Of a DNA stretch of 64,000 nt, positions 1 to 64,000 are shown one piece after another. The notes below the pieces were generated by a model. The model saw only the letters and a list, made by a program, of their open reading frames with translations, was not told the DNA's origin and made no database searches. Position numbers and translations under genes: made by a program. Within the stretch, counting starts at the first letter, position 1, and each line of letters starts with the position of its first letter. The stretch spans positions 2,594 to 66,593 of the forward strand of contig CAZYXU010000004.1 of assembly GCA_964650945.1 (NCBI GenBank), written 5' to 3'. Source of the stretch: an uncultured Verrucomicrobiota bacterium. GTDB taxonomy: Bacteria > Verrucomicrobiota > Kiritimatiellia > JAAZAB01.

Positions 1-2487
1 GACCGGATACGGCCGCGCATTGGCCGCCAACAGGATATGGCCGCCGGCGGGATTTCGCTTCAACGCAACGTTGATGTCCGGATAACCGTATTGGTCCTTT
101 TCCGGGCCGGCCTTGATATGATCATACTTGATACTCTGTCGCACCTCCGGCGTGAGGACAATCGGCCCGAGCACCTGTATCTGCGCGCTCAACTCCTTCA
201 ACGTGTTCCACGTGGCCTCGTGTTGGATAGGCCACCGGAAGAAATAGAGGCCGCTAACGCCGTGAATCAGCGCAATATAGCACTGGCAGAACTGTTCGTC
301 CCGCATGATGGGCCGCTTGTCCGCGCCGCTGCGGAACTCGGACAGGTGGACCACGTCGAACGGACGATGTTGTTCACGGCTGGCCCGCGCGACATCGTCG
401 AGGGTATGGCCGATGCGATTGGCGGAGCCGGGCTTGGTAGGCACCCAGTAGGGGTGGTGTTCGATGACGTCCGCCCAGGCGAACGGCTTACCCTCGTACT
501 CGTACGCGCCGAAGACAAACGTGGGCCGGTAGCCGTCCACCTCCTGTATCTTGCGATAGAGATCCCGCAACGCCTCGTCCTGAATGGTCACGAACGGCTC
601 ATCAAACATATTGTAGCCCAAAAGGTTGGAGTCCTTGGCCATCAGTTCCACCGCCGCGTAGATGCGGTCTTTCTGGGTGTTGTAATACTCGTTGAACAGG
701 TCAATACGAGCTTTTATCGAGAGCTTGCTGAGTGGATCGTAGACGAGTTCGCATTTGAACGCGGTGAGGCTCTGGCGGCTCGTTTTATTCTGGATAGCCG
801 CCAGTTCCTCGCCCTGAAAATGCTTTGCTAACCCCGTGAGCGGGACGCCGGTCGGCTTGCAGAAGCCTTCCGGACGCCCCATGACCAGCAGGTTGTATTT
901 GGCGGCGACCTTGTTATAGTCCGTCACGGATTCCGGCTCCTCCTGCGTACGCCAATGGATGACGACATTGAATCCGCACTCGGCGACCGCGCGGAACGCG
1001 TCATCCTGCGCGGCGTTGATGCCTGCGAGTATTATACCGAACGGAAAGAAAGGCTTGCCGTCGCGCAGCAGAATGCGGTTGATGCGATCGGTTTTCCACT
1101 CGAAGCCGGGTTTCGGCGCGCGCTTGATGAGCTCGCACGGCTTCGAGAAGATGAGTTCGCCCGTTTTCATCCGGAATTCAACAGTTACCTCGTGCGCGCC
1201 GATGGGCACGGTTTTCAGATTGATGGGCAACATGGCGCACCCGGCAACCTTGTCGAGCCGCCCCAGGATTTCCCCGGCCTGATCCTTCGCGAATAGCGCG
1301 GTCTGGACTAGTCCGTCCTCCGGCATCCCGATCGTGCAGACGGCGATCGCTTCCTGTTCAGTGGTATAGTACGAACGGTCGAGGTGGACGGACATCAGGT
1401 TCAGGACCGCCGTGTCCTTAACCGAAAGCCCCTGAAGCTGCTCGGCGGTCCGCGGGTCCCTGACAACCAGGACGATTCGACGCTCGGTCAATGAGTCCAC
1501 CGGCACGCTCACGGTCATCGCTTGCTTATCATTACCTTTAAGCGCCACCTCGCGGAACAACTCGCGGGGTGCGCCGCTGGCCGGTGTGTCCACAACAACC
1601 ACCGTCAGCGCGCCGGACTCCGGCGTAAGCGACTTGGCCGTGAAAGTGACGTCAAAATGGAACTTTCCCCCGGCTTGATAGTACGCCCCCACCTTGGGGT
1701 CCTCTATCAGTCCCAGGAAGGGAACACGGACCTTGATTTTGTCGAGTCCCTGCAACGCACCAAAGCGGTCGGCTTCATGGAAGCTGTTAACCACCGGGGA
1801 CCAGGTGGAATTATCACGATCTTCACCGGTTTGCATCCCGTAGGGGTCTATCTCCGGCACGACCCGATTGCGCGCGAAGTTGATCTTCGCCTGCGTCAGG
1901 TCGCCGTAGGATACCAACTCAAACAGGGGGATGGCGACCTCGGCGTTCCATCCCGTGTCGGTGACCTTGGTCGCCGAGCGCCAGGTGACGTTCCATCCGA
2001 CATCGGGACTACTCTTCTGCATGACGCGCTTTTCACCCTTGACGTTGGCGAAGCTGAGCAGGTAGTGGTAGTAGAGTGTGCCACCGGTGCCAGGATCGAG
2101 AAAAATTTCCACCGAATCGTCATGGTTAACGGCGGCATCATGGTCAAACACGGTCTGCTTCAGAAACTTCATGCCGGGGTTCGCACAGGTGAACGCCAAG
2201 AACAACCATGTGTTGTCGGCGGTTATGCGGACAGTGGTGACGTCCAAGCGCTTACCTTCTCCCTTGTATAGAAAAAAGTTGTCCGCCACTGCCGCCGTTT
2301 TCCAGCAGGCGTCGTCCAGCACACCGTCCAGAACGGGGGCTGGGGCACAGGTAACAACGGCCGCCGCTGGCAGCGGCGGATCGTCCGAAACCACGCCCCA
2401 CGCCCACGGTGGCAGGCCCAAACCGACCGCCATAACAACGCACATCAGTCCGACAACCGTCCCGCGCGTGCCTGTTTTTGCCATCAT
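1..2487 (-). CDS. Secreted CBM9/DOMON-like carbohydrate-binding domain fused to a TIM-barrel glycoside-hydrolase-like domain (partial; 3' end lies beyond the window)
   Basis: This gene is absent from the ORF track because no stop codon lies inside the window. Reading the minus strand from ATGATG at 2487 gives an open frame down to position 1 (829 codons by my reading). The N-terminus MMAKTGTRGTVVGLMCVVMAVGLGLPPWAWG looks like a signal peptide. The next ~180 aa (PVLDGVLDDACWKTAA, DDSVEIFLDP, YYHYLLSF, GWNAEVAIPL) fit the CBM9-like pattern. The rest (KPFFPFGIIL, AECGFNVVIHW, NMFDEPF) looks like a (beta/alpha)8 hydrolase. The listed + strand ORFs here are Arg/Gly/Ala-rich antisense artefacts. 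Confidence 0.7.
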   Translation of the reverse strand, partial: MMAKTGTRGTVVGLMCVVMAVGLGLPPWAWGVVSDDPPLPAAAVVTCAPAPVLDGVLDDACWKTAAVADNFFLYKGEGKRLDVTTVRITADNTWLFLAFTCANPGMKFLKQTVFDHDAAVNHDDSVEIFLDPGTGGTLYYHYLLSFANVKGEKRVMQKSSPDVGWNVTWRSATKVTDTGWNAEVAIPLFELVSYGDLTQAKINFARNRVVPEIDPYGMQTGEDRDNSTWSPVVNSFHEADRFGALQGLDKIKVRVPFLGLIEDPKVGAYYQAGGKFHFDVTFTAKSLTPESGALTVVVVDTPASGAPRELFREVALKGNDKQAMTVSVPVDSLTERRIVLVVRDPRTAEQLQGLSVKDTAVLNLMSVHLDRSYYTTEQEAIAVCTIGMPEDGLVQTALFAKDQAGEILGRLDKVAGCAMLPINLKTVPIGAHEVTVEFRMKTGELIFSKPCELIKRAPKPGFEWKTDRINRILLRDGKPFFPFGIILAGINAAQDDAFRAVAECGFNVVIHWRTQEEPESVTDYNKVAAKYNLLVMGRPEGFCKPTGVPLTGLAKHFQGEELAAIQNKTSRQSLTAFKCELVYDPLSKLSIKARIDLFNEYYNTQKDRIYAAVELMAKDSNLLGYNMFDEPFVTIQDEALRDLYRKIQEVDGYRPTFVFGAYEYEGKPFAWADVIEHHPYWVPTKPGSANRIGHTLDDVARASREQHRPFDVVHLSEFRSGADKRPIMRDEQFCQCYIALIHGVSGLYFFRWPIQHEATWNTLKELSAQIQVLGPIVLTPEVRQSIKYDHIKAGPEKDQYGYPDINVALKRNPAGGHILLAANARPYPV

Positions 2488-2513
2488 TCCTTGTTCCATT
2501 CTTATAAAATTGA

Positions 2514-2882
2514 CTAATTATGCAACGCATCCAAGCTGGTCAATACCATCCCCGCCGTGATCAATAAAAGGCCGATCCATTGAGAAACCAGGAGCCGACT
2601 TTCAAACGCCCAGCATAAAATGAATTGCGAAAACAAAAATGCGCCGCCGGCGCCAAGCGCCAAGGCCATGTTGGGATTCATGCGCGTGTAGAGTTTCATC
2701 AGCAACAGAATACTGGAAGCGCCGAGCAAGTTCCCCACGGTAAAACCGAGCCACCATCTGAATGAAACGCCCTTACTGCCATATTTAAAGCAAACCTGAG
2801 CCAACATCTGCATGGCCCAAAATAGCAGGAGCAGTACAACGACAACCAACGGCTTAAAAGTAAATAATTTTGTCATTATCAT
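2514..2882 (-). CDS. Small multi-TM membrane protein, SMR/EamA-like (DMT superfamily)
   Basis: This is ORF 2514..2894. About 120 aa are almost entirely hydrophobic and form 4 predicted TM segments (LVVVVLLLLFWAMQ, WWLGFTVGNLLGASSILLL, ALALGAGGAFLFSQFIL, WIGLLLITAGMVL). I prefer the ATG at 2882 over the TTG at 2894. It lies directly upstream of the CBM9-like gene on the same strand. Confidence 0.6.
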   Translation of the reverse strand: MIMTKLFTFKPLVVVVLLLLFWAMQMLAQVCFKYGSKGVSFRWWLGFTVGNLLGASSILLLMKLYTRMNPNMALALGAGGAFLFSQFILCWAFESRLLVSQWIGLLLITAGMVLTSLDALHN

Positions 2883-2928
2883 GGTGCTTTTCAAAAAGTT
2901 TACGGAAATTCACAGAGTAATTTCTTGT

Positions 2929-2944
2929 GAATAATCGTTTATTC
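2929..2944. promoter_or_regulatory. Candidate LacI-family operator O1 (GAATAATCGTTTATTC), upstream of the small-membrane-protein/GH operon
   Basis: A 16-bp near-palindrome with a central CG, matching its own reverse complement at 14 of 16 positions. The core GTGAWTAATCGTTTA recurs at 4063-4077 next to the lacI-family gene. Confidence 0.4.
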
Positions 2945-2982
2945 CACGAGGAAAATTTTTTGTAACATCCATTGCTTTGTCT

Positions 2983-4050
2983 TTAAATACGGTCTGTGCA
3001 CAATGTTTTCGAGTTGCGCACATCCGCCGTGCTTTGCAAGATCAATTCCGGCGTGATTAGAATTTCGGGAGATTTGGGCATACGGCCCAGTTCCAAGTGA
3101 TCATAGAGCATCTCGGTGGCCAACCGCCCCTGAAGTGGTTGATTTTGATAAATACTACAATGAACCACACCCAGTCGAAGGCTCCGCAAAACATCATCGG
3201 ATACACCCGTCGCCACCACCCTGACTTTCCCCGCCAATCCAGACTCCACCAGATATCTGCAAATTCCAGAGGCGTTTTCAGTTCCAATATAGATGCCGCC
3301 AATGTCCGGATATTGTTCAAACAGGTTGCGGGCGACCGGATATCCTTTCGCCGGATCATCGTATGTCTCGCCAATTCCAACCAACTTTAACCGGGATTGA
3401 TTCAGCCTGTTCTGAAATCCATCGATTTTAAAGTCGTGATCCAGTATGCCCTTCCGGCCTATGAAAACCGCAACAGACTGCCCCGGGGTCATCCATTCCA
3501 GAACTTCAGCCGCCATGCGTCCACACCGGCGGCAATCATGCCATACCGAACAAATCTGCGGGCCGCCCGGGAGATCGCTCCCCAGCAAAACAAACGGAAT
3601 TTTGGCCTCTTTGAGAATCCGCCAAGCCTCCTTAAGATATTCCGGACTGTAATCGGACAGACACAGAATCAACCCGGAGACTTTGCTGCCAGCCAAAGCA
3701 TTGATGGCTGATACAAACGCCTTATCATCCCCGGCGGGAATGGCCCGCAAAAGCGCATTGACCCTATGATCGCAGAGCTGCTCCAATCTTTCTTTGGCCC
3801 CGTTAATAAGCAACTCCGTATAACTGGGCCAGACATCAGGATAAACCAGCCCGATCGAGAGAACCGGCCGGGCTAGCGCTTTGGCCAAGGTATTGGGCCG
3901 GTACCCAAAACGCGCGGCAGATTTTATCACCAATTCCCGTGTTTCCGGACTGATACGCGGCTTATTATTCAGGGCCTTGTTGATTGTACAGACCGACAGC
4001 TCGATTTTCTCTGCCAACTGCTTGATTGTGATGCGCGAAGGTGAATTCAC
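2983..4050 (-). CDS. LacI family transcriptional regulator
   Basis: The N-terminal HTH is ITIKQLAEKIELSVCTINKALNNKPRISPETRELVIKSAARFGYRPNTLAKALA. A periplasmic-binding-protein-like sugar-binding core follows. The start codon is GTG. Confidence 0.9.
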   Translation of the reverse strand: MNSPSRITIKQLAEKIELSVCTINKALNNKPRISPETRELVIKSAARFGYRPNTLAKALARPVLSIGLVYPDVWPSYTELLINGAKERLEQLCDHRVNALLRAIPAGDDKAFVSAINALAGSKVSGLILCLSDYSPEYLKEAWRILKEAKIPFVLLGSDLPGGPQICSVWHDCRRCGRMAAEVLEWMTPGQSVAVFIGRKGILDHDFKIDGFQNRLNQSRLKLVGIGETYDDPAKGYPVARNLFEQYPDIGGIYIGTENASGICRYLVESGLAGKVRVVATGVSDDVLRSLRLGVVHCSIYQNQPLQGRLATEMLYDHLELGRMPKSPEILITPELILQSTADVRNSKTLCTDRI

Positions 4051-4062
4051 GTAAAAACACCA

Positions 4063-4080
4063 GTGATTAATCGTTTACCC
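4063..4080. promoter_or_regulatory. Candidate LacI-family operator O2 (GTGATTAATCGTTTACCC) in the lacI / URO-D divergent region
   Basis: It shares 14 of 15 positions (GTGAWTAATCGTTTA) with the site at 2927-2941. It lies 13 nt upstream of the LacI start codon and about 160 nt upstream of the URO-D-family gene. Confidence 0.35.
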
Positions 4081-4240
4081 AAAATATAGCGCGACTCCGA
4101 TTTTTGTCAATAAAAAAGTTTGTAAAACGCGCCAGCATCCCTCCATGGCGGGGTCCGGCCGGACTCCACATGACATCACCGGCCGGCATTTGAATGATCT
4201 GTGCTTGACCCATCGACAATATCGCCACTATCATGCGCGC

Positions 4241-5365
4241 ATGAAATCCATGACATCCCGTGAACGCATGATCTCGGTGATGCGGGGCGAGTTGCCCGAC
4301 CGGGTCCCGTTTTTTCCGACGATTTTCACCGATTACGCCTGCACCGCCTGCGGCCATTCGTTTGAAGACGCCATCATCAACCCGGCGCTCGGCGCGCAAT
4401 GCATGCTCGGCGCCGCGCGCCGGAACCGGACGGACGCCGTGCGGTTCCGGCTGGGCCCGGGAACCGCTTGGTATGCAGAAAAAGCCGTCGTGGCACGCGG
4501 CGGGCAATTGCTGCAAATTGACCGTAAAACCGGCGCCACGGAAGGCCGGTTCGACGTCGAAGGCGGCGGCGCCTTCCATCCGACCGAACCGCCGGCGCCT
4601 TGCGACACGCTGGCGGCCGTCCAGGCCCTGCCCGTGCCGTCGGCGGCGGAATACATACAACGCGGCTGCCTGCAAGACGCCCAACCATGCATCCAGGCAG
4701 CCAAGCGCGAAGGTTTGTTTGCCGTGGCAATGTGCAGCGGGCAGACGATCAACTTCATGGTCGCTCAATTGGGCGACACCGCCACGGCATTGATGTGTTT
4801 GCTTGACAACCCGGCATTGGCCCGGGCTTTGATCGCCAAAGCCGTGGCCATCACCCTGGAACAGGCCAAGGCCTTCATTCAAACCGGCGTGGATTGCGTC
4901 TATATCGGCGACTCCTACGCCTCCGCGAGCGTGATTTCGCCCGACATTTACGAGCAGTTCTGCGCGCCGGCCTACCGGGACATGGCGCGGGAAATTCACA
5001 ACCAGGGCGTGTTTTGCTACAAGCATTGCTGCGGCAATTACAACCCCCTGCTGGAGAGTCTGCCACAAATCGGGATTGACGCCATGGATGGCATCGATCC
5101 GACCAGCGGCATGTCGGTGCTTGAGACCAAGCGCCGCATCGGCGCGAACCTGACGCTCATGGGCGGCATCAGTTGCCTGACATTGCTGAAGGGCACACCG
5201 GAGCAGGTGTATGCCGAGGCCCGGCAATGCGTCCTGGCCGGCAAACCGGGCGGGCGTTACGCGCTGGGCAGCGCCTGCGCCGTCCCGCGCCATACCCCGC
5301 CCGCGAATCTGGACGCCGCCCGGCAGGCAGCAATTGATCACGGGCAATACGCCAAAAACGCTTGA
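4241..5365 (+). CDS. Uroporphyrinogen decarboxylase (URO-D) family protein (MtaA/CmuA-like methyltransferase fold)
   Basis: This is ORF 4145..5365. I place the start at ATG 4241 (MKSMTSRERMISVMRGELPDRVPFFP), which is the typical N-terminus of URO-D-family proteins. The opposite-strand 446-aa ORF is Arg/Gly/Ala-rich antisense noise. Confidence 0.8.
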   Translation: MKSMTSRERMISVMRGELPDRVPFFPTIFTDYACTACGHSFEDAIINPALGAQCMLGAARRNRTDAVRFRLGPGTAWYAEKAVVARGGQLLQIDRKTGATEGRFDVEGGGAFHPTEPPAPCDTLAAVQALPVPSAAEYIQRGCLQDAQPCIQAAKREGLFAVAMCSGQTINFMVAQLGDTATALMCLLDNPALARALIAKAVAITLEQAKAFIQTGVDCVYIGDSYASASVISPDIYEQFCAPAYRDMAREIHNQGVFCYKHCCGNYNPLLESLPQIGIDAMDGIDPTSGMSVLETKRRIGANLTLMGGISCLTLLKGTPEQVYAEARQCVLAGKPGGRYALGSACAVPRHTPPANLDAARQAAIDHGQYAKNA

Positions 5366-5452
5366 ATCCGGCGGTCCCGCCGGGAGGCGGGCGGTGATCC
5401 AGCCCAAGGCGCGGGCCCGGCGGGCATTGCCTGGAAGTCCGGCCAGCGCGCT

Positions 5453-6367
5453 TTATTTGGCCGGATGGACGGTCATCCCCTTGTCGGGCTTGCCGGAAAT
5501 GACTTCACAATAGCTGATCTTTTCCTTGACGGAAGCGACCTTGATCTGGCCGGCCTGCTTCAGTTCCGTGTCCAGCACCTCGCCGGTGTCATCATCAACC
5601 AGGGTCTCCACCGCGCCGACATCAAACACCTGGCCGACTTCCACCCCTTCGCGCGTGCCGCGGTTGATAACGACCTTGTCGCCGGCCTTGATGACCGAGC
5701 CTTCCCATGGAATACTTTCAAGCTGCTTTTCCAGATATTCCACCGCCTGCACCACCGCATTCTCGCAGGCCTTGCCCACATTGTCCTTCTTGAAACCATC
5801 CGCATTGCCGCCAAAGGCCGATCCGCTATAGCCAAAATTCAATCCGCGCCGTCCGGCCTGGCCGACCACCTTGGTGGAGGACTTGACCTGGCCGGTGGTG
5901 GAATCAACAATGTAAATGGTGATGTTGACTTCGGCTTTGTCCTTGGCGCCGCCCAGGCTGAACCCCTTGAAACTGATCCCGCCCCCGCCGCCGGTGGTAC
6001 TGTCCTGCACATGCGTCACCTCGCCCTTGACCAGCAACTGGGCGGGCGTCATCTGGCCGGTTTTGGGCGCCTTTTTGCCGCCAGCCACCCGGCCGGACGC
6101 CGCCAAATCCTGCTCCAACATGGCCTCGCCGCGCATATCCTTCTCGCCCAGCACCACAAACTTGCCGGAGGCCTGCAAGGCATCCGTCAGAATCGAACCG
6201 AAGGCATCGCCAATCTCCCACTGCCCATGCCAGCCGGCCTGGTTTTCAAATTTGGCAACACTGATGGTGTAGCGCAGATTCCCGGCAGCGCTGAACGCCT
6301 GGGACGCAAACAACCCGCCCGCCGCCAGCAACGCCAACCGACCAGCCGTTACGATTTTAGCCTGCAT
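5453..6367 (-). CDS. CsgG/HfaB family secretion-channel-like protein with a C-terminal beta-rich extension
   Basis: It has a signal peptide (AKIVTAGRLALLAAGGLFASQAFSAAG). The body is CsgG-like (ISVAKFENQAGWHGQWEIGDAFGSILTDALQASGKFVVLGEKDM, PAQLLVKGEVTHV, VNITIYIVDSTTGQV). I chose the ATG at 6367 because GGGAGG lies 4 nt upstream; the ATG at 6379 is also possible. No other curli genes lie nearby. Confidence 0.75.
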   Translation of the reverse strand: MQAKIVTAGRLALLAAGGLFASQAFSAAGNLRYTISVAKFENQAGWHGQWEIGDAFGSILTDALQASGKFVVLGEKDMRGEAMLEQDLAASGRVAGGKKAPKTGQMTPAQLLVKGEVTHVQDSTTGGGGGISFKGFSLGGAKDKAEVNITIYIVDSTTGQVKSSTKVVGQAGRRGLNFGYSGSAFGGNADGFKKDNVGKACENAVVQAVEYLEKQLESIPWEGSVIKAGDKVVINRGTREGVEVGQVFDVGAVETLVDDDTGEVLDTELKQAGQIKVASVKEKISYCEVISGKPDKGMTVHPAK

Positions 6368-6392
6368 AATGCCTCCCATACCATAAACAATT

Positions 6393-6425
6393 ATAACAAG
6401 AATAACAATAACAAGAATAACAAGG
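6393..6425. repeat. Imperfect tandem repeat ATAACAAGA / ATAACA / ATAACAAGA / ATAACAAGG in the csgG-like / kinase divergent region
   Basis: Read directly from the sequence. The ATAACA core occurs four times at spacings of 9, 6 and 9 nt. On the csgG-sense strand this reads as TTGTTAT repeats 14-46 nt upstream of the first ATG. Confidence 0.8.
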
Positions 6426-6605
6426 GCCGCAATTCGCGCCGGCCCACTGTATTGCTATATTTCTATATGGCAAAAATGCTTTTAAAAGTCAACACGCAAA
6501 CATGGCCGGACGGAACGATTTTTTTGCCTTGACCGATTTTGCTGGCGGTACGGCATCCAACCTGTTATGTTTCTTAAGTTTAATCACGGACGCGGACGGA
6601 ATGTG

Positions 6606-9434
6606 ATGAAAACCCCATCTCAACGCCGGAGCTGTTTACAGGCAAGCTTGCTCTTGTGGACCTTCCTGCTGGCTTGTGCCGCCTACGCCAGCGCGACTGA
6701 CCCGGAGCCGGCCGCGCCAAAATCCATTGTGGTCATCAGCGACGACGCCCACCCGCCTTTTATTTTCCGGGATGCCAACGGTAATTTGCGCGGCATACTC
6801 CCCGACCAATGGGCGCTCTGGGAAAAAAAGACGGGCATAAAGGTTGAACTGCGCGGCATGGATTGGGCCGATGCCCAGCGCCATATGCAGGAAGGCCGCG
6901 CGGATGTCATCGAGGCGATCCTGCCTACTCCTGAGCGCTCCCATCTTTATCATTTCACGCAGCCGCATACCAAAATCATTGTGCCGGTTTATGCGCACAA
7001 GTCCCTCGGCGGAATCAGCGATCTGTCATCCCTCAAAGGTTTGCCCATCGGCGTCAAGGCCGGAGACGCCGCGATCGGTTACTTGACCAACCGTGGCGTT
7101 ATCAACCTGAAGGAATATCCCAGTTACGAAGCCCTGATTCTGGCCGCGAAAAAACGCGAAGTCCAGGTCTATGCCATGAGCCAGCCGTCGTGCGTCTATT
7201 TCCTTTACAAGCACGGCATTGCCGGCGACTTCCACCAATCTTTCATCCTTTATTCGGGAAATTTGCATCGGGCCGTCCATCAAAACCGGACTAACCTGCT
7301 GCGCCTGGTGGAAAACGGTTTTAACAAAATTTCCCGGAGCGAATACCAGGCGATCGAGCGTAAATGGCGGGGCGCTCCGCTCATGTTCATGGGTGTTTTC
7401 CGCAACTATTGGCGCTGGATTTTCGGCGCCCTCGCCGCCTTCCTGGTGCTGGCGATGGGCAACCTCTTTTTAGTCCGGCATGCCCGCGGCAAGGATGCCG
7501 CGCTGCTCGCCTCCCGCGAATATTTCGCCTTGGTCTTCGATTTGATCAATGACGCCCTCTTTATCCACGATACCGGCACCGGCGCCATCATCAACGTCAA
7601 TCGCCGGATGTGCGAGATGTATGGGTACTCATCGCGCAGAGCGGTGCTGGCAGCGGGACTGGGTCCGTTATGTTCCGGCATATCGCCCTACACGCTGGCA
7701 GACGCCTTGAAATGGATGCGCAAGGCGGCCGCCGATGGTCCCCAGGTCTTCGAATGGCACGCGCGGCATCATGACGGGCATCTTTTCTGGGTGGAAATCA
7801 ACATGCGCCGGGTGCAAATCGGCGGCGACGACCGGCTGATCGTCTCCGTGCGCGATAATACCGAACGTAAAAACACCGCCCAGCAACTGAGCCTGGCCTT
7901 AAAGCGCTACCGCATGCTGGAGAAACAGAACCGCATTGTCACATGGACGATCGACCTCAATGGAGTTTATACCAGTCTGGGGTCGGAAACCATGGATGTC
8001 GGACAGTTCCACCCGGAAGAATTGGTCGGCAAAACATATTTTTACGAAACACATCCGCCGGAAGGCCGGGAAGCATTCAAGGCCAGGGTGCTGGGGTATC
8101 TCGCGCGCGGCGAGCCATTCCGCAACCTGGTCCACCCCTTGCTTGCCAAATCGGGCGAAATCGTCTGGCTTTCGTCCAACGGCATCCCGATGCACGACCA
8201 GCATGGCCACATCACCGGAGCCTGGGGCACCAGCACCGACATCACCGACCTTAAGCGCGCGGAATCCGAGCATGCCACGCTGCAGGAGCGCCTGACGCAC
8301 GCCCGGAAGCTGGAATCCATCGGACGTTTCGCCGGCACCGTCTCGCACGATTTCAACAACATGCTCCAGGGCATTCTCGGTTATACGGACTTGGCCCTTG
8401 AGCAGGTGCCCGCGGACCAGACCCTGCATTCCGACCTGCTGGAAATCCAGAAAACCGCCCGGCGCGCGACCCAACTCTCCCGTCAGCTTCAAACCTTCGC
8501 GCGCAGCCAGGTGATTGAGCCTAAAATCCTGGCACTGAACGAAGCCATCGAGAACATGACCGGCATGCTCCGCCGCCTGGTCGGCGAACATATCCAACTG
8601 GAATGGAAGCCCGGCGGACAAGCCGGCCATGTGCGGATCGACCCCAGCCAATTGGATCAGATCATGACCACCCTCTGCGCCAACGCCCGCGATGCCATTA
8701 AACAGACCGGCCGGATCGTCGTCGAGACGGACAAATTTGACATTGCTCCCGCCGCGACCAGCCGGTTCGGCGGCATTGCCCCCGGCAACTACGCGCGGCT
8801 GACGGTGCGCGATGACGGCGGCGGGATGACGCCGGAGGTTCGCGATCAACTGTTCGAACCATTCTTCACCACCAAATCCCGCGGCCAGGGCAAGGGATTG
8901 GGGCTATTCATCGTCTACGGCATTGTCACCCAGAACGGCGGGTTTATCCGTGTCGAGAGCGCACCCGGCCAGGGCGCGGTCTTTCAAATTTACCTGCCCC
9001 ACTGCGCCGGCGAGAAAACCGCGCCCGAACCGCCCGCCGAGGTTGCCGCGCCGGTGCCGGCCGCCCATGGCACCATCCTGCTGGTTGACGACGAAGAAAC
9101 CGTGCTTTGCACTACCCGCCGGATCCTGGAAAATATCGGCTGCCAGGTTTTGGCGGCCAACTCCGCGAAAATTGCGCTCAATATTTTCAAGGAAAACAGC
9201 AGCCGGATTGACATCGTGATTGCCGACGTCGTCATGCCGGAAATGAACGGGCCCGAACTGGTCCGGCAACTGCTGAAACAACGCCCTGACTTGAAATACT
9301 TGTACATTTCCGGCCATAGCGCCAGTTTTCTGGCCGAGCAGGGGGTTGATGGCAGCGAACAGAACTTCATCCAGAAGCCGTTTTCCCAAAGAACCCTTGC
9401 CGAGAAGGTGCAGAAATGCCTGGCGCGGAAATAA
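6606..9434 (+). CDS. Hybrid sensor histidine kinase/response regulator with a periplasmic solute-binding (SBP_bac_3-like) domain and PAS domains
   Basis: This is ORF 6567..9434; the start may be 6567 or the ATG at 6606 (MKTPSQRRSCLQASLLLWTFLLACAAYASA, a signal-like sequence). The order of domains is a periplasmic amino-acid-binding-like domain, a TM segment, two PAS regions, an H-box (SHDFNNMLQGILGY), an HATPase region (GKGLGLFIVYGIV) and a receiver (ILLVDDEE, IADVVMPEMNG, QKPF). Confidence 0.9.
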   Translation: MKTPSQRRSCLQASLLLWTFLLACAAYASATDPEPAAPKSIVVISDDAHPPFIFRDANGNLRGILPDQWALWEKKTGIKVELRGMDWADAQRHMQEGRADVIEAILPTPERSHLYHFTQPHTKIIVPVYAHKSLGGISDLSSLKGLPIGVKAGDAAIGYLTNRGVINLKEYPSYEALILAAKKREVQVYAMSQPSCVYFLYKHGIAGDFHQSFILYSGNLHRAVHQNRTNLLRLVENGFNKISRSEYQAIERKWRGAPLMFMGVFRNYWRWIFGALAAFLVLAMGNLFLVRHARGKDAALLASREYFALVFDLINDALFIHDTGTGAIINVNRRMCEMYGYSSRRAVLAAGLGPLCSGISPYTLADALKWMRKAAADGPQVFEWHARHHDGHLFWVEINMRRVQIGGDDRLIVSVRDNTERKNTAQQLSLALKRYRMLEKQNRIVTWTIDLNGVYTSLGSETMDVGQFHPEELVGKTYFYETHPPEGREAFKARVLGYLARGEPFRNLVHPLLAKSGEIVWLSSNGIPMHDQHGHITGAWGTSTDITDLKRAESEHATLQERLTHARKLESIGRFAGTVSHDFNNMLQGILGYTDLALEQVPADQTLHSDLLEIQKTARRATQLSRQLQTFARSQVIEPKILALNEAIENMTGMLRRLVGEHIQLEWKPGGQAGHVRIDPSQLDQIMTTLCANARDAIKQTGRIVVETDKFDIAPAATSRFGGIAPGNYARLTVRDDGGGMTPEVRDQLFEPFFTTKSRGQGKGLGLFIVYGIVTQNGGFIRVESAPGQGAVFQIYLPHCAGEKTAPEPPAEVAAPVPAAHGTILLVDDEETVLCTTRRILENIGCQVLAANSAKIALNIFKENSSRIDIVIADVVMPEMNGPELVRQLLKQRPDLKYLYISGHSASFLAEQGVDGSEQNFIQKPFSQRTLAEKVQKCLARK

Positions 9435-9441
9435 ACCCGCA

Positions 9442-10809
9442 TTAAAGGCCCCGTTCCGACAGTTTTGTGGCCCACTCCCGGAAGCGACGGCCACGCTCCT
9501 CAAAATTACGGAACTGGTCAAAACTGGCGCAGGCGGGCGAAAGCAGGATGGTATCGCCGCGGACAGCATCTTGCCATGCTGCCGCGCACGCCGCTGCCAG
9601 CGTGCCGCATTCCCGGCAGGGAACTGCATCGCGCCAGGCGTCCGCCATGCGCGGGGCATCCCTGCCGATCAGGTAGATGCCCGCCGCCTTTGCCCGCAGC
9701 AACGGCAGGGCCGGCGCAAACGACTCGCCCTTGCCCTGGCCGCCGGCAATCAGGCGCAAGGGCCCCGGCACCACCTGGAGCGCCGCGCATAACGCCGCCA
9801 CGTTGGTAGCCTTGGAGTCGTCGATTAGCCGCACGCCACGCACGCAACCGGATGCTTCCAGGCGATGCGGCAGGCCGACAAATAATCGCGCGGCCTCCGC
9901 CAGCCGCGCCCACTCTACCCCGCAAGCCCGCATGGCCGCGGCGGCCGCCGCCACGCCGGCCCCCAGCACCGGGTTGTCAAAAACCGTTCCCTGCAACTTG
10001 ACCGCCGGGATGCCGCCGGCCGTGACAACCCAACCATCGCGGTATTGCAAATCCGCCGGGGGCGCGGCGCCAAAGGTGATCCAGTCCGCGCCGGAAGCCG
10101 GCGGCCCAAATTGCCGCAACAACGCCGGCTCCATGATGCCGGTATTCCCCGCGCCCATGGCGGCAAACAGGCGGAATTTCAGATTGCGATAGTTTGCAAG
10201 GTCGCTATGCCGGTCCAGGTGGTTGGGATAAACATTCAATAAGACGGCGACATCAGGCCGGATGCCCCCGGGAAATTCGAGTTGGAATGAACTGACCTCC
10301 AGCACCACCCAATCCCATTGCCGCCCATCCAGGACGACCTGGCAGACGGGTAAACCGTAATTGCCGGCGATGCAGGCCCGGCGGCCGGCCCGGGTCATGG
10401 TTTCCGCGCACAGTTTTACCAGGGTGCTCTTGCCGTTGGAACCGGTGACCGCCAGGGTGCGCGCCTTGAGATGGCGCCAACCGAACGCCAGTTCCGAGAT
10501 CACAGGAATCCCGCGGTCAGCCACCAGGCGCAACCAGGCGGAATTGGCCGCCAGGCCGGGGCTGGTGACACACAAATCAAAATCGCCCGGCGGCGGCGCC
10601 GCGGCTCCCAAAACCGCCACGCACCCCGCGGCGCGCAAGGCCTCCGCCCGTCCCCGCAACTCCGGCGTATCCGCGGCATCCGCCGCCGTCACCGCGGCAT
10701 TTTGCGCCCGCAGCAGGCGCGCCGCGGCAACACCGCTGGCGCCCAGTCCCAAAACCAGCGCGCGGCTTGAGCGACACCCCGTTGCACCCATGCTCCCCCC
10801 TGACGCCAT
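9442..10809 (-). CDS. murD: UDP-N-acetylmuramoylalanine--D-glutamate ligase
   Basis: It has a Rossmann-type N-terminus (LVLGLGASGVAAARLL) and a P-loop (VTGSNGKSTL), and it sits in dcw context. ORF 9442..10812 starts at TTG; I prefer the ATG at 10809. Confidence 0.9.
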   Translation of the reverse strand: MASGGSMGATGCRSSRALVLGLGASGVAAARLLRAQNAAVTAADAADTPELRGRAEALRAAGCVAVLGAAAPPPGDFDLCVTSPGLAANSAWLRLVADRGIPVISELAFGWRHLKARTLAVTGSNGKSTLVKLCAETMTRAGRRACIAGNYGLPVCQVVLDGRQWDWVVLEVSSFQLEFPGGIRPDVAVLLNVYPNHLDRHSDLANYRNLKFRLFAAMGAGNTGIMEPALLRQFGPPASGADWITFGAAPPADLQYRDGWVVTAGGIPAVKLQGTVFDNPVLGAGVAAAAAAMRACGVEWARLAEAARLFVGLPHRLEASGCVRGVRLIDDSKATNVAALCAALQVVPGPLRLIAGGQGKGESFAPALPLLRAKAAGIYLIGRDAPRMADAWRDAVPCRECGTLAAACAAAWQDAVRGDTILLSPACASFDQFRNFEERGRRFREWATKLSERGL

Positions 10810-10936
10810 CAATTCTCACCGGTCAGGACTGCCCGGATTGCAGCGCCGCCGCATTCATGGCCGCCACAATTTCAGCGGGCGAATCATCCGGCTGGCGGTG
10901 GGTGGGGCAAAAACCACCCCACCCCGGGCATCCTTT

Positions 10937-11431
10937 TCATTTTTCCCCTTGCGTGACCGGAGCGGACTGAATTTCAGCTTCCCCGTGATATTGCCTGCCA
11001 TTGGAATCCACGCCATCATAAGTCCATTTGCATCTGGGAGCCACGGGCGAGGTCACGCCGTGCCAATTCGGATCGCAAACCGCGGTTTTGCGCGGCGGTA
11101 TCCAACCATTGGTCACCGGGCATCCTTGCGCATACCACTGGGCAAAGTCCGCGCCCGTCAACCGGCGCTTCAGGATGTTCACAGGCGTCCATTGGCCGTC
11201 CAGATAAAAACAACCCTCAAATCCGGTGATCTGGATGGGGTAATCGGTGGCATTATGCACTTCCGTCCGGTAAAACCACATATAAGGAAAAGGCCGGCCT
11301 TCGGGAATGGCGGCGGCATGGATGTCGCTTGGATTAGGGGTGTGCGTGACAACCAGTCCGGCCGTCCGCCCACAGCCCGCGAGGCTGACAGTAAAAATCA
11401 TCATGATCCCGACCAACCACGGTATTTGCAT
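10937..11431 (-). CDS. Hypothetical lipoprotein inserted between mraY and murD
   Basis: A strong SD (GGGAGGG) lies 5 nt before the ATG. The signal peptide carries a lipobox (FTVSLAGC). The mature part is Trp/Cys-containing and resembles no family I recognise. Confidence 0.7.
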   Translation of the reverse strand: MQIPWLVGIMMIFTVSLAGCGRTAGLVVTHTPNPSDIHAAAIPEGRPFPYMWFYRTEVHNATDYPIQITGFEGCFYLDGQWTPVNILKRRLTGADFAQWYAQGCPVTNGWIPPRKTAVCDPNWHGVTSPVAPRCKWTYDGVDSNGRQYHGEAEIQSAPVTQGEK

Positions 11432-11536
11432 ATTTACCCTCCCTTTGAGTGCCTATCAACGCCGCCTTAAAATTTGCGACCGCCCAATTCAGCACGCCGA
11501 TCATTGCCGGCGATCCGTTGACACCAGCGGCGCGCA

Positions 11537-12652
11537 TCACCGGATTTTGAGCATCAAAACCCCGCATAGCGCGCAAATAATCGATATGATCCAGAACCGG
11601 ATGGTCACCTGCGTTTCGCTCCATGGATTGGTCTTTTTCAACTCAAAATGGTGATGCAACGGCGCGCAGGCGAAAATCCGCCGGCGCCGCCATTTAAACC
11701 AGCCCACCTGCATAATCACGCTCGCCGCCTCCAGGACAAATACTCCGCCGATCACCAGTAACGCCAGTTCGTGTTTAAGCAATACCGCCGTGACGCCGAT
11801 GGCCCCGCCCAGGGCCAGGCTGCCGGTGTCACCCATGAAGACCTGCGCGGGATGGCAATTAAACCAGAGGAATCCCAGCGCGCCGCCCAGCAGGCAGCCG
11901 CAGAAAACGGCCAGCTCGCCGGCGCCCACGATGTAGGGCACCTGCAAATAACCGGCGAATTGGATGTGGCCCGCGACATACGCCAGCACCAGGTAGGCCA
12001 GCGCCACCGAGCCGGTGCAGCCAATGGCCAGCCCGTCCAGGCCGTCCGTGAGATTCACGGCATTGCTGGCGCCGATAATGACCAACAACGCAAAGACAAA
12101 CGCCAGCGCCACTCCCATGTCGCTCAGCACCGGGGTTTTGATAAAGGGGATCATTAAATGGCGCGCATATTCGCGGGTCATTGGCAAAAGCAGGATGATG
12201 CCGAACACCAGCGCCACCCAAAAAACCTGTAACAAAAGCTTGCCCCGCGCCGACAAGCCGCCCGGCCGGCGGCGCACAACCTTGATATAATCATCGGCAA
12301 AGCCAATCGCGCCAAACGCCCACATGGTGCCCAGCGCCAGCCATATAAGCGGATTGCCCGGCACCGCCCAGAGCAGACAGGCGGCGCTGACGGCGGCAAT
12401 GATCAGGATGCCGCCCATGGTGGGGGTGCGTTTTTTAGTTTCGCCATGCAGGTTGTCGAGTGCCGGGGCGTCATCGCGATAGCGCGTGGCATCGCCGCTG
12501 CAGAGTTTGCCCAGCCGGCGAATCAGCCATGGACCAACCAGCAGACTGATCAGGAAGGCCGTGCCGGCGCCCGCAAAGGCGCGCACGGTGATGTATTGAA
12601 AAACCCGCAAAACCGACCATTGTTCCGACAAATAATGCAAATAATACAGCAT
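11537..12652 (-). CDS. mraY: Phospho-N-acetylmuramoyl-pentapeptide-transferase
   Basis: A polytopic membrane protein with the MraY motifs NLTDGLDGLA and HHHFE. I place the start at ATG 12652 (MLYYLHYLSEQWSVLRVFQYITVRA) by similarity to MraY N-termini. The ORF track extends it to 12685. Confidence 0.93.
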   Translation of the reverse strand: MLYYLHYLSEQWSVLRVFQYITVRAFAGAGTAFLISLLVGPWLIRRLGKLCSGDATRYRDDAPALDNLHGETKKRTPTMGGILIIAAVSAACLLWAVPGNPLIWLALGTMWAFGAIGFADDYIKVVRRRPGGLSARGKLLLQVFWVALVFGIILLLPMTREYARHLMIPFIKTPVLSDMGVALAFVFALLVIIGASNAVNLTDGLDGLAIGCTGSVALAYLVLAYVAGHIQFAGYLQVPYIVGAGELAVFCGCLLGGALGFLWFNCHPAQVFMGDTGSLALGGAIGVTAVLLKHELALLVIGGVFVLEAASVIMQVGWFKWRRRRIFACAPLHHHFELKKTNPWSETQVTIRFWIISIICALCGVLMLKIR

Positions 12653-12754
12653 CTTACCCCTGCCTTGCGTTGGCGAACGACACATGGCCGGAGGAAAGCC
12701 GCCCCCCTTCCGACTATGGCCGCAACCGGCGCCGCCTCAAATGTGTAAAACCGG

Positions 12755-14158
12755 TCAACTGATCCCGCTTGCATCCAGATCCCGCAGCGCGATCAAGACT
12801 TTTTCCAACCCGATGCCGCGCGATCCCTTCAGTAAAACCAAATCATCCGGGCGCGCGGCGCGCGCCAGGACGGCCGCGGCATCCGCCGGCGTCTGGCGCC
12901 GGAACAAGCGATCGGCGGGCATGCCGCAATCCGCGGCCATATCCGCGACCGCGGACGCCAGCTCTCCAACCGTGATCACCCCCTGCCAGGCATTTGCGGC
13001 CACCAACCGGCCCAGTTCCCGGTGCCTGGCGATGGCGTCGCGCCCCAGTTCCAGCATGCCGCCCAAGACCAGCCATTTACGCTCGCCCGGCAGGGACTGG
13101 AACGTGCGCAACGCTTCCGCCATGCTCAAGGGATTGGCATTATAGGCATCGTTGATGAAGGCGACTCCCCGCCAGGCGCAACGCTCCCAGCGCATGGGCG
13201 GCGCCCGGTAATTTTCCAAGGCCCGGATGATGTCCGGCCAGGGCGCCCCCCAGGTCCGCCCCAGCGCCGCGGCCAGCAAAATATTGGCCAGATTGTGCCG
13301 GCCGGGCAGCGACGGGCGCAAGGACCATGTTGACGCTGCCGCCCGTTCGCCCAGGATGGCCAGGCCATCCGGCCGGCTCCGCGCGTAATAATCGGCCGGG
13401 GGCGCCGGCCGGCCGTCATCCAAGGCGACGGTGACCACCGGCCCGGGCGCGGCCGCGCGCAACAGGTCGAACCATGGCACATCCGCGCGCAAGACCGTCA
13501 CGCCCGCGGGCGGCAGGGCGCGCAGCAACCTGGATTTTTCCCGCGCAATCGCCTGTTCGGATTCAAAGAATTCGAGATGCACGGGGCCGACATTGGTGAC
13601 CACGCCCCAATCGGGGGCCAGCACCCGGCACAGGGGATCCATTTCGCCGGGATGATTCACGCCAACTTCAAAGACGCCGGTCTGGGCATCCGCGGGCATA
13701 TTCAGCAGGCTGAGCGGCAAGCCGATGTTATTGTTCCAATTGCCGCGCGTGCGGGCCACCACCCCCTGGGTCGCCAATACGTCGGCAATCATTTCCTTGA
13801 CGGTGGTTTTGCCCGCGCTGCCGGTGACTCCCACGATGCGCACTCCCCGCGCCCGGCGGTAGCCGGCGGCCATATCCTGCAAGGCCTGTAAGGGATCGGC
13901 AACCCGCAGCAGCGGCCCGGCGGCCGCGCCCGCAGTGCGCGCATAAGTCCGAGCAACCACCGCGCCGGCGGCGCCCAGATGCAAGGCGTTGGGCACGAAA
14001 TCATGTCCATCGCAATGCTCGCCCCTTAAGGCCACGAACAAGCAGTCCGCGCCGGCGGCGCGCGAATCGACGCTGACGGCGGCCAGTTTCGGCGGAACGC
14101 CATGCTCCCACCTCCCGCCACACCACTGCGCCAATGAAAGTGGATTGAGTCCGCGCAT
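12755..14158 (-). CDS. murF: UDP-N-acetylmuramoyl-tripeptide--D-alanyl-D-alanine ligase
   Basis: A Mur ligase with P-loop GVTGSAGKTT. I place the start at ATG 14158 (MRGLNPLSLAQWCGG), one nt after the murE stop. The ORF track's start at 14206 would overlap murE by 47 nt. Confidence 0.9.
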   Translation of the reverse strand: MRGLNPLSLAQWCGGRWEHGVPPKLAAVSVDSRAAGADCLFVALRGEHCDGHDFVPNALHLGAAGAVVARTYARTAGAAAGPLLRVADPLQALQDMAAGYRRARGVRIVGVTGSAGKTTVKEMIADVLATQGVVARTRGNWNNNIGLPLSLLNMPADAQTGVFEVGVNHPGEMDPLCRVLAPDWGVVTNVGPVHLEFFESEQAIAREKSRLLRALPPAGVTVLRADVPWFDLLRAAAPGPVVTVALDDGRPAPPADYYARSRPDGLAILGERAAASTWSLRPSLPGRHNLANILLAAALGRTWGAPWPDIIRALENYRAPPMRWERCAWRGVAFINDAYNANPLSMAEALRTFQSLPGERKWLVLGGMLELGRDAIARHRELGRLVAANAWQGVITVGELASAVADMAADCGMPADRLFRRQTPADAAAVLARAARPDDLVLLKGSRGIGLEKVLIALRDLDASGIS

Positions 14159-14159
14159 G

Positions 14160-15638
14160 TCAGGTTTTAAGCCCCAGGCATTCCCGCACCACCTGGCGGT
14201 CGTCAAACGGAATTACCGTGTCGGCAAATTCCTGATAATTTTCATGGCCCTTGCCGGCCACCAACACCACGTCGCCGCGCTCGGCCATCGTCAGCGCCCG
14301 GACAATGGCCTCGTGCCGGTCTTCCACCACCTCAAAGTTGTCATGCCCGCTGAATCCGGCGCGCACCTGGGCGATGATGTCCGACGGATTTTCCTTGCGG
14401 GGATTGTCGGATGTCAGAATGGCATAATCCGCCAATTCCCCGGCCACGGCGCCCATTAACGGCCGTTTGCGCCGGTCGCGGTCGCCGCCGCAGCCAAACA
14501 CCACGATCAGGCGGCCGGCGGTGATTTCGCGCATGGTGGTCAGCACATTTTTCAAGGCATCTTCGGTATGGGCGTAGTCCACAAACACCTGGAAACCGGC
14601 GTTGTTTTCAATTTCCTCCAGACGCCCGGGGACGGATTGCATGGCGTTCAGCACCGGCGCAATCACCGGCAATTCCACGCCCAGCGCGGCGCAGGCGCCG
14701 AACGCTGCCAGGGCGTTATAGACATTATACCGTCCCAGCAGGCGCAGCCGCAGGGCAACCGTCCCCCAGGGACTGACGACATCGAACGCGCTGCCCCGGG
14801 CGCTTAATTCAAGGTTGACAGCCCTGACCATGGCGGCCTGATTTTGTATGCCATAGGAAAAGACCGGGGCGTGTTTTTCGGCCAGTCCCAGGAGGCGGGC
14901 GCCGTGCGGATCATCCAGATTAATTAAAGCGGACTGGCCGGGCCGGCCGCGCAATCCGCGGAAGAGGAGGCTTTTAGCCTCGTAATACCCGTCCACGGTT
15001 TGATGGTAGTCGAGGTGGTCATGCGTCAGATTGGTGAAGACCGCCACGTCGTAATCGATGCCCCATACCCGCCGCTGAACCAGGCCGTGCGAGGAAACCT
15101 CCATGATGGCGCTTTGACAGCCCGCATGCGCCATTTGCGCGAGCATGTTGTGCAAGTCAATTGCTTCCGGCGTGGTGCGCGGCGCGGGAATCGAGCGATC
15201 GCCGATTTCATACCGGATCGTGCCGATCAGACCCGGCCGTAGCCCGGCCGCCCGTAAAACATTGCGCGCCATGTTCGCCGTCGTCGTTTTGCCGTTGGTG
15301 CCGGTGATGCCCAGCATGCGCAGACGGCGCGCCGGGTATTCATAGTAGGCCGCCGCCATCTCCGCCATGACCTGGCGCACATCCGCCACCCTGACAAACA
15401 GGGCATGGCCGCGGGCCAGGGTTAATTCCTCCCGGGTGACGATCATCGCGGCGCCCCGGCCGAGCGCATCCCGGATAAAACGGCTGCCATCCAGATTGCG
15501 GCCCGGCACCGCGAAAAAAGCCTGGCCGGGCTTGACTTGCCGGGAATCGAACGCCAACCCCTTGATCTCCGCTTCAGCGTCGCCCTGCACGCTGAGAACC
15601 TGTGTTGCGGCCAGCAGAATGCTCGCCTTCATTGTCAT
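14160..15638 (-). CDS. murE: UDP-N-acetylmuramoyl-L-alanyl-D-glutamate--2,6-diaminopimelate ligase
   Basis: A Mur ligase with P-loop GITGTNGKTT. The DNPR motif (LTSDNPRKENP) is characteristic of meso-DAP-adding MurE. Confidence 0.9.
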   Translation of the reverse strand: MTMKASILLAATQVLSVQGDAEAEIKGLAFDSRQVKPGQAFFAVPGRNLDGSRFIRDALGRGAAMIVTREELTLARGHALFVRVADVRQVMAEMAAAYYEYPARRLRMLGITGTNGKTTTANMARNVLRAAGLRPGLIGTIRYEIGDRSIPAPRTTPEAIDLHNMLAQMAHAGCQSAIMEVSSHGLVQRRVWGIDYDVAVFTNLTHDHLDYHQTVDGYYEAKSLLFRGLRGRPGQSALINLDDPHGARLLGLAEKHAPVFSYGIQNQAAMVRAVNLELSARGSAFDVVSPWGTVALRLRLLGRYNVYNALAAFGACAALGVELPVIAPVLNAMQSVPGRLEEIENNAGFQVFVDYAHTEDALKNVLTTMREITAGRLIVVFGCGGDRDRRKRPLMGAVAGELADYAILTSDNPRKENPSDIIAQVRAGFSGHDNFEVVEDRHEAIVRALTMAERGDVVLVAGKGHENYQEFADTVIPFDDRQVVRECLGLKT

Positions 15639-15707
15639 GCTTCCTTCTCACAAACTTCCGCCGCCCGTTCGGAGGGCAAACGGCTAACATTCCCCAGCGC
15701 CCCGCCC

Positions 15708-17435
15708 TCACCGGGCGGCGGCGCATTCCACCGGCGTCAGCGATGGAATATCCAGATAGCGCACCGCCTGCGAGGCAATGGCGCTGAAAACCGGCCCGGC
15801 GGCGGCGCCGCCGGTGCGCGTCTGTTTGGGCTCATCCAGCACCACGATAATCGCCAGTTGCGGCGCCTCGGCCGGGATGAACCCCACGAACGAAGACATA
15901 TTCAACAAGTCCGAATAACCGCCGGGTACGGGCTTCTGCGCGGTGCCGGTCTTGCCCCCGACGGTATAGCCGGCCACGCACGCCCGCCGGCCGGTACCGC
16001 CTTCCTCGGTCACGCGGGTCAGCAATTTTAACATGCAGGCGGCCGTATCGGCGCTGATTGGCCGGCCCAGTTCCACCGGCTCCTGGCGCGACAAAACCTG
16101 GCCTTCGCCGTCGCGGATTTCCCGGACCACGTACGGGCGCAGCAGCACGCCGCCGTTGGCGATCGCGCACATCACTCCCAGCATTTGCAGCGAGGTCACG
16201 GCCACTTCATGCCCCATGGCAATGCGCGTGATGCTCAAGGGCGTCCAGCGCGTTACGGGATGGAGGGTGCCGCCCTCCTCGCCGGGCAAATCTATCCCCA
16301 TGGGCTTGCCCAGTCCGAAGGCCGTCAGGTAATCGTGCAAACGGGCCGGGCCCAATTCCAAGGCGATTTTGGCCGCGCCGATATTGCTGGATTTCTTGAC
16401 GACATCGGCCACGGTGAGCCGCCCGTAGGGATGGTAATCGCGCAGCGGGCGCCGCTGGTAAATCCAGGCGCCGTTTTCGCAATCGAACACCTGCCCGGGA
16501 TGCACCACCCCCGCGTCCAGCGCCGCGGCAATCACCGCCATCTTGAAAGTCGAGCCGGGCTCGTAATTATACGCGATGCAGCGGTTACGGCGATTTTCCG
16601 GCGCCGCATTGCGAAAGTCGTTGCCGTCATAATCCGGGTAGCCGGCCATGGCCAGAATTTCCCCGGTGCGCACCCGCTCCACGATCGCCCAGCCCGCCAG
16701 GGCGCGCTGCTCCTCCACCGCCTGGCGCACCGCCTGCTCGGCAATGTATTGCACATATTGGTCCAGGGTTAAAACCACATCCGCCCCGGGCCGCGGCCGG
16801 ATTTCCAGCAGGCGCCGATCGTACAGTTCCCGCCGCCGGCCATCCAACTCGCTGATCAAAAGGCCCGGCACGCCGCGCAAGTAGCGTTCCCAGCGCTGTT
16901 CCACGCCCGCGCTGCCCTGCCTGGCCAGGTTGACATATCCCAGCACATGGCACAGACTGGGACCGCGGGGATAGGCGCGGACCATGAATTCCCGCAGGAA
17001 TACCCCCGGCAACTGCAGGGCGCGCAATTGCTCCGCCACCGCCTGGTCGACGGTCCGGCCGTAGCCCAGCACCGTGACATCGCGGCGTTCCGGGCGGTCA
17101 AGCTGCACGCGCAAGCCGGCGGCATCCAAATCCAGCACCCGCGCCAGCTCATTGACCACCAGGTCCAAGCTCTGGTTTTCGGCGATCAATGCCGGATCGG
17201 AGCGCACTTCCTGGCGCACCAGGTCCAGGGCCAGAATATTTCCGTTGCAATCCAGGATCTTGCCGCGGCCGACAGTCAGGTTTTGCTCCAGCCGGCGCAA
17301 CTCGTCGATGCGCGCCCGCCGCGCATCGCACGGCCCGGCATGCAGGAAAACCAGGCGCGCGCTCAACCCGCCCATCACCATCACGAGCAGGCTCAGCGCC
17401 AGCCATAACCGGATTTGCAGCTTGCGGTCAGTCAT
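15708..17435 (-). CDS. ftsI: Peptidoglycan D,D-transpeptidase FtsI (class B PBP)
   Basis: It has an N-terminal TM anchor, a PBP dimerisation domain and the transpeptidase motifs STFK (GSTFKMAV), SSN (KKSSNIG) and KTG (GGKTGTAQK). Confidence 0.9.
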   Translation of the reverse strand: MTDRKLQIRLWLALSLLVMVMGGLSARLVFLHAGPCDARRARIDELRRLEQNLTVGRGKILDCNGNILALDLVRQEVRSDPALIAENQSLDLVVNELARVLDLDAAGLRVQLDRPERRDVTVLGYGRTVDQAVAEQLRALQLPGVFLREFMVRAYPRGPSLCHVLGYVNLARQGSAGVEQRWERYLRGVPGLLISELDGRRRELYDRRLLEIRPRPGADVVLTLDQYVQYIAEQAVRQAVEEQRALAGWAIVERVRTGEILAMAGYPDYDGNDFRNAAPENRRNRCIAYNYEPGSTFKMAVIAAALDAGVVHPGQVFDCENGAWIYQRRPLRDYHPYGRLTVADVVKKSSNIGAAKIALELGPARLHDYLTAFGLGKPMGIDLPGEEGGTLHPVTRWTPLSITRIAMGHEVAVTSLQMLGVMCAIANGGVLLRPYVVREIRDGEGQVLSRQEPVELGRPISADTAACMLKLLTRVTEEGGTGRRACVAGYTVGGKTGTAQKPVPGGYSDLLNMSSFVGFIPAEAPQLAIIVVLDEPKQTRTGGAAAGPVFSAIASQAVRYLDIPSLTPVECAAAR

Positions 17436-17802
17436 TCATGAGCGCCCTGGATGTATCCGCCAGATGTGCCAGCGGCCCGAAATCGTTGCCCGCCGCGCGC
17501 GCAGGCAGGCGCACGACATCGCGCGCCGCCGGCGCAATCATCACCAGCCGGTTGCGCGCCAGAGCCTGTTCGATGCTCGCCGGCGATTTCAGCATTTCCC
17601 ATTTAGACAACTCATGCGCATACGCTTTGTCCAGGGCCACCAGTTGTTTCTCCAGGTTTTTGATGCGCCCACCCAAAGCATGCCCCTGGGCATCCAGCCA
17701 GACATACGCCAGCAACAAGGTCACGGTCAACGCCAGGAAAACCGCCGCCGGCAGAGGGAAGGCAAATCCTGCATTATTGCGTTTACGATTTTTCGCGGAC
17801 AT
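17428..17802 (-). CDS. ftsL: Cell division protein FtsL-like (small bitopic membrane protein)
   Basis: A 124-aa protein with one TM segment (FPLPAAVFLALTVTLLLAYVWL) followed by a coiled-coil-like region. It occupies the canonical position between rsmH and ftsI and overlaps ftsI by 8 nt. Confidence 0.6.
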   Translation of the reverse strand: MSAKNRKRNNAGFAFPLPAAVFLALTVTLLLAYVWLDAQGHALGGRIKNLEKQLVALDKAYAHELSKWEMLKSPASIEQALARNRLVMIAPAARDVVRLPARAAGNDFGPLAHLADTSRALMND

Positions 17803-17805
17803 TTT

Positions 17806-18747
17806 TCATGCTCCTTGATACGATTGACAAATTTCGATTACCCTGAGTCGGGCGGAACGCGCCCGCGGATTGGACCGCGTTTCCTCCGCCGTGGGCAGCA
17901 ACGGCTTGCGGGTCACCGCCCGCACCAACGGCGCATCGCCGATGACCCGCCAGCCGCCGGCCTGCAGGGATTCGCGGCGCAACATGTGCCGGCGCGCCGT
18001 CTGTTTCACCAGCCGGTCTTCCAAGCTGTGATACGACAGCACCGCCAGCCGCCCGCCGGGCCGCAAGATTTGCAGCGCCGCCTCCAATCCCTTTTCCAAG
18101 CACTCCAATTCACGGTTGACCACAATCCGCAAAGCCTGAAAAGCGCGGGTAGCCGGATGGATGCGCCCGCCGGACTGCCGGCGCGCCTGCGCCACTGCTT
18201 CCGCCAGATCCATGGTGGTGCGCAGGGCGCCCCGATCGCGCGCCCGCAGGATCGCCCGCGCCACCCGGCCGGCCGCTGGTTCATCCCCGAACCGCCAGAG
18301 CCAGTCACGCAGCGCGCGCTCATCCGCGCCGGCCAGCAATTCCGCCGCCGTGACGCCGGCGCCGGTTTGATCCATGCGCATATCCAGCGGCCCGGCCTGG
18401 CGAAAACTGAATCCACGTTCCGGCATGTCCAACTGCTCCGAAGATACGCCCAAATCCAGGATGATTCCGTCCACCGCCGTGAACCCAAAACGCTCTGCGA
18501 TCCCGCCCATTTCCGCAAAATTTCCATGCGCCAGCCGGCATTGTTCCCGCCAGGGCGCCAGGCGCCCGGACGCGCGCGCCAATGCTTCCGGGTCGCGATC
18601 CACGCCAATCAGCACGCACGCGCCCTGCAAGCGTTCCAGCAAGGCCAGGGCATGGCCGCCATCGCCCAGCGTGCCGTCCAGATACACGCCGCCGGCGCGC
18701 AACGCCAGCGCATCCAAGACCTCTTTAACCATCACCGGATCATGCAT
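17806..18747 (-). CDS. rsmH: 16S rRNA (cytosine1402-N4)-methyltransferase
   Basis: HDPVMVKEVLDAL and YLDGTLGDGGHA form the RsmH/MraW SAM-binding signature. It sits in dcw context. Confidence 0.95.
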   Translation of the reverse strand: MHDPVMVKEVLDALALRAGGVYLDGTLGDGGHALALLERLQGACVLIGVDRDPEALARASGRLAPWREQCRLAHGNFAEMGGIAERFGFTAVDGIILDLGVSSEQLDMPERGFSFRQAGPLDMRMDQTGAGVTAAELLAGADERALRDWLWRFGDEPAAGRVARAILRARDRGALRTTMDLAEAVAQARRQSGGRIHPATRAFQALRIVVNRELECLEKGLEAALQILRPGGRLAVLSYHSLEDRLVKQTARRHMLRRESLQAGGWRVIGDAPLVRAVTRKPLLPTAEETRSNPRARSARLRVIEICQSYQGA

Positions 18748-18759
18748 GCCGGCCGCCCG

Positions 18760-18972
18760 TCACGCCGGACAGGTGAGCGCCGCCTGTTCGGCGTATTCCA
18801 GATTGCGCAACTTGAGCTTCATGATCTCGGTTTCGTAACACACGCTGCAAAAGCCGTGGGAATAAGTCACCCCGGGCTCCTCCGGCGTAAAGCGATACTG
18901 CCAGATTCCCAAAACTTCATCGCGTTCACGCCCGCAAATGCAGCATTTGGTGATAACTTTCATGGATTGCAT
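18760..18972 (-). CDS. Small Cys-rich (CxxC...CxxC) zinc-ribbon-like protein, 70 aa
   Basis: GGAGG lies 3 nt before the ATG, and the ORF ends 12 nt before the rsmH start. Cysteines sit at positions 10, 11, 13, 42, 45 and 68. The sequence is KCCICGRERDEVLGIWQYRFTPEEPGVTYSHGFCSVCYE. Confidence 0.55.
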   Translation of the reverse strand: MQSMKVITKCCICGRERDEVLGIWQYRFTPEEPGVTYSHGFCSVCYETEIMKLKLRNLEYAEQAALTCPA

Positions 18973-19037
18973 ACGCCTCCAGCCATTTTATCCCGCGACC
19001 GGCGGCGACGCCCGAATGGCCGCCGCCGCATGCCGCC

Positions 19038-19328
19038 TCAGGCACTGAGCCATGAACTGACGTTCCACAGACACCCGTTCGCTCCCGCCGATAATTGCGC
19101 GCCGCGCGGATTTTTCCCTGCCAGGCGGGAAAAGCGCGCCGGTTGCGCGGCCGCCGCCCCCTTGCGCACCGGCACGATCTGCATGGTTTGCCCCATGACA
19201 ACGTCATGCGCCCCGAAACGCACCGAGCGCAGAACCCTTTCCGGGAAGACCAACCAGCGGCCGGCATCCGCATAGGTTTCCAGCACGCCGTTCCACCCCA
19301 TCAAACGCGCCCTTGACGTCATAGCCAT
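19038..19328 (-). CDS. Hypothetical protein, 96 aa
   Basis: AAGGAG lies 2 nt before the ATG and third codon positions are GC-rich. The N-terminal 55 aa look globular (GWNGVLETYADAGRWLVFPERVLRSVRFGAHDVVMGQTMQIVPV) and the C-terminal part is low-complexity. I recognise no family. Confidence 0.45.
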   Translation of the reverse strand: MAMTSRARLMGWNGVLETYADAGRWLVFPERVLRSVRFGAHDVVMGQTMQIVPVRKGAAAAQPARFSRLAGKNPRGAQLSAGANGCLWNVSSWLSA

Positions 19329-19427
19329 TTCTCCTTTTTACTGACATCAAGCCGGCGCCAGCGCCGGCCAGACTCTTTCCCCGCCCCTGGGGCGCCCGCG
19401 GCCGGTTTCCGGCCGCTGCGCGCCGCC

Positions 19428-19910
19428 TTATAAATCGACATAACGCAATGCGTCTTCGAGCGTGGCGTCGCCCACGGCGCTGGCGGCGCGCCACGCCTCG
19501 GGGCTCCACGCCTCAAAATGATCGAACGCGCCGATCAGTTCCACCTGCTCGGAAATTCCCGCCTGCGCCAACAAGTCGTCCTTGATCCGGATACGCCCCT
19601 GCGTGTCCCATTCCAGCAATTCGGAACTTGCCGCGAGCACCCGCGCCAGCACCCGCGCCCGGCGGTCGGCGATGCCGATCTGCCGGAACTTTTCCAGGCG
19701 GTGCGCCATTTCGGCGGCCGGATAAACATACAAACACTTGTCGCCATTCAATCCCGGCAGCACATACAGGCGTTTTAACGCGCCCACTTGTTCCCGCCAT
19801 TCCGCCGGGATGGTGAGGCGTTTTTTCGGGTCAAGCGAATGCAGAAAGCGGCTGACAAACCCGCCCGCCGCCAATTCCGAGCGACCCGGCAATGTGTCCT
19901 TCTGGTTCAC
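19428..19910 (-). CDS. mraZ: Transcriptional regulator MraZ
   Basis: It has two SpoVT/AbrB-like halves with DxxxR motifs (LDPKKRLTIPAEWRE and DTQGRIRIKDDL). It is the first gene of the dcw cluster. The start codon is GTG. Confidence 0.9.
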   Translation of the reverse strand: MNQKDTLPGRSELAAGGFVSRFLHSLDPKKRLTIPAEWREQVGALKRLYVLPGLNGDKCLYVYPAAEMAHRLEKFRQIGIADRRARVLARVLAASSELLEWDTQGRIRIKDDLLAQAGISEQVELIGAFDHFEAWSPEAWRAASAVGDATLEDALRYVDL

Positions 19911-19924
19911 CTACGCCCCCTCTT

Positions 19925-20000
19925 TTGACACAATTCAACACTTTGCCCCACCGCTTGTCAACACTTTTTTCATTTTTTTTAAAATTTTTTTTGCTGGGAT
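19925..20000 (-). promoter_or_regulatory. Candidate mraZ (dcw) promoter with an A-tract UP-like element and phased GTG boxes
   Basis: The minus strand reads AAAAAAAATTTTAAAAAAAATGAAAAAAGTG-TTGACA-17 nt-TTGAAT-TGTGTCAAAAGAGGGGGCGTAG-GTG(start). AAAGTGT occurs twice, and GTG triplets recur at about 10-bp phasing across the spacer. Confidence 0.4.
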
Positions 20001-20048
20001 TGGCCTGCATGTCCAGCCGGGATGGGCTTAACCGGCATGAAAAAGATT

Positions 20049-20077
20049 TTGACCGCAGGCTGACATTCTGTTACCAT
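20049..20077 (+). promoter_or_regulatory. Candidate sigma70-type promoter (TTGACC-17-TACCAT)
   Basis: Read directly from the sequence. It lies about 90 nt upstream of the ATG at 20165. No experimental support. Confidence 0.3.
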
Positions 20078-20164
20078 CCGCGAAGTTTAACACCGTTGCG
20101 GCAAAGCCGCGTTTGCCGCATGGTGAATGTTTGCAGGGATATCACCCAACCAGGAGCAGACAGC

Positions 20165-20677
20165 ATGAAAAAGACCACTGCCTTTGCCGCCGCCATTGCC
20201 CTCGCCGGTTTGCTGACATACAGCCTCCCGGCGCAAGAGCCGGCCGCCGATTCCGCGGCGCCGGCGGCCGCCACCCCCCCGGTTTTCACCCCGGCCCAGG
20301 ACGCGACGGGCCAGCCCCAGGGCCAACCGCCGAATCGCCCCACGCCATTCAATGTTGAGATGAGCGCGGAGTTCATGCGCAAGGTGATGGAAACCAGCGC
20401 CAAGATTGAAGCGATCAAAAAGGAAGCGGCCGCGCGGCGCGCGGAAATTTTCAAAACCAACGGGGAAATCCAGGATTACCAAGCCCGGATGGTTAAATTG
20501 CAGGAGCAGATCAACGCCATCCTGGACGCCGATCCGGAATTGACCAAACTGGAAATGGAACGCGATATTGTCTGGACCACCATGCCGCCTATGCCCGGCG
20601 CCCGCATGCGCCCCGGCGTTCCGCCGGGGATGTTTCCCATGATGCCCAACGCGGCGGCGGCGCCGCAGACCAAATGA
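20165..20677 (+). CDS. Secreted hypothetical protein with a Pro/Ala-rich linker and a coiled-coil region
   Basis: This is ORF 19892..20677. I place the start at ATG 20165, preceded by AGGAG. The signal peptide is MKKTTAFAAAIALAGLLTYSLPAQ. The helical region is EAIKKEAAARRAEIFKTNGEIQDYQARMVKLQEQINAIL. Confidence 0.6.
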   Translation: MKKTTAFAAAIALAGLLTYSLPAQEPAADSAAPAAATPPVFTPAQDATGQPQGQPPNRPTPFNVEMSAEFMRKVMETSAKIEAIKKEAAARRAEIFKTNGEIQDYQARMVKLQEQINAILDADPELTKLEMERDIVWTTMPPMPGARMRPGVPPGMFPMMPNAAAAPQTK

Positions 20678-21168
20678 TCGGGACATCCATGCCTGCCAAA
20701 GTGCTCATAGTATATTTTTCGCGTTCCGGCAACACCGCCCGCATGGCGGAGCTGGTGGCCGAAGGCGTGCGCCAGGGCGGCGCCGAACCCGTCATCAAGC
20801 CCGTGGAGGAAGCGAAAATCAACGACCTGGTGGAAGCGCAGGGCATTCTCCTGGGCTCGCCCACCTACTACGGCTCGATGGCCGCCGAAATCAAGCGTTT
20901 CATTGACGCCAGCGTCAAACTGCACGGCCATCTCGCCGGCAAGGTGGGCGGCGCTTTCACCTCCTCCGGCGGCATCGCCGGCGGCAACGAAACCGCCGTC
21001 CTCGACATGCTCAAAGCACTGCTGATCCACGGCATGGTTATTCCCGGCAACGTCAACGGCGACCATTACGGCCCGGTGGCGGTGGGCGCCCCCGATCAGC
21101 GCTCCGCCGATCAATGCCGGCAAATGGGCAAGATCATCGGGCAATTGACGGCCAAGCTTTTCCCGTAA
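20674..21168 (+). CDS. Flavodoxin-like fold protein (WrbA/NAD(P)H-quinone oxidoreductase-like)
   Basis: KVLIVYFSRSGNTARMAE is the FMN-binding loop, followed by LLGSPTYYGSMAAEIKRFID. The ATG at 20674 overlaps the upstream stop codon (ATGA). The ATG at 20689 is an alternative start. Confidence 0.8.
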   Translation: MIGTSMPAKVLIVYFSRSGNTARMAELVAEGVRQGGAEPVIKPVEEAKINDLVEAQGILLGSPTYYGSMAAEIKRFIDASVKLHGHLAGKVGGAFTSSGGIAGGNETAVLDMLKALLIHGMVIPGNVNGDHYGPVAVGAPDQRSADQCRQMGKIIGQLTAKLFP

Positions 21169-21277
21169 CAGGCCATGCCCGCCGTCATCGCGAACGGAGC
21201 GCTGCCGGTATGCGATGACTTTGCGCCCGTGGATGCCGGTCTGAAACAAGCCCTGACCGAAATATCCGGCAGGCATT

Positions 21278-22315
21278 ATGAAAGCCAAGCTACATTATCC
21301 CATCGCAAGCCGGCCGACCCTGTTCCATGCCATCGAGCATTTGGCATTCCTGCGCAGATTTCAGCACATACTCTACCAACTTACCGGTCTGCCGTTCGAT
21401 TTCATCGACCCACACAGCCAGTCTTCCGCTGCCTTGCGGGCGCAAAAGACATTCACAACGTTCTGCTCGCTTGTGCGGGGCACGCCCACCGGGTTGGCGG
21501 CATGCGAACATGACGATCGTTGCGCGGTGGATGCCTGCCCCAAATGCGGCGGCGGTTTGGCGCGGCATTGCCATCTCGGGATGGTTGACATTATCGTGCC
21601 GGTGATCTGCAACGGCACGATCGCCGGTTATTTCTGCACCGGCCAATTTTTCGCGCGCCGCCCAACTCCGCGAACATTCCGCCGCATCCAAAAACGCCTG
21701 ACTGTTCTAGGCGTGGACATCCAACAGGCGCGACGCGCATATTTCCAGACGCCGGTTTTCGACTGGCGCCGCATTCGGGCCATCCTGGACCTGATCAAAA
21801 TGGTGACCGGCCTGATTGACGCCCAAAGACTGGCGCTGCTAAGTTCCGGACTGGCCCACCACCCGCTGCAGAAGGCGCTGGATTATATCGAACGCCATTT
21901 TACCGAGCCCTTGACAATGCAGACCACGGCCCAGGCGGCGGGGCTCAGCGGTTCACGCCTGGCGCATGTTTTCCGGGCGCAACTGAACACAAGTTTCACG
22001 GCATACCTGAACATGGTACGGATCAATGCCGCAAAAAATCAACTGGCCGATTCGCCGACAAGGATCAGCGAAATCGCTTTCCAGACAGGGTTCGGCAATT
22101 TGAGCCATTTCAACCACATCTTCCGTCGCGGCACGGGATTGACTCCGACGCAATATCGCCAACAGCATAATTGCACAAGCATTCGACAGGCGGCTGGTAG
22201 CCGGATAATTCCGCCATGTTATACTGCGCGTCAAAAGGAGAAAATCCATGTGCGCCAAACATTCGGCGACCGCGCGAACCAAATCCATCCTGGTGCTGGC
22301 CGGGCACCTGGATGA
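21278..22315 (+). CDS. AraC family transcriptional regulator with an N-terminal PocR-like sensory domain
   Basis: The C-terminal double HTH is TMQTTAQAAGLSGSRLAHVFRAQL followed by ISEIAFQTGFGNLSHFNHIFRRGTGLTPTQYR. The N-terminal Cys-containing region (CSLVRGTPTGLAACEHDD, CPKCGGGLARHCHLGMVD) is typical of PocR domains. Confidence 0.85.
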   Translation: MKAKLHYPIASRPTLFHAIEHLAFLRRFQHILYQLTGLPFDFIDPHSQSSAALRAQKTFTTFCSLVRGTPTGLAACEHDDRCAVDACPKCGGGLARHCHLGMVDIIVPVICNGTIAGYFCTGQFFARRPTPRTFRRIQKRLTVLGVDIQQARRAYFQTPVFDWRRIRAILDLIKMVTGLIDAQRLALLSSGLAHHPLQKALDYIERHFTEPLTMQTTAQAAGLSGSRLAHVFRAQLNTSFTAYLNMVRINAAKNQLADSPTRISEIAFQTGFGNLSHFNHIFRRGTGLTPTQYRQQHNCTSIRQAAGSRIIPPCYTARQKEKIHVRQTFGDRANQIHPGAGRAPG

Positions 22316-22967
22316 TTCAGTCATAGCCGTCGGCGGCATCATCGGCCGATGCATCGCGCAAGGCTGGCAAGCGCATGTTTTCTGTTTCGGCAATGGCGAC
22401 GAAGCATTCACCGCTCGCAGCGGTCGGAAGGGCGCGGCAAGAAAATTCATGGCGGAAGCCCGGGCGGCGCACCGGGAACTGGGGGTAACGTCCTTTGAAT
22501 GCGCCGGGCTGCCTGATTTTGCCGTGCAACGCAATCGCGCCACTTATCACGCCTGCATTGCCGCCATCCGGAAATATAAACCGGAAATCATACTGGGCCA
22601 CTATTGGCGCGAATATTTCCAACACCGCGACATGGCTCGGTTGACTTGCGACGCCTGGTGGCAGGCCGCCTGGGATTGCAGCGCTGACCTGGGATCCCCA
22701 TGGCGGACAAAGGCCATGTTTCACTTCGAGGTGCTGCACGACCTGCCCGATCCAACCCACATAATAGATGTAACCGAAAGTTTTCCCGGCAAAATCCGCG
22801 CTTTCCAAAAATTCATATCCGCCCAGGATCATCTTGGCGGCATGGTGGATCAACTGGAGGCGCGCGCGCGGTTTCACGGCAGTAAAATTGGAGTGAAATA
22901 CGCCGAAGTGCTGCGCCAATCGTTTTTTGTCCCCAACCCAATAGCCCGAATCCAGGATTTGTTGTAA
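22248..22967 (+). CDS. PIG-L/LmbE family de-N-acetylase
   Basis: AAGGAG lies 7 nt before the ATG. ILVLAGHLDDSVIAVGGII corresponds to the AHPDD-type motif, and FQHRDM to the HxDH-type motif. Confidence 0.75.
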   Translation: MCAKHSATARTKSILVLAGHLDDSVIAVGGIIGRCIAQGWQAHVFCFGNGDEAFTARSGRKGAARKFMAEARAAHRELGVTSFECAGLPDFAVQRNRATYHACIAAIRKYKPEIILGHYWREYFQHRDMARLTCDAWWQAAWDCSADLGSPWRTKAMFHFEVLHDLPDPTHIIDVTESFPGKIRAFQKFISAQDHLGGMVDQLEARARFHGSKIGVKYAEVLRQSFFVPNPIARIQDLL

Positions 22968-23851
22968 TGAAGCCAACGCCAGCGCTAAAGTGGGGTTTTA
23001 CAATTGATGATGTCGGCATGGACGGATACTCATCGGAAGCGCACCTGACCGCGCTGCTGGATTTCCTTGCTGAACAAAAAATTGCCGCCACCCTCTTTGC
23101 CGTTCCGCGGTCTGATGGAAAACGGCTGGATCGGCGGCAAGGTTACATGTCAATCCTGAAAGATGCCATCCAACGCGGACACGAAGTGGCGCAACACGGA
23201 CTCGATCACGACCGGTTTGAAGTCGGCATACCGCCGGAAATGATTTTAAGCCTGCCGCATGAGGGACCGGCCAGAAAGTATTTGGCGGAAAACAAAGATA
23301 AACTGGCGGCGGTCCATACCGTTGACAAAATCCGGGAAAAATTGCGCGAAGGACGCCGGATAATCGAAGATGCCACAGGCAGACCGGTGCACGGCTTCCG
23401 CGCCCCGGCCTTACAGACCTGCGTCAACCTGTTTACGGCCTTGGCGGAGGAAAATTATTCCTATGACAGCTCCACATTCCTGCAACCGGCCGCATGGTCC
23501 ATTCTGAACAATATCCCTTATACACCACATCCAATCACCCGCGACGATTTCCTTAAACATCAAAAACCGGGCTTGCGCGAACTGCCGTTAACCGCGGAAT
23601 ACACATGGTACCTGAAGCAGGCAAAATTCGATGAAACTGATGCGCTTGCCGCCCACGACTTTGATGCCTGTCTTAAAGCCGGCATCCCCTTTATAAACAT
23701 TTGCCATGTTTCTCCGATTCAGGAAGGCGCAAATCCTGCGCTGGGCTTTGAACTCTACCGCAAATTATTAAAATACGCACGGGAAAGCGCCCGCTGCTCA
23801 AACTGCGACATCGAATATCAAACCCTTGCAGGCATCGCCGATTCCATTTGA
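22967..23851 (+). CDS. Polysaccharide deacetylase-like protein (CE4/DUF2334-like)
   Basis: FTIDDVG (a TFDDG-like motif), AQHGLDH and GFRAP resemble NodB-fold motifs. The start overlaps the upstream stop codon (TAATG). Confidence 0.7.
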   Translation: MKPTPALKWGFTIDDVGMDGYSSEAHLTALLDFLAEQKIAATLFAVPRSDGKRLDRRQGYMSILKDAIQRGHEVAQHGLDHDRFEVGIPPEMILSLPHEGPARKYLAENKDKLAAVHTVDKIREKLREGRRIIEDATGRPVHGFRAPALQTCVNLFTALAEENYSYDSSTFLQPAAWSILNNIPYTPHPITRDDFLKHQKPGLRELPLTAEYTWYLKQAKFDETDALAAHDFDACLKAGIPFINICHVSPIQEGANPALGFELYRKLLKYARESARCSNCDIEYQTLAGIADSI

Positions 23852-23873
23852 TCATTCAAACAAGCTTCCCGGA

Positions 23874-25361
23874 ATGAGCAATAATAACAACATAACCACC
23901 ACTTCATTTGACTCATCGGAAAGCGGCATCTTCGGCGATGTGCTGAACGGCCGCGCGCCGGTTGCGCCGTTAAAAATCGGATTGCTTGGACTGGGATATT
24001 TCGAGTACTGGCGCATGTATCCCCGGCTGCGTGAGATTGTCTGCGCTGACCTTGACGGACTTTTTGCCCGTCTGCAAACAGCCTTGCACGACTGCGATCT
24101 GGTTTATCCCGGCATGGTGGATACGCTGGATCGGGCCGAGGCCGCCGGCGCCGATTTTGCTGCGCAACATATTGATGTGATCGTGGTTGCCGAAGGCACC
24201 TATACGCCGGATTTCATCACCCTGCACGCCATCAACCGTGCCGGTGGCGCACCGCGGATTATCATGCTGAACACCCAAACCGGCCATGATGTCGCGCCGG
24301 ACGACGATTACATGGCCACCATGCGCAACAGCGCACTGATCGGAATTTCCCAGCTAACGGGATCATTCCGCAAAATGCAAAAGTCATACGAGGTCATTTG
24401 CGGCGAAATCGCCGATCCCGCCATCTTCGATCAGATCAATCAACAAGTAAAGGTATGGCAAGCCGTCAAGAAATTGCAATCCAGCACGTTTGGCCTGATC
24501 GGCAATGTATTTCGCGGTATGTATGACCTGGAATTCGACAAGGCCAAAGTCAAAGGTTTTTTAGGGCCGGAAGTAATGACCATCCAGTCCGAACACTTGC
24601 TGCATATCTGGCGCAATATAACGCCGGATGCCGCCCGAAGCGCCGCCGGACAACTGGCAAAGCGCTTTAAAACCCGGAATATCACGGCGGACGACTTGGG
24701 AAACTCCTGCCGGCTTGCCCTTGCGTTGAAAGAACTCTGCTTCAAATACAACCTGGACGGTTTGTGTTTCCTCGGCCAACACTACCTGGAAAAAATGACT
24801 GGCGCGCCGGCGCGGCTGGGCGCATCCCTGCTCTTGGAAAGCGAACGGGTCATGACAACCTGTGAAGGAGATATTGCCGGCTTGGTGATGATGCAACTGA
24901 TGTATGAGTTCACCGGCAATATTCCACTGCAGGCGGAATGGGGCCAATTCGATCTCCGTCACAATGCCCTGTTCATGCTGGGGCACGGAATTGCGGCCGC
25001 GACACTGGCACAGAATGACGCGGCCGTAACACTGACAGGCGCGCCGGAGGAATGGGGTTTTATAGGCAACGGCGTGAATTACGAAATGATTATGAAACCC
25101 GGCCCGGTGACCATGGGACACATTTTGAACGCCGGCGAGAGCTGGCGGATGTTCATTTCCGAGGGCGAAGCAATCGATTTCCCATGCCTGCCTTGCAATG
25201 AAATCCACGCCATGATCAAGCTGACCACCCCGGTTCAGGAATACCTCACAAAAGTGTTGCGTCAAGGTGTGGCACATCATGTCATCATTGTGCACGGACA
25301 TGTTGCCGGGCAATTGCGGCAGGCAGCCGCGGCGATGCGTGTTGAACAATTTACCATCTAA
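23874..25361 (+). CDS. L-arabinose/L-fucose isomerase family protein
   Basis: This is ORF 23826..25361, with the start placed at ATG 23874. KIGLLGLGYFEYW, CEGDIAGLVMMQL and GVAHHVIIVHG match the AraA-like isomerase pattern. Confidence 0.7.
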   Translation: MSNNNNITTTSFDSSESGIFGDVLNGRAPVAPLKIGLLGLGYFEYWRMYPRLREIVCADLDGLFARLQTALHDCDLVYPGMVDTLDRAEAAGADFAAQHIDVIVVAEGTYTPDFITLHAINRAGGAPRIIMLNTQTGHDVAPDDDYMATMRNSALIGISQLTGSFRKMQKSYEVICGEIADPAIFDQINQQVKVWQAVKKLQSSTFGLIGNVFRGMYDLEFDKAKVKGFLGPEVMTIQSEHLLHIWRNITPDAARSAAGQLAKRFKTRNITADDLGNSCRLALALKELCFKYNLDGLCFLGQHYLEKMTGAPARLGASLLLESERVMTTCEGDIAGLVMMQLMYEFTGNIPLQAEWGQFDLRHNALFMLGHGIAAATLAQNDAAVTLTGAPEEWGFIGNGVNYEMIMKPGPVTMGHILNAGESWRMFISEGEAIDFPCLPCNEIHAMIKLTTPVQEYLTKVLRQGVAHHVIIVHGHVAGQLRQAAAAMRVEQFTI

Positions 25362-25375
25362 ATGGAATCATCTCC

Positions 25376-26542
25376 ATGTCAAAAATCACAAAATCGGAAT
25401 TTGAAACACGCATCCAAACCATCCAGGCAGGAATGGCCGAAGCGAAACTGGACGCGTTGATGGTCTATGGCGATGAATACCGCAAAGAAAACCTGCGATA
25501 TGTATGCAATTTCTGGCCGATTTTCGAGCGCGCCGCCTGCTTCATCCCCCGGCAAGGCGCGCCGGTCGTAGCCGGCGCGCCGGAAGGCGAAAAATACGCC
25601 CGGGAAATGTCCGTTTGGGACGATATCCGTAATTTGCGTGAATTCGCCTGCGTCTCCGTGCCGGAAGAAATTGATTATCCACTCGCCAAATTCTCATCAT
25701 TGAAAGAAGTCATCGCCAAAATCCTGGACAGCGGCAAAACACTGGGGATTGTCGGAACTTGGGACATCCCCGCCCCGATTATGGATCGGATCAAGATCGC
25801 GGCTGGAAGCGCCCAAATTGTTGACAGCGCCGCGATCATCAACAAGGCCCGGATCATCAAATCACCCGCGGAAATCGCCTGTTTGCGGGAGGCCGGACGC
25901 CAGGCATGTGCCGGATACAAAAAACTCATTGAATTTGCCGTGCCGGGCAATACCGAAACCATGGCCGCCGGCGCCGCCGAGGGCACGGCGCGCATGGCCG
26001 GCGCCGAAGATATCAATTTTACCGTCTTCGGCAGTGGCGTGCGCGCCGCCACCATCATTGGCCGGGCAACCAATAAAATCATCCGTGACGGCGACATGAT
26101 CATGGCCGCGATGGCCGTCCAATACGAGGGTTATGTGGCCACTGTGGAATACCCGTTTGTCGCCGGCAACCCCACCGCCGGACAAAAGCGCTTTTTAAAC
26201 GCCTTGTTCGAGGCCGCCGAAACGCAACAACGTTTTCTTAAAGACGGTGTTATTGCGGGCGAAATGGTCCGGTCAGTCAAGGCGGTATTCCAAAAACATG
26301 GCTTGTCGCAATACGACGTATATCCGCCCATGCACGGCATCGGCCTGGCCGAGGCGGAATCGCCATACCCCGATGAAAAAGCCGAGTACCCGCTAAAAGC
26401 CGGCATGTGCGTTAATTCCGATGTCAGCCTGTTCGGTCATCCGGATGGATCGAACCGGATTGAAGAAGGTTTTGTTGTCACGACAACCGGTCCGGAATCC
26501 CTGACTCCGTATATTCGGGAACTGGTGGCAAGGAGCATCTAA
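25376..26542 (+). CDS. M24 family (creatinase/prolidase fold) protein, probably not a metallopeptidase
   Basis: It has a creatinase-N-like N-terminus (LDALMVYGDEYRKENLRY) and a pita-bread C-terminal domain (KSPAEIACLREAG, GDMIMAAMAVQYEGYVATVEYPF, HGIGL, RIEEGFVVT). The two canonical Asp metal ligands appear to be replaced. Confidence 0.8.
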   Translation: MSKITKSEFETRIQTIQAGMAEAKLDALMVYGDEYRKENLRYVCNFWPIFERAACFIPRQGAPVVAGAPEGEKYAREMSVWDDIRNLREFACVSVPEEIDYPLAKFSSLKEVIAKILDSGKTLGIVGTWDIPAPIMDRIKIAAGSAQIVDSAAIINKARIIKSPAEIACLREAGRQACAGYKKLIEFAVPGNTETMAAGAAEGTARMAGAEDINFTVFGSGVRAATIIGRATNKIIRDGDMIMAAMAVQYEGYVATVEYPFVAGNPTAGQKRFLNALFEAAETQQRFLKDGVIAGEMVRSVKAVFQKHGLSQYDVYPPMHGIGLAEAESPYPDEKAEYPLKAGMCVNSDVSLFGHPDGSNRIEEGFVVTTTGPESLTPYIRELVARSI

Positions 26543-26595
26543 CCGTTAGCCAAACAATTCTAATCCATCGACATAATCCCAAGGAAGCAGGCAAA

Positions 26596-26964
26596 ATGAA
26601 CGGCGGCGCGAAAACCTGGTATTTTCCGGACGGTTACCTGCCGGAGAAAAACAACAGCGGCCCGATGGAAGCGCATGAGGCATTGATGCTCTTCAACACG
26701 AACAATGAAGCGGCGCTAATCATGATTGACGTGTATTTTTCCGACAGCGCGCCGGCGAAAGACATAGCGGTCGAGGTGGCGCCGGAACGGATCAAGACCT
26801 TGCGGTTGGATCATCCGCAGGATTTAGGCGGATTGAAAATTCCACCGCTCACCCAATATGCGCTCCGGATCAGGTCTAACATTAATATTGTCGCACAATT
26901 CGGCCGTCTGGATACCACCCAGTCCAACATGGCGTACTACACCGGTCAGGGATATCATGCATAG
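26596..26964 (+). CDS. ASRT (Anabaena sensory rhodopsin transducer) family protein
   Basis: A 122-aa protein. WYFPDGYLPE, HEALMLFNTNNEAALIMIDVYFSDSAP and SNINIVAQFGRLDTTQ align with my recollection of ASRT (WAIAEGYIPP, HETVCILNAGDEDAHVEITIYYSDKEP, SNVPIVVQHTRLDSRQ). Confidence 0.75.
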   Translation: MNGGAKTWYFPDGYLPEKNNSGPMEAHEALMLFNTNNEAALIMIDVYFSDSAPAKDIAVEVAPERIKTLRLDHPQDLGGLKIPPLTQYALRIRSNINIVAQFGRLDTTQSNMAYYTGQGYHA

Positions 26965-27024
26965 AATAATCGCCGGAATATCTCATAAAACCGCAAAGAA
27001 CCCAAAAAAAAGGAGTGCGGGATA

Positions 27025-28197
27025 GTGCCATCGCGATCAAAATATCGAGCCACACCAATGCCGGATGCTTCGTTGTGGGTGCAAAGCTATTACAAGGACC
27101 AACACCTGACCCGTGAGGAAGTGTCGAACATATCCGGCGCCTCCGACGTCTATCACAATTGGTGGCGCCGCGTCTCGCCGGATAACGGGCGCACCTGGTC
27201 GGACCCGGTTCCGATAACCGAGCCCCTGCCGGGTGTCCCGTTGCAACAAACCTTGTCGGGCGGGGGGATGGTTGTTTATCCGCAAATTGTGGCCGCCGAT
27301 CCGCGCACCGGGAAGTGTTACAAGTTCCAGATGCAACGGCTTTTCCCGGGACACAAATCGTTTGAATACAAACAAATCAAGTCGTGTGAACTGATTGACC
27401 ATGTGTTTGTGACGGAACAGGATGGCCCACCGCGCCTGTTACGTTATGAAGATGGCCCGGAATGCGATTGGCGGGCGCCTTTTGATTCGGCATATTGCCG
27501 CACGAACCGGGCCTATTTCGGCGTGAACGCCGAAATTGAACCAGACGGCGCCGTTCTTTTTGCGGTCACAGCTCCCGTTTGGCGTGGCACCGGTCCGCTG
27601 AATGGAATTTGCCTGTTCCGGCGCGACCCGGTCTCCGGTCAATGGTTGTCTTCCAATGTCGTGTTTATCAATCCCGACTGGTCTGCGCGCGGATTGATGG
27701 AGCCCAGCGTTGCCCGGCTGAAAAGCGGAAATATTTTGGTTGTCTGCCGCGGATCCGACACGGCCAGCACACCGGGCCGGAAATGGTTTGTTTATTCGAC
27801 CGACAACGGGCGCACATTAAGCGACGTTCAGGAACTTCGCTATGATGACGGCACGCGGTTTTATTCCCCTTCATCCATGCATCGGTTGATCCGCAGTGCG
27901 CGCAACGGTGTGTTATATTGGATTGCCAACATTGTGCCAGCCCCCCCCAGCGGTAATGCGCCACGCTATCCGCTGGTGATCGCGCACATGGATGAGGCAC
28001 GCATGGCGGTGGTCAAATCCCGTCTGGAGACGATAGACGACAAGGCTCCAAACGATCCGGATATTCTGCAACTCTCCAATTTCTGCGCAATGGAAGATCG
28101 TGAAACGAATAACATTGAAATATTAATGACCCGCTGGGGTGAAATCCCGGGACGCAAATGGCACGGCGACTGTTATCGGTATGTTTATACGCCCTGA
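27025..28197 (+). CDS. BNR/Asp-box beta-propeller protein (sialidase-like), no signal peptide
   Basis: AGGAG lies 9 nt before the GTG at 27025. The Asp-boxes are SPDNGRTWS and STDNGRTLS. It is a clear paralog of the 33600 gene (SARGLMEPSVARLKSGNILVVCRGS against SARGLCEPTLAEMADGSILMIMRGS). Confidence 0.8.
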   Translation: MPSRSKYRATPMPDASLWVQSYYKDQHLTREEVSNISGASDVYHNWWRRVSPDNGRTWSDPVPITEPLPGVPLQQTLSGGGMVVYPQIVAADPRTGKCYKFQMQRLFPGHKSFEYKQIKSCELIDHVFVTEQDGPPRLLRYEDGPECDWRAPFDSAYCRTNRAYFGVNAEIEPDGAVLFAVTAPVWRGTGPLNGICLFRRDPVSGQWLSSNVVFINPDWSARGLMEPSVARLKSGNILVVCRGSDTASTPGRKWFVYSTDNGRTLSDVQELRYDDGTRFYSPSSMHRLIRSARNGVLYWIANIVPAPPSGNAPRYPLVIAHMDEARMAVVKSRLETIDDKAPNDPDILQLSNFCAMEDRETNNIEILMTRWGEIPGRKWHGDCYRYVYTP

Positions 28198-28227
28198 CCC
28201 TGCTGTCCGGTTTAAAACCCTGGTGAG

Positions 28228-28252
28228 CCAATTTCAAAAGTCTGAAAATTGG
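28228..28252 (-). repeat. Inverted partial copy of the AT-rich GACTTTTGAAA motif; also a possible weak hairpin after the BNR gene
   Basis: TTTCAAAAGTC at 28232-28242 is the exact reverse complement of GACTTTTGAAA at 28451-28461 and 29616-29626. The segment CCAATTT..AAATTGG can form a 7-bp stem. Confidence 0.6.
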
Positions 28253-28279
28253 TGATTTAATATTTGAGGTAATTTAATA

Positions 28280-28426
28280 ATGAAGGTAACAGCTCGGTCT
28301 CCTGACGTGCTTGTCTTCTTTGTGTCGCGCGACACACTGGCCAAACTCGTGCCGCGGAATGTAATCCATCTCGATCATCATTGTACCGGACAGCAGTGGT
28401 TTGATACGATTGAACCGTCAGAGTAA
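28280..28426 (+). CDS. Possible 48-aa ORF inside the AT-rich island (doubtful)
   Basis: The sequence is MKVTARSPDVLVFFVSRDTLAKLVPRNVIHLDHHCTGQQWFDTIEPSE. GAGG lies about 10 nt upstream. It is too short for the ORF track, and I recognise no family. Confidence 0.2.
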   Translation: MKVTARSPDVLVFFVSRDTLAKLVPRNVIHLDHHCTGQQWFDTIEPSE

Positions 28427-28470
28427 ATTTATCAATATCAAATTTCAGTGGACTTTTGAAAGTAACTCAA
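28423..28470 (+). repeat. AT-rich ~48-bp motif, copy M1 (GTAAATTT..ATCAAATTTCAGTGGACTTTTGAAAGTAACTCAA)
   Basis: The 34-nt core at 28437-28470 matches 29602-29635 at 30 of 34 positions by hand count. The copy ends 2 nt before the GH16 ATG. Confidence 0.8.
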
Positions 28471-28472
28471 GC

Positions 28473-29462
28473 ATGCACGCTATGCGAAAAATAATCCCCG
28501 GTATCCTGCTGGTGATCTTGTCCGTATCCGCGGCCCATGCCTTGCCGCCTGTTCTCGCGCAGGGCTGGCATCTGGTGTGGTCCGACGAATTCACGGGCGT
28601 GGCGCTGGACGGAACGAAATGGGAGCACGCTCCCGAGTGGAAGAGAAGAGAGAACCAGTGGTGGTCGGATCAGGACGCCTATTTGGACGGAACTAACAAT
28701 CTGGTTCTGCGCATGCGGCGCAACGACGGTGCGATCTACGCCGGCGCCATCCGGACCAGGAGAGATTGGCCGTATGACGGCCAGATCTTATTCGAACGTA
28801 AGCATGGCTATTTCGAGATCCGGACGACCTTACCCGTGATCCCGAACGCCTGGGGGGCATTCTGGATGGTGCCGTCCGGATCCAATCCCTATACGGTCAC
28901 GAATGGCAGCGATGGTTCCGAGATCGACATTTTCGAGACCATTCATTCCACCCAAGGCTGGATCAATCACGCCATCTACTGGGGTGCTTACGGGGCCAGC
29001 AAAGATGTGACGAACAAGCCCGGTCTTTACGAGGGCTACCACACCGTCGGGCTGCTCTGGACGGACAACGAGTACCGCTTCTATGTAGATGACGAGGAGA
29101 CGTGGCGCACCACGGCCAATAATGGCGTCATGCAGGTGCCAGCCTATTTGAAGATCACGATGGAAGCGAATCCGGGCGCATACGACCATTTAGCCACGCC
29201 CAAGACCATGCTGGTGGACTACGTCCGAGTCTATGCGCCGGTCCCGCCCGCCGGGAGCATCATTAGTATTGCCGCCGACAGCGGCCACACCTTTCTGCAA
29301 CGGCGAGGCGCTTGGTCCAATCTTCTCTGTATGGTAGATTCCGATGCTCGCACCGATTTGCTTTTGACCATGGCCGGGCTGCAGCGCGGACTGATGAAAT
29401 TGAGTCAACAACTTTCGATTTTTCAGGCATCATTAAAAACACACATCGTTTTTTACAAATAA
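28473..29462 (+). CDS. GH16 family glycoside hydrolase (beta-glucanase/laminarinase-like), secreted
   Basis: This is ORF 28401..29462, with the start placed at ATG 28473 (MHAMRKIIPGILLVILSVSAAHA, a signal peptide). It has WSDEF and the catalytic ExDxxE motif (GSEIDIFE), and LVDYVRVY marks the end of the jelly-roll. The ~70-aa C-terminal tail is atypical and AT-rich. Confidence 0.85.
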   Translation: MHAMRKIIPGILLVILSVSAAHALPPVLAQGWHLVWSDEFTGVALDGTKWEHAPEWKRRENQWWSDQDAYLDGTNNLVLRMRRNDGAIYAGAIRTRRDWPYDGQILFERKHGYFEIRTTLPVIPNAWGAFWMVPSGSNPYTVTNGSDGSEIDIFETIHSTQGWINHAIYWGAYGASKDVTNKPGLYEGYHTVGLLWTDNEYRFYVDDEETWRTTANNGVMQVPAYLKITMEANPGAYDHLATPKTMLVDYVRVYAPVPPAGSIISIAADSGHTFLQRRGAWSNLLCMVDSDARTDLLLTMAGLQRGLMKLSQQLSIFQASLKTHIVFYK

Positions 29463-29589
29463 AAGATCGCCCTGCGGGCGAGGCCATTATGCCGCAACTG
29501 CTGTGTTGGCAAGGGCTTGGAGCATATGAATACACCGGCGCCCTTGCCGCCGCGCATCGGCGGCATGCTGACCTCATCACAGATTCAGG
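29461..29589 (+). repeat. 129-nt structured repeat element, copy 1 (candidate structured RNA)
   Basis: It aligns without gaps to 50441-50569, with about 105 of 129 positions identical by hand count. The nested helices are 29480-29495/29560-29575 and 29508-29516/29540-29548. Confidence 0.8.
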
Positions 29590-29635
29590 TAAATTTTAAA
29601 CATCAAATTTCGGTGGACTTTTGAAAACAACTTAA
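29589..29635 (+). repeat. AT-rich ~48-bp motif, copy M2
   Basis: The sequence is GTAAATTTTAAACATCAAATTTCGGTGGACTTTTGAAAACAACTTAA. It follows structured repeat copy 1 directly and lies 100 nt upstream of the beta-helix gene. Confidence 0.8.
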
Positions 29636-29734
29636 TATTATCGAAAAACGACAGGACGGATTTTAGAATGACTGGTATGCGGATTAAATTCGGCCGGCAC
29701 GGGTGCTAAAAACCGTAAGCAGGAGGAAGCAGAC

Positions 29735-31333
29735 ATGAAAAGGTATGTTTTGGGTTGCCGCATCATTGTGGTCGCGTTGGCCTACCATATGCTGGCGCTC
29801 GGCTTGTGTCCCGCGTGGGCGCAAATGACCGCTTATGTGTCGCTCGACGGCGACAACTCGTCCGGCAGCAGTTGGGCGACGGCCTTCAATACGATCGCCG
29901 CCGGTATCGCGCATGCCGTGGGGCCAACAAATGTCGTGCTGGTGTCCAACGGGGTTTACAACGTCAGTGCCCAGATCTATGTCAGCAGCGCCATCACCCT
30001 CACAAGTTTGAACGGACGCGCATGGACATCCATCAACGGGGGCGGCATCACGCGGTGCCTGCATTTGAATCATGCGGACGCCGTGGTGGATGGCTTTACC
30101 ATCTCCAACGGGCTGGCGGAGTCCACCTCATACAACGACAGCGGCGGCGGCGTACGATTGACCCGGGGGCTGCTGCGCAATTGCGAGGTCCGCGACAACA
30201 TCGCCAATCGTTACGGCGGGGGAGTGTGTTTCGATCAGGTTTCGACCAATGCCACGGTGTTGGATTGCATCATCGCCAATAATCAAACCACCAACACGGA
30301 TACCTACTCGTTTGGCGGCGGCATTTACCTCCAGGGGACAGGCTCGATCGTCCGCGGCGCCAAGATCGCCGGCAACACGGCGCTGCTGCGCGGCGGGGGC
30401 ATCTTTGCCACGCGGGGCCAGAATCTGCTGATCGCCGACTGCATCGTCAGCAACAATACCAGCACCGGCGTTTTTATTGACAATTCATGGCCGTTGAGCG
30501 GCGTTCTGGTTACGAATTGCAACGTGGTTAATAACAGCCTCGTTGGGGTGTACTTCGCTTATGGCGCAGGCGGCACCGTGATCGACTCTACCATCAGCCA
30601 CAATGCCCGCGGGATTATGTTCAACGGCACCACTAACTTTGTCGCCCTGGCAAAGAATTGCATGATTTTCAATAATTCCAATGCGACGGACGTATGCGGC
30701 GGGGTGTATTTCAACCAGGCCGGCACGGCGCAGAACTGCATGATTGTCTCCAATTATTCGAATTATGATGGCGGCGGCGTGTATATGACCAGAGGCGGGC
30801 GCCTGCTCAATTGCCTGGTCGCCCAGAATACGGCCAATCCCGCCGGCCGCTATGGCGGCGGCGTGCTGATGCATACCATGAACCTGGACAACGGATCGGG
30901 CATCAGCGCCTGCACGATTGTCGGCAACACCGCCCGTAACGGCGGCGGGCTGTCTTTCTTTGTTTCAACCAACACCGATTTCGTGGTAAACAGCATCATT
31001 GCCAGCAATACCGCCAGCGTGTCCGGGAACGACCTGTACGATTATGCCACGCAGAGTTCCAACGCGTTTTTCCATAGCTGTATTCAAGTGGCCAGCCTGG
31101 CGCAGGGTAAGAACAATATTACCAACCGCGACCCACAATTCGTGTCGTCGGCAACCGATGACTTCCGCCTGCAGGCGAATTCGCCCTGCATCAATGCCGG
31201 CATTAATCAGATGGGATGGATGGCGGGGGCCGAGGACCTTGACGGCTATTCCCGCATTGATCGTTACAGTGGCATTGTGGATATGGGCTGTTACGAATAC
31301 CGGATCGCCGGCACGATGATCATGCTCCGGTAG
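29735..31333 (+). CDS. Secreted right-handed parallel beta-helix repeat protein with a choice-of-anchor-Q-like C-terminus
   Basis: AGGAGG lies before the ATG, and there is a signal peptide. PbH1-like turns recur (GGGV, NN.A...GGG). The C-terminus DPQFVSSATDDFRLQANSPCINAG..DLDGYSRI..DMGCYEY is typical of that domain. Confidence 0.8.
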   Translation: MKRYVLGCRIIVVALAYHMLALGLCPAWAQMTAYVSLDGDNSSGSSWATAFNTIAAGIAHAVGPTNVVLVSNGVYNVSAQIYVSSAITLTSLNGRAWTSINGGGITRCLHLNHADAVVDGFTISNGLAESTSYNDSGGGVRLTRGLLRNCEVRDNIANRYGGGVCFDQVSTNATVLDCIIANNQTTNTDTYSFGGGIYLQGTGSIVRGAKIAGNTALLRGGGIFATRGQNLLIADCIVSNNTSTGVFIDNSWPLSGVLVTNCNVVNNSLVGVYFAYGAGGTVIDSTISHNARGIMFNGTTNFVALAKNCMIFNNSNATDVCGGVYFNQAGTAQNCMIVSNYSNYDGGGVYMTRGGRLLNCLVAQNTANPAGRYGGGVLMHTMNLDNGSGISACTIVGNTARNGGGLSFFVSTNTDFVVNSIIASNTASVSGNDLYDYATQSSNAFFHSCIQVASLAQGKNNITNRDPQFVSSATDDFRLQANSPCINAGINQMGWMAGAEDLDGYSRIDRYSGIVDMGCYEYRIAGTMIMLR

Positions 31334-31382
31334 TCAACGCATTGCCTGGCATGCCGGGGCCGTCCAAGGAGGAAATACGATT

Positions 31383-33497
31383 ATGCAGCTTGAAGATATT
31401 ATGAAAAAAGGCCGGTTGTTGGCGGTGGCTTGCCTCGCGGGGCTCTGGTTTGCCGGCGAAGCGGCCGCCGGCGCCGTCCAGCCGGTTACGGATGCCGCAG
31501 CATCGCTGTGGATTGACTACTTGATTCCGCGACCCAAGGAAATCCACATCGAACGCAAACTGACCATTCCCGCCTCGGCGGTAAGCGTGCGCGCCGACCC
31601 GGACGCCGGCGTGGCGGCGCGACAGGCCGCTTCGGAATTACGGGATTTATTCGGACCCGCAACGACAAACCTTCCGGCAACGGCCCCCGGCGGTTTTACA
31701 ATCGTTCTGGGCCGTGTGGCGGCGGATAAGCGCGTGGAGGGTCTTGATACGGCCGATCTTGAAAGATTGCGCATGCTGCCCAATTCCCGGCAAGCGTATT
31801 TGATCCGGCCGGCGGGCAACCGGAGGCTGGTGATTGCCGCGCTGGATGAACGGGGTTTGTATTATGGCGTTCAGACGCTGAAGCAACTGGCCACGCCCTT
31901 TCTCAAGGATGGCCAGGTAATTTTGCCGTTAGCCGTGATCACCGATTGGCCGGATCTGGAGGAGCGCGGTCTCTGGAATTCCCCTCGTCAAACACCAGGA
32001 TTCATGCAGTGGATGGCCGGATTGAAGTTAAATTTCGAGCATTTCGGGCATCCCGTCAATTTGAACCCAGACGAGGAACGGTGTCCGCCGTTGCCCATGG
32101 AACAAATCCAGCAGGCGCGCGCTTACGCCTTGCATCTCATGCCGCATTGTCAACATTATGATTTCTGGGTGGCTGACGCCAGGAACAAGCCCTATTATCC
32201 CGCGGATTTGATCGGCCGCGGCGCCACGGCGCGCAATCCGGCGTCCGTCGCCAGTCCGGATTATAACCAGGATCTCCGCGCCCCCTGCGCCTCCAATCCG
32301 CGTTTGCGGAATTATCTGACGGAATGGCTGCTAAGCGCGGGCGGGCAGGGCGTCCGGGAAACATGCTTATGGATGACGGAGTATCAACCGTCGTATTGCT
32401 CCTGCGAAAAGTGCCTGCCGGAAGGCAGCGAGCGGCGCCAACTGCAATTGGAAACTATCGCGAGCGTGGCGGCGATCGCGGCGGCGCGCAAAACCTATCC
32501 GGACCTGGTGACGCGCATATTCATCACCACGAAGAATGAGCAGGAAAGCGCGGAATGCCTGGCGCTGCTGCCCCGTGATGATTCCTCCATCAGGGCGGAT
32601 GTCTATTCCCGCACCGCGGCGGTTGACGCCCATGCGGCGGCCGGCAATTGGGTGGCCAGTTACGGCGGCGCCGGCGGCGGCGCGGTGTATCTTGACCACC
32701 TTAGCCGCGGGGCTTATCAGTTCCGCCTCTTCCCCGCGCCGGCAGCCGTGCGCGAATCGCTGCAGGCGCATTGCGCGATCGGATATGACGGCGTCTATAC
32801 GCTGTCGTATGGAGTTCCGGGACTGGACTGGCGGGAAAAAGGATATGTTGACCGGCAATACGGCGACTATCTCATCCCCATGCTCGCGGAATGGTCATGG
32901 AATGTCTCCGGACGCACCGTGCGTGAATTCAATCGCGCCTGGGCCACGCGGCGGGGCTACAACGATATTGACAAGGCGCTCGCCTGGCTGGAGCTCATGG
33001 CGCCCCTTGAGGAATTTGCGTACTGCGCCCTGCGGGATATTCGCCAGCACGCCGAAATTATACGCCGCCGTGAACCGATCCGTTTCACCCATGGCCCGGC
33101 AGCGGAAGCCATCATGCCTGAAAATGCCGAACGCCAGTTTGCCGAATTGATTGCTGCGGCCGGCCGCGCCGCGCAACTGGCGGCAGAACTGCAGGCGCCG
33201 GATATGCTCGCCGAGTCAGGCCATGTCCGGGCGGCGCTCGACCTGTTGCGCGGCCTATGCCGGCTGTCGCTTGCCGTCGCGCCCGCCGGCAGTCAGACGG
33301 CGGTTGCGCCAGCGCCGGCCTTGGATGCAATCCGCGAGGCGGCGCGTCAAATGACCGCGCATACGGCCGCCGTCATCCAAGCCTGGCCGGACGTGCCGGC
33401 AACCGCCAAAAAGCAATTTACCGAGCATGCAAACGCCTATATCGCGCAACAAGTCCAGACCATTGAATCAGCCGTCGGAACGGGCCGGGTAAAATAG
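31383..33497 (+). CDS. Secreted GH20-N-terminal-domain protein with a divergent TIM-barrel-like catalytic region (paralog 1 of 3)
   Basis: It has a signal peptide (MKKGRLLAVACLAGLWFAGEAAAGA). LIPRPKEIHI, GLYYGVQTLKQL and ITDWPDLEERGLW match the GH20 domain-2/catalytic-domain junction. It also carries CASNPRL, WMTEYQPSYCSCEKC and LAEWSWNVSGRTVREF. Confidence 0.7.
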   Translation: MQLEDIMKKGRLLAVACLAGLWFAGEAAAGAVQPVTDAAASLWIDYLIPRPKEIHIERKLTIPASAVSVRADPDAGVAARQAASELRDLFGPATTNLPATAPGGFTIVLGRVAADKRVEGLDTADLERLRMLPNSRQAYLIRPAGNRRLVIAALDERGLYYGVQTLKQLATPFLKDGQVILPLAVITDWPDLEERGLWNSPRQTPGFMQWMAGLKLNFEHFGHPVNLNPDEERCPPLPMEQIQQARAYALHLMPHCQHYDFWVADARNKPYYPADLIGRGATARNPASVASPDYNQDLRAPCASNPRLRNYLTEWLLSAGGQGVRETCLWMTEYQPSYCSCEKCLPEGSERRQLQLETIASVAAIAAARKTYPDLVTRIFITTKNEQESAECLALLPRDDSSIRADVYSRTAAVDAHAAAGNWVASYGGAGGGAVYLDHLSRGAYQFRLFPAPAAVRESLQAHCAIGYDGVYTLSYGVPGLDWREKGYVDRQYGDYLIPMLAEWSWNVSGRTVREFNRAWATRRGYNDIDKALAWLELMAPLEEFAYCALRDIRQHAEIIRRREPIRFTHGPAAEAIMPENAERQFAELIAAAGRAAQLAAELQAPDMLAESGHVRAALDLLRGLCRLSLAVAPAGSQTAVAPAPALDAIREAARQMTAHTAAVIQAWPDVPATAKKQFTEHANAYIAQQVQTIESAVGTGRVK

Positions 33498-33599
33498 CGC
33501 CACCATGCATTCAACCATTCAATGCATTACCGATCCGGGCTCATGGACCTGTCCCGCGCGCCGGCGGCATGGCGCCGCCGCCGTCTGAAAGTTTGACGT

Positions 33600-34826
33600 A
33601 TGCCAATCGCCGTCGAAAAAACCGTTCAAATCCCGGCCGAATTGCTCGGGGAAGTTTCCTCCCAGCATACCGGGGGATATTCCGGGGTATTTGTCGCCGA
33701 ATGCAACACCGCCTACCGGTTCAATACCGGCCCGGAACTGGTCCAAATATATGGCGGCATGATCGCCAGCGATGTATGGAATAAATACTTCCAGCGCTTC
33801 AGCGAGGATAACGGACAGTCTTGGTCGCCGCCGGCGATCATATTTCGGCCCATGCCGACACCCAACGGCTCGATTCGCTGGAACGAAAGTTGTCTTTTCC
33901 TGGATGAGGAGAAGAATCGCCTCTGCCATTTTACTAATTACAGCATGTTCCCGAAAACCTTTTTAACCGCCGAAGTGCTGAAAACCACCCGTATCCTGAT
34001 GCGCCTGTCAGCGGATGGTGGGCGGACCTTTGTTGCAAAGCAACTGGTTCAGCGCGGGTATGACCAGACCCACTGGGCCGCTGGTGTCGTCTTCGGCCGG
34101 AACCGGCTATATGTGTCTTTCCCGGCCCCCTTAAAACTGAAGAACGGCACGATCCTTCTGCCGGTATCCAGGACTCCGGCCCCTATCGGCTATCCTTCAC
34201 TCACCCTGATTCCTGAAGACGCCGGGTGCCTGATCGGGCAATGGAACGGGGATCAACTGGAATGGGAGTTGAGCGGGATGGTGAGCGTTGCGCCGTCCCT
34301 GTCGGCGCGGGGATTATGCGAACCAACGCTGGCGGAAATGGCCGATGGATCCATCCTGATGATCATGCGCGGTAGCAATTACGGTCTGGCCGGCGCGGCG
34401 GGATGCAAGTGGCGGTCCCTCTCGCGCGACGGCGGCCATACCTGGTCGCAACCCGCCCCCTGGACCTATCATACCGGCGAGCCGTTTTTTTCGCCGGCGA
34501 GCGGCGCGCGCTTGATCCGCCATGCCGGCAACGGCAGGCTCTACTGGTTCGGCAACATCACCCCGACCAATCCCAACGGCAATATACCGCGTTGTCCGCT
34601 GCAGATCGCCGAAGTGGATGAAGCCTCAAAGACGCTGATTAAAGATTCCGTCGAGGTCATAGATATGCGTCAGCCGGCGGATGGTCCGGAAACGCATTTG
34701 TCCAATTTCCGGGTCTATGCGGACCGCCGCACGCATGAATTCGTGCTGCATCTGGCGCGCATCGGCGAACGCGGCGGCAAGGATCGCACGTCGCCATCGT
34801 ATCAATACCGGATCCGAACAGAATAA
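33600..34826 (+). CDS. BNR/Asp-box beta-propeller protein (sialidase-like), no signal peptide
   Basis: The Asp-boxes are SEDNGQSWS, SADGGRTFV and SRDGGHTWS. It is a paralog of the 27025 gene. Confidence 0.8.
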   Translation: MPIAVEKTVQIPAELLGEVSSQHTGGYSGVFVAECNTAYRFNTGPELVQIYGGMIASDVWNKYFQRFSEDNGQSWSPPAIIFRPMPTPNGSIRWNESCLFLDEEKNRLCHFTNYSMFPKTFLTAEVLKTTRILMRLSADGGRTFVAKQLVQRGYDQTHWAAGVVFGRNRLYVSFPAPLKLKNGTILLPVSRTPAPIGYPSLTLIPEDAGCLIGQWNGDQLEWELSGMVSVAPSLSARGLCEPTLAEMADGSILMIMRGSNYGLAGAAGCKWRSLSRDGGHTWSQPAPWTYHTGEPFFSPASGARLIRHAGNGRLYWFGNITPTNPNGNIPRCPLQIAEVDEASKTLIKDSVEVIDMRQPADGPETHLSNFRVYADRRTHEFVLHLARIGERGGKDRTSPSYQYRIRTE

Positions 34827-34853
34827 CCTCTGCCCGCTTATGAATTGACCGCC

Positions 34854-36488
34854 ATGCATAAACCGGAAGTCTTAACCGTGCTGGATCATGAAGTGATCGT
34901 CCGCCGGGCGCCGGATGACAGCCTGCGAATGATTTATTTACAGGGCCATCCCGGCGGCCAGTCAATCGCAACGCGGCGATCCCCTGATAACGGCCGCTCC
35001 TGGAGCGCACCGCTGCCTTTAGTTGAGTTGCCAACCGATCGTGGAACATTTCTTGGCTGTCAAATGGTGTTCGATCAACGCGGCGAACTGCATTTGTTTT
35101 CCCTGAATGACGGCGGCGGCGGGGTTGATGATGTCGGCGAGGGCGAGCGCGCCTTGCATAACGAAATTACCGATAAACGGCTCGATATCTGGCATGCGTA
35201 TTCGTCGCATGGCCTGCGAACATGGTCACCGCCACGCCCGATATGGAAAGGGTTTACCGGCGCTATGAATTCCGTCATTTTGTCAAAGAACGGACGCCTG
35301 GTCTATCCATTTTCTTATATGACATCCCGGACCTGGAGGAATCGCGGTGCCGGCTTGGACGCCTTTACCTTCATGGGCAAATATGATTGCACCGCCCTGT
35401 TTTCGGACGATGACGGCCGCAGCTGGAAACTTGCCAACAGCATCAACGTTACTGTGCCGGACACTGTCTATGCCTATGGCGCGGTTGAGCCTGTCATTCT
35501 GCAGTTGAAAGACGGCCGACTCTGGATGCTGGTCCGCACGCAATTGGGCCGGTTCTGGGAATCGTTTTCCGACGATGGCTCCTGCTGGTCCAGACCGCAA
35601 CCGACGGCAATCGTTTCTTCCGATTCGCCGGCGGGACTTGTGCGGCTGGATGACGGCCGCATTGTACTGCTATGGAACAACTGCCAGCGATTCCCTTATG
35701 CCTACGGCGGGCGGCATGTCATTCATGCCGCGATTTCATCGGACGAGGGCCAGACGTGGCATGGCTGTCGTGAAGTTGCCCGCGACCCGCGCCGCAACGA
35801 GCCGCCGCCGCTTAGCGGGGATTACGGTACGGCCTATCCTCTTCCCGTGGCCACGCGGGAAGGGAAAGTCATCTATTCCACGGGACAGGGCGCCGGCCGG
35901 ATCATGCTGATGTCCCTGGATCCGGAATGGCTGATGGCAACATCGCATAAGGCTGATTTCACGTCAGCCTCTGACGAATGGGCCGTCTTCGGCACAAAAG
36001 GCGTCCAGTTCGTTGATCATCCGGAACGGGCGGGAGAGAAAGCGTTGCGCATCGGCAAGGTTGCCGAAGATTGGCCAGCGGTTGCCGTTTGGAATTTCCC
36101 GGCTGGACCAAACGGGCGGTTGACCCTGCGCTTCCGGCTCACGCCAGGCCATGCCGCGATCGGCGTGGGCTTGGCTGATCATTTTTCGCCTCCTTTTGAT
36201 CTGGAAGATCGTTTTCACAACCTGGCAACGATCTCCATCGCATCGGACAGTCGCCTGTTGGGGGCCGTGCTGGAAGCGGGGCGCTCGTATGCACTGAAGT
36301 TAAACTGGAGTTGCCGGGAAGGCTGTTGCGGGGTCGCGCTGGATGGCCGATCGCTCGGGATGGTCCCCCTGCGGCATGAGTCCTGTGGCGCCTCGTATCT
36401 CCGTTTGGGTTCGCCGGCTGGCAAGCCGGCCGCAGGAGCGTTGCTTGTGGAAGGCGTAGAGGTTGAAATCGCGGACTTTTTGCAATGA
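34854..36488 (+). CDS. BNR/Asp-box beta-propeller protein with an extra C-terminal beta-sandwich-like domain, no signal peptide
   Basis: This is ORF 34845..36488 (TTG start); I prefer the ATG at 34854. The Asp-boxes are SPDNGRSWS, SDDDGRSWK, SDDGSCWS and SSDEGQTWH. Confidence 0.8.
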   Translation: MHKPEVLTVLDHEVIVRRAPDDSLRMIYLQGHPGGQSIATRRSPDNGRSWSAPLPLVELPTDRGTFLGCQMVFDQRGELHLFSLNDGGGGVDDVGEGERALHNEITDKRLDIWHAYSSHGLRTWSPPRPIWKGFTGAMNSVILSKNGRLVYPFSYMTSRTWRNRGAGLDAFTFMGKYDCTALFSDDDGRSWKLANSINVTVPDTVYAYGAVEPVILQLKDGRLWMLVRTQLGRFWESFSDDGSCWSRPQPTAIVSSDSPAGLVRLDDGRIVLLWNNCQRFPYAYGGRHVIHAAISSDEGQTWHGCREVARDPRRNEPPPLSGDYGTAYPLPVATREGKVIYSTGQGAGRIMLMSLDPEWLMATSHKADFTSASDEWAVFGTKGVQFVDHPERAGEKALRIGKVAEDWPAVAVWNFPAGPNGRLTLRFRLTPGHAAIGVGLADHFSPPFDLEDRFHNLATISIASDSRLLGAVLEAGRSYALKLNWSCREGCCGVALDGRSLGMVPLRHESCGASYLRLGSPAGKPAAGALLVEGVEVEIADFLQ

Positions 36489-37816
36489 AATGGCTTTGGA
36501 TTTTACTGATCGTTATGGCAGGCGGCATGGCTGACTATTCTTCTTCCGAACCTGTTACGCCCGCAACGCAGACCCCGTTCGTTGCGGCGGCCGGACCGGC
36601 TGCATCAGACGCGGCGGCCTTCCGGGATCACGGCGACCGGCTTCAGCGGACGCGGGCATTGTTAAACGCAGGGGGACAATCGTTCCGGATTGCCTGTTTC
36701 GGCGACAGCATTACCGGCATCTACTATCACAGCGGCGGACGTTGCGCCTGGGGCGATATCCTGGCCGTCGGCTTGGGACGCGCGTATCCGGCGGCGCAAA
36801 TCGAGATCATCCAGGCCGGCCGCAGCGGCAGCACAACGCAGGATGCCCTGGAACGGATCCGGGACAGCGTCCTGAAGCGGAAGCCGCACCTGGTTGTGTG
36901 CATGTTCGGCATGAACGACGTGGCGACCGTGCCGGCAGAAACCTATCGCGGCAACTTGGCGCGGATGACGCGCTTATGCCGCGCGGCGGGGGCGGACGTG
37001 GTTTTATGCACACCGACGGCTAATGATCCGGATGCAGTCCGGCCCGCGGAGAAGCTTGGACAATATGCCGAAATCGTGCGGCAGGTCGGAACGGAACTGC
37101 GAACGCCGGTCGCCGATTGCCATCGCGTTTTTGCAACTATCCGCCGTGAAGATCCCCGCGCGTGGCTGATGATGATGAGCGACGCTATTCATCCCAATAT
37201 GCGCGGACAAAAAGTCATTGCGGAGGAGGTGCTGGCGGCGATTGCGGGCAAGCGCGTACCGTTGGCGGACGTGCCCCCGCCGGCGCCGTTGATCCCCAAA
37301 ACCCTGGCCCTGCTGACCGGGGGACAGACCCTGAAGGTGATCGCCATGCCGCCCTATGACGACATCGCCCGGTCGTGCATCCGGGCGGTCAGCGGCCAGG
37401 CGGAAGTCAATATGGTAACCTGGCCCACCGCGGGAAAATCCCTGTCAGAAATCCAAGCCTGGTCGCTGGGCATACGACCGATGCAGCCAAACCTGGTTAT
37501 TATCGCGCTGCCCGCCGCTGCCGCGGAAACCGAACCGGCCGTTTTCCGCCGATACACGCAGATCATTCAGCAGGCCATCAGTTATGGACGGCAAGCATGG
37601 GATTGTATCGGCGTGCTTCCTTCGGTAACGCGGTTGACGCTATCCGCGGAGGAAAAAAAGACTGAGCAATTAGGCAGGGATGCGCTTAACGCCATGCATA
37701 TTGGCATCGTGGCCAGGGAGCAAGGCGCTGCGCCAACGGCGGCCGCGATTTTCGAACGGTGGCTGCGCAATCAGATCAACGAACAAGCGCCGGAACACCG
37801 AGGAGCACAACCGTGA
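36485..37816 (+). CDS. Secreted SGNH/GDSL hydrolase family protein (sialate-O-acetylesterase-like), with a degenerate second domain
   Basis: It has a signal peptide (MKWLWILLIVMAGGMA). Block I is CFGDSIT, block III is GMNDV and block V is DAIHPN. The start overlaps the upstream stop codon (ATGA). Confidence 0.8.
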   Translation: MKWLWILLIVMAGGMADYSSSEPVTPATQTPFVAAAGPAASDAAAFRDHGDRLQRTRALLNAGGQSFRIACFGDSITGIYYHSGGRCAWGDILAVGLGRAYPAAQIEIIQAGRSGSTTQDALERIRDSVLKRKPHLVVCMFGMNDVATVPAETYRGNLARMTRLCRAAGADVVLCTPTANDPDAVRPAEKLGQYAEIVRQVGTELRTPVADCHRVFATIRREDPRAWLMMMSDAIHPNMRGQKVIAEEVLAAIAGKRVPLADVPPPAPLIPKTLALLTGGQTLKVIAMPPYDDIARSCIRAVSGQAEVNMVTWPTAGKSLSEIQAWSLGIRPMQPNLVIIALPAAAAETEPAVFRRYTQIIQQAISYGRQAWDCIGVLPSVTRLTLSAEEKKTEQLGRDALNAMHIGIVAREQGAAPTAAAIFERWLRNQINEQAPEHRGAQP

Positions 37817-38925
37817 TGGCAATTCATTTGTTGCAAACAGGGCTGATTTACCGGAATCCGCATCCGCACGTCAGGAGTATACACGCCTATTTTCCGTCCG
37901 TGGCGGTCATGGCCAACGGGGATATGCTGGCAACGGTTGTGCTGGGCGAAGCGTTTGAATCCGTCAATCTCCACGCCTGGGTCTGCCGTTCCCGCGATCA
38001 CGGCGTCTCCTGGCAAATGGAGGGCCGGCTCGACAGTGATGCTAAGGATCCGCTGGTCTCCGATACGGCCAGGATAGCGGCGTTGCCGGATGGCAGCATC
38101 ATGGCCTTCATTATGCGCCTCGATCGGTCCGGTCATCCCGAGGAAGGACTGACCAGTCATGCAACCCTTGGATTTGTTCCCGTGCAATTACGGGTCTCCC
38201 GATCGTCCGATTTTGGCCGGACCTGGGAATCGCGCCCGTTGGTGCCGCCGCTGGAGGGGCCTGGCTTTGAGATGTGTTGTCCGATTGTGCCGCTGGCAGA
38301 CGGCCGGTTGATTCTGCCCACGCAAACCTGGCCGGGCTGGAACGGGGAGTGTCCGAACGGCATCCGGATGGTGGCCTTTGTTTCTCATGACGCAGGCAGG
38401 ACCTGGCCGGAATACATGAATGTGATGAACGAACCAGGGGGTAAGACTTTCTTCTGGGAATCCAAGATTATCGAATTGCCCGACCGGCGTTTGCTGGCCG
38501 TCGCCTGGATGTATGATGACGTCGCCAAATGCGATGGGCCGAACCCGTATGCCCTGAGTGCGGACGGCGGCCGCACGTGGTCACCGCGCAGGTCCACGGG
38601 GCTTTTCGGCCAGACCTTGACGCCTTGCCTGCTTCCCGACGGCCGGATACTGAGCGTCTACCGCCGGATGGACAAGCCCGGATTGTGGGCCAATCTTTCG
38701 CGGCTGGAGGACCAACGCTGGATTCACGAGGCGGAGGCCCCGCTCTGGGGAAACGCTGCGCAGGGATTAACGCAGACGACCGCCGACATGGCGCATAATT
38801 TCAATGTGCTCCGGTTCGGAGCGCCGACCGCGGTCCTGCTAAGGGATGGTACGATTTTTGTCGCCTGCTGGTGTTACGAGGATTGCGTCAGCGGCATTCG
38901 ATGGTTCAAACTAAAGGTTGCTTAA
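37816..38925 (+). CDS. BNR/Asp-box beta-propeller protein (sialidase-like), no signal peptide
   Basis: This is ORF 37759..38925, with the start placed at ATG 37816, which overlaps the SGNH stop codon by 1 nt. The Asp-boxes are SRDHGVSWQ, SSDFGRTWE, SHDAGRTWP and SADGGRTWS. Confidence 0.8.
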   Translation: MAIHLLQTGLIYRNPHPHVRSIHAYFPSVAVMANGDMLATVVLGEAFESVNLHAWVCRSRDHGVSWQMEGRLDSDAKDPLVSDTARIAALPDGSIMAFIMRLDRSGHPEEGLTSHATLGFVPVQLRVSRSSDFGRTWESRPLVPPLEGPGFEMCCPIVPLADGRLILPTQTWPGWNGECPNGIRMVAFVSHDAGRTWPEYMNVMNEPGGKTFFWESKIIELPDRRLLAVAWMYDDVAKCDGPNPYALSADGGRTWSPRRSTGLFGQTLTPCLLPDGRILSVYRRMDKPGLWANLSRLEDQRWIHEAEAPLWGNAAQGLTQTTADMAHNFNVLRFGAPTAVLLRDGTIFVACWCYEDCVSGIRWFKLKVA

Positions 38926-39080
38926 TCCGCCGAACCAAGGAGATGGCGTGAACGAAGGAAGCGCTTATTTCGTTCCAGGCAATCTTGCCGTATGCAAACG
39001 GCGCGCAGTCCCGCCGAAATGGCCGCGGCAACGGAGCGGGTCGTGAAGACTAATTATCGGGGAAAGGCGCATCGCCATTC

Positions 39081-40862
39081 ATGAGCATGCCGGATTCATT
39101 CAGGATCACGGACTTCCGACCGTATGCCGACGGCCGGAAAACGGTTGTGGTTCCCTATCGTCTGGAGGGTAAGGCAGGGTACATGCTGCGGTGGACCGGA
39201 GAGGATGACCGCATCGTTTCGGTGCCCAGTCCGGTGTCCGGCTGGCATGCAGTCCATCTCGGCTTCATGGGGTCGGCCAGTTTGCGCATCAAGCTGTCCA
39301 GCGAGTCGTTTTTCCGCACGGTGGAAAGCACGAACCAGTGGCATCGCCAGCCCTGCGAAGGCGAGGAAGCCTTCTGGAAAGTTGCGGATTTGACCGGGGT
39401 TTCTTTCGAATTGCGGCCGCGTGAATGCAACTCCGAGATGCGGTGGGAGCCGCGTGATTGCCAGCTTGCCTATTTGCGTTTGGCGCCGATTGCCCGCCGG
39501 GTTGCCCGGCAGCGTTCGCGCCGTCTGCGGAATGGAACAACCCGAACCGCCGGCGCGGTGCTGGATGCCCATATTCTGGGCTATTCCCATTGTCCGCGGA
39601 CGGCCACGGAAGTGGAAGGCCTGATTGAACCGTTTATTGAAAGCGATTTTAAACGCATCTGCATGGGGGTCAGCATCACCTCGTTCCGGCTGATCTGGTT
39701 TTCCAAGGCGGGTTATTATCTCGGACAGAACCAGGTCCCCGACCGCATGGACCAATTTCATAACAGGCGAACGGCGATGGCCATGGAAGCGGCCCGCCGG
39801 GGGGGGTTTGATCCGGTTGAGGTTATGATCGCATTCGCCGCCAGGGAGGGTATGGAGCTTTGGCCTTCGTACCGCATTCAACAGGATTATCCCTTGGACA
39901 CCCGGTGCGCTTACGATTTCAATTCGCCGATTTCGGAACAGCATCCGGAATGGCGGCACCGGGACAAAAACGGCGAGGTGTGCAGCTACAAGTTCAGCCA
40001 TTTCCATCCCGGCTGGGAACAATATAAACTTGATCTGCTGGCCGAACTGGCCGAAAAAGGTCCGGCAGGTATACATCTGAATCTCGCGTGCGGTTGCGCC
40101 AACTTGTTTGACTGGGAGCCGAACGCCGTGGCGCGATTCCGGGAAGAATATGGAATTGATCCCACCGCGACCGCGGAACCGCCGCCGCAGTGGTATCGTT
40201 TTATCTGCGATCATTTCACCAAATTCATGCGCCGCTTGCGCGCCCAGACGGACCGGATCGGCGCGGTATTGGGCCGCCGGATTCAAATCGCCGTACAGGT
40301 ATCGGCTGACCATGCCTGTGTGGATGGCGGCAATGTTATGGTTTCGTCCAACTATGCTTTCGGCTTCGACCTGAAGCAGTGGGCCGCGGAAGGGCTGGTG
40401 GACAGTATTTGCCCGTCGTATCGCGGCCAATATGCGCCTATTTTCCTGGAACCGCTGTTCGCCGACCTGGGGCAGGCCCGCGCGCGCGTTAAGATCATAC
40501 CTTCCATCGGCCAGAATCATAGGGCCCTCTACCCACCGGGATATGACTGGCGGAAATACTTTTTAAAACAGGAGCAAACATCGCAACCGCTGTTGCCCAT
40601 TGCCGATCTGGACGCCTGGCGCATCCTGCGCGATGCCAATGACCTTTATCAGCAGGGCGCCGACGCCGTGGACGTGTGGGAAATGGGGGGCGCCTACTGG
40701 TGCCTGAACCGCTGGCATGTGCTCAAGCGCATCGGGAACCGCGCGTGGCTGGCCAAGGAATTCGGCACACGGATCGGGCCGATGATAACCCCCGTGGTTA
40801 ATCATCTGGCGTATCAATTGGCGCCCTTATGCAAATCCAGCGATGAGTTCGCCCTTTTTTGA
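39081..40862 (+). CDS. Hypothetical glycoside-hydrolase-like TIM-barrel protein (GHL-type), cytoplasmic
   Basis: A 593-aa protein of balanced composition. Segments such as GIHLNLACGCANLFDWEPNAVARFREEYGIDP and QIAVQVSADH resemble uncharacterised GH-like families. The opposite-strand 474-aa ORF is Arg/Gly/Pro-rich antisense noise. Confidence 0.6.
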   Translation: MSMPDSFRITDFRPYADGRKTVVVPYRLEGKAGYMLRWTGEDDRIVSVPSPVSGWHAVHLGFMGSASLRIKLSSESFFRTVESTNQWHRQPCEGEEAFWKVADLTGVSFELRPRECNSEMRWEPRDCQLAYLRLAPIARRVARQRSRRLRNGTTRTAGAVLDAHILGYSHCPRTATEVEGLIEPFIESDFKRICMGVSITSFRLIWFSKAGYYLGQNQVPDRMDQFHNRRTAMAMEAARRGGFDPVEVMIAFAAREGMELWPSYRIQQDYPLDTRCAYDFNSPISEQHPEWRHRDKNGEVCSYKFSHFHPGWEQYKLDLLAELAEKGPAGIHLNLACGCANLFDWEPNAVARFREEYGIDPTATAEPPPQWYRFICDHFTKFMRRLRAQTDRIGAVLGRRIQIAVQVSADHACVDGGNVMVSSNYAFGFDLKQWAAEGLVDSICPSYRGQYAPIFLEPLFADLGQARARVKIIPSIGQNHRALYPPGYDWRKYFLKQEQTSQPLLPIADLDAWRILRDANDLYQQGADAVDVWEMGGAYWCLNRWHVLKRIGNRAWLAKEFGTRIGPMITPVVNHLAYQLAPLCKSSDEFALF

Positions 40863-40889
40863 TGGACCAAGCAGGTAACGGAGGAGCAC

Positions 40890-41063
40890 ATGGCGATTAA
40901 GGTTCCCAGGACGGCAAGCATTCCCGCCGCTTGCCTGAATAAGAATTCGGCGCCTCATCCCGAAGGCTATTTTGGCATGTACGTCGTCGAATGCAATACG
41001 GCCTATCGTTTTAAAACCGGCCAGGAACTGACCCGGATTTACGATGAGGGAAACGGGCAATGA
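40890..41063 (+). pseudogene. 57-codon relic of the N-terminus of a BNR-propeller paralog
   Basis: GGAGGAG lies before the ATG. The sequence is MAIKVPRTASIPAACLNKNSAPHPEGYFGMYVVECNTAYRFKTGQELTRIYDEGNGQ*. It aligns with residues 1-57 of the 33600 gene (MPIAVEKTVQIPAELLGEVSSQHTGGYSGVFVAECNTAYRFNTGPELVQIYGGMIAS). It stops before the first Asp-box, and only ~90 nt remain before the next gene. Confidence 0.6.
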
Positions 41064-41150
41064 GTGCCGGCCGGCCCTTGCTGACCGGAAATAAAGAGCG
41101 GGACGGTGATGACGCAAGATTTAGTTGTTCAACCATTTATCAAGGGAGTG

Positions 41151-43766
41151 ATGCGCATGAATACCGCCAGCAATGCAGGTTTCTTCCAAAGAATGACGTT
41201 GGTAATGATGGCCAGTTTGGTCGTTCATGGATGCCTGGCAACGACAACGCCCAGGCCGCAGGATGCGGCATCGGCCCAACGTTGGACCGACCGCCTGATT
41301 CCGCTGCCGAAGAACATAACGGTCGCGGGCAGCGTTACCGTGACCGTTGAAAACATTTTTCTGGAACTGCCGAACATCAAGGATTCCCGCGAAAAAACCA
41401 TTCGCGGGCTGCTTTCGACCTGTGCGAAAGGAAATCGGTCTGACGCGACCGCCCGGATCGTATTGCAATTGGTGGCATGGCAGGATGCCGGGCTGCCGGC
41501 CGCCGTGCGTTGTCTTGAATCCGTGCCCAACCATGATCAGGCTTATGCCATTATCCATGAGGCAAATAACAACCGGCATGTCTTCCGCCTGCTGGCCTCA
41601 ACTCCGGAAGGATTGCTGTATGCGGCGCGCACTTTTGCCGGCCTGGTTTCGCCTCAGGGACTGCCGGCGGGCTTAGCGGCGGTTGAGCTTCCTTTGGTCA
41701 CGATTACGGATTGGCCGGATATGCAGGAACGGGGATGGTGGGGAAGTAACGGCCATTATAACCTGGCATGGCACGCCCAGTGGAAACTGAATTTGCATGT
41801 GGGTCATTGTACACTTCAGTTTGACATGCGCCAGACTAACGCGCTGACCGCCGGCCGCTGGCCGTCCCTGATGATCGTTCAGTCGAATGAACAAGCACAA
41901 CTGGTAGCACACGCCACGGAGGTCGGGATCCGCTTGGTGCCGATTATCCCGCATATCGGCGACGGCCAGATGAAATTGATCCGCGACATCCAAAATGAGC
42001 CGGCGCTGGCTTTCGCACGTGATATTCTGGCGCAGGAAGGCCCGCAGGGCGAAAAAGCGCGCGGTTTATGCATGTCCAACCCGCGGACGACTCAATTGCT
42101 CAGTGATGCTTTCGTGCAGGTCGTAGCCTTATCTTCTTCTGCTCAAAAGCCGTGTGAAATCTGGCTGACTGAAGGCGGCAACGTGCAGTGCCACTGCCAT
42201 GAATGCCGTGGCAGGAACGGATATGTGCTGGAAGCAGCCGGAATTATCAAGGCCTACAAATCGGCGCTCCGGCGGGAACCAGCGCTGCAATTGCGCTTGA
42301 TGAGTTCGCAAGGCTCCTACCCGGTTGATCCGCAAATCATCAAACTCTTGCCGCCAGGCGCAGGATTTGTGTATTACAATGGATTTTTGAGCTACAGCGC
42401 CGACCATCAGCCATTGATTCCCGATTACATCACGGAATTCGCGAAAACCGGGCATTATGTTTCCGCCTATATGGACGCTAATCCCTCTTTTTTTGCCGTA
42501 TTTCCCGGAAGCATGCCGCAATTTATCCGGTTCCGCGCCCGGGAACTGTGTCAAAAACGATTAAGCGGTGTCGAGGCCTACTGCGTACCTGACCGCCATT
42601 TTTATGAAGTCAACATGGCGGCGCTGGCGGAATGGACGTGGAATATGAACGGCAGATCCGTCAGCGATTTCGCGCGCGCCTTCGCCACCATCACCGGCGG
42701 GTGTGAACCGGAGCTCTACGCGAATTGGATTGAACATGCCGGCGAGGCGGCCTGGTGGTTGGCGGACAGCCGTTTTATCGAGGCCTTGTGTTACCAGCCC
42801 AAAGCGATCACCCAGGCCATTGTACCGCAATACCCGGTGGGGGACGTGCGCTGCAAGGTGTATCCCATTCCGGAATTGGACCGCACCCTGCAGCACGCGC
42901 GCGCGGCCATGGACCTGGCCATCCGGTCCGGCAATGTATTAATGCAATGCGAATCGGCCTGTGTACTGGCCGGACTGTACGCCTATGAACTGGCGGAGGC
43001 CATCCGGCAGGATAACACACAAGGCGCATCACCCGCCGAAATGGAATTGAAAATCAACCGGCTGGAAATCTATGCCCAGCAAATCCGGGGCTATCACGAC
43101 GCCTGGTATTACGCGATTGTATCGAATAAAGCGGCTTTGCCTAAAAGCCCGCTGTATCCCATGTTCGGGAAGACTGTCGGCGAGACCTACAAGGTGCCCC
43201 GCCTCAGCATGCCCGAATATGCGCTTTTCCGCGCCTGCGATGCCTGGCGCACGCAGTTGAAATTGCCTTTGCCGATCGTGGGACGCTGGTCGTATGCTGA
43301 TTTTGGGACAAACGGCCAGGCGCATCTTTCCTTTGATGCAACGTCTTTGGCGCCGTCCCACGCGACCGGCGTAAGCGTCTTCCTGGAATGGGGCGGAGGG
43401 GATACAATTCATACCAAATCCATGACACTGGTCGTATCCAACAGTCAGAGCGGGATGGTGCACACCGGCGCGCTCAACAGCCTTTCGCGGCGCTTGAACA
43501 ATCGCACCGAAGAGCGTTTCTTTGACGAGACATTCGCGCTACCGCCGCGCAATCCGGCTGATCGCCTGCTGTTGCAGGTAAATCTCGAGATTCCCGAGAT
43601 AACCCGCCCGCTTCGTTACAATCCGTTGACGGACGGAGTCTTGACTGCGGTTCCCGCATCATTGACGAATATTGACGGAAGGATCCTGGTCCGCCCGGTC
43701 TGGCTGAAGGGCGAAACAGGCGCGCGAGATTTGTCGGCAGTCAATCCATGGAAACAGACGGAATGA
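41151..43766 (+). CDS. Secreted/lipoprotein-like GH20-N-terminal-domain protein (paralog 2 of 3) with a long C-terminal extension
   Basis: This is ORF 41106..43766, with the start placed at ATG 41151 after GGGAG. It carries MTLVMMASLVVHGCLA, LIPLPKNITVAG, GLLYAARTFAGL, ITDWPDMQERGWW, CMSNPRT, WLTEGGNVQCHCHEC and LAEWTWNMNGRSVSDF. Confidence 0.7.
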   Translation: MRMNTASNAGFFQRMTLVMMASLVVHGCLATTTPRPQDAASAQRWTDRLIPLPKNITVAGSVTVTVENIFLELPNIKDSREKTIRGLLSTCAKGNRSDATARIVLQLVAWQDAGLPAAVRCLESVPNHDQAYAIIHEANNNRHVFRLLASTPEGLLYAARTFAGLVSPQGLPAGLAAVELPLVTITDWPDMQERGWWGSNGHYNLAWHAQWKLNLHVGHCTLQFDMRQTNALTAGRWPSLMIVQSNEQAQLVAHATEVGIRLVPIIPHIGDGQMKLIRDIQNEPALAFARDILAQEGPQGEKARGLCMSNPRTTQLLSDAFVQVVALSSSAQKPCEIWLTEGGNVQCHCHECRGRNGYVLEAAGIIKAYKSALRREPALQLRLMSSQGSYPVDPQIIKLLPPGAGFVYYNGFLSYSADHQPLIPDYITEFAKTGHYVSAYMDANPSFFAVFPGSMPQFIRFRARELCQKRLSGVEAYCVPDRHFYEVNMAALAEWTWNMNGRSVSDFARAFATITGGCEPELYANWIEHAGEAAWWLADSRFIEALCYQPKAITQAIVPQYPVGDVRCKVYPIPELDRTLQHARAAMDLAIRSGNVLMQCESACVLAGLYAYELAEAIRQDNTQGASPAEMELKINRLEIYAQQIRGYHDAWYYAIVSNKAALPKSPLYPMFGKTVGETYKVPRLSMPEYALFRACDAWRTQLKLPLPIVGRWSYADFGTNGQAHLSFDATSLAPSHATGVSVFLEWGGGDTIHTKSMTLVVSNSQSGMVHTGALNSLSRRLNNRTEERFFDETFALPPRNPADRLLLQVNLEIPEITRPLRYNPLTDGVLTAVPASLTNIDGRILVRPVWLKGETGARDLSAVNPWKQTE

Positions 43767-43803
43767 CATTGAATTTTCCTGAAACAACCATGACGTTCGG
43801 CAC

Positions 43804-46080
43804 ATGTCCGCTATGAAAAAAACACCGGTGTTGAAAAACAAACCGGCGCCCGGCGCGCCGCCATCCTACGACATTTTCCCCATACCCCGGCAAGTCCGCA
43901 GCCTGTCCCCGCTCCGGCTGGATGCGCGCCATGGCAAGCCGCGCATTCTGCTGGCAAGCTGCGCCAAAAATCAGCCGTTGATCCGTCTGGCCATCCAACA
44001 GGTTGCCGCATTCTGCAAAAGCGGCCGGGTGACCCGGCGGCCATCGGGGCAATTGACGATCATGCTCGCCGTCAATCCGCAGACCGTCCCCGCGGACCAA
44101 ACCGGCCAGGGTTACCGTCTTTGCATTCATCCCGACCGTTCCATCAGCATCACGGGCGCCACGCCGCTGGGATTGCTTTATGGCGTGCAGACGCTCGCCC
44201 AATTGTTGGAACAATCGGCGGGCCGGCTGCCGTGTGTGGAAATCACGGATTGGCCTGATTTTGAATACCGCCTTTCCTCGAATTGGCTGCAAAACTGCGA
44301 AGTGGCGCGGTGGGGTTTCGACCGGGGCCAGGGTTGCACCCGGTTCATCGCGGATGGCAAAAAGCGCATTGACTGGGCGTTGAAGTATAAAATCAACATG
44401 ATTTATTTCGACTTCTCTCACGGCGACAGCCGCGTTGAAATGTTTCAGGGCTATACGCGGATTCTCTCCACCCTGAATCGCTATGCGCGGAACCGTGGTA
44501 TCCGGCTGATGACCGGCATCATCACCGTCTGCGGTATGCTTAACCGTAAGTCATATCCGCACGGGACGCCATATCAATGCCCGACCCGGATGATTCAGGG
44601 ACAGAATGTCGGGGATCCCCCATTTGGGGGATGGTGTTGGTCGAACCGCCAGGCATGGGGAATCAAATGCGCAAAAATCCGGCGTTATGTTCAGGCCAAC
44701 GAACCCGGGGCGTTATACATCCACGGAATTGACATTGCCCGTTTCAAGGATGTCGCGGCCTCGTGGAAAACACGCTGTCCGCGATGTCGCAGGTTATGGC
44801 CGGAGGATGACATTGCCTCGCCGCATGGTATGGCCGGCGCCTATGCCCATATCGACAACCTGATGCTGGATGCCATTTTCAGCGTCAAAAACCAGCGCAC
44901 CGGCTACGATGCCCGGCGCGATTGCCTGGTTTGCCTGATTGCCCCGGGCTACGGCTTTTATTTCGAAGACGATGACGATTGGCAGGGCGAAATCCGTTAT
45001 TACGAACAATTGAGCCGCGGCCTGAAATATGTCGATAACGTCCAAATCGGCATCCGCGAACAAGGTTTCAACAAGTCCAATCGACGCCGGCGGGTTAGCG
45101 AGCTGGCGGCGCGATTGCGCCGCAACGCTCAAGGCCATGGCGTGTTCGTGGATGTCTTTTCCGGATATCCTGGCGGCGGCTGTACCACCGAATTTCCGGG
45201 CAGCGGCTTTGTCTATTACCGCCCCATCCAACCCTTGCCGCTCATTTATCCCACCTTTGCCGGCGCCGCTACGGTGGCCTCCATGGAAGCCCACGCCGAT
45301 TTTGAGGCGCACACCATTCTCTGCAATAATTTCGCTTGGAACTCCCGATCCGGCGGAACGGCGCTGCTGCGCAACTACCGGGAATGGCAAAATATTTACG
45401 AAGGCGCATACCGCGGATTTTATTACCCGGACAGGATTTTCGGAAACGACGGCATCCTGCAAACGATTTGCCGGCATCTTTACGGCGTGCGGGCCGGCCA
45501 GCTGATTGCCCAGGCTTACAGTTTAAGGAGCATTGACGAGGATGAGGCGCTGCCGCTTTTCCAACCCGAATCGCTGGTGCCCATGCGCGCAGCCTGGAAA
45601 CCGGCGCTGGCTCCCCCAATCCATCTGGCATGGCAGCGGCGCTGGGAACGGATCGAACAACTCACCCGCGAAGCCGGCCGGCTCATGCAAGCCGGCCGAT
45701 CGCAGCCGGATTTCAACCCCACTGCCGCCGCCACCATCGATTGGCAGATCAAAGTGCTTGGTTTGGGCGTTAAAATGACGGCGTTTTTAAAAACAGCGCT
45801 GGGGCTCTGTGCCGGGAAACAAGGCACTGACCATCGGCATATCTTCCAGAACTGCCGATGGATGTTGTGCGACTTGCAGCGTTTCATTACCACAAACTTT
45901 CCATCCGACACCAGACAGTTTTTCCAGCCGGCCGAGAGGGAGACATCCATTGATCAATACACACCAAACGATCCCACCCTTTATCCCGTACATGGCCTGC
46001 TTTCCAATATGTGTTTATGGAAACATTTGTTGCAAACATTTACCGCGGATTTAGGTGAAATTAAACGACTGAAACGCTAA
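43804..46080 (+). CDS. GH20-N-terminal-domain protein (paralog 3 of 3), with no obvious signal peptide
   Basis: It carries IFPIPRQVRS, GLLYGVQTLAQLL, ITDWPDFEYR, WCWSNRQA, WKTRCPRCRRLW and NNFAWNSRSGG. Confidence 0.7.
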   Translation: MSAMKKTPVLKNKPAPGAPPSYDIFPIPRQVRSLSPLRLDARHGKPRILLASCAKNQPLIRLAIQQVAAFCKSGRVTRRPSGQLTIMLAVNPQTVPADQTGQGYRLCIHPDRSISITGATPLGLLYGVQTLAQLLEQSAGRLPCVEITDWPDFEYRLSSNWLQNCEVARWGFDRGQGCTRFIADGKKRIDWALKYKINMIYFDFSHGDSRVEMFQGYTRILSTLNRYARNRGIRLMTGIITVCGMLNRKSYPHGTPYQCPTRMIQGQNVGDPPFGGWCWSNRQAWGIKCAKIRRYVQANEPGALYIHGIDIARFKDVAASWKTRCPRCRRLWPEDDIASPHGMAGAYAHIDNLMLDAIFSVKNQRTGYDARRDCLVCLIAPGYGFYFEDDDDWQGEIRYYEQLSRGLKYVDNVQIGIREQGFNKSNRRRRVSELAARLRRNAQGHGVFVDVFSGYPGGGCTTEFPGSGFVYYRPIQPLPLIYPTFAGAATVASMEAHADFEAHTILCNNFAWNSRSGGTALLRNYREWQNIYEGAYRGFYYPDRIFGNDGILQTICRHLYGVRAGQLIAQAYSLRSIDEDEALPLFQPESLVPMRAAWKPALAPPIHLAWQRRWERIEQLTREAGRLMQAGRSQPDFNPTAAATIDWQIKVLGLGVKMTAFLKTALGLCAGKQGTDHRHIFQNCRWMLCDLQRFITTNFPSDTRQFFQPAERETSIDQYTPNDPTLYPVHGLLSNMCLWKHLLQTFTADLGEIKRLKR

Positions 46081-46267
46081 CATGATTCGGGGCATCTTGC
46101 CGGTAAAGCGCGCATGACAGGCAATATGCGCCCGTCCTATTCAGGATTTTCAGTTTAACCCGGGACCCGTAACGCCAGCGCAGCAGCGCAAAGAGCCCGC
46201 CGGCCTCGAACTCAAAATCGTCCTGATGGGCCATGATGGACATGGCCCGGATTGGTTTTGCTTTCAT
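46061..46267 (-). pseudogene. Truncated PIG-L/LmbE-family deacetylase N-terminal fragment (68 codons)
   Basis: The start overlaps the hlyD stop codon (ATGA). MSIMAHQDDFEFEAGGLFALL is the AHPDDxE-type N-terminal motif of proteins that are normally about 220-250 aa. The frame ends inside the 3' end of the convergent 43804..46080 gene. Confidence 0.5.
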
Positions 46268-47289
46268 TGTTCCTCAGTTTTCGGCGGCGCATCCGGCGCC
46301 CGGATGGGGCGGCGCAGGTAGACTTCCACGGGCAAGCCGGGATGGAATGCCTGGCGCGGATGCTCCGGCATGGCTTCCACCATGAAAACCTGCTTGCTGC
46401 TGCTGTCCCGGCTGAAGATGACCGGCGGAGTATATTCAGGTTTGGGCGACACATAATCCACGCGCGCTTTTTGGAACGGCCCGTCCGCCGTTGGCGCGAA
46501 CCAGACTTCCCGTCCGATTTGCAGTCCGGCCGCCGCGTCAGTCCGGACAAAAAAACGCACCCGGATCAAATCCGGCGCGAGGAGCGCGACCACCGGCGCG
46601 CCCGCCCCTACCCATTCACCCTCGCGGTAGAGGGTGTCATACACCATGGAATCCACCCGCGCGACCTGGAGCTTTTGCGCCACTATCCATTTCTGCCGGT
46701 CCAAAGCGGCCTGCCGGCCAGCGCCTTCAGCCTGCATGGCGTCAATCTGGTCGGTGCGCGCGGCCAGGCGCGCCTGCACCACCCGGGACAAAGCCTGCCG
46801 GTAAACGGCGTCGGCCTGCTGGCTGGTGTAAAATGCCCGGTCATAATCGCTGGCGGATGAAAACTGGTTGGAAAACATGCCGCTGATCCGCTGGGCATCC
46901 AGGTCGGCCAGTTGCCGGGCGGCGGCGGCGCGCGCGACTTCCTGCTCCAAGACCGCCAGATCCTCGGGGCGGGCGCCCTGGCGCAGATCGCGGATTTGCG
47001 CCTCCGCCTGGCGCAAACCGGCCTCGGCTTCGTCCGCCTGGTGGATTTCCGGCGCCGGGTCCAGCGTAAATAACGCGGCGCCCTGCGTCACCGCCTGGCC
47101 GCGCGCCACCGTCAATTCTTCCAGCCATCCGCCAACCGGCGCGGCAACGTACACCAGCTCCGCGCGGATGTACCCCTGATAAAAATCCGGCGCGCGCCGC
47201 TCCCCGCATCCCGCCAATGCCAATAACAGGACGGCCAACCATACCCGGCCGTTATGCCCGCAGAATTTCCAAATCAAGCTTGTCGTCAT
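46264..47289 (-). CDS. HlyD family periplasmic adaptor (membrane fusion) lipoprotein
   Basis: It has a lipobox (LLLALAGCG), a biotinyl-lipoyl-like hairpin (VAAPVGGWLEELTVARGQAVTQGAALFTLD), a coiled coil and a beta-barrel. The start overlaps the ptsI stop codon (ATGA). No ABC or RND partner gene follows. Confidence 0.85.
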   Translation of the reverse strand: MTTSLIWKFCGHNGRVWLAVLLLALAGCGERRAPDFYQGYIRAELVYVAAPVGGWLEELTVARGQAVTQGAALFTLDPAPEIHQADEAEAGLRQAEAQIRDLRQGARPEDLAVLEQEVARAAAARQLADLDAQRISGMFSNQFSSASDYDRAFYTSQQADAVYRQALSRVVQARLAARTDQIDAMQAEGAGRQAALDRQKWIVAQKLQVARVDSMVYDTLYREGEWVGAGAPVVALLAPDLIRVRFFVRTDAAAGLQIGREVWFAPTADGPFQKARVDYVSPKPEYTPPVIFSRDSSSKQVFMVEAMPEHPRQAFHPGLPVEVYLRRPIRAPDAPPKTEEQ

Positions 47290-48914
47290 GATCCGTTTGC
47301 GCTCCTCCCCGCGGCCCGGCGCACCGCGCCGATCATGCGCGGACTGACGCTCACCGCCGCCACCCCCGCCTCACGCAGGCGGGGTACATAATCCGGCTCG
47401 CCGGCCAGCTCGCCGCACACCGTCAGCGGCCGTCCCAGTTCACGGGCGGCGGCGGTCATTTCCGCCAGCAATTTCCAGAATACCGCGCGTTCCGGCCGGT
47501 AGTCATGCGAAACCAGTTCGTTGTTGCGATCCACGGCGAACAGGTACTGGATCAGGTCGTTGGTGCCCACGCTGGCAAAATCGGCTTCCGCCAGCAATTC
47601 CCGGGCCTGCAGGCAGGCGGAGGGCACCTCCAGCATGACGCCGTGTTGCAAGCTGGCCGGCGGCAGCCCGGCCGTGGCCTCCTTGAACATGAGCCGCAAC
47701 GCCCGAAACTGTTCCAGGTCCACAATCATCGGGTACAGTACCTGCACCGGCCCATGCGCCGCCGCCCGCGCCAGGGCCCGCGCCTGGCCCCGCCATAGTT
47801 CCGCGCGGGCCAGCAGCAGGCGCCCGCCGCGAAATCCGAGGTAGGGATTCTGTTCCGGCTGAATGTCAAAAAAATCCGCCGACTTGTCGCCGCCCACATC
47901 CAGCAAGCGGAACGTCACCGGCAGCCCGTCCATGGCGTGCAGGACGGCGAGATATTTTTCGTATTGCTCATCCTCGGTTAAAAGACGGTCCGCGGCGAAA
48001 AATTCAAATTCCGTGCGATACAGGCCGATGCCTTCCGCCAGCGCGGCGCGCGCCTCGGCGGCATCGGCGGCGGTGGTGATATTCGCCAACACCCGCAGTC
48101 CGGGGACCGGTGGAACGGCGGACGCCGCCATCCCCGGCTGACGCGCCAGGACGGCGCGCACCAATTCCGGCGGGGGATTGACAATCACTTCGCCGCTGCC
48201 GCCGTCAATCAACACTTCGGTGCCGCAGGCGATGCTGCCGTGGAGGCCCTTGATGCCGGTGACCGCCGGGATGCCCAGCGCCCGGGCCAGGATGGCGGCG
48301 TGCGAAGTCTTCCCGCCGCGCTCCGTGACAAAGCCGCGCACATAGCGCGCATCCACCTCCGTGGTCAGGGTGGGCGTCAACTCCTCGGCGACGATGATGC
48401 GGTCACGCCCCTTGCGACAATGCGGCTGCCCGGCGCATTGCAGGGCCGGCCGGGTATTTTCGAGGATATCCAGCAGGCGCCGTTTCAGTTCGCCGATATC
48501 CGACGCCCTTTCGCGGATGTATTCATTATCCAACTCCAGCAGCCGGGCCTCGTATTCGTCCAGCACGCGCGCCACCGCCTGCGGCGCCGGGGTGGAGGCA
48601 TCCACCGCCGCCCGGATTTTGCCCAAAACCGCCTCATCCTGCAAAATCATGGCCTGCGCGGAAAATATTTCCGCCTCCGCCGGCCCAATGCGTTCGGCGA
48701 CATTCCGGCTCAAATCCGCCAGTTGTTCCAGCGCCCGGGTGACGGCCGCCTGCAAACGCTCCAATTCCGCCGATGGCGAAACCGTCCCGGCCGCCGCGTT
48801 GGTCAGGGGCGTATGCCGGCGGTCGTTGAACAGGCAGACGCGTGAAACCGCCACGCCGCCGCTGACGGGTATTCCCCGCAGGTGTATGGCTGACGCCGCC
48901 GCGGAATTTAACAT
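47286..48914 (-). CDS. ptsI: Phosphoenolpyruvate--protein phosphotransferase (PTS enzyme I)
   Basis: AAGGAG lies 5 nt before the ATG. The phospho-His region is GGKTSHAAILARALGIPAV, and a PEP-utilising TIM barrel follows. At 542 aa with no GAF domain, it is the PtsI type rather than the PtsP type. Confidence 0.85.
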   Translation of the reverse strand: MLNSAAASAIHLRGIPVSGGVAVSRVCLFNDRRHTPLTNAAAGTVSPSAELERLQAAVTRALEQLADLSRNVAERIGPAEAEIFSAQAMILQDEAVLGKIRAAVDASTPAPQAVARVLDEYEARLLELDNEYIRERASDIGELKRRLLDILENTRPALQCAGQPHCRKGRDRIIVAEELTPTLTTEVDARYVRGFVTERGGKTSHAAILARALGIPAVTGIKGLHGSIACGTEVLIDGGSGEVIVNPPPELVRAVLARQPGMAASAVPPVPGLRVLANITTAADAAEARAALAEGIGLYRTEFEFFAADRLLTEDEQYEKYLAVLHAMDGLPVTFRLLDVGGDKSADFFDIQPEQNPYLGFRGGRLLLARAELWRGQARALARAAAHGPVQVLYPMIVDLEQFRALRLMFKEATAGLPPASLQHGVMLEVPSACLQARELLAEADFASVGTNDLIQYLFAVDRNNELVSHDYRPERAVFWKLLAEMTAAARELGRPLTVCGELAGEPDYVPRLREAGVAAVSVSPRMIGAVRRAAGRSANGS

Positions 48915-48923
48915 GCTCGCTCC

Positions 48924-48951
48924 TTGACTTTTTTAAACAGGTATCTATTAT
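48924..48951 (+). promoter_or_regulatory. Candidate sigma70-type promoter (TTGACT-16-TATTAT) for the PAS-REC gene
   Basis: Read directly from the sequence. The -10 element ends about 35 nt before the ATG at 48987. The inverted repeat TTTAAAC..GTTTAAA (48932-48938 / 48962-48968) brackets the -10. Confidence 0.4.
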
Positions 48952-48986
48952 TAACTGATAGGTTTAAAAAGCTCAACCTCTAATTT

Positions 48987-50255
48987 ATGTCCACCAACGA
49001 CAGCAATGACGCGCGCACGCCGCCGGGAGATTCCGGCTTACATCCGGCCGCGGGAGCGATCGCGCCGGCCACCCGCAAGCTGCCGCCTTCCGTCCGGCTG
49101 GTCAAGCCTGCCAGTCCCGCGCCGCCCCCGCCCGCCCCCGGCCGTGAAAGCGCCGAACATCCCAGCACCGCCGTCCGCCTGCAAATCGCCGATCAGATCT
49201 GGCGCTATGTCGCGCACGGCATCGTCATGACCGATGCCAACGGCATTGTGCAATGCGCCAATCCCGCCTTTGTGGCCATGCTGCATTACACGGTTGAACA
49301 GGAGGTGATCAACCGCGATATCCGTTCTTTCCTGGCGGTTGCCACGGATCTGGACGGCGTCATCCGCCGGCTTCACGAACGCTGCATCTGCGCCAAGCGG
49401 GTTGGCATCAACACCCGCGATGCGATCATGCTGCCCGTCCAGATCACCGCCTCGCCGGTTTTCATGCAGGATGGCAGGCTGCGCAACATGATTTTTTCCA
49501 TGGATGACGCCACGGCCGATTTGGAAACCGAAAAACTGCGCCGGCAGACGGAAATGCAATCCCAGGCCGCCGCCGTGGATCAGGCCCGCCTGGCGGCCAT
49601 CGCCGAACTCGGTTACGCCTTGAACGATCCGCTGCAAACCCTGCTGGGCCTGGCGGAGGAGGATCAACGCGCCGATTACAACGGGCAAATCAACCGGGTC
49701 ATCGAAATTGTCCGGCAGTTTTACACGGCGCATGAAATTCCCCCGCCGGCCGAATCTGCCGGCGCGCCGGCGCCGGAACAACCGCCCGCGCCGGCAATTC
49801 CCCCGGCGGAAACCGTGCCGGACCAGCCAACCGCGGCATTGACGCCATGCGTGCCGGACATCATCATGGTGGTGGATGACGAACCGATGATCCGGCGGCT
49901 GTTTGACCGCATGCTTTCGGATGCCTTCCCCGGTTTGCGGATTGAACTGGCCGAAAACGGCGCCCAGGCGGTGGACCTTTTCAGCCGCGCGCATCACGCG
50001 GTGATCGTCATTGACATTATGATGCCCGAAATGCGCGGCGACGAAGCCTTTACCCGGATCGCCGAAGTTTGCGCCCGCCAACAATGGGCGCTGCCCCACT
50101 GCATTTTCTGCACCGGTTTCATGCCCACCGAGGCGGTAACGGCCATCACCAGCAACCCGCACCATACGCTCTTGCGCAAGCCGATCAGCCGCAAGGCGAT
50201 TGTGACGGTCATGGAAAAATTACTGAACCGCGCTGCCGCCAACACGGGTGCATGA
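48987..50255 (+). CDS. PAS domain / degenerate DHp-like helix / receiver (REC) domain protein
   Basis: The PAS region is IWRYVAHGIVMTDANGIVQCANPAFVAML. The HisKA-like helix is AIAELGYALNDPLQTLLGL, with Tyr where the phospho-His is expected. There is no HATPase domain. A Pro/Ala linker leads to the REC domain (IIMVVDDEPMIRR, VIVIDIMMPEMRG, LRKP). Confidence 0.8.
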   Translation: MSTNDSNDARTPPGDSGLHPAAGAIAPATRKLPPSVRLVKPASPAPPPPAPGRESAEHPSTAVRLQIADQIWRYVAHGIVMTDANGIVQCANPAFVAMLHYTVEQEVINRDIRSFLAVATDLDGVIRRLHERCICAKRVGINTRDAIMLPVQITASPVFMQDGRLRNMIFSMDDATADLETEKLRRQTEMQSQAAAVDQARLAAIAELGYALNDPLQTLLGLAEEDQRADYNGQINRVIEIVRQFYTAHEIPPPAESAGAPAPEQPPAPAIPPAETVPDQPTAALTPCVPDIIMVVDDEPMIRRLFDRMLSDAFPGLRIELAENGAQAVDLFSRAHHAVIVIDIMMPEMRGDEAFTRIAEVCARQQWALPHCIFCTGFMPTEAVTAITSNPHHTLLRKPISRKAIVTVMEKLLNRAAANTGA

Positions 50256-50265
50256 AACCTGAATT

Positions 50266-50284
50266 CTGCGCCGCGCTGGCGCAG
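50266..50284 (+). terminator. Possible stem-loop terminator after the PAS-REC gene
   Basis: CTGCGCC-GCGCT-GGCGCAG forms a 7-bp GC-rich stem 11 nt after the stop codon. It is followed by GTGAAAAAGTTTGATCTTTT, so there is no clean U-tract. Confidence 0.3.
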
Positions 50285-50440
50285 GTGAAAAAGTTTGATC
50301 TTTTCCGCGCAGTTTGTATGATCAGGCGTTGATGAACTTATTGGAACCTGAATCCGTGACAGGGGTTCGACAATATTTGCTCATTTAAAGACTTATGAAT
50401 TTTGATTTAACACCAAAATAATGACATCCCATGATTCCAG

Positions 50441-50569
50441 AAAAAACCGCCCTTTGGGTGAGGTCATTATGCCGCATCTGCTTTGTTGGCAAGGGTTCCA
50501 TGTATAAGCATACCCCATCACCCTTGCCGCCGCGCATCCGCGGCATACTGTCCTCATCACGGATTCAGG
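50441..50569 (+). repeat. 129-nt structured repeat element, copy 2 (candidate structured RNA)
   Basis: A gap-free alignment to 29461-29589. The inner helix is GGCAAGGGT/ACCCTTGCC (50488-50496 / 50520-50528). The element ends 17 nt before the NfeD start codon. Confidence 0.8.
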
Positions 50570-50586
50570 CGGGACAATCTGGCCCG

Positions 50587-52086
50587 ATGCCGGCAGGGCA
50601 ATTGCCACCCGCCGGTAGAGCGCGGTGGGGAATCTGCCTGGCAATCGCCTGGATCATTGGAACCGCTGGCCTGATGCGGGCGGCGCCCGCGGATGTGCCG
50701 GCCATCCCAACCAACCCTCCGGCGGCCATCACGGCGGCCGCCCTGGCGCCTGCCGCCGCGGCCGGGGCGTTGACGTATGTCATCCCGATTGAAGGCCCGA
50801 TTGAAAAAGCCCTGCTTTATGTGATCCGCCGCGGAATGATGCAGGCGGAACAGCGCCAGGCAGCCGCCGTGGTTTTTGTCATGAACACTCCCGGCGGACA
50901 ATTGGACGCCACGGAGGAGATCGTCCGCCTGCTCCTTAAAACCCGCGTGCCCACCTACACGCTGGTGCAATCGCGCGCCTTGTCCGCGGGCGCCATCATT
51001 GCCATGGCCACCGACCGGATTTACATGACGCCCGGCAGCATCATCGGCGATGCCCTGCCGATCATGATCACGCCTTTCGGCGGCGTCCAGGAACTGCCGG
51101 AAGCCATGCAGGAAAAGGCGGTTTCCGCCGTATCCGCCATGATCCGCTCCGCCGCCCAGCAAAAAGGCCATGACCCGCAACTGGCCGAGGCCATGGTGCG
51201 CCGTGAATTGGAATTTAAAATCGGCGACCTCGTCATCAGCCCCGCCGGACAGCTCCTGACGCTCACCGACACCGAAGCCGCCCGCCCGGCCGGCGCACCA
51301 GGGCGGCCGCTGTTATCGCAGGGAACAGTCGGCGGCTTGACTGAGTTGCTCAAGCGCGAGGGCCGGGATGCGGCCGAGACCGTCACCCTGCAAGTGACGG
51401 CGGCGGAAAAAATCGCGCGCCTGATCGAATCTTTTTCCGTAATTCTGCTGGCCGCCGGCCTGCTGGGATTATATATTGAATTTAAAACCCCGGGATTCGG
51501 TCTGCCGGGGATCGCCGGCATCATTTGCCTGGCCTTGTTTTTTTGGGGCCACCATATCGCCGGCTTGTCCGGCATGGGCGAAATCCTGCTTTTCACGCTC
51601 GGCGTCGTTTGCCTGCTGGTGGAGATTTTTGTGACGCCCGGCTTCGGAATGCTCGGCGTCACCGGGATCCTGCTGGTATTGTTAGCCCTGTTTTCCGCCA
51701 TGGCGCCCGGTCTGCCTGATTTCACCTGGCCTTCTGCGGTCAAAAACCTGCAAATCCCATTGCTGAAGGTTGCCGGCTCGGTGGTGCTGTGCGGGCTGGC
51801 CGCCTGGATGCTGGGATCGCGCCTGCCGCATTCCCCGCTGTTCCGGCGCATCATGCTGCAAGCGGCCGACGACCGCCGCAGCGGTTACAGCGCCGGCCCC
51901 GACACCCGCCAATGGCTGGGGCAGACCGGCAATGCCCTGACGGCCTTGCGCCCGGCCGGCACGGGGGCTTTCGGGGAACACCATCTGGACATTGTGACGC
52001 GCGGAGAATACCTGGCGGCCGGCACCCCGGTCAGGATTGTGGAAACCCACGGCGCCCGGATTGTTGTCGAGGAGGCTAAAGCGTAG
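50587..52086 (+). CDS. NfeD family membrane-bound ClpP-class serine protease (long form: protease + TM region + OB domain)
   Basis: This is ORF 50431..52086. I place the start at ATG 50587 because the upstream part of the ORF reads through the repeat element. The ClpP-like region is YVIPIEGPIEKALLYVIRRG, VFVMNTPGGQLDA, ALSAGAIIAMA. Several TM helices follow, then a C-terminal OB region (ALRPAGTGAFGEHHLDIVTRGEYLAAGTPVRIVE). Confidence 0.8.
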   Translation: MPAGQLPPAGRARWGICLAIAWIIGTAGLMRAAPADVPAIPTNPPAAITAAALAPAAAAGALTYVIPIEGPIEKALLYVIRRGMMQAEQRQAAAVVFVMNTPGGQLDATEEIVRLLLKTRVPTYTLVQSRALSAGAIIAMATDRIYMTPGSIIGDALPIMITPFGGVQELPEAMQEKAVSAVSAMIRSAAQQKGHDPQLAEAMVRRELEFKIGDLVISPAGQLLTLTDTEAARPAGAPGRPLLSQGTVGGLTELLKREGRDAAETVTLQVTAAEKIARLIESFSVILLAAGLLGLYIEFKTPGFGLPGIAGIICLALFFWGHHIAGLSGMGEILLFTLGVVCLLVEIFVTPGFGMLGVTGILLVLLALFSAMAPGLPDFTWPSAVKNLQIPLLKVAGSVVLCGLAAWMLGSRLPHSPLFRRIMLQAADDRRSGYSAGPDTRQWLGQTGNALTALRPAGTGAFGEHHLDIVTRGEYLAAGTPVRIVETHGARIVVEEAKA

Positions 52087-52089
52087 ACT

Positions 52090-52566
52090 ATGCAAATTTT
52101 TATCCTGCTGCTGGCCGCCGGGCTGCTCTTGCTGGCCGCTGAAATCTTCCTGCCCGGCGGCATTTTAGGTATATTCGGGGGACTGGCCCTGGTGGGCGCG
52201 ATTTTCGCCGGCTTCGCCGTCTTCGGCCCGCTCGCCGGCGCGTATATCGCCCTGGCGGTCATCCTCGGCGGCAGCGCCGGGATCGTCTTGTGGATTCGCT
52301 ATTTCCCCCGCACCCGCGCGGGCCGCGCGCTGACCCTGTCGCATACCGAGTCTGAATACAAATCCGCCGATGGAGCGGCCTGGCGTGATTTGACCGGCAA
52401 AGCCGGCACGGCGGTCACGGATTTGCGGCCAGCCGGCATCGCCCGGGTGGACAACCGCAATTTCGATGTGGTTGCGGAAGGGATGTTGATTGAACGCGGC
52501 AGCGCCATCCACGTCATTAAAGTGGATGGCAACCGCATCGTCGTCCGCCAGGATGGCGGACAATAG
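52090..52566 (+). CDS. NfeD family protein, short form (TM helices + C-terminal OB fold)
   Basis: The N-terminal half is hydrophobic. The OB region is GKAGTAVTDLRPAGIARVDNRNFDVVAEGMLIERGSAIHVIKVDGNRIVV. It starts 3 nt after the upstream stop codon. Confidence 0.8.
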   Translation: MQIFILLLAAGLLLLAAEIFLPGGILGIFGGLALVGAIFAGFAVFGPLAGAYIALAVILGGSAGIVLWIRYFPRTRAGRALTLSHTESEYKSADGAAWRDLTGKAGTAVTDLRPAGIARVDNRNFDVVAEGMLIERGSAIHVIKVDGNRIVVRQDGGQ

Positions 52567-52641
52567 TTTAATTTGTTCGGCTTTGACATCATGCGCATGG
52601 ATATGCCATAATTCCCCTTTTAGATTCACAGGAGAAATTAT

Positions 52642-54303
52642 ATGCAGCGTTTCCCCCAGGTTGGAATTAGAATCAGAATTAAATGGCTGGCCTTTTTGTT
52701 GCTCGGCAATTTGGCGCTGGGAATAGCCGCCGATGAAACCACGGACCTGCTTCAGGCCCGGATTGCCGCCTTGCAGAGCCCCGACTTGCCCAGCAACCGT
52801 TATGCCATGGCGGAATTGGTAAAAATTGGCCCGCCAGCGGTGGCGGCGCTGATTCCCTGTCTGCAAAACGGCAATCAACTGACCCGGCTTTCCGCCGCCG
52901 AGGCGCTGGGATTGATCGGCGACCCGCGCGCGGTGGAACCATTGCTAACCATGTTCAACAGCGATAATTATGCCGGACGCTGGGCGGCGGCGGAAGCCTT
53001 GGGGCGCCTCCGCGACCCCCGCGCCGTAACCCCTTTAATTGAAGGATTGCGCGACGCCACGGACAATCTGCGCGGCGCGATTGTCACGGCGTTGAATCAA
53101 ATCGGCGACCCGCGCGCCGTCCCCCCCCTGGTGGAATTCCTCAAGGATGAAAATCCGGATACGCGCATGGCGGCCGTCCGGGTAGTCGGACGATTGGGCG
53201 GGCCGGAAGTCGCCCCCGCCCTGATTCCCTGCCTGAATGACGCCAATCCCGCGGTGCGCATGAACGCCGCCGAGGCGCTGGGCCGGCTGGGCGCCAATGC
53301 AGCCGTGGACCCGCTGATTCAGATGCTGGGCGATGACCAGGCCGGTGTGCGCCTGGCGGCGGCTGCCGCCCTGGGTAAAATCGGCGACCCGCGCGCCGTC
53401 CCCCCGCTGGTGGAAGCACTGCAGCCGCATGATGCCGAACAGCGGATTGTGGCCGCCCAAAACCTCGGCCTTTTGCGCGACGCCGGCAGCGTCCAGCCCC
53501 TGATTGCCCTGTTGCGCGACGAGCGCGCGGAAGTTCAGGCCGCCGCCGCCGCCGCCTTGACCCAGATTGGCGCGGTTGCGGTTCCGGACTTGATCGTTTG
53601 CCTCGGCGACTATACCCCGCGCATCTGCGCCACTGCCGCGCAGATTCTCGGGCAAGTCGGCAGCCAGGATGCCCGTGATCCGATGATCCCGCTGCTCAAG
53701 CATACGGATACCGGCGTGCGCCAGGCGGCGGCTGCCGCCCTGACCCGCCTGGGTTATGCGCCGGATTTGCTGGACGATCAACTGACCTTTTACATTGCCG
53801 GCGCCAATTGGAAGGCCATTCTGGACGCCGGCGCGCCGGCGTTTGAGCTCTTGATCGGGCGGCTGCAAAGCGAAAACTCCACCGATCGCATCCTGGCGCT
53901 GGCGGCCATGGAAAATATCGGCCGCAGCAATATCGCACCGCTGGTTGACGCCTTGCGCTACACCAATGCATCCGTCCGGATTTTCGCGGCCGAGGCCCTG
54001 GGCAAAATCGGCAACGAGCAAGCCATCGAACCGCTGACCGCGCTGCAAAATGACGATAACGAATACGTGCGTAAATACGCCGCGCGCGCCCTGAACCAGC
54101 TCGGCCGCCAAGTCCCCATCCCCGAGCCCGCGCCACTGCAGATCGAGCGCCCGGCGGCCGCCGCGGCCGAAGCCGCAGCCGCTGCCGCCGCTGATGGAAC
54201 TGCGGTTACCGGCGGCAACGGGGCGGAAACCAACGCCCCGGCCGCGGAGACTGCCGCGCCGACCAACAGCGTTTTGGGCGACATCCCCCTGTTGACATTT
54301 TGA
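52642..54303 (+). CDS. Exported HEAT (PBS-lyase type) repeat protein with an Ala-rich C-terminal tail
   Basis: AGGAG lies before the ATG, and the N-terminus is signal-like (WLAFLLLGNLALGIAA). About 14 repeats of 31 aa follow the form AAEALGxIGDPRAVxPL. Confidence 0.85.
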   Translation: MQRFPQVGIRIRIKWLAFLLLGNLALGIAADETTDLLQARIAALQSPDLPSNRYAMAELVKIGPPAVAALIPCLQNGNQLTRLSAAEALGLIGDPRAVEPLLTMFNSDNYAGRWAAAEALGRLRDPRAVTPLIEGLRDATDNLRGAIVTALNQIGDPRAVPPLVEFLKDENPDTRMAAVRVVGRLGGPEVAPALIPCLNDANPAVRMNAAEALGRLGANAAVDPLIQMLGDDQAGVRLAAAAALGKIGDPRAVPPLVEALQPHDAEQRIVAAQNLGLLRDAGSVQPLIALLRDERAEVQAAAAAALTQIGAVAVPDLIVCLGDYTPRICATAAQILGQVGSQDARDPMIPLLKHTDTGVRQAAAAALTRLGYAPDLLDDQLTFYIAGANWKAILDAGAPAFELLIGRLQSENSTDRILALAAMENIGRSNIAPLVDALRYTNASVRIFAAEALGKIGNEQAIEPLTALQNDDNEYVRKYAARALNQLGRQVPIPEPAPLQIERPAAAAAEAAAAAAADGTAVTGGNGAETNAPAAETAAPTNSVLGDIPLLTF

Positions 54304-55499
54304 TGCACAGCCAACATTTTTCCCGGGCATGGGCGTTGGCCGCACTCTTCCCGCTGCTGGTCACCAACACTCCGGCCGTCACTTTACAGCGGGTGGAAGG
54401 ACCGTTCGTCTTGCCGGCGGATGCCAGCCTGCCGGCGGAAACCCTGATCATCGCCGAAAGCGTCGAAATCAACGGGCAGGCGGTTGACGATGCATTTTTC
54501 CTGGCGATCGGCGCCGGCGCCCTGCGGCAGCCGCCCGGCGCCGGCCGCATCAAATTGCAGGGCGAGTTCCGGAACGACGTCTGGGCGTGGGGCCGGCACA
54601 TCAACCTGGCCGGGGTCATCCATGATCATGCCCGCCTGGCCGGCACCAGCGTCGCCATTCACGGCCAGGTCCAAGGCAACGCCCTGGTGGCCGCAAATAA
54701 TGTCCACCTGGCGCGTTCGTCCGTGCTGGCGGCCGGCGCGCATATTTTCGGCGAAAATGTGATCTGCGAAGGCGCGGTGACCGGCGGACTGACGATTGTC
54801 GGCGGCAACGTCACGCTAGCGGGACATTGCGGCGGCAACGTCGAGGTTAAAGCCCGGGACCTGGTGATTTTGCCCGGCGCGGTGATTGACGGCGACCTGG
54901 ATTACTGGACGCCGAAAACCGTGATCGTGCCGGAGCACGCCGCCGTCAAAGGCCGGTTCCGCAGACTTCAATCGCCGGCCGGCAAACCGGCGGGCAAAAT
55001 CATTGCGGCGCTGCCCCTGGCCATCTGGGGATTTCTCAGTTCCTTGTGCGCGGGCGCGTTGCTGGTGCTGTGCTGCCCCGTGCTGGCGGCCGGCGCGGGA
55101 CTGGCCGCCCGCCATACGCCCGGCCGCAGCCTGATGTCCGGATTGCTTTTACTGGCGGTCGCGCCGGCGCTGATCCTGCTGCTGATGCTGAGCGTCATCG
55201 GCCTGCCGGCGGGGCTGATCCTGGGCGCATTAACCGTCATGCTCGTCTACCTGGGGAAGATCGTCCTGGCGATCGCGCTGGGCTTACTCTTGCTGCGCCC
55301 GCCCGCGCAGTTAACCCGCCGCGCGCTGATCAACCGCCTGGCATTGGGACTGCTGGTGCTGCACGCCGCCGCCTTCCCCGTATCCGGCCTGCCGGTCTGG
55401 ATGCTTGCCGCCACATTGGGCGCCGGCGCCCTGCTGCGCGCCAAGAGCCTGCAAATTATTTCTGCAACATCATGCGCCAACAAGCCAGACGGTCTGTAA
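54303..55499 (+). CDS. Membrane protein with an exported bactofilin-like (polymer-forming, beta-helical) domain and a C-terminal multi-TM region
   Basis: The start overlaps the HEAT gene stop codon (TGATG). It has a signal-like N-terminus, then repetitive G/V/N-rich turns (VAIHGQVQGNALVAANNVHLARSSVLAAGAHIFGENVICEGAVTGGLTIVGGNVTLAGHCGGNVEV), then 4-5 TM helices. Confidence 0.6.
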   Translation: MHSQHFSRAWALAALFPLLVTNTPAVTLQRVEGPFVLPADASLPAETLIIAESVEINGQAVDDAFFLAIGAGALRQPPGAGRIKLQGEFRNDVWAWGRHINLAGVIHDHARLAGTSVAIHGQVQGNALVAANNVHLARSSVLAAGAHIFGENVICEGAVTGGLTIVGGNVTLAGHCGGNVEVKARDLVILPGAVIDGDLDYWTPKTVIVPEHAAVKGRFRRLQSPAGKPAGKIIAALPLAIWGFLSSLCAGALLVLCCPVLAAGAGLAARHTPGRSLMSGLLLLAVAPALILLLMLSVIGLPAGLILGALTVMLVYLGKIVLAIALGLLLLRPPAQLTRRALINRLALGLLVLHAAAFPVSGLPVWMLAATLGAGALLRAKSLQIISATSCANKPDGL

Positions 55500-57212
55500 T
55501 GGCCGCAACTGCCAGCCGCCGGCGGGGTGCGTTTGCCGGGAGATGAGATCGCGGCATTTGCCCGCGCCCAATCCGGCATCCGCCAGCCAGGCCGCATCCA
55601 GCGTCACCGGGTCGGCGCCGAGATTGCTGGCGGCCAGGATTATTTCTCCGCCGGCCGGCGCCGTGCGCAGGACTGCAAAAACCCGCGGCCCGTAATCCAA
55701 TACGCGCTGGGAACCGCGCGGGTCAAACGCCGGTTGGCGGCTGCGGATGCGCAGGAGCCGCAGGATGGCATGGAAGGCGCGGCTGGGCAGTGAATGATGA
55801 TCCGCCAGGGCCGGCTCAAGTTCCGGCAGGCTGAATTTGCGGCGGTTGATGGCGCGCGCCTGACCGGTGGCGCGCACGCCCTCCAGATTATTGCGGTCGG
55901 CGAGCAAACTGTTGAAATACACCGCCGGCACGCCCTGCAATTCCAGCATGACCGTCTGGGAGCAGATAAACCGGGCCAACTGCCGTTCCTCATCAGCGGC
56001 GCCGGGTTCGGCGAGTGCGTCAAAATAGGTGATGTTCAACTCGTAGGGAACATCCTGTCCGGCCGGCGTCCGGCGGGTGGAAACCTGACCGCCCCGCCGG
56101 CGCACGTCTTCAACCAGTTTGTCAATCTCCGCCGGCGGCAATAAATCCTGCAGCGGGCGCACGCCGATGCCGTCATGCGAGGCGGTGAAATTCAGGAAAA
56201 CGCATCCGGGGGGCGGCGGCGCGAGGGCGGCGGCCCAGGCGGACAAATGGCGGGCATCGCCGGCCAGCAGGGCGTGCAGCAGGAGCGGCGGCAGCGCAAA
56301 TTGGTAGACCAGATGGGCTTCGTCCCCGGCGCCGAAATAACTGATGTTTTCCGCATGCGGCACGTTAGTCTCGGTCAGCAACCGCGCCCGCGGCGCGGCC
56401 AGGTCCAGCAGGTCGCGGAATAACTTGACCACCGCATGGGTTTCCGGCAGGTGGATGCAGGACGTGCCGGGCTTTTTCCAGAGATAGGCGATGGCGTCCA
56501 AACGGATGATAGCGGCGCCCATGCTGATGTAAAACAACAGCAAATCCAGAAATTCAAACAGGACATCCGGATTGGCGAAATTCAAGTCAAGCTGGTCGGC
56601 GCTGAAAGTTGTCCAGAGATGCTTCGGCCCGTGGCGGGTCTGCGCGGGGGTCAGCAGCGGCAGCGAACGCGGGCGGACGACCTGGCCGTAATCGGCCCCG
56701 GAATCGGCCTCGATGAAATAGCGGCAGGCCGGCGCCACCCCGGCGGTATAGTCCTGGAACCAGCCGCTTTGGCGCGAAACGTGGTTGAGCACCAGGTCGA
56801 ACATTAATTGAAAATGCTCGCTCAGGCGGCGGACATCGTCCCAGCCGCCCAGCTCCGGATTGACCTGGCGGTAATGGATGACGGAAAAACCGTCATCGGA
56901 CGAATAAGGGAAAAACGGCAGAAGATGGATGGTCCGGAAGGCGCGGACAAAATGCCGGTCGGCGAATTTTTTCAGAATGCGCAAGGGCGGTGCGCCGGGC
57001 GCGCGCAGGACATCGGCATAGGCGATCAGGACGGCATCGCGCTGGTCCGGGCCGGCGTCCGCCGGCGCCGCGCCCGCCGGGCCGACGCCGTAACGGCCGG
57101 GCAGCATGGCAAACCGCGCCAGGCAGGCGTCGGCCCGGTCGCCATAAAGTTGCCCCAAACGCCGCCGGACATGCGCCAGCGCCTGGTGAAAAAACGCGGG
57201 GTTATTGATCAT
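55470..57212 (-). CDS. GH13 subfamily 18 sucrose-phosphorylase-like enzyme (candidate glucosylglycerate phosphorylase)
   Basis: FDLVLNHVS, IIRLDAIAYLWK (nucleophile region), LLTETNVPHAEN (acid/base region) and TASHDGIG form the pattern of the sucrose phosphorylase family. Its 3' end overlaps the convergent upstream gene by 30 nt. Confidence 0.8.
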   Translation of the reverse strand: MINNPAFFHQALAHVRRRLGQLYGDRADACLARFAMLPGRYGVGPAGAAPADAGPDQRDAVLIAYADVLRAPGAPPLRILKKFADRHFVRAFRTIHLLPFFPYSSDDGFSVIHYRQVNPELGGWDDVRRLSEHFQLMFDLVLNHVSRQSGWFQDYTAGVAPACRYFIEADSGADYGQVVRPRSLPLLTPAQTRHGPKHLWTTFSADQLDLNFANPDVLFEFLDLLLFYISMGAAIIRLDAIAYLWKKPGTSCIHLPETHAVVKLFRDLLDLAAPRARLLTETNVPHAENISYFGAGDEAHLVYQFALPPLLLHALLAGDARHLSAWAAALAPPPPGCVFLNFTASHDGIGVRPLQDLLPPAEIDKLVEDVRRRGGQVSTRRTPAGQDVPYELNITYFDALAEPGAADEERQLARFICSQTVMLELQGVPAVYFNSLLADRNNLEGVRATGQARAINRRKFSLPELEPALADHHSLPSRAFHAILRLLRIRSRQPAFDPRGSQRVLDYGPRVFAVLRTAPAGGEIILAASNLGADPVTLDAAWLADAGLGAGKCRDLISRQTHPAGGWQLRPLQTVWLVGA

Positions 57213-57218
57213 GGCGGG

Positions 57219-58478
57219 TTAATCCAGGCCGCGGACATTGGTAATCAGGGTGCGCAGGCTGCGGCGCAACACGTCAAAGCTGTAATGCCGGGCGGCCACG
57301 GCGTAATTATGCTCGGCAATCGCCTGGCGGTAAGCGGGATTTTCCAACAGCCGTCGGACTTCCGCGACCACCTCCGCGGTCAGAAACCCCTCCATCACCG
57401 GCAGTTTAAAGCCGCGCGGTTCGATGTCGCGGCCGAAAATGGCGTAGCGATTGACCAATACCGGCTTCTTGAAATAGATCGCCTCGAGCAGCGCATTGCC
57501 GAAACCTTCGTAAATGCTGGGATAAGTGATCAGGTCGGCATGCGGATAAATATCCCAGAGCGTATACATCTTTTTGCCGATGCCGTTCAACTGCCGGATA
57601 TCGCTGACGCGCGTGGCGAAAAACCGCAGGTCCACGCCGGTCTGGCGGGCGTATTCCGCCAGCATGTTGTGGTATTCGTAACCTTCGTCGCCGGCCTCAT
57701 GCGTGACCACCAGCTTGTAGCGGGGGTTGTTCAGCATTTTCACCAGGGTGATGGCATGCTCAATGCCCTTGCGCGGCACGATGCGCGTGGGCTGCAGGAT
57801 CAGGACGTCGCCGGGTAGCAGCCCCATTTCCGCGCGCAAATCGGTGGTGTAGGCATCCGCCGGCGCGGGCGGATTGGCGAAATCCAGCACGTTGGGGATC
57901 AGAATGGATGAGACGGCCTTGCGGCGCGCCAACTCCTCCTGGGCCGCATAGTTGATCACCACATGCTGCAAGGTTGGATCGCGCGGCGGGAAACACATAT
58001 CGAGGTAATCCGGAGCGGCATTGACGGCATAGCGGTTGCGTTCCCAGTAAAAATCGTGGTGATGCGCGATGGCCGGCAGCGTGGTCTCCGCCAGCAATTC
58101 CGTGATGGCCAGGCCGAGCGGCAGGTGCATGGGAATGCTGACCGCGTTTTCCAGGATTAAAATGTCAATTTCATAACGCCGGATGAATTCCCGCAGGGTT
58201 TGCTTCAGGTAGGCGGCCAGGACGTGGATGCGTTCGGTGACCAGCGGCGGCCGGGATTTCCGCCCCCAGATTTGCCCGTTAATCCAGGCGTTTTCCGGAT
58301 GCGAAAACATGGCCTCCGGCACGCACAGGCTGACGGCGTCGGGATGATCCAGCCGGCCGGCGTACCAGAAACAGCGATGCTGGGACTCCTCCAGCATTTG
58401 CGCCCACTTCAAGGCCTCGAGCGAAACGCCATCGGTGCCGGCAAAACGCGTTGAGATGAACCCGATATTTTCAGACAT
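57219..58478 (-). CDS. GT-B fold glycosyltransferase (GT4-like), paralog A
   Basis: It carries IGFISTRFAGTDGVSLE, AHHHDFYWER, LQPTRIVPRKGIEHAI and YPSIYEGFGNALLEAIYFKKPVLV (an EX7E-like region). It is related to the 60953 gene. Confidence 0.75.
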   Translation of the reverse strand: MSENIGFISTRFAGTDGVSLEALKWAQMLEESQHRCFWYAGRLDHPDAVSLCVPEAMFSHPENAWINGQIWGRKSRPPLVTERIHVLAAYLKQTLREFIRRYEIDILILENAVSIPMHLPLGLAITELLAETTLPAIAHHHDFYWERNRYAVNAAPDYLDMCFPPRDPTLQHVVINYAAQEELARRKAVSSILIPNVLDFANPPAPADAYTTDLRAEMGLLPGDVLILQPTRIVPRKGIEHAITLVKMLNNPRYKLVVTHEAGDEGYEYHNMLAEYARQTGVDLRFFATRVSDIRQLNGIGKKMYTLWDIYPHADLITYPSIYEGFGNALLEAIYFKKPVLVNRYAIFGRDIEPRGFKLPVMEGFLTAEVVAEVRRLLENPAYRQAIAEHNYAVAARHYSFDVLRRSLRTLITNVRGLD

Positions 58479-58691
58479 GATGCGCAGCCTTGATCCGCGT
58501 GAGAATGTTCATAAAATATCTGGACACCGCCATTAATCTTTTTTATTATGTATCAACTGAAACCAACCCGCAAGGTTTTTTGCGCCAACCAGCAATTTTA
58601 ACTGTTTCTGTAAAACCACGGACCCGCCCGCACCGGACGGGGGCCCGCCGGGAAAAATGCAAAACACCGCGCCAGCACAACGGATATCCGC

Positions 58692-59885
58692 ATGCCAACC
58701 AATTTCAACGCGGCCAATCTGGACGAACTGCTGGCGCAACTGCCGCGCCTGCGCAAGGCGGCTGCGGAAATGCAGGACATCATCCTGGCCAACCTGGTGA
58801 TGCTCAGCGAGATCAGCGCGCCGGCGGGGGAAGAACAGGCGCGGATGGAGCTGTGGCTGCAGCGCCTGGCGGAAAACGGCGCCCAGAACTGTTCCCGGGA
58901 CGAAATGGGCAACGGCTGCGGCATGCTGCCGGGACGGACCGGCCAACGGACCATCCTGCTCGCAACCAACGCGGACACCCTGCCGACGGAAGAATCCGAG
59001 CGCGGGATTGAAGTCAAAGCGGACCGCGTGGTCGGGCCGTTTGTCGGCGACAACGGCCCGGCGCTGGCGGCCTTGTTGTCATTGCCGGTATTCATGGACC
59101 GCCTGGGACTGCGCCTGCAATCCGATCTGGCGCTGATGGGTGCGGCGCGTTCGCTGGGCCGGCACAACCTGGAAGGAGTGCGCTTCTTCCTGAGCAACAC
59201 CCGCCTGCCGGTGCAGACCGGCCTGTGGCTGGAGGGCGTGCAGTTTGGGCGGTTGAATTACAGTTGCCTGGGGTTGTTCCGCGGCGAGATCGTCTGCCGG
59301 GTTCCGGACGATTACAAGTGGATGCAGTTTGGGGCCACCGGCTCGATTCTGCCGATGAACGACGTGATTACGCGCATCAGCCAAATCGCCCTGCCGCGGC
59401 TGCCGTCCGCCAGCATCATCCTGGGCTCGATCAACGGCGGCGTGGATTACCAGAATATCGCCAAGCAAACCCGCCTGCGGTTTGAGGTGCGCGGCGAATC
59501 GGCGGAATTGACCCAGACCGTGCGCCGCCAGATTCAGGACATTGTGGACGCCGCCGCCGCCCGGTCGGGGATGTCCATTACCTTGCGCGAGGCGGCGTCA
59601 CGCCGGCCGGGCGGCCTGGAAATCGCCCATCCGCTGGTGCGCAACGCGCGGGCCATCATCACGGCGCTGGGGGTGCAACCGATGATGTATCCCACCACCA
59701 CGGCCCTGTCGGCTTTCGTGGACGCTCAAATCCCGGCCGTCACCCTGGGGTTCACCTCCGGTGAGCGCGAGGATGAACTGGGTGAAATGGGCGAATGGGT
59801 GAGCATCCCCGACATGTTTGCCGGGATGGCGCAACTGGCGGCCATGCTGGCGGCCATTGATGGAGGTTTTGACCATGCCGGCTAA
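58692..59885 (+). CDS. M20/M25/M40 peptidase-fold protein with degenerate metal-binding motifs
   Basis: The overall fold pattern is ArgE/DapE-like (LSEISAPAGEEQARMEL, ILLATNADTLP, VGDNGPALAALL). Asn sits where the first metal His is expected, and I cannot find the catalytic EE pair. Confidence 0.6.
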   Translation: MPTNFNAANLDELLAQLPRLRKAAAEMQDIILANLVMLSEISAPAGEEQARMELWLQRLAENGAQNCSRDEMGNGCGMLPGRTGQRTILLATNADTLPTEESERGIEVKADRVVGPFVGDNGPALAALLSLPVFMDRLGLRLQSDLALMGAARSLGRHNLEGVRFFLSNTRLPVQTGLWLEGVQFGRLNYSCLGLFRGEIVCRVPDDYKWMQFGATGSILPMNDVITRISQIALPRLPSASIILGSINGGVDYQNIAKQTRLRFEVRGESAELTQTVRRQIQDIVDAAAARSGMSITLREAASRRPGGLEIAHPLVRNARAIITALGVQPMMYPTTTALSAFVDAQIPAVTLGFTSGEREDELGEMGEWVSIPDMFAGMAQLAAMLAAIDGGFDHAG

Positions 59886-60948
59886 AAAAAATACCCGCGT
59901 CCCGGCGCCGCCGCGTCCCGGTCAAAAATCACATCCCCGGCCGGTTGATTCCGCCGCCCTGAATGCCTGGGTGAAAACCAATACCTTCCATCACGCGCAA
60001 TTCGCCGACATCCGCCGGCTGGTGGAGCAAAAAGAGCGCCAGGGATTGCGCATCTCGCTGTGCATCCCCACGCTCAACGAGGAGAAAACCATCGGCAAAG
60101 AAGTGGTGATTTTCAAGTCGGAGCTGATGACCCGCTTCCCGCTGCTGGACGAAATCGCCGTGATTGATTCCGGTTCCGCCGACCGCACCTGCGAAGTGGC
60201 CGCGGCGTTTGGCGCCGATGTTTACAGCGCCGCGGAAATTCTGCCCGAAACCGGGGTGCGCCGGGGCAAGGGCGAAAACCTTTGGAAAGCCATTTACCAG
60301 TTGCGCGGCGATGTGATTGTCTACGTGGACGCCGACATCAAAAACATCCACGCCCGTTTTGTATACGGCCTGCTGGGCCCATTGCTGGCCGACCCGGCCA
60401 TCAAATACGTTAAGGCCTTTTACGACCGGCCGCTGGCATTCTCGAAGGGGGTGCGGGTCTCCGGCGGCGGGCGGGTGACGGAAATCCTGATCCGGCCGCT
60501 GTTTTCGCTGTTTTTCCCGGAGTTGACGGCGATCATCCAGCCGCTTTCCGGCGAATACGCTGTGCGGCGCGAGGTCTTGGAAAGCATCCCGTTCCCCATC
60601 GGCTACGGCGTGGAAACTTCACACTTGATTGACGTCTACGATCGCTGGGGCCTGCCCGCATTTGCGCAGACTGACCTGGACCAGCGCATCCACCGCAACC
60701 AGAGCACCCGCGACCTGGGCAAGATGGCGTTTGGCATTCTGCAAACGTTTTTGAAGCGGGCGGCCGCCATGGGCGTTCTGGACAAATTGCCGGCGATGCA
60801 CCGGCAGTTGCGGCAATTCGTCGCCCAGGACGATGTTTTCGCCCAGGTCGAGCAGCAGATCGTGGAGGAGGAACGGCCGCCCATGCTGGAAATTCCCGCC
60901 TACCGCCGGAAATTCGGGGCGCCGCCCCCCGACGCAGCGCCGGGTTAA
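59875..60948 (+). CDS. gpgS: Glucosyl-3-phosphoglycerate synthase (GT81)
   Basis: This is ORF 59818..60948, with the start placed at ATG 59875, 8 nt after GGAGG. ISLCIPTLNEEKTIG, VIDSGSADRT, GKGENLWK, VYVDADI, GGGRVTEILIRPL, QPLSGEYA and GYGVE closely follow my recollection of mycobacterial GpgS. Confidence 0.8.
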   Translation: MPAKKNTRVPAPPRPGQKSHPRPVDSAALNAWVKTNTFHHAQFADIRRLVEQKERQGLRISLCIPTLNEEKTIGKEVVIFKSELMTRFPLLDEIAVIDSGSADRTCEVAAAFGADVYSAAEILPETGVRRGKGENLWKAIYQLRGDVIVYVDADIKNIHARFVYGLLGPLLADPAIKYVKAFYDRPLAFSKGVRVSGGGRVTEILIRPLFSLFFPELTAIIQPLSGEYAVRREVLESIPFPIGYGVETSHLIDVYDRWGLPAFAQTDLDQRIHRNQSTRDLGKMAFGILQTFLKRAAAMGVLDKLPAMHRQLRQFVAQDDVFAQVEQQIVEEERPPMLEIPAYRRKFGAPPPDAAPG

Positions 60949-60952
60949 AGGC

Positions 60953-62413
60953 ATGCGCATCGCCATTATTCATTACCATCTGCAACCCGGCGGAGTCACA
61001 CGGGTGATCGAGCATGCCGCGCGCGCGCTCACGGCGCGGGGCGTCCGTGTAGCGCTGCTGGCCGGGGCGCCGCCGGCCGGCCGGGTTTTTGCGGAATTCC
61101 CAACCGCGGCGCTGCCGGGATTGTTTTACCATGCCGGTTCCGGCCGGCCGGCGGAACTGGCGCGGCAGATGCGGCTGGCGGCACGGCGTCTCTTGGGCGG
61201 CCCGCCGGATGTCTGGCACATCCACAACCATGCCCTGGGCAAGAATCCCGCGCTGACGGCGGCCGTCGGTATCCTGGCGGCGGACGGCGCGCGGCTGCTG
61301 TTGCAAATCCACGATTTCGCCGAAGACGGCCGGCCGGCGGAATTCCGGCGGCTGGCGCGGCGCCTGGGCGGTGACGATCCCCGCCAACTGGCACGGGCGC
61401 TTTATCCGCAAAACGCCCGCGTCCATTACGCGGTCTTGAACAATCGCGATGCCGCTTTCCTGGCGCGCGCCGGCATGCCGACCGCGCGCCTGCATCTCCT
61501 GCCCAACCCCGTGGCCGCCCCCGCCGCTCCTGACGCGGCCGGCGACCCGAACGCCGGCAAACTCTGGCTGTACCCCACCCGCGCCATCCGCCGTAAAAAC
61601 CTCGGCGAATTTCTGATGCTGGCGGCCCAGGCAAAGCCTGGCAACCGGTTTGCCGTAACCCTGGCGCCGGACAGTCCCGCCGCTCGCCCGGCATATGACG
61701 CCTGGGTGCGGCTGGCGAAAAAATTGAAACTGCCGGTGGAATTCGAGGCCGGCCGGCGGCCCGGGGCGGATTTACACGCCCTGATGGCCGCCGCGGCCGC
61801 GGCCATCACGACCAGCGTAGGCGAGGGATTCGGCATGGCCTTTCTGGAACCATGGCTGTCCGGTTGCCCGGTGGCCGGACGCGACCTGCCGGAGGTGACG
61901 GATATGTTCAAGGCCGACGGGTTGGATTTGTCCGGCCTGTATCAACGCCTGGACATCCCGGCGGAATGGATCAGTCTGCCGGCCTTGCGCCGGCGCATCC
62001 AGGCCGGCCTGCGCGGCCTGCATGCGGCTTACGGTCGCACTGCCGCCGGGCGCGACACGGAAGCGGCCATGGCCGCCGCGGTCCGCCACGGCTGCGTGGA
62101 TTTCGCCCGGCTGGATGAAGCGATGCAGATCCGGGTGATCCGCCGGCTGACCGCCGGCAAAATCACGGCGCAGGACATCACGCTGGCGCCGGATTTTTTC
62201 CGGCATGACCCGCGCCGGAACTGCCGCCGGATCGCCCACAACCGGCGGATTATCCAACGCAAATACAACATCGCCGCATACGGCCAACGCCTGATGAACA
62301 TTTACACCGCGCTGGCGGCGGCACCCGGCGGCGGCGCCGATGCGGAAGTTGCGCTGGAGCGCCTGCTGGATGATTTTCTCGCGCCGGAACGGTTTTGCCT
62401 TTTACGCACATGA
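60953..62413 (+). CDS. GT-B fold glycosyltransferase (GT4-like), paralog B
   Basis: This is ORF 60833..62413, with the start placed at ATG 60953 (MRIAIIHYHLQPGGVTRVIE). It carries QIHDFAEDGR, LYPTRAIRRKNLGEFL and TTSVGEGFGMAFLEPWLSGCPVAG. It starts 5 nt after the gpgS stop codon. Confidence 0.75.
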   Translation: MRIAIIHYHLQPGGVTRVIEHAARALTARGVRVALLAGAPPAGRVFAEFPTAALPGLFYHAGSGRPAELARQMRLAARRLLGGPPDVWHIHNHALGKNPALTAAVGILAADGARLLLQIHDFAEDGRPAEFRRLARRLGGDDPRQLARALYPQNARVHYAVLNNRDAAFLARAGMPTARLHLLPNPVAAPAAPDAAGDPNAGKLWLYPTRAIRRKNLGEFLMLAAQAKPGNRFAVTLAPDSPAARPAYDAWVRLAKKLKLPVEFEAGRRPGADLHALMAAAAAAITTSVGEGFGMAFLEPWLSGCPVAGRDLPEVTDMFKADGLDLSGLYQRLDIPAEWISLPALRRRIQAGLRGLHAAYGRTAAGRDTEAAMAAAVRHGCVDFARLDEAMQIRVIRRLTAGKITAQDITLAPDFFRHDPRRNCRRIAHNRRIIQRKYNIAAYGQRLMNIYTALAAAPGGGADAEVALERLLDDFLAPERFCLLRT

Positions 62414-63312
62414 TAGAACGCCAAACATTAATCGCCGCCATAAAAAAGCTGTCGCACCCCATGCGCCCGACCCCGCCGGCGCCGGCAGTCGCGGTCCGCC
62501 GCCCAAAGCTGGCCGGCATCCGCGCAGTGCTTTTTGACGTTTACGGCACGCTGCTGCAGTCGGGCAGCGGCGAGATCGGCCTGGCTGATGCCGGCGCGGC
62601 GGCCCGCGCAGCAGGATTCCGCGCCGCCCTGGCGGCCGCCGGCATTCCCTGCCGCGGCGGCGGTGGAGCCGCCGGCGCGGCGGCCATGACCGACGTCATC
62701 CGCCGGGCGCATGCCGCCGCGCGCGCCGCCGGAGTTGCCTGGCCCGAGGTGGATATTGAAAAAATCTGGCGGACCACTCTGGCGGCGCTGCAGGAATCCG
62801 GATTGGCGCCGGCAAAGGTTCCGGCCGGAAAAATCCGGCGCGCGGCCGTGGAATTTGAAGGACGCATCAACCCGGTCTGGCCCATGCCCGGCTTCCCGGA
62901 ATGCCTGACGCCGCTGCGGAAACAGGGCCTCAAGTTGGGCATCGTCTCCAACGCCCAGTTTTTCACCCCGCTCCTATTCCCGGCGCTCACCGGCCGGGAA
63001 TTGCCGGAAATGGGATTCGATCCGGAGGCCTGCGCCTGGTCGTTCCAGCACGGCATCGCCAAGCCGGCGCCGGACCTGTTCCAAGCCGCCTTGCGGCCAT
63101 GGCGGGAAAAATACGGCATCGCGCCGGGCACAGTCCTGGCCGTCGGCAACGACCGGTTGAACGACGTGGCGGCCGCCGCGGCTTGCGGCTGCCGCACGGC
63201 GCTATTCGCCGGAGACGCGCGCTCTCTGCGCCGGCGCGAAGACGACGAGCGTTGCGCCGGCGTTAAGCCCGATTGGATCATCACCGACCTGCGGCAATTG
63301 CAAATAAACTGA
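62410..63312 (+). CDS. HAD superfamily hydrolase (motif I is DVYGT)
   Basis: This is ORF 62395..63312, with the start placed at ATG 62410, which overlaps the upstream stop codon (ATGA). Motif I is VLFDVYGTLL, motif II is IVSNA, and the motif III/IV region is GNDRLNDVAAA. Confidence 0.75.
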   Translation: MIERQTLIAAIKKLSHPMRPTPPAPAVAVRRPKLAGIRAVLFDVYGTLLQSGSGEIGLADAGAAARAAGFRAALAAAGIPCRGGGGAAGAAAMTDVIRRAHAAARAAGVAWPEVDIEKIWRTTLAALQESGLAPAKVPAGKIRRAAVEFEGRINPVWPMPGFPECLTPLRKQGLKLGIVSNAQFFTPLLFPALTGRELPEMGFDPEACAWSFQHGIAKPAPDLFQAALRPWREKYGIAPGTVLAVGNDRLNDVAAAAACGCRTALFAGDARSLRRREDDERCAGVKPDWIITDLRQLQIN

Positions 63313-63330
63313 TCCGTCCTGCGCCATTCC

Positions 63331-63936
63331 TCAGGGCGCCGCCGGCAAAACAGCCAACTGCCGCAACCCGTTCACCACCATCTCCACCGAAATGACCGCC
63401 AGCATCAGACCCATCAGCCGCTCGAAAGCCATGAGCACCCGCGCGCCCAGCACCCGGTAAATCAGCCCGGAAGCCACCAGCACAACGGTGCCCAGCAGCC
63501 AGGCCGCCAGCAGCGCGGCCATCACCCCCGCAAATTCCCGGCCGCCGCGGGCCGACCACAAGGTCACCGTCGTGATGGCCGACGGACCGGCGATCAAAGG
63601 GATGGCCAGCGGCACGATGAAAGGCTCCGACTGCGTATCCGTCTTGAACAGGTCTTCCACTCCCTTGAAAATCATGCTCAGCGCAATCAGGAACAGGATG
63701 ATGCCGCCGGCCAGGCTCAACGACGAGACCGACACATGCAACAGCCCCAGCAGGCGCCGGCCTTGAAACAAAAACAGGAGCAGGACGCCCAGCCCGATCA
63801 GCGACTCCCGCAGGATGATCCGCCGCCGGCGCTCCGGCGCCACCGTCCGCAATACGCTCAAAAACAGCGGGACGTTGCCCAATGGGTCCAAAACTATGAA
63901 AAACAAAACCGCCGTCGCCAGAATTTCACGCCACAT
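63331..63936 (-). CDS. MarC family (UPF0056) integral membrane protein
   Basis: The N-terminal signature is FFIVLDPLGNVPLFLSVL. There are six hydrophobic segments in 201 aa. Confidence 0.8.
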   Translation of the reverse strand: MWREILATAVLFFIVLDPLGNVPLFLSVLRTVAPERRRRIILRESLIGLGVLLLFLFQGRRLLGLLHVSVSSLSLAGGIILFLIALSMIFKGVEDLFKTDTQSEPFIVPLAIPLIAGPSAITTVTLWSARGGREFAGVMAALLAAWLLGTVVLVASGLIYRVLGARVLMAFERLMGLMLAVISVEMVVNGLRQLAVLPAAP

Positions 63937-64000
63937 GCCGCACCCCCCTGAAATTACATCGTGAAAATATCATACCCGCCGGCGGATGGCAAAGCAAATT

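Follow-up and report, generated by a model that had tools for sequence, protein, structure and literature searches.

The enterobacterial ERIC (IRU) and neisserial Correia repeats resemble non-autonomous transposable elements (MITEs); when such an element is co-transcribed with its neighbors, it can form a stem-loop and alter their expression. The repeat described here, two copies of which lie in the window (the whole 64-kb stretch of DNA that was analyzed), is like ERIC and Correia in that it contains an imperfect palindrome of ~100–150 nt, lies between genes as well as within operons, occurs in both orientations, and has long and short forms. Unlike these repeats, to which it has no sequence similarity, it is found in different phyla, confines its palindrome to the right half next to a non-palindromic left module, and is known here from sequence alone. 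It also resembles the Rickettsia palindromic elements (RPEs), as a palindromic mobile repeat within the coding region of a gene that still looks usable (nfeD, after codon 5). The differences from RPEs are the absence of any sequence relationship and the fate of the gene, with nfeD most likely restarting at ATG 50587 and the element left untranslated.

Among insertion sequences, ISEcp1 of the IS1380 family has the IRL CCTAGATTCTACGT and makes 5-bp duplications (PMC6061673). Our element has the small size (223–255 nt) and the lack of coding capacity of MITEs related to insertion sequences, and its ends start with CCT[G/A]AATCC, like those of the IS1380 family. As is typical of IS-related MITEs, orthologous sites may carry or lack it, a filled site having 5 bases in excess, and it inserts in or next to gene ends and occurs nested with an IS1380 element. 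Contrary to what is expected of an IS1380 MITE, the loci examined yielded no transposase whose ends match fully, and the target duplications are degraded or unclear. Weighing these features, we consider the 129-nt repeat analyzed below to be, very probably, the conserved right-hand portion of a MITE.

A 129-nt repeat present twice in the window

Two segments of the window, 29461-29589 (copy 1) and 50441-50569 (copy 2), align over 129 nt without indels and are identical at 105 of the 129 positions, just as the initial annotation had counted; the chance expectation for a match as good as this is 0. Similarity falls to background at once 3′ of 29589 and 50569, and within ~10 nt 5′ of 29461 and 50441. 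The flanking genes, GH16/beta-helix in one case and PAS-REC/NfeD in the other, are unrelated in function, again in agreement with the first description. About half of the 24 differences had been placed in a 23-nt loop. The actual number there is 10, which is somewhat fewer, and not all of this stretch is loop: it encloses a conserved 4-bp apical stem (GUAU-N4-AUAC).

The number of copies within the window is two, as no third was found by pattern search, by nhmmer or BLAST, or by an unfiltered search with the covariance model R1 (scores in Table 1). A weak covariance-model match at 60767-60839 (20.7 bits), in G+C-rich sequence, was dismissed as chance. Comparison with Rfam 15 assigned neither copy to a known family: there were no matches at gathering thresholds in the whole window, and permissive searches (E up to 10) around both copies returned chance-level matches alone.

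A longer unit with inverted ends

Scanning one genome per species with a 25-base pattern identified a locus in a Verrucomicrobiota MAG (L001) and another in a Kiritimatiellia MAG (L002), the genome of which holds one exact match to the pattern. Window positions 50347-50569 and L002 positions 2193-2415 are 88% identical over 223–224 nt; the similarity ends abruptly at inverted repeats, and the flanks are unrelated. The unit bounded in this way begins with CCTGAATCCGTGA from 50347 and finishes with TCACGGATTCAGG up to 50569. These terminal inverted repeats agree exactly over 13 nt and at 15 of 18 positions overall, likewise in L002, and ~76 nt of A+T-rich sequence separate the left one from the 129-nt module of copy 2. 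The original alignment was therefore right over its 129 nt but did not give the extent of copy 2, which belongs to a unit of 223 nt. The wider genome search that had been proposed did find further copies, and the longer unit that they revealed, with its inverted ends and unrelated flanks, points to a MITE and away from a discrete ncRNA gene.

From 5′ to 3′, the full form consists of a terminal inverted repeat of 13–18 bp, a variable A+T-rich left module, a small hairpin, a ~96-nt imperfect hairpin, and the right inverted repeat. Its length is 223 nt in subfamily A, that of the window, and ~244–255 nt in a second subfamily, B. Small size (<~500 bp) combined with terminal inverted repeats, as seen in the 223-nt unit, is characteristic of MITEs. 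The left module at 50365-50440 has no significant similarity to the left modules of subfamily B or to the sequence upstream of copy 1. Coordinates of the features are collected in Table 1.

Table 1. Features of the element and of its insertion site in the window
Feature	Position	Strand	Evidence or remarks
Complete element, long form, subfamily A, 223 nt	50347..50569	+	88% match to L002; absent from the orthologous junction in L013 and L014
Left terminal inverted repeat CCTGAATCCGTGACAGGG	50347..50364	+	Reverse complement of right end; predicted pairing with right end in the whole-unit fold
A+T-rich left module	50365..50440	+	Variable between subfamilies; conserved with L002 alone
Hairpin module of copy 2 plus right end	50441..50569	+	R1 141.4 bits; fold −52.5 kcal/mol, z = −5.3
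Right terminal inverted repeat of copy 2, reads CCTGAATCCGTGATGAGG on the minus strand	50552..50569	-	End comparison with left repeat
Copy 1, hairpin module plus right end	29461..29589	+	R1 144.7 bits
Small 5′ hairpin CGCCC-TGC-GGGCG, copy 1	29468..29480	+	Minus strand: T-run after the hairpin, terminator-like
Long imperfect hairpin	29480..29575	+	Outer helix 29480-29495/29560-29575, middle helix, inner helix 29507-29516/29540-29549, apical stem 29522-29525/29530-29533
Right terminal inverted repeat of copy 1, reads CCTGAATCTGTGATGAGG on the minus strand	29572..29589	-	1 mismatch vs the copy 2 end
Putative 5-bp target-site duplication, left TGGAA, right CGGGA	50342..50346 (left), 50570-50574 (right)	+ (left)	Now 3/5 positions equal
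Orphaned first 5 codons of ancestral nfeD (ATG AAC TTA TTG GAA)	50332..50346	+	Align with nfeD starts of L013 and L014 (MQLY.. and MQLLE..)
nfeD as now translatable	50587..52086	+	ATG 50587 in frame, aligns with codon 10 of uninterrupted homologues

Copies in other genomes and a second subfamily

We compared a profile of the minus-strand translation of both window copies with 1.84 billion representative proteins (HMMER). Three predicted proteins matched, each of which reads into a diverged copy, at loci L021, L022, and L023. The copies at these loci (L021, L022, L023a, and L023b) form subfamily B; their hairpin layout is the same as in subfamily A, and the ends of their long form, CCTAAA[A/T]CCTGCA...TGCAGGATTTAGG, are homologous to the subfamily A ends. 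The second long-form copy in L023, at 3447-3579, is decaying and scores 60.8 bits with model R1. Clustering at 90% identity groups proteins of L023 with those of a Deltaproteobacteria MAG, a lineage that hosts subfamily B, and the host DNA has 42% G+C, compared with 60% in the window. Flanking sequences are unrelated among the copies in the window, L001, L002, and L021-L023.

Other collections gave no further copies. Pattern scans of metagenomes and viral contigs returned chance matches of 19–28 nt alone, a plasmid collection returned 0 matches, and a six-frame peptide profile found nothing in a set of 5.8 billion proteins, where low-complexity words probably crowded the candidates.

Site variation at nfeD and upstream of DUF3786

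The insertion site of copy 2 can be compared with two syntenic loci, L013 and L014, whose NfeD homologues are 80% and 81% identical to the window protein, respectively, and the first of which has the gene order of the window (ptsI, PAS-REC, nfeD, and a small nfeD-domain gene). In both loci, the element is absent from the PAS-REC/nfeD junction, and 6–33 nt separate the PAS-REC stop from the nfeD start. The left flank in the window aligns with L013 and L014 through nfeD codons 1–5, and the right flank picks up homology within the next nfeD codons. When the element is removed in silico, the joined flanks are colinear with L013 and L014, with an excess of exactly 5 bases over either empty site at the junction. 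We conclude that the element inserted after codon 5 of nfeD, leaving these 5 bases, which we infer to be a 5-bp target duplication; the 5-bp duplications of ISEcp1 fit this number. L013 also carries a left-end fragment of another copy at its contig end, and a genome with an empty nfeD site therefore still has the family.

The interrupted gene appears to be translatable from a position within its former coding sequence. The window NfeD, MPAGQLPPAGRARW.., aligns with ..IPAGRGPATVRLRR.. of the homologue, and the product of 50587..52086 has the Pfam domains NfeD1b_N, NfeD_membrane, and NfeD. The public gene call begins later, at 50674 (P0001, 470 aa). A frame is open from the element into nfeD (ORF 50431-52086); the gene most likely now restarts at the downstream ATG rather than translating the element.

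Variation at one site is seen a second time upstream of a DUF3786 gene. Six close relatives (L024-L029) have a 37-bp perfect palindrome there in place of a full copy, in which 12 nt of the left end are joined to 25 nt of the right end. At this position, the copy in L023 is complete (244 nt), and its right flank is that of L024-L029. The DUF3786 site is thus a second case in which presence or form varies at one site. Copies in L023 and L024 amount to two plus a fragment, and truncated or decaying copies comprise L023b and L024 15736-15870, in addition to the 37-bp internal-deletion form.

Inverted ends, presence and absence at orthologous sites, the interruption of nfeD, occurrence in both orientations, and truncated and 37-bp copies are all marks of a MITE. 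It is specifically the empty sites, the inverted ends, and the varied contexts that establish the element as mobile.

Copy 1 and its missing left end

Upstream of copy 1, left-module HMMs and local alignments detected neither a left inverted repeat nor a left module, and the GH16 reading frame extends to 29462. An A+T-rich stretch upstream of copy 1 and L001 looked like a left module, but this apparent likeness failed HMM and shuffle tests. There is no clean empty site for copy 1 among the GH16 homologue loci (L016-L020), which lack downstream synteny; the window diverges from the closest GH16 locus at ~29345.

Of the four subfamily A copies, copy 1 and L001 show no detectable left end and begin at nearly the same position. 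This shared start is not well explained by independent truncation, and one-ended or short-form movement is a possible origin of both copies. Copy 1, with its left end missing, is probably an immobile remnant or a one-ended product.

Relation to IS1380-family ends

One of the relatives that carry the palindrome, L024, encodes an IS1380-family transposase at 14120-15535 (NF033539, 201 bits; cut-off 180). This gene lies ~4 kb from the DUF3786 site, within a 1.75-kb insertion sequence that is nested inside a truncated subfamily B copy. The ends of the insertion sequence, CCTAAGTCCAGAGT and (reverse-complemented) CCTAAATCCAGAGT, have their first 9 bases in common with subfamily B. Specifically, they begin with CCTAAGTCC.. 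and CCTAAATCC.., where subfamily B has CCTAAATCC and subfamily A has CCTGAATCC. The match between the element and IS1380-family ends thus spans ~9 terminal bases, and because the L024 insertion sequence shares these first 9 end bases alone, it is not the direct partner of the element. In addition, its interior is unrelated to that of our element, in which the internal hairpin is the most conserved part, not the inverted repeats.

Neither in the window nor in any of the Kiritimatiellia loci examined did we find a transposase with matching ends, and tblastn found no IS1380 transposase in these sequences. The shared end bases nevertheless suggest a partner of IS1380 type. Such a DDE transposase, encoded elsewhere, would move the element in trans; it would bind both ends and insert the element with a 5-bp target duplication. 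Flanking 5-mers match at 2–3 of 5 positions per copy (16 of 30 in total, vs ~35% for mismatched flank pairs), and comparison with intact subfamily B copies reveals no duplication at the IS1380 insertion in L024. A 2-bp duplication with a left end 3 nt longer fits three of five copies; the extra 3 nt are not conserved, and this model was discarded as over-fitting.

Unclear target duplications are also a point of likeness to REP sequences and REPINs, in which case a RAYT (Y1/HUH) transposase, not a DDE enzyme, would mobilize the palindrome in single-stranded form. The ~100-nt imperfect hairpin, with its two inverted arms, variable tip, and compensatory arm changes, would suit this explanation, and the 37-bp perfect palindrome, REP-like in its form alone, would be its minimal form, but the complete unit has an additional long non-palindromic left module (~90–120 nt) and ends resembling those of IS1380 and hence of a DDE-type insertion sequence. 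Given also the 5 surplus bases at the filled site, the low apparent copy number, and that we noticed no RAYT gene at any locus examined, we consider movement of this type very unlikely.

Features that sit uneasily with a MITE are the missing match to a transposase in the loci examined, the unclean duplications, the low apparent copy number, the shared start of copy 1 and L001, and an internal hairpin that is more conserved than the ends.

Fold and paired changes of the hairpin module

On the + strand, both copies fold as drawn in the initial annotation, with an outer helix, an inner helix (starting at ~29507 and ending at 29549 in copy 1), and a small 5′ hairpin. The folding free energies are −57.6 kcal/mol for copy 1 and −52.5 kcal/mol for copy 2 (z = −3.3 and −5.3, respectively), and folding of the minus strands is comparable (z = −3.7 and −3.9). 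Two pair changes that had been pointed out between the copies are real, namely C:G to T:A at the closing pair of the inner helix (29516/29540) and U.G to U-A at 29488/29567 in the outer helix.

In an alignment of seven copies to a 40-pair structure, standard pairs occupy 89.3% of the cells, compared with 82.0 ± 1.1 for shuffled columns (none of 500 shuffles attains the observed value), and sliding the 3′ partners cuts the paired cells to 29–45%. Eight pairs changed on both sides among these seven copies. Four to five of these changes distinguish the outer helix of subfamily A from that of subfamily B, and the others include one at the inner-helix closing pair and one in the apical stem, where U-A has become C-G in two copies. 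Neither the inner helix GGCAAGG/CCTTGCC nor the CCC/GGG of the small 5′ hairpin (helix 1) varies among the seven copies. The eight both-sided changes, being few events on a small tree, show that pairing has been maintained and stop short of proving selection on RNA. In inverted repeats, template switching from one arm to the other can make paired changes in a single step, with no selection on RNA involved.

The acting strand cannot be read from the wobble pairs. A G.U pair had been offered as a reason to take the + strand as the RNA, an argument that fails family-wide: the + strand cells hold 18 G.U and 13 A.C/C.A, the latter being G.U on the minus strand, and there is no strand preference. 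We therefore rejected inference of the strand from these counts. The accompanying claim, that selection acts on structure and not on a peptide, holds insofar as the element is not coding and its pairing is kept through double changes; selection on RNA goes beyond what these changes prove.

These results bear on whether the hairpin module could be a small ncRNA gene, or an RNA cargo that acts as RNA, with the mobile features merely its vehicle. Pairing kept through eight double-sided changes, together with the U-A to C-G change in the apical stem, is what an RNA gene predicts, but double changes can also come about through template switching. The module is more conserved than the remainder of the element, and its inner helix is near-invariant across two phyla, yet truncated and decaying copies occur (L023b, L024 15736-15870, and the 37-bp form) and Rfam has no match. 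The minus-strand end of the module, a small hairpin followed by a T-rich run, resembles a terminator (29481-29467), although the scan called this site in copy 1 alone. No conserved promoter was found on either side of the module across the copies, the left module of copy 2 containing one weak sigma-70-like match (50407-50435), and the orientation to neighboring genes is mixed. A small-RNA gene would have its own promoter and terminator and a fixed context or orientation, a combination that the module does not present. We regard the RNA-gene explanation as distinctly unlikely.

By eye, the small hairpin and T-rich run can also be seen on the minus strand of copy 2, L002, L022, and L023a. In addition, conservation in this family is stronger in the internal hairpin than in the inverted repeats, which is the reverse of the usual MITE pattern.

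A related and still tentative idea, unlikely on present evidence though less so than an RNA gene, is that the ~96-nt hairpin and its small neighbor are a functional structured RNA (or a single-stranded DNA signal), the cargo of an IS1380-type MITE, and have spread between phyla (Kiritimatiellia/Verrucomicrobiota and Deltaproteobacteria). If so, structural selection would explain why the hairpin is better conserved than the element ends, and the cargo might control the partner transposase or serve host genes as a portable transcript-processing or terminator module.

Coding capacity and gene context

Six-frame translations of eight copies revealed no conserved reading frame in the element, and the + strand ATG frame of copy 2 does stop after 12 codons, as had been noted. 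The element has neither a transposase nor conserved coding capacity, in keeping with a MITE. A minus-strand frame deserves separate mention, as it could encode a small cysteine-rich peptide (M-R-x-x-C-R-x-C...C-x4-C). Seven of the eight copies keep this frame open, but indels break it in L023b. Its four cysteines are kept in all four subfamily A copies (CxxC...CxxxxC), but the fourth is lost in subfamily B, and the cysteine codons lie within helix-forming segments. Between copy 2 and L002, the frame has ~6 non-synonymous changes and 1 synonymous change, with a frame-shifted stretch between two indels. Three predicted public proteins do have the frame as a C-terminal extension; these are read-through products of unrelated genes (e.g., shikimate kinase). 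Based on the frame break in L023b and the pattern of substitutions, we rejected the peptide as extremely improbable.

Three loci, L001, L002, and L021, have the element in antisense orientation at the 3′ end of a gene, whose last codons and stop codon the element supplies. Its direction in the window and in L023 is that of the neighboring genes, so that the overall orientation is mixed. One might take the element for a cis-regulatory RNA (a leader, riboswitch, or terminator) of the adjacent genes, considering that the distance to a downstream start codon is 18 nt for copy 2 and 35 nt for L023b, both in the direction of the gene, and that the gene 3′ ends in L001, L002, and L021 read into its minus strand. 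This proposal has almost no probability in our judgment: the neighbors are unrelated in function (GH16/beta-helix, PAS-REC/NfeD, RsmE-type methyltransferase/epimerase, aroK, and DUF3786), both orientations occur, and orthologous genes in close relatives do without the element, the empty sites contradicting a regulatory role.

A probable MITE family in poorly studied lineages

Altogether, we have high confidence that the element represents a new MITE family, whose ends are IS1380-like and whose interior holds a conserved hairpin. A brief literature search found no description of an IS1380-related MITE, and the family seems to be previously undescribed in these poorly studied lineages (Kiritimatiellia/Verrucomicrobiota and a Deltaproteobacteria lineage). 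The initial annotation, which had proposed a new ncRNA or structured repeat, was correct as to the structured repeat; a discrete ncRNA gene is not supported, the repeat being part of a MITE with inverted ends and empty sites. It had also listed membership in a known MITE family as an outcome that would remove the novelty. The marks of a MITE are present, and the family itself appears undescribed.

The kind of element is, in all probability, a fairly ordinary one: mobile DNA, not a stand-alone RNA gene. This removes a false lead, namely that a well-folding repeat with compensatory changes, here the core of a mobile element, might be an RNA gene, and it is a caution for covariation-based ncRNA discovery within repeats. 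The window also offers a clear example of a MITE within the first codons of nfeD, where the gene apparently survives through a downstream restart.

The single feature worth experimental follow-up is the strong conservation of the internal hairpin across phyla, with its paired changes. The hairpin may stay paired because a copy depends on it for its propagation or for being tolerated, for instance by forming a stem-loop within host transcripts in the manner of ERIC and Correia; alternatively, replication-templated repair between the two arms may be what keeps them paired.

Deleted, interrupted and tandem forms of subfamily B

In L024 through L029, contigs that together with L023 represent a Deltaproteobacteria MAG lineage, we found a perfect palindrome composed of the subfamily B left end and right end; a DUF3786 gene lies 34 nt downstream of it (coordinates of this and most other features are collected in the table below). 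The same site in L023 holds a full copy, and the palindrome is a "mini" version of the subfamily B element, left by an internal deletion. Elsewhere in L024, a truncated subfamily B copy is host to an IS1380-family insertion sequence, for which comparison with intact subfamily B copies revealed no target duplication. The two long-form copies in L023 share the same orientation and lie approximately 170 nt apart upstream of a single gene; the proximal one shows decay in the form of indels and weakened helices.

Features identified in the window and in related loci
Feature	Location	Strand	Description
37-bp perfect palindrome	L024 9930-9966, also L025-L029		CCTAAATCCTGCAAAC-TTGAC-GTTTGCAGGATTTAGG
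IS1380-family insertion sequence, 1.75 kb	L024 13988-15735		Inserted in left module of subfamily B copy
Truncated subfamily B copy, host of the IS1380 insertion	L024 15736-15870		Ends after 5' strand of inner helix
Two long-form subfamily B copies	L023 3447-3690 and 3860-4114	minus	
27-nt insertion in L001 copy	L001 ~2815-2841	minus	Small hairpin CTGCC...GGCAG
Weak partial hairpin-module match	L015 8081-8137	minus	nhmmer E = 5e-5; covariance model 7 bits
45-nt motif	Window 28426-28470 and 29591-29635		Two sites 82% identical
44-nt direct repeat	Window 31926-31969, 41691-41734, 44230-44273		66-75% identical, three places
551-aa ORF	Window 50431-52086		ATG 50431 within element; crosses hairpin module in frame with nfeD

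Variant and possible relic copies of the hairpin module

The insertion in the copy from L001, a Verrucomicrobiota MAG, sits where the outer helix of the hairpin module gives way to the middle helix, within the internal loop. Replacement of a T.C mismatch by G-C gives this copy an outer helix that is better paired than those of the remaining subfamily A copies.

At L015, a Kiritimatiellia MAG locus with PAS-REC and nfeD genes, the weak match to the module is intergenic, upstream of the PAS-REC gene, and may be a relic copy; the region upstream of nfeD at this locus consists of 390 nt of unrelated sequence. Within the window, a GC-rich hairpin on the minus strand (60767-60839) gave a weak covariance-model match of 20.7 bits (rough E = 8e-4), which we judged to be due to chance and not a copy. 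This hairpin and copy 1 have a 12-nt word in common.

Glycan-degradation genes in the window

The GH16 protein is 93% identical to its closest homologue up to ~29345, where its C-terminal region begins to diverge. This region (window ~29345-29462) is shorter and diverged relative to homologues with a C-terminal extension of ~45 residues, which suggests that the 3' end of the gene, adjoining copy 1, has been rearranged or has decayed.

The 45-nt motif, with the 20-nt core ATTTC[A/G]GTGGACTTTTGAAA, lies directly upstream of both the GH16 gene (true start ~28482) and the beta-helix gene (29735), and is probably a promoter or operator common to these glycan-degradation genes. Its second instance begins 2 nt past copy 1, outside the element, and is overlapped by a sigma-70-like match (TGGACT-16-TATTAT). 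In L015, part of the motif core recurs in reverse-complement form, as GTCCACC, upstream of nfeD (9900-9912).

The 44-nt direct repeat, whose first instance falls within a GH20-domain ORF (31383-33497), looks like a conserved coding motif common to paralogous glycoside hydrolase genes.

Start of nfeD after the insertion

Following insertion of copy 2, the start of nfeD is ambiguous, with candidates at ATG 50431 (the 551-aa ORF), ATG 50587 and 50674, the last being that of the public gene call (470 aa). Judged against homologues that lack the interruption, ATG 50587 is the likeliest position from which nfeD would now be translated.
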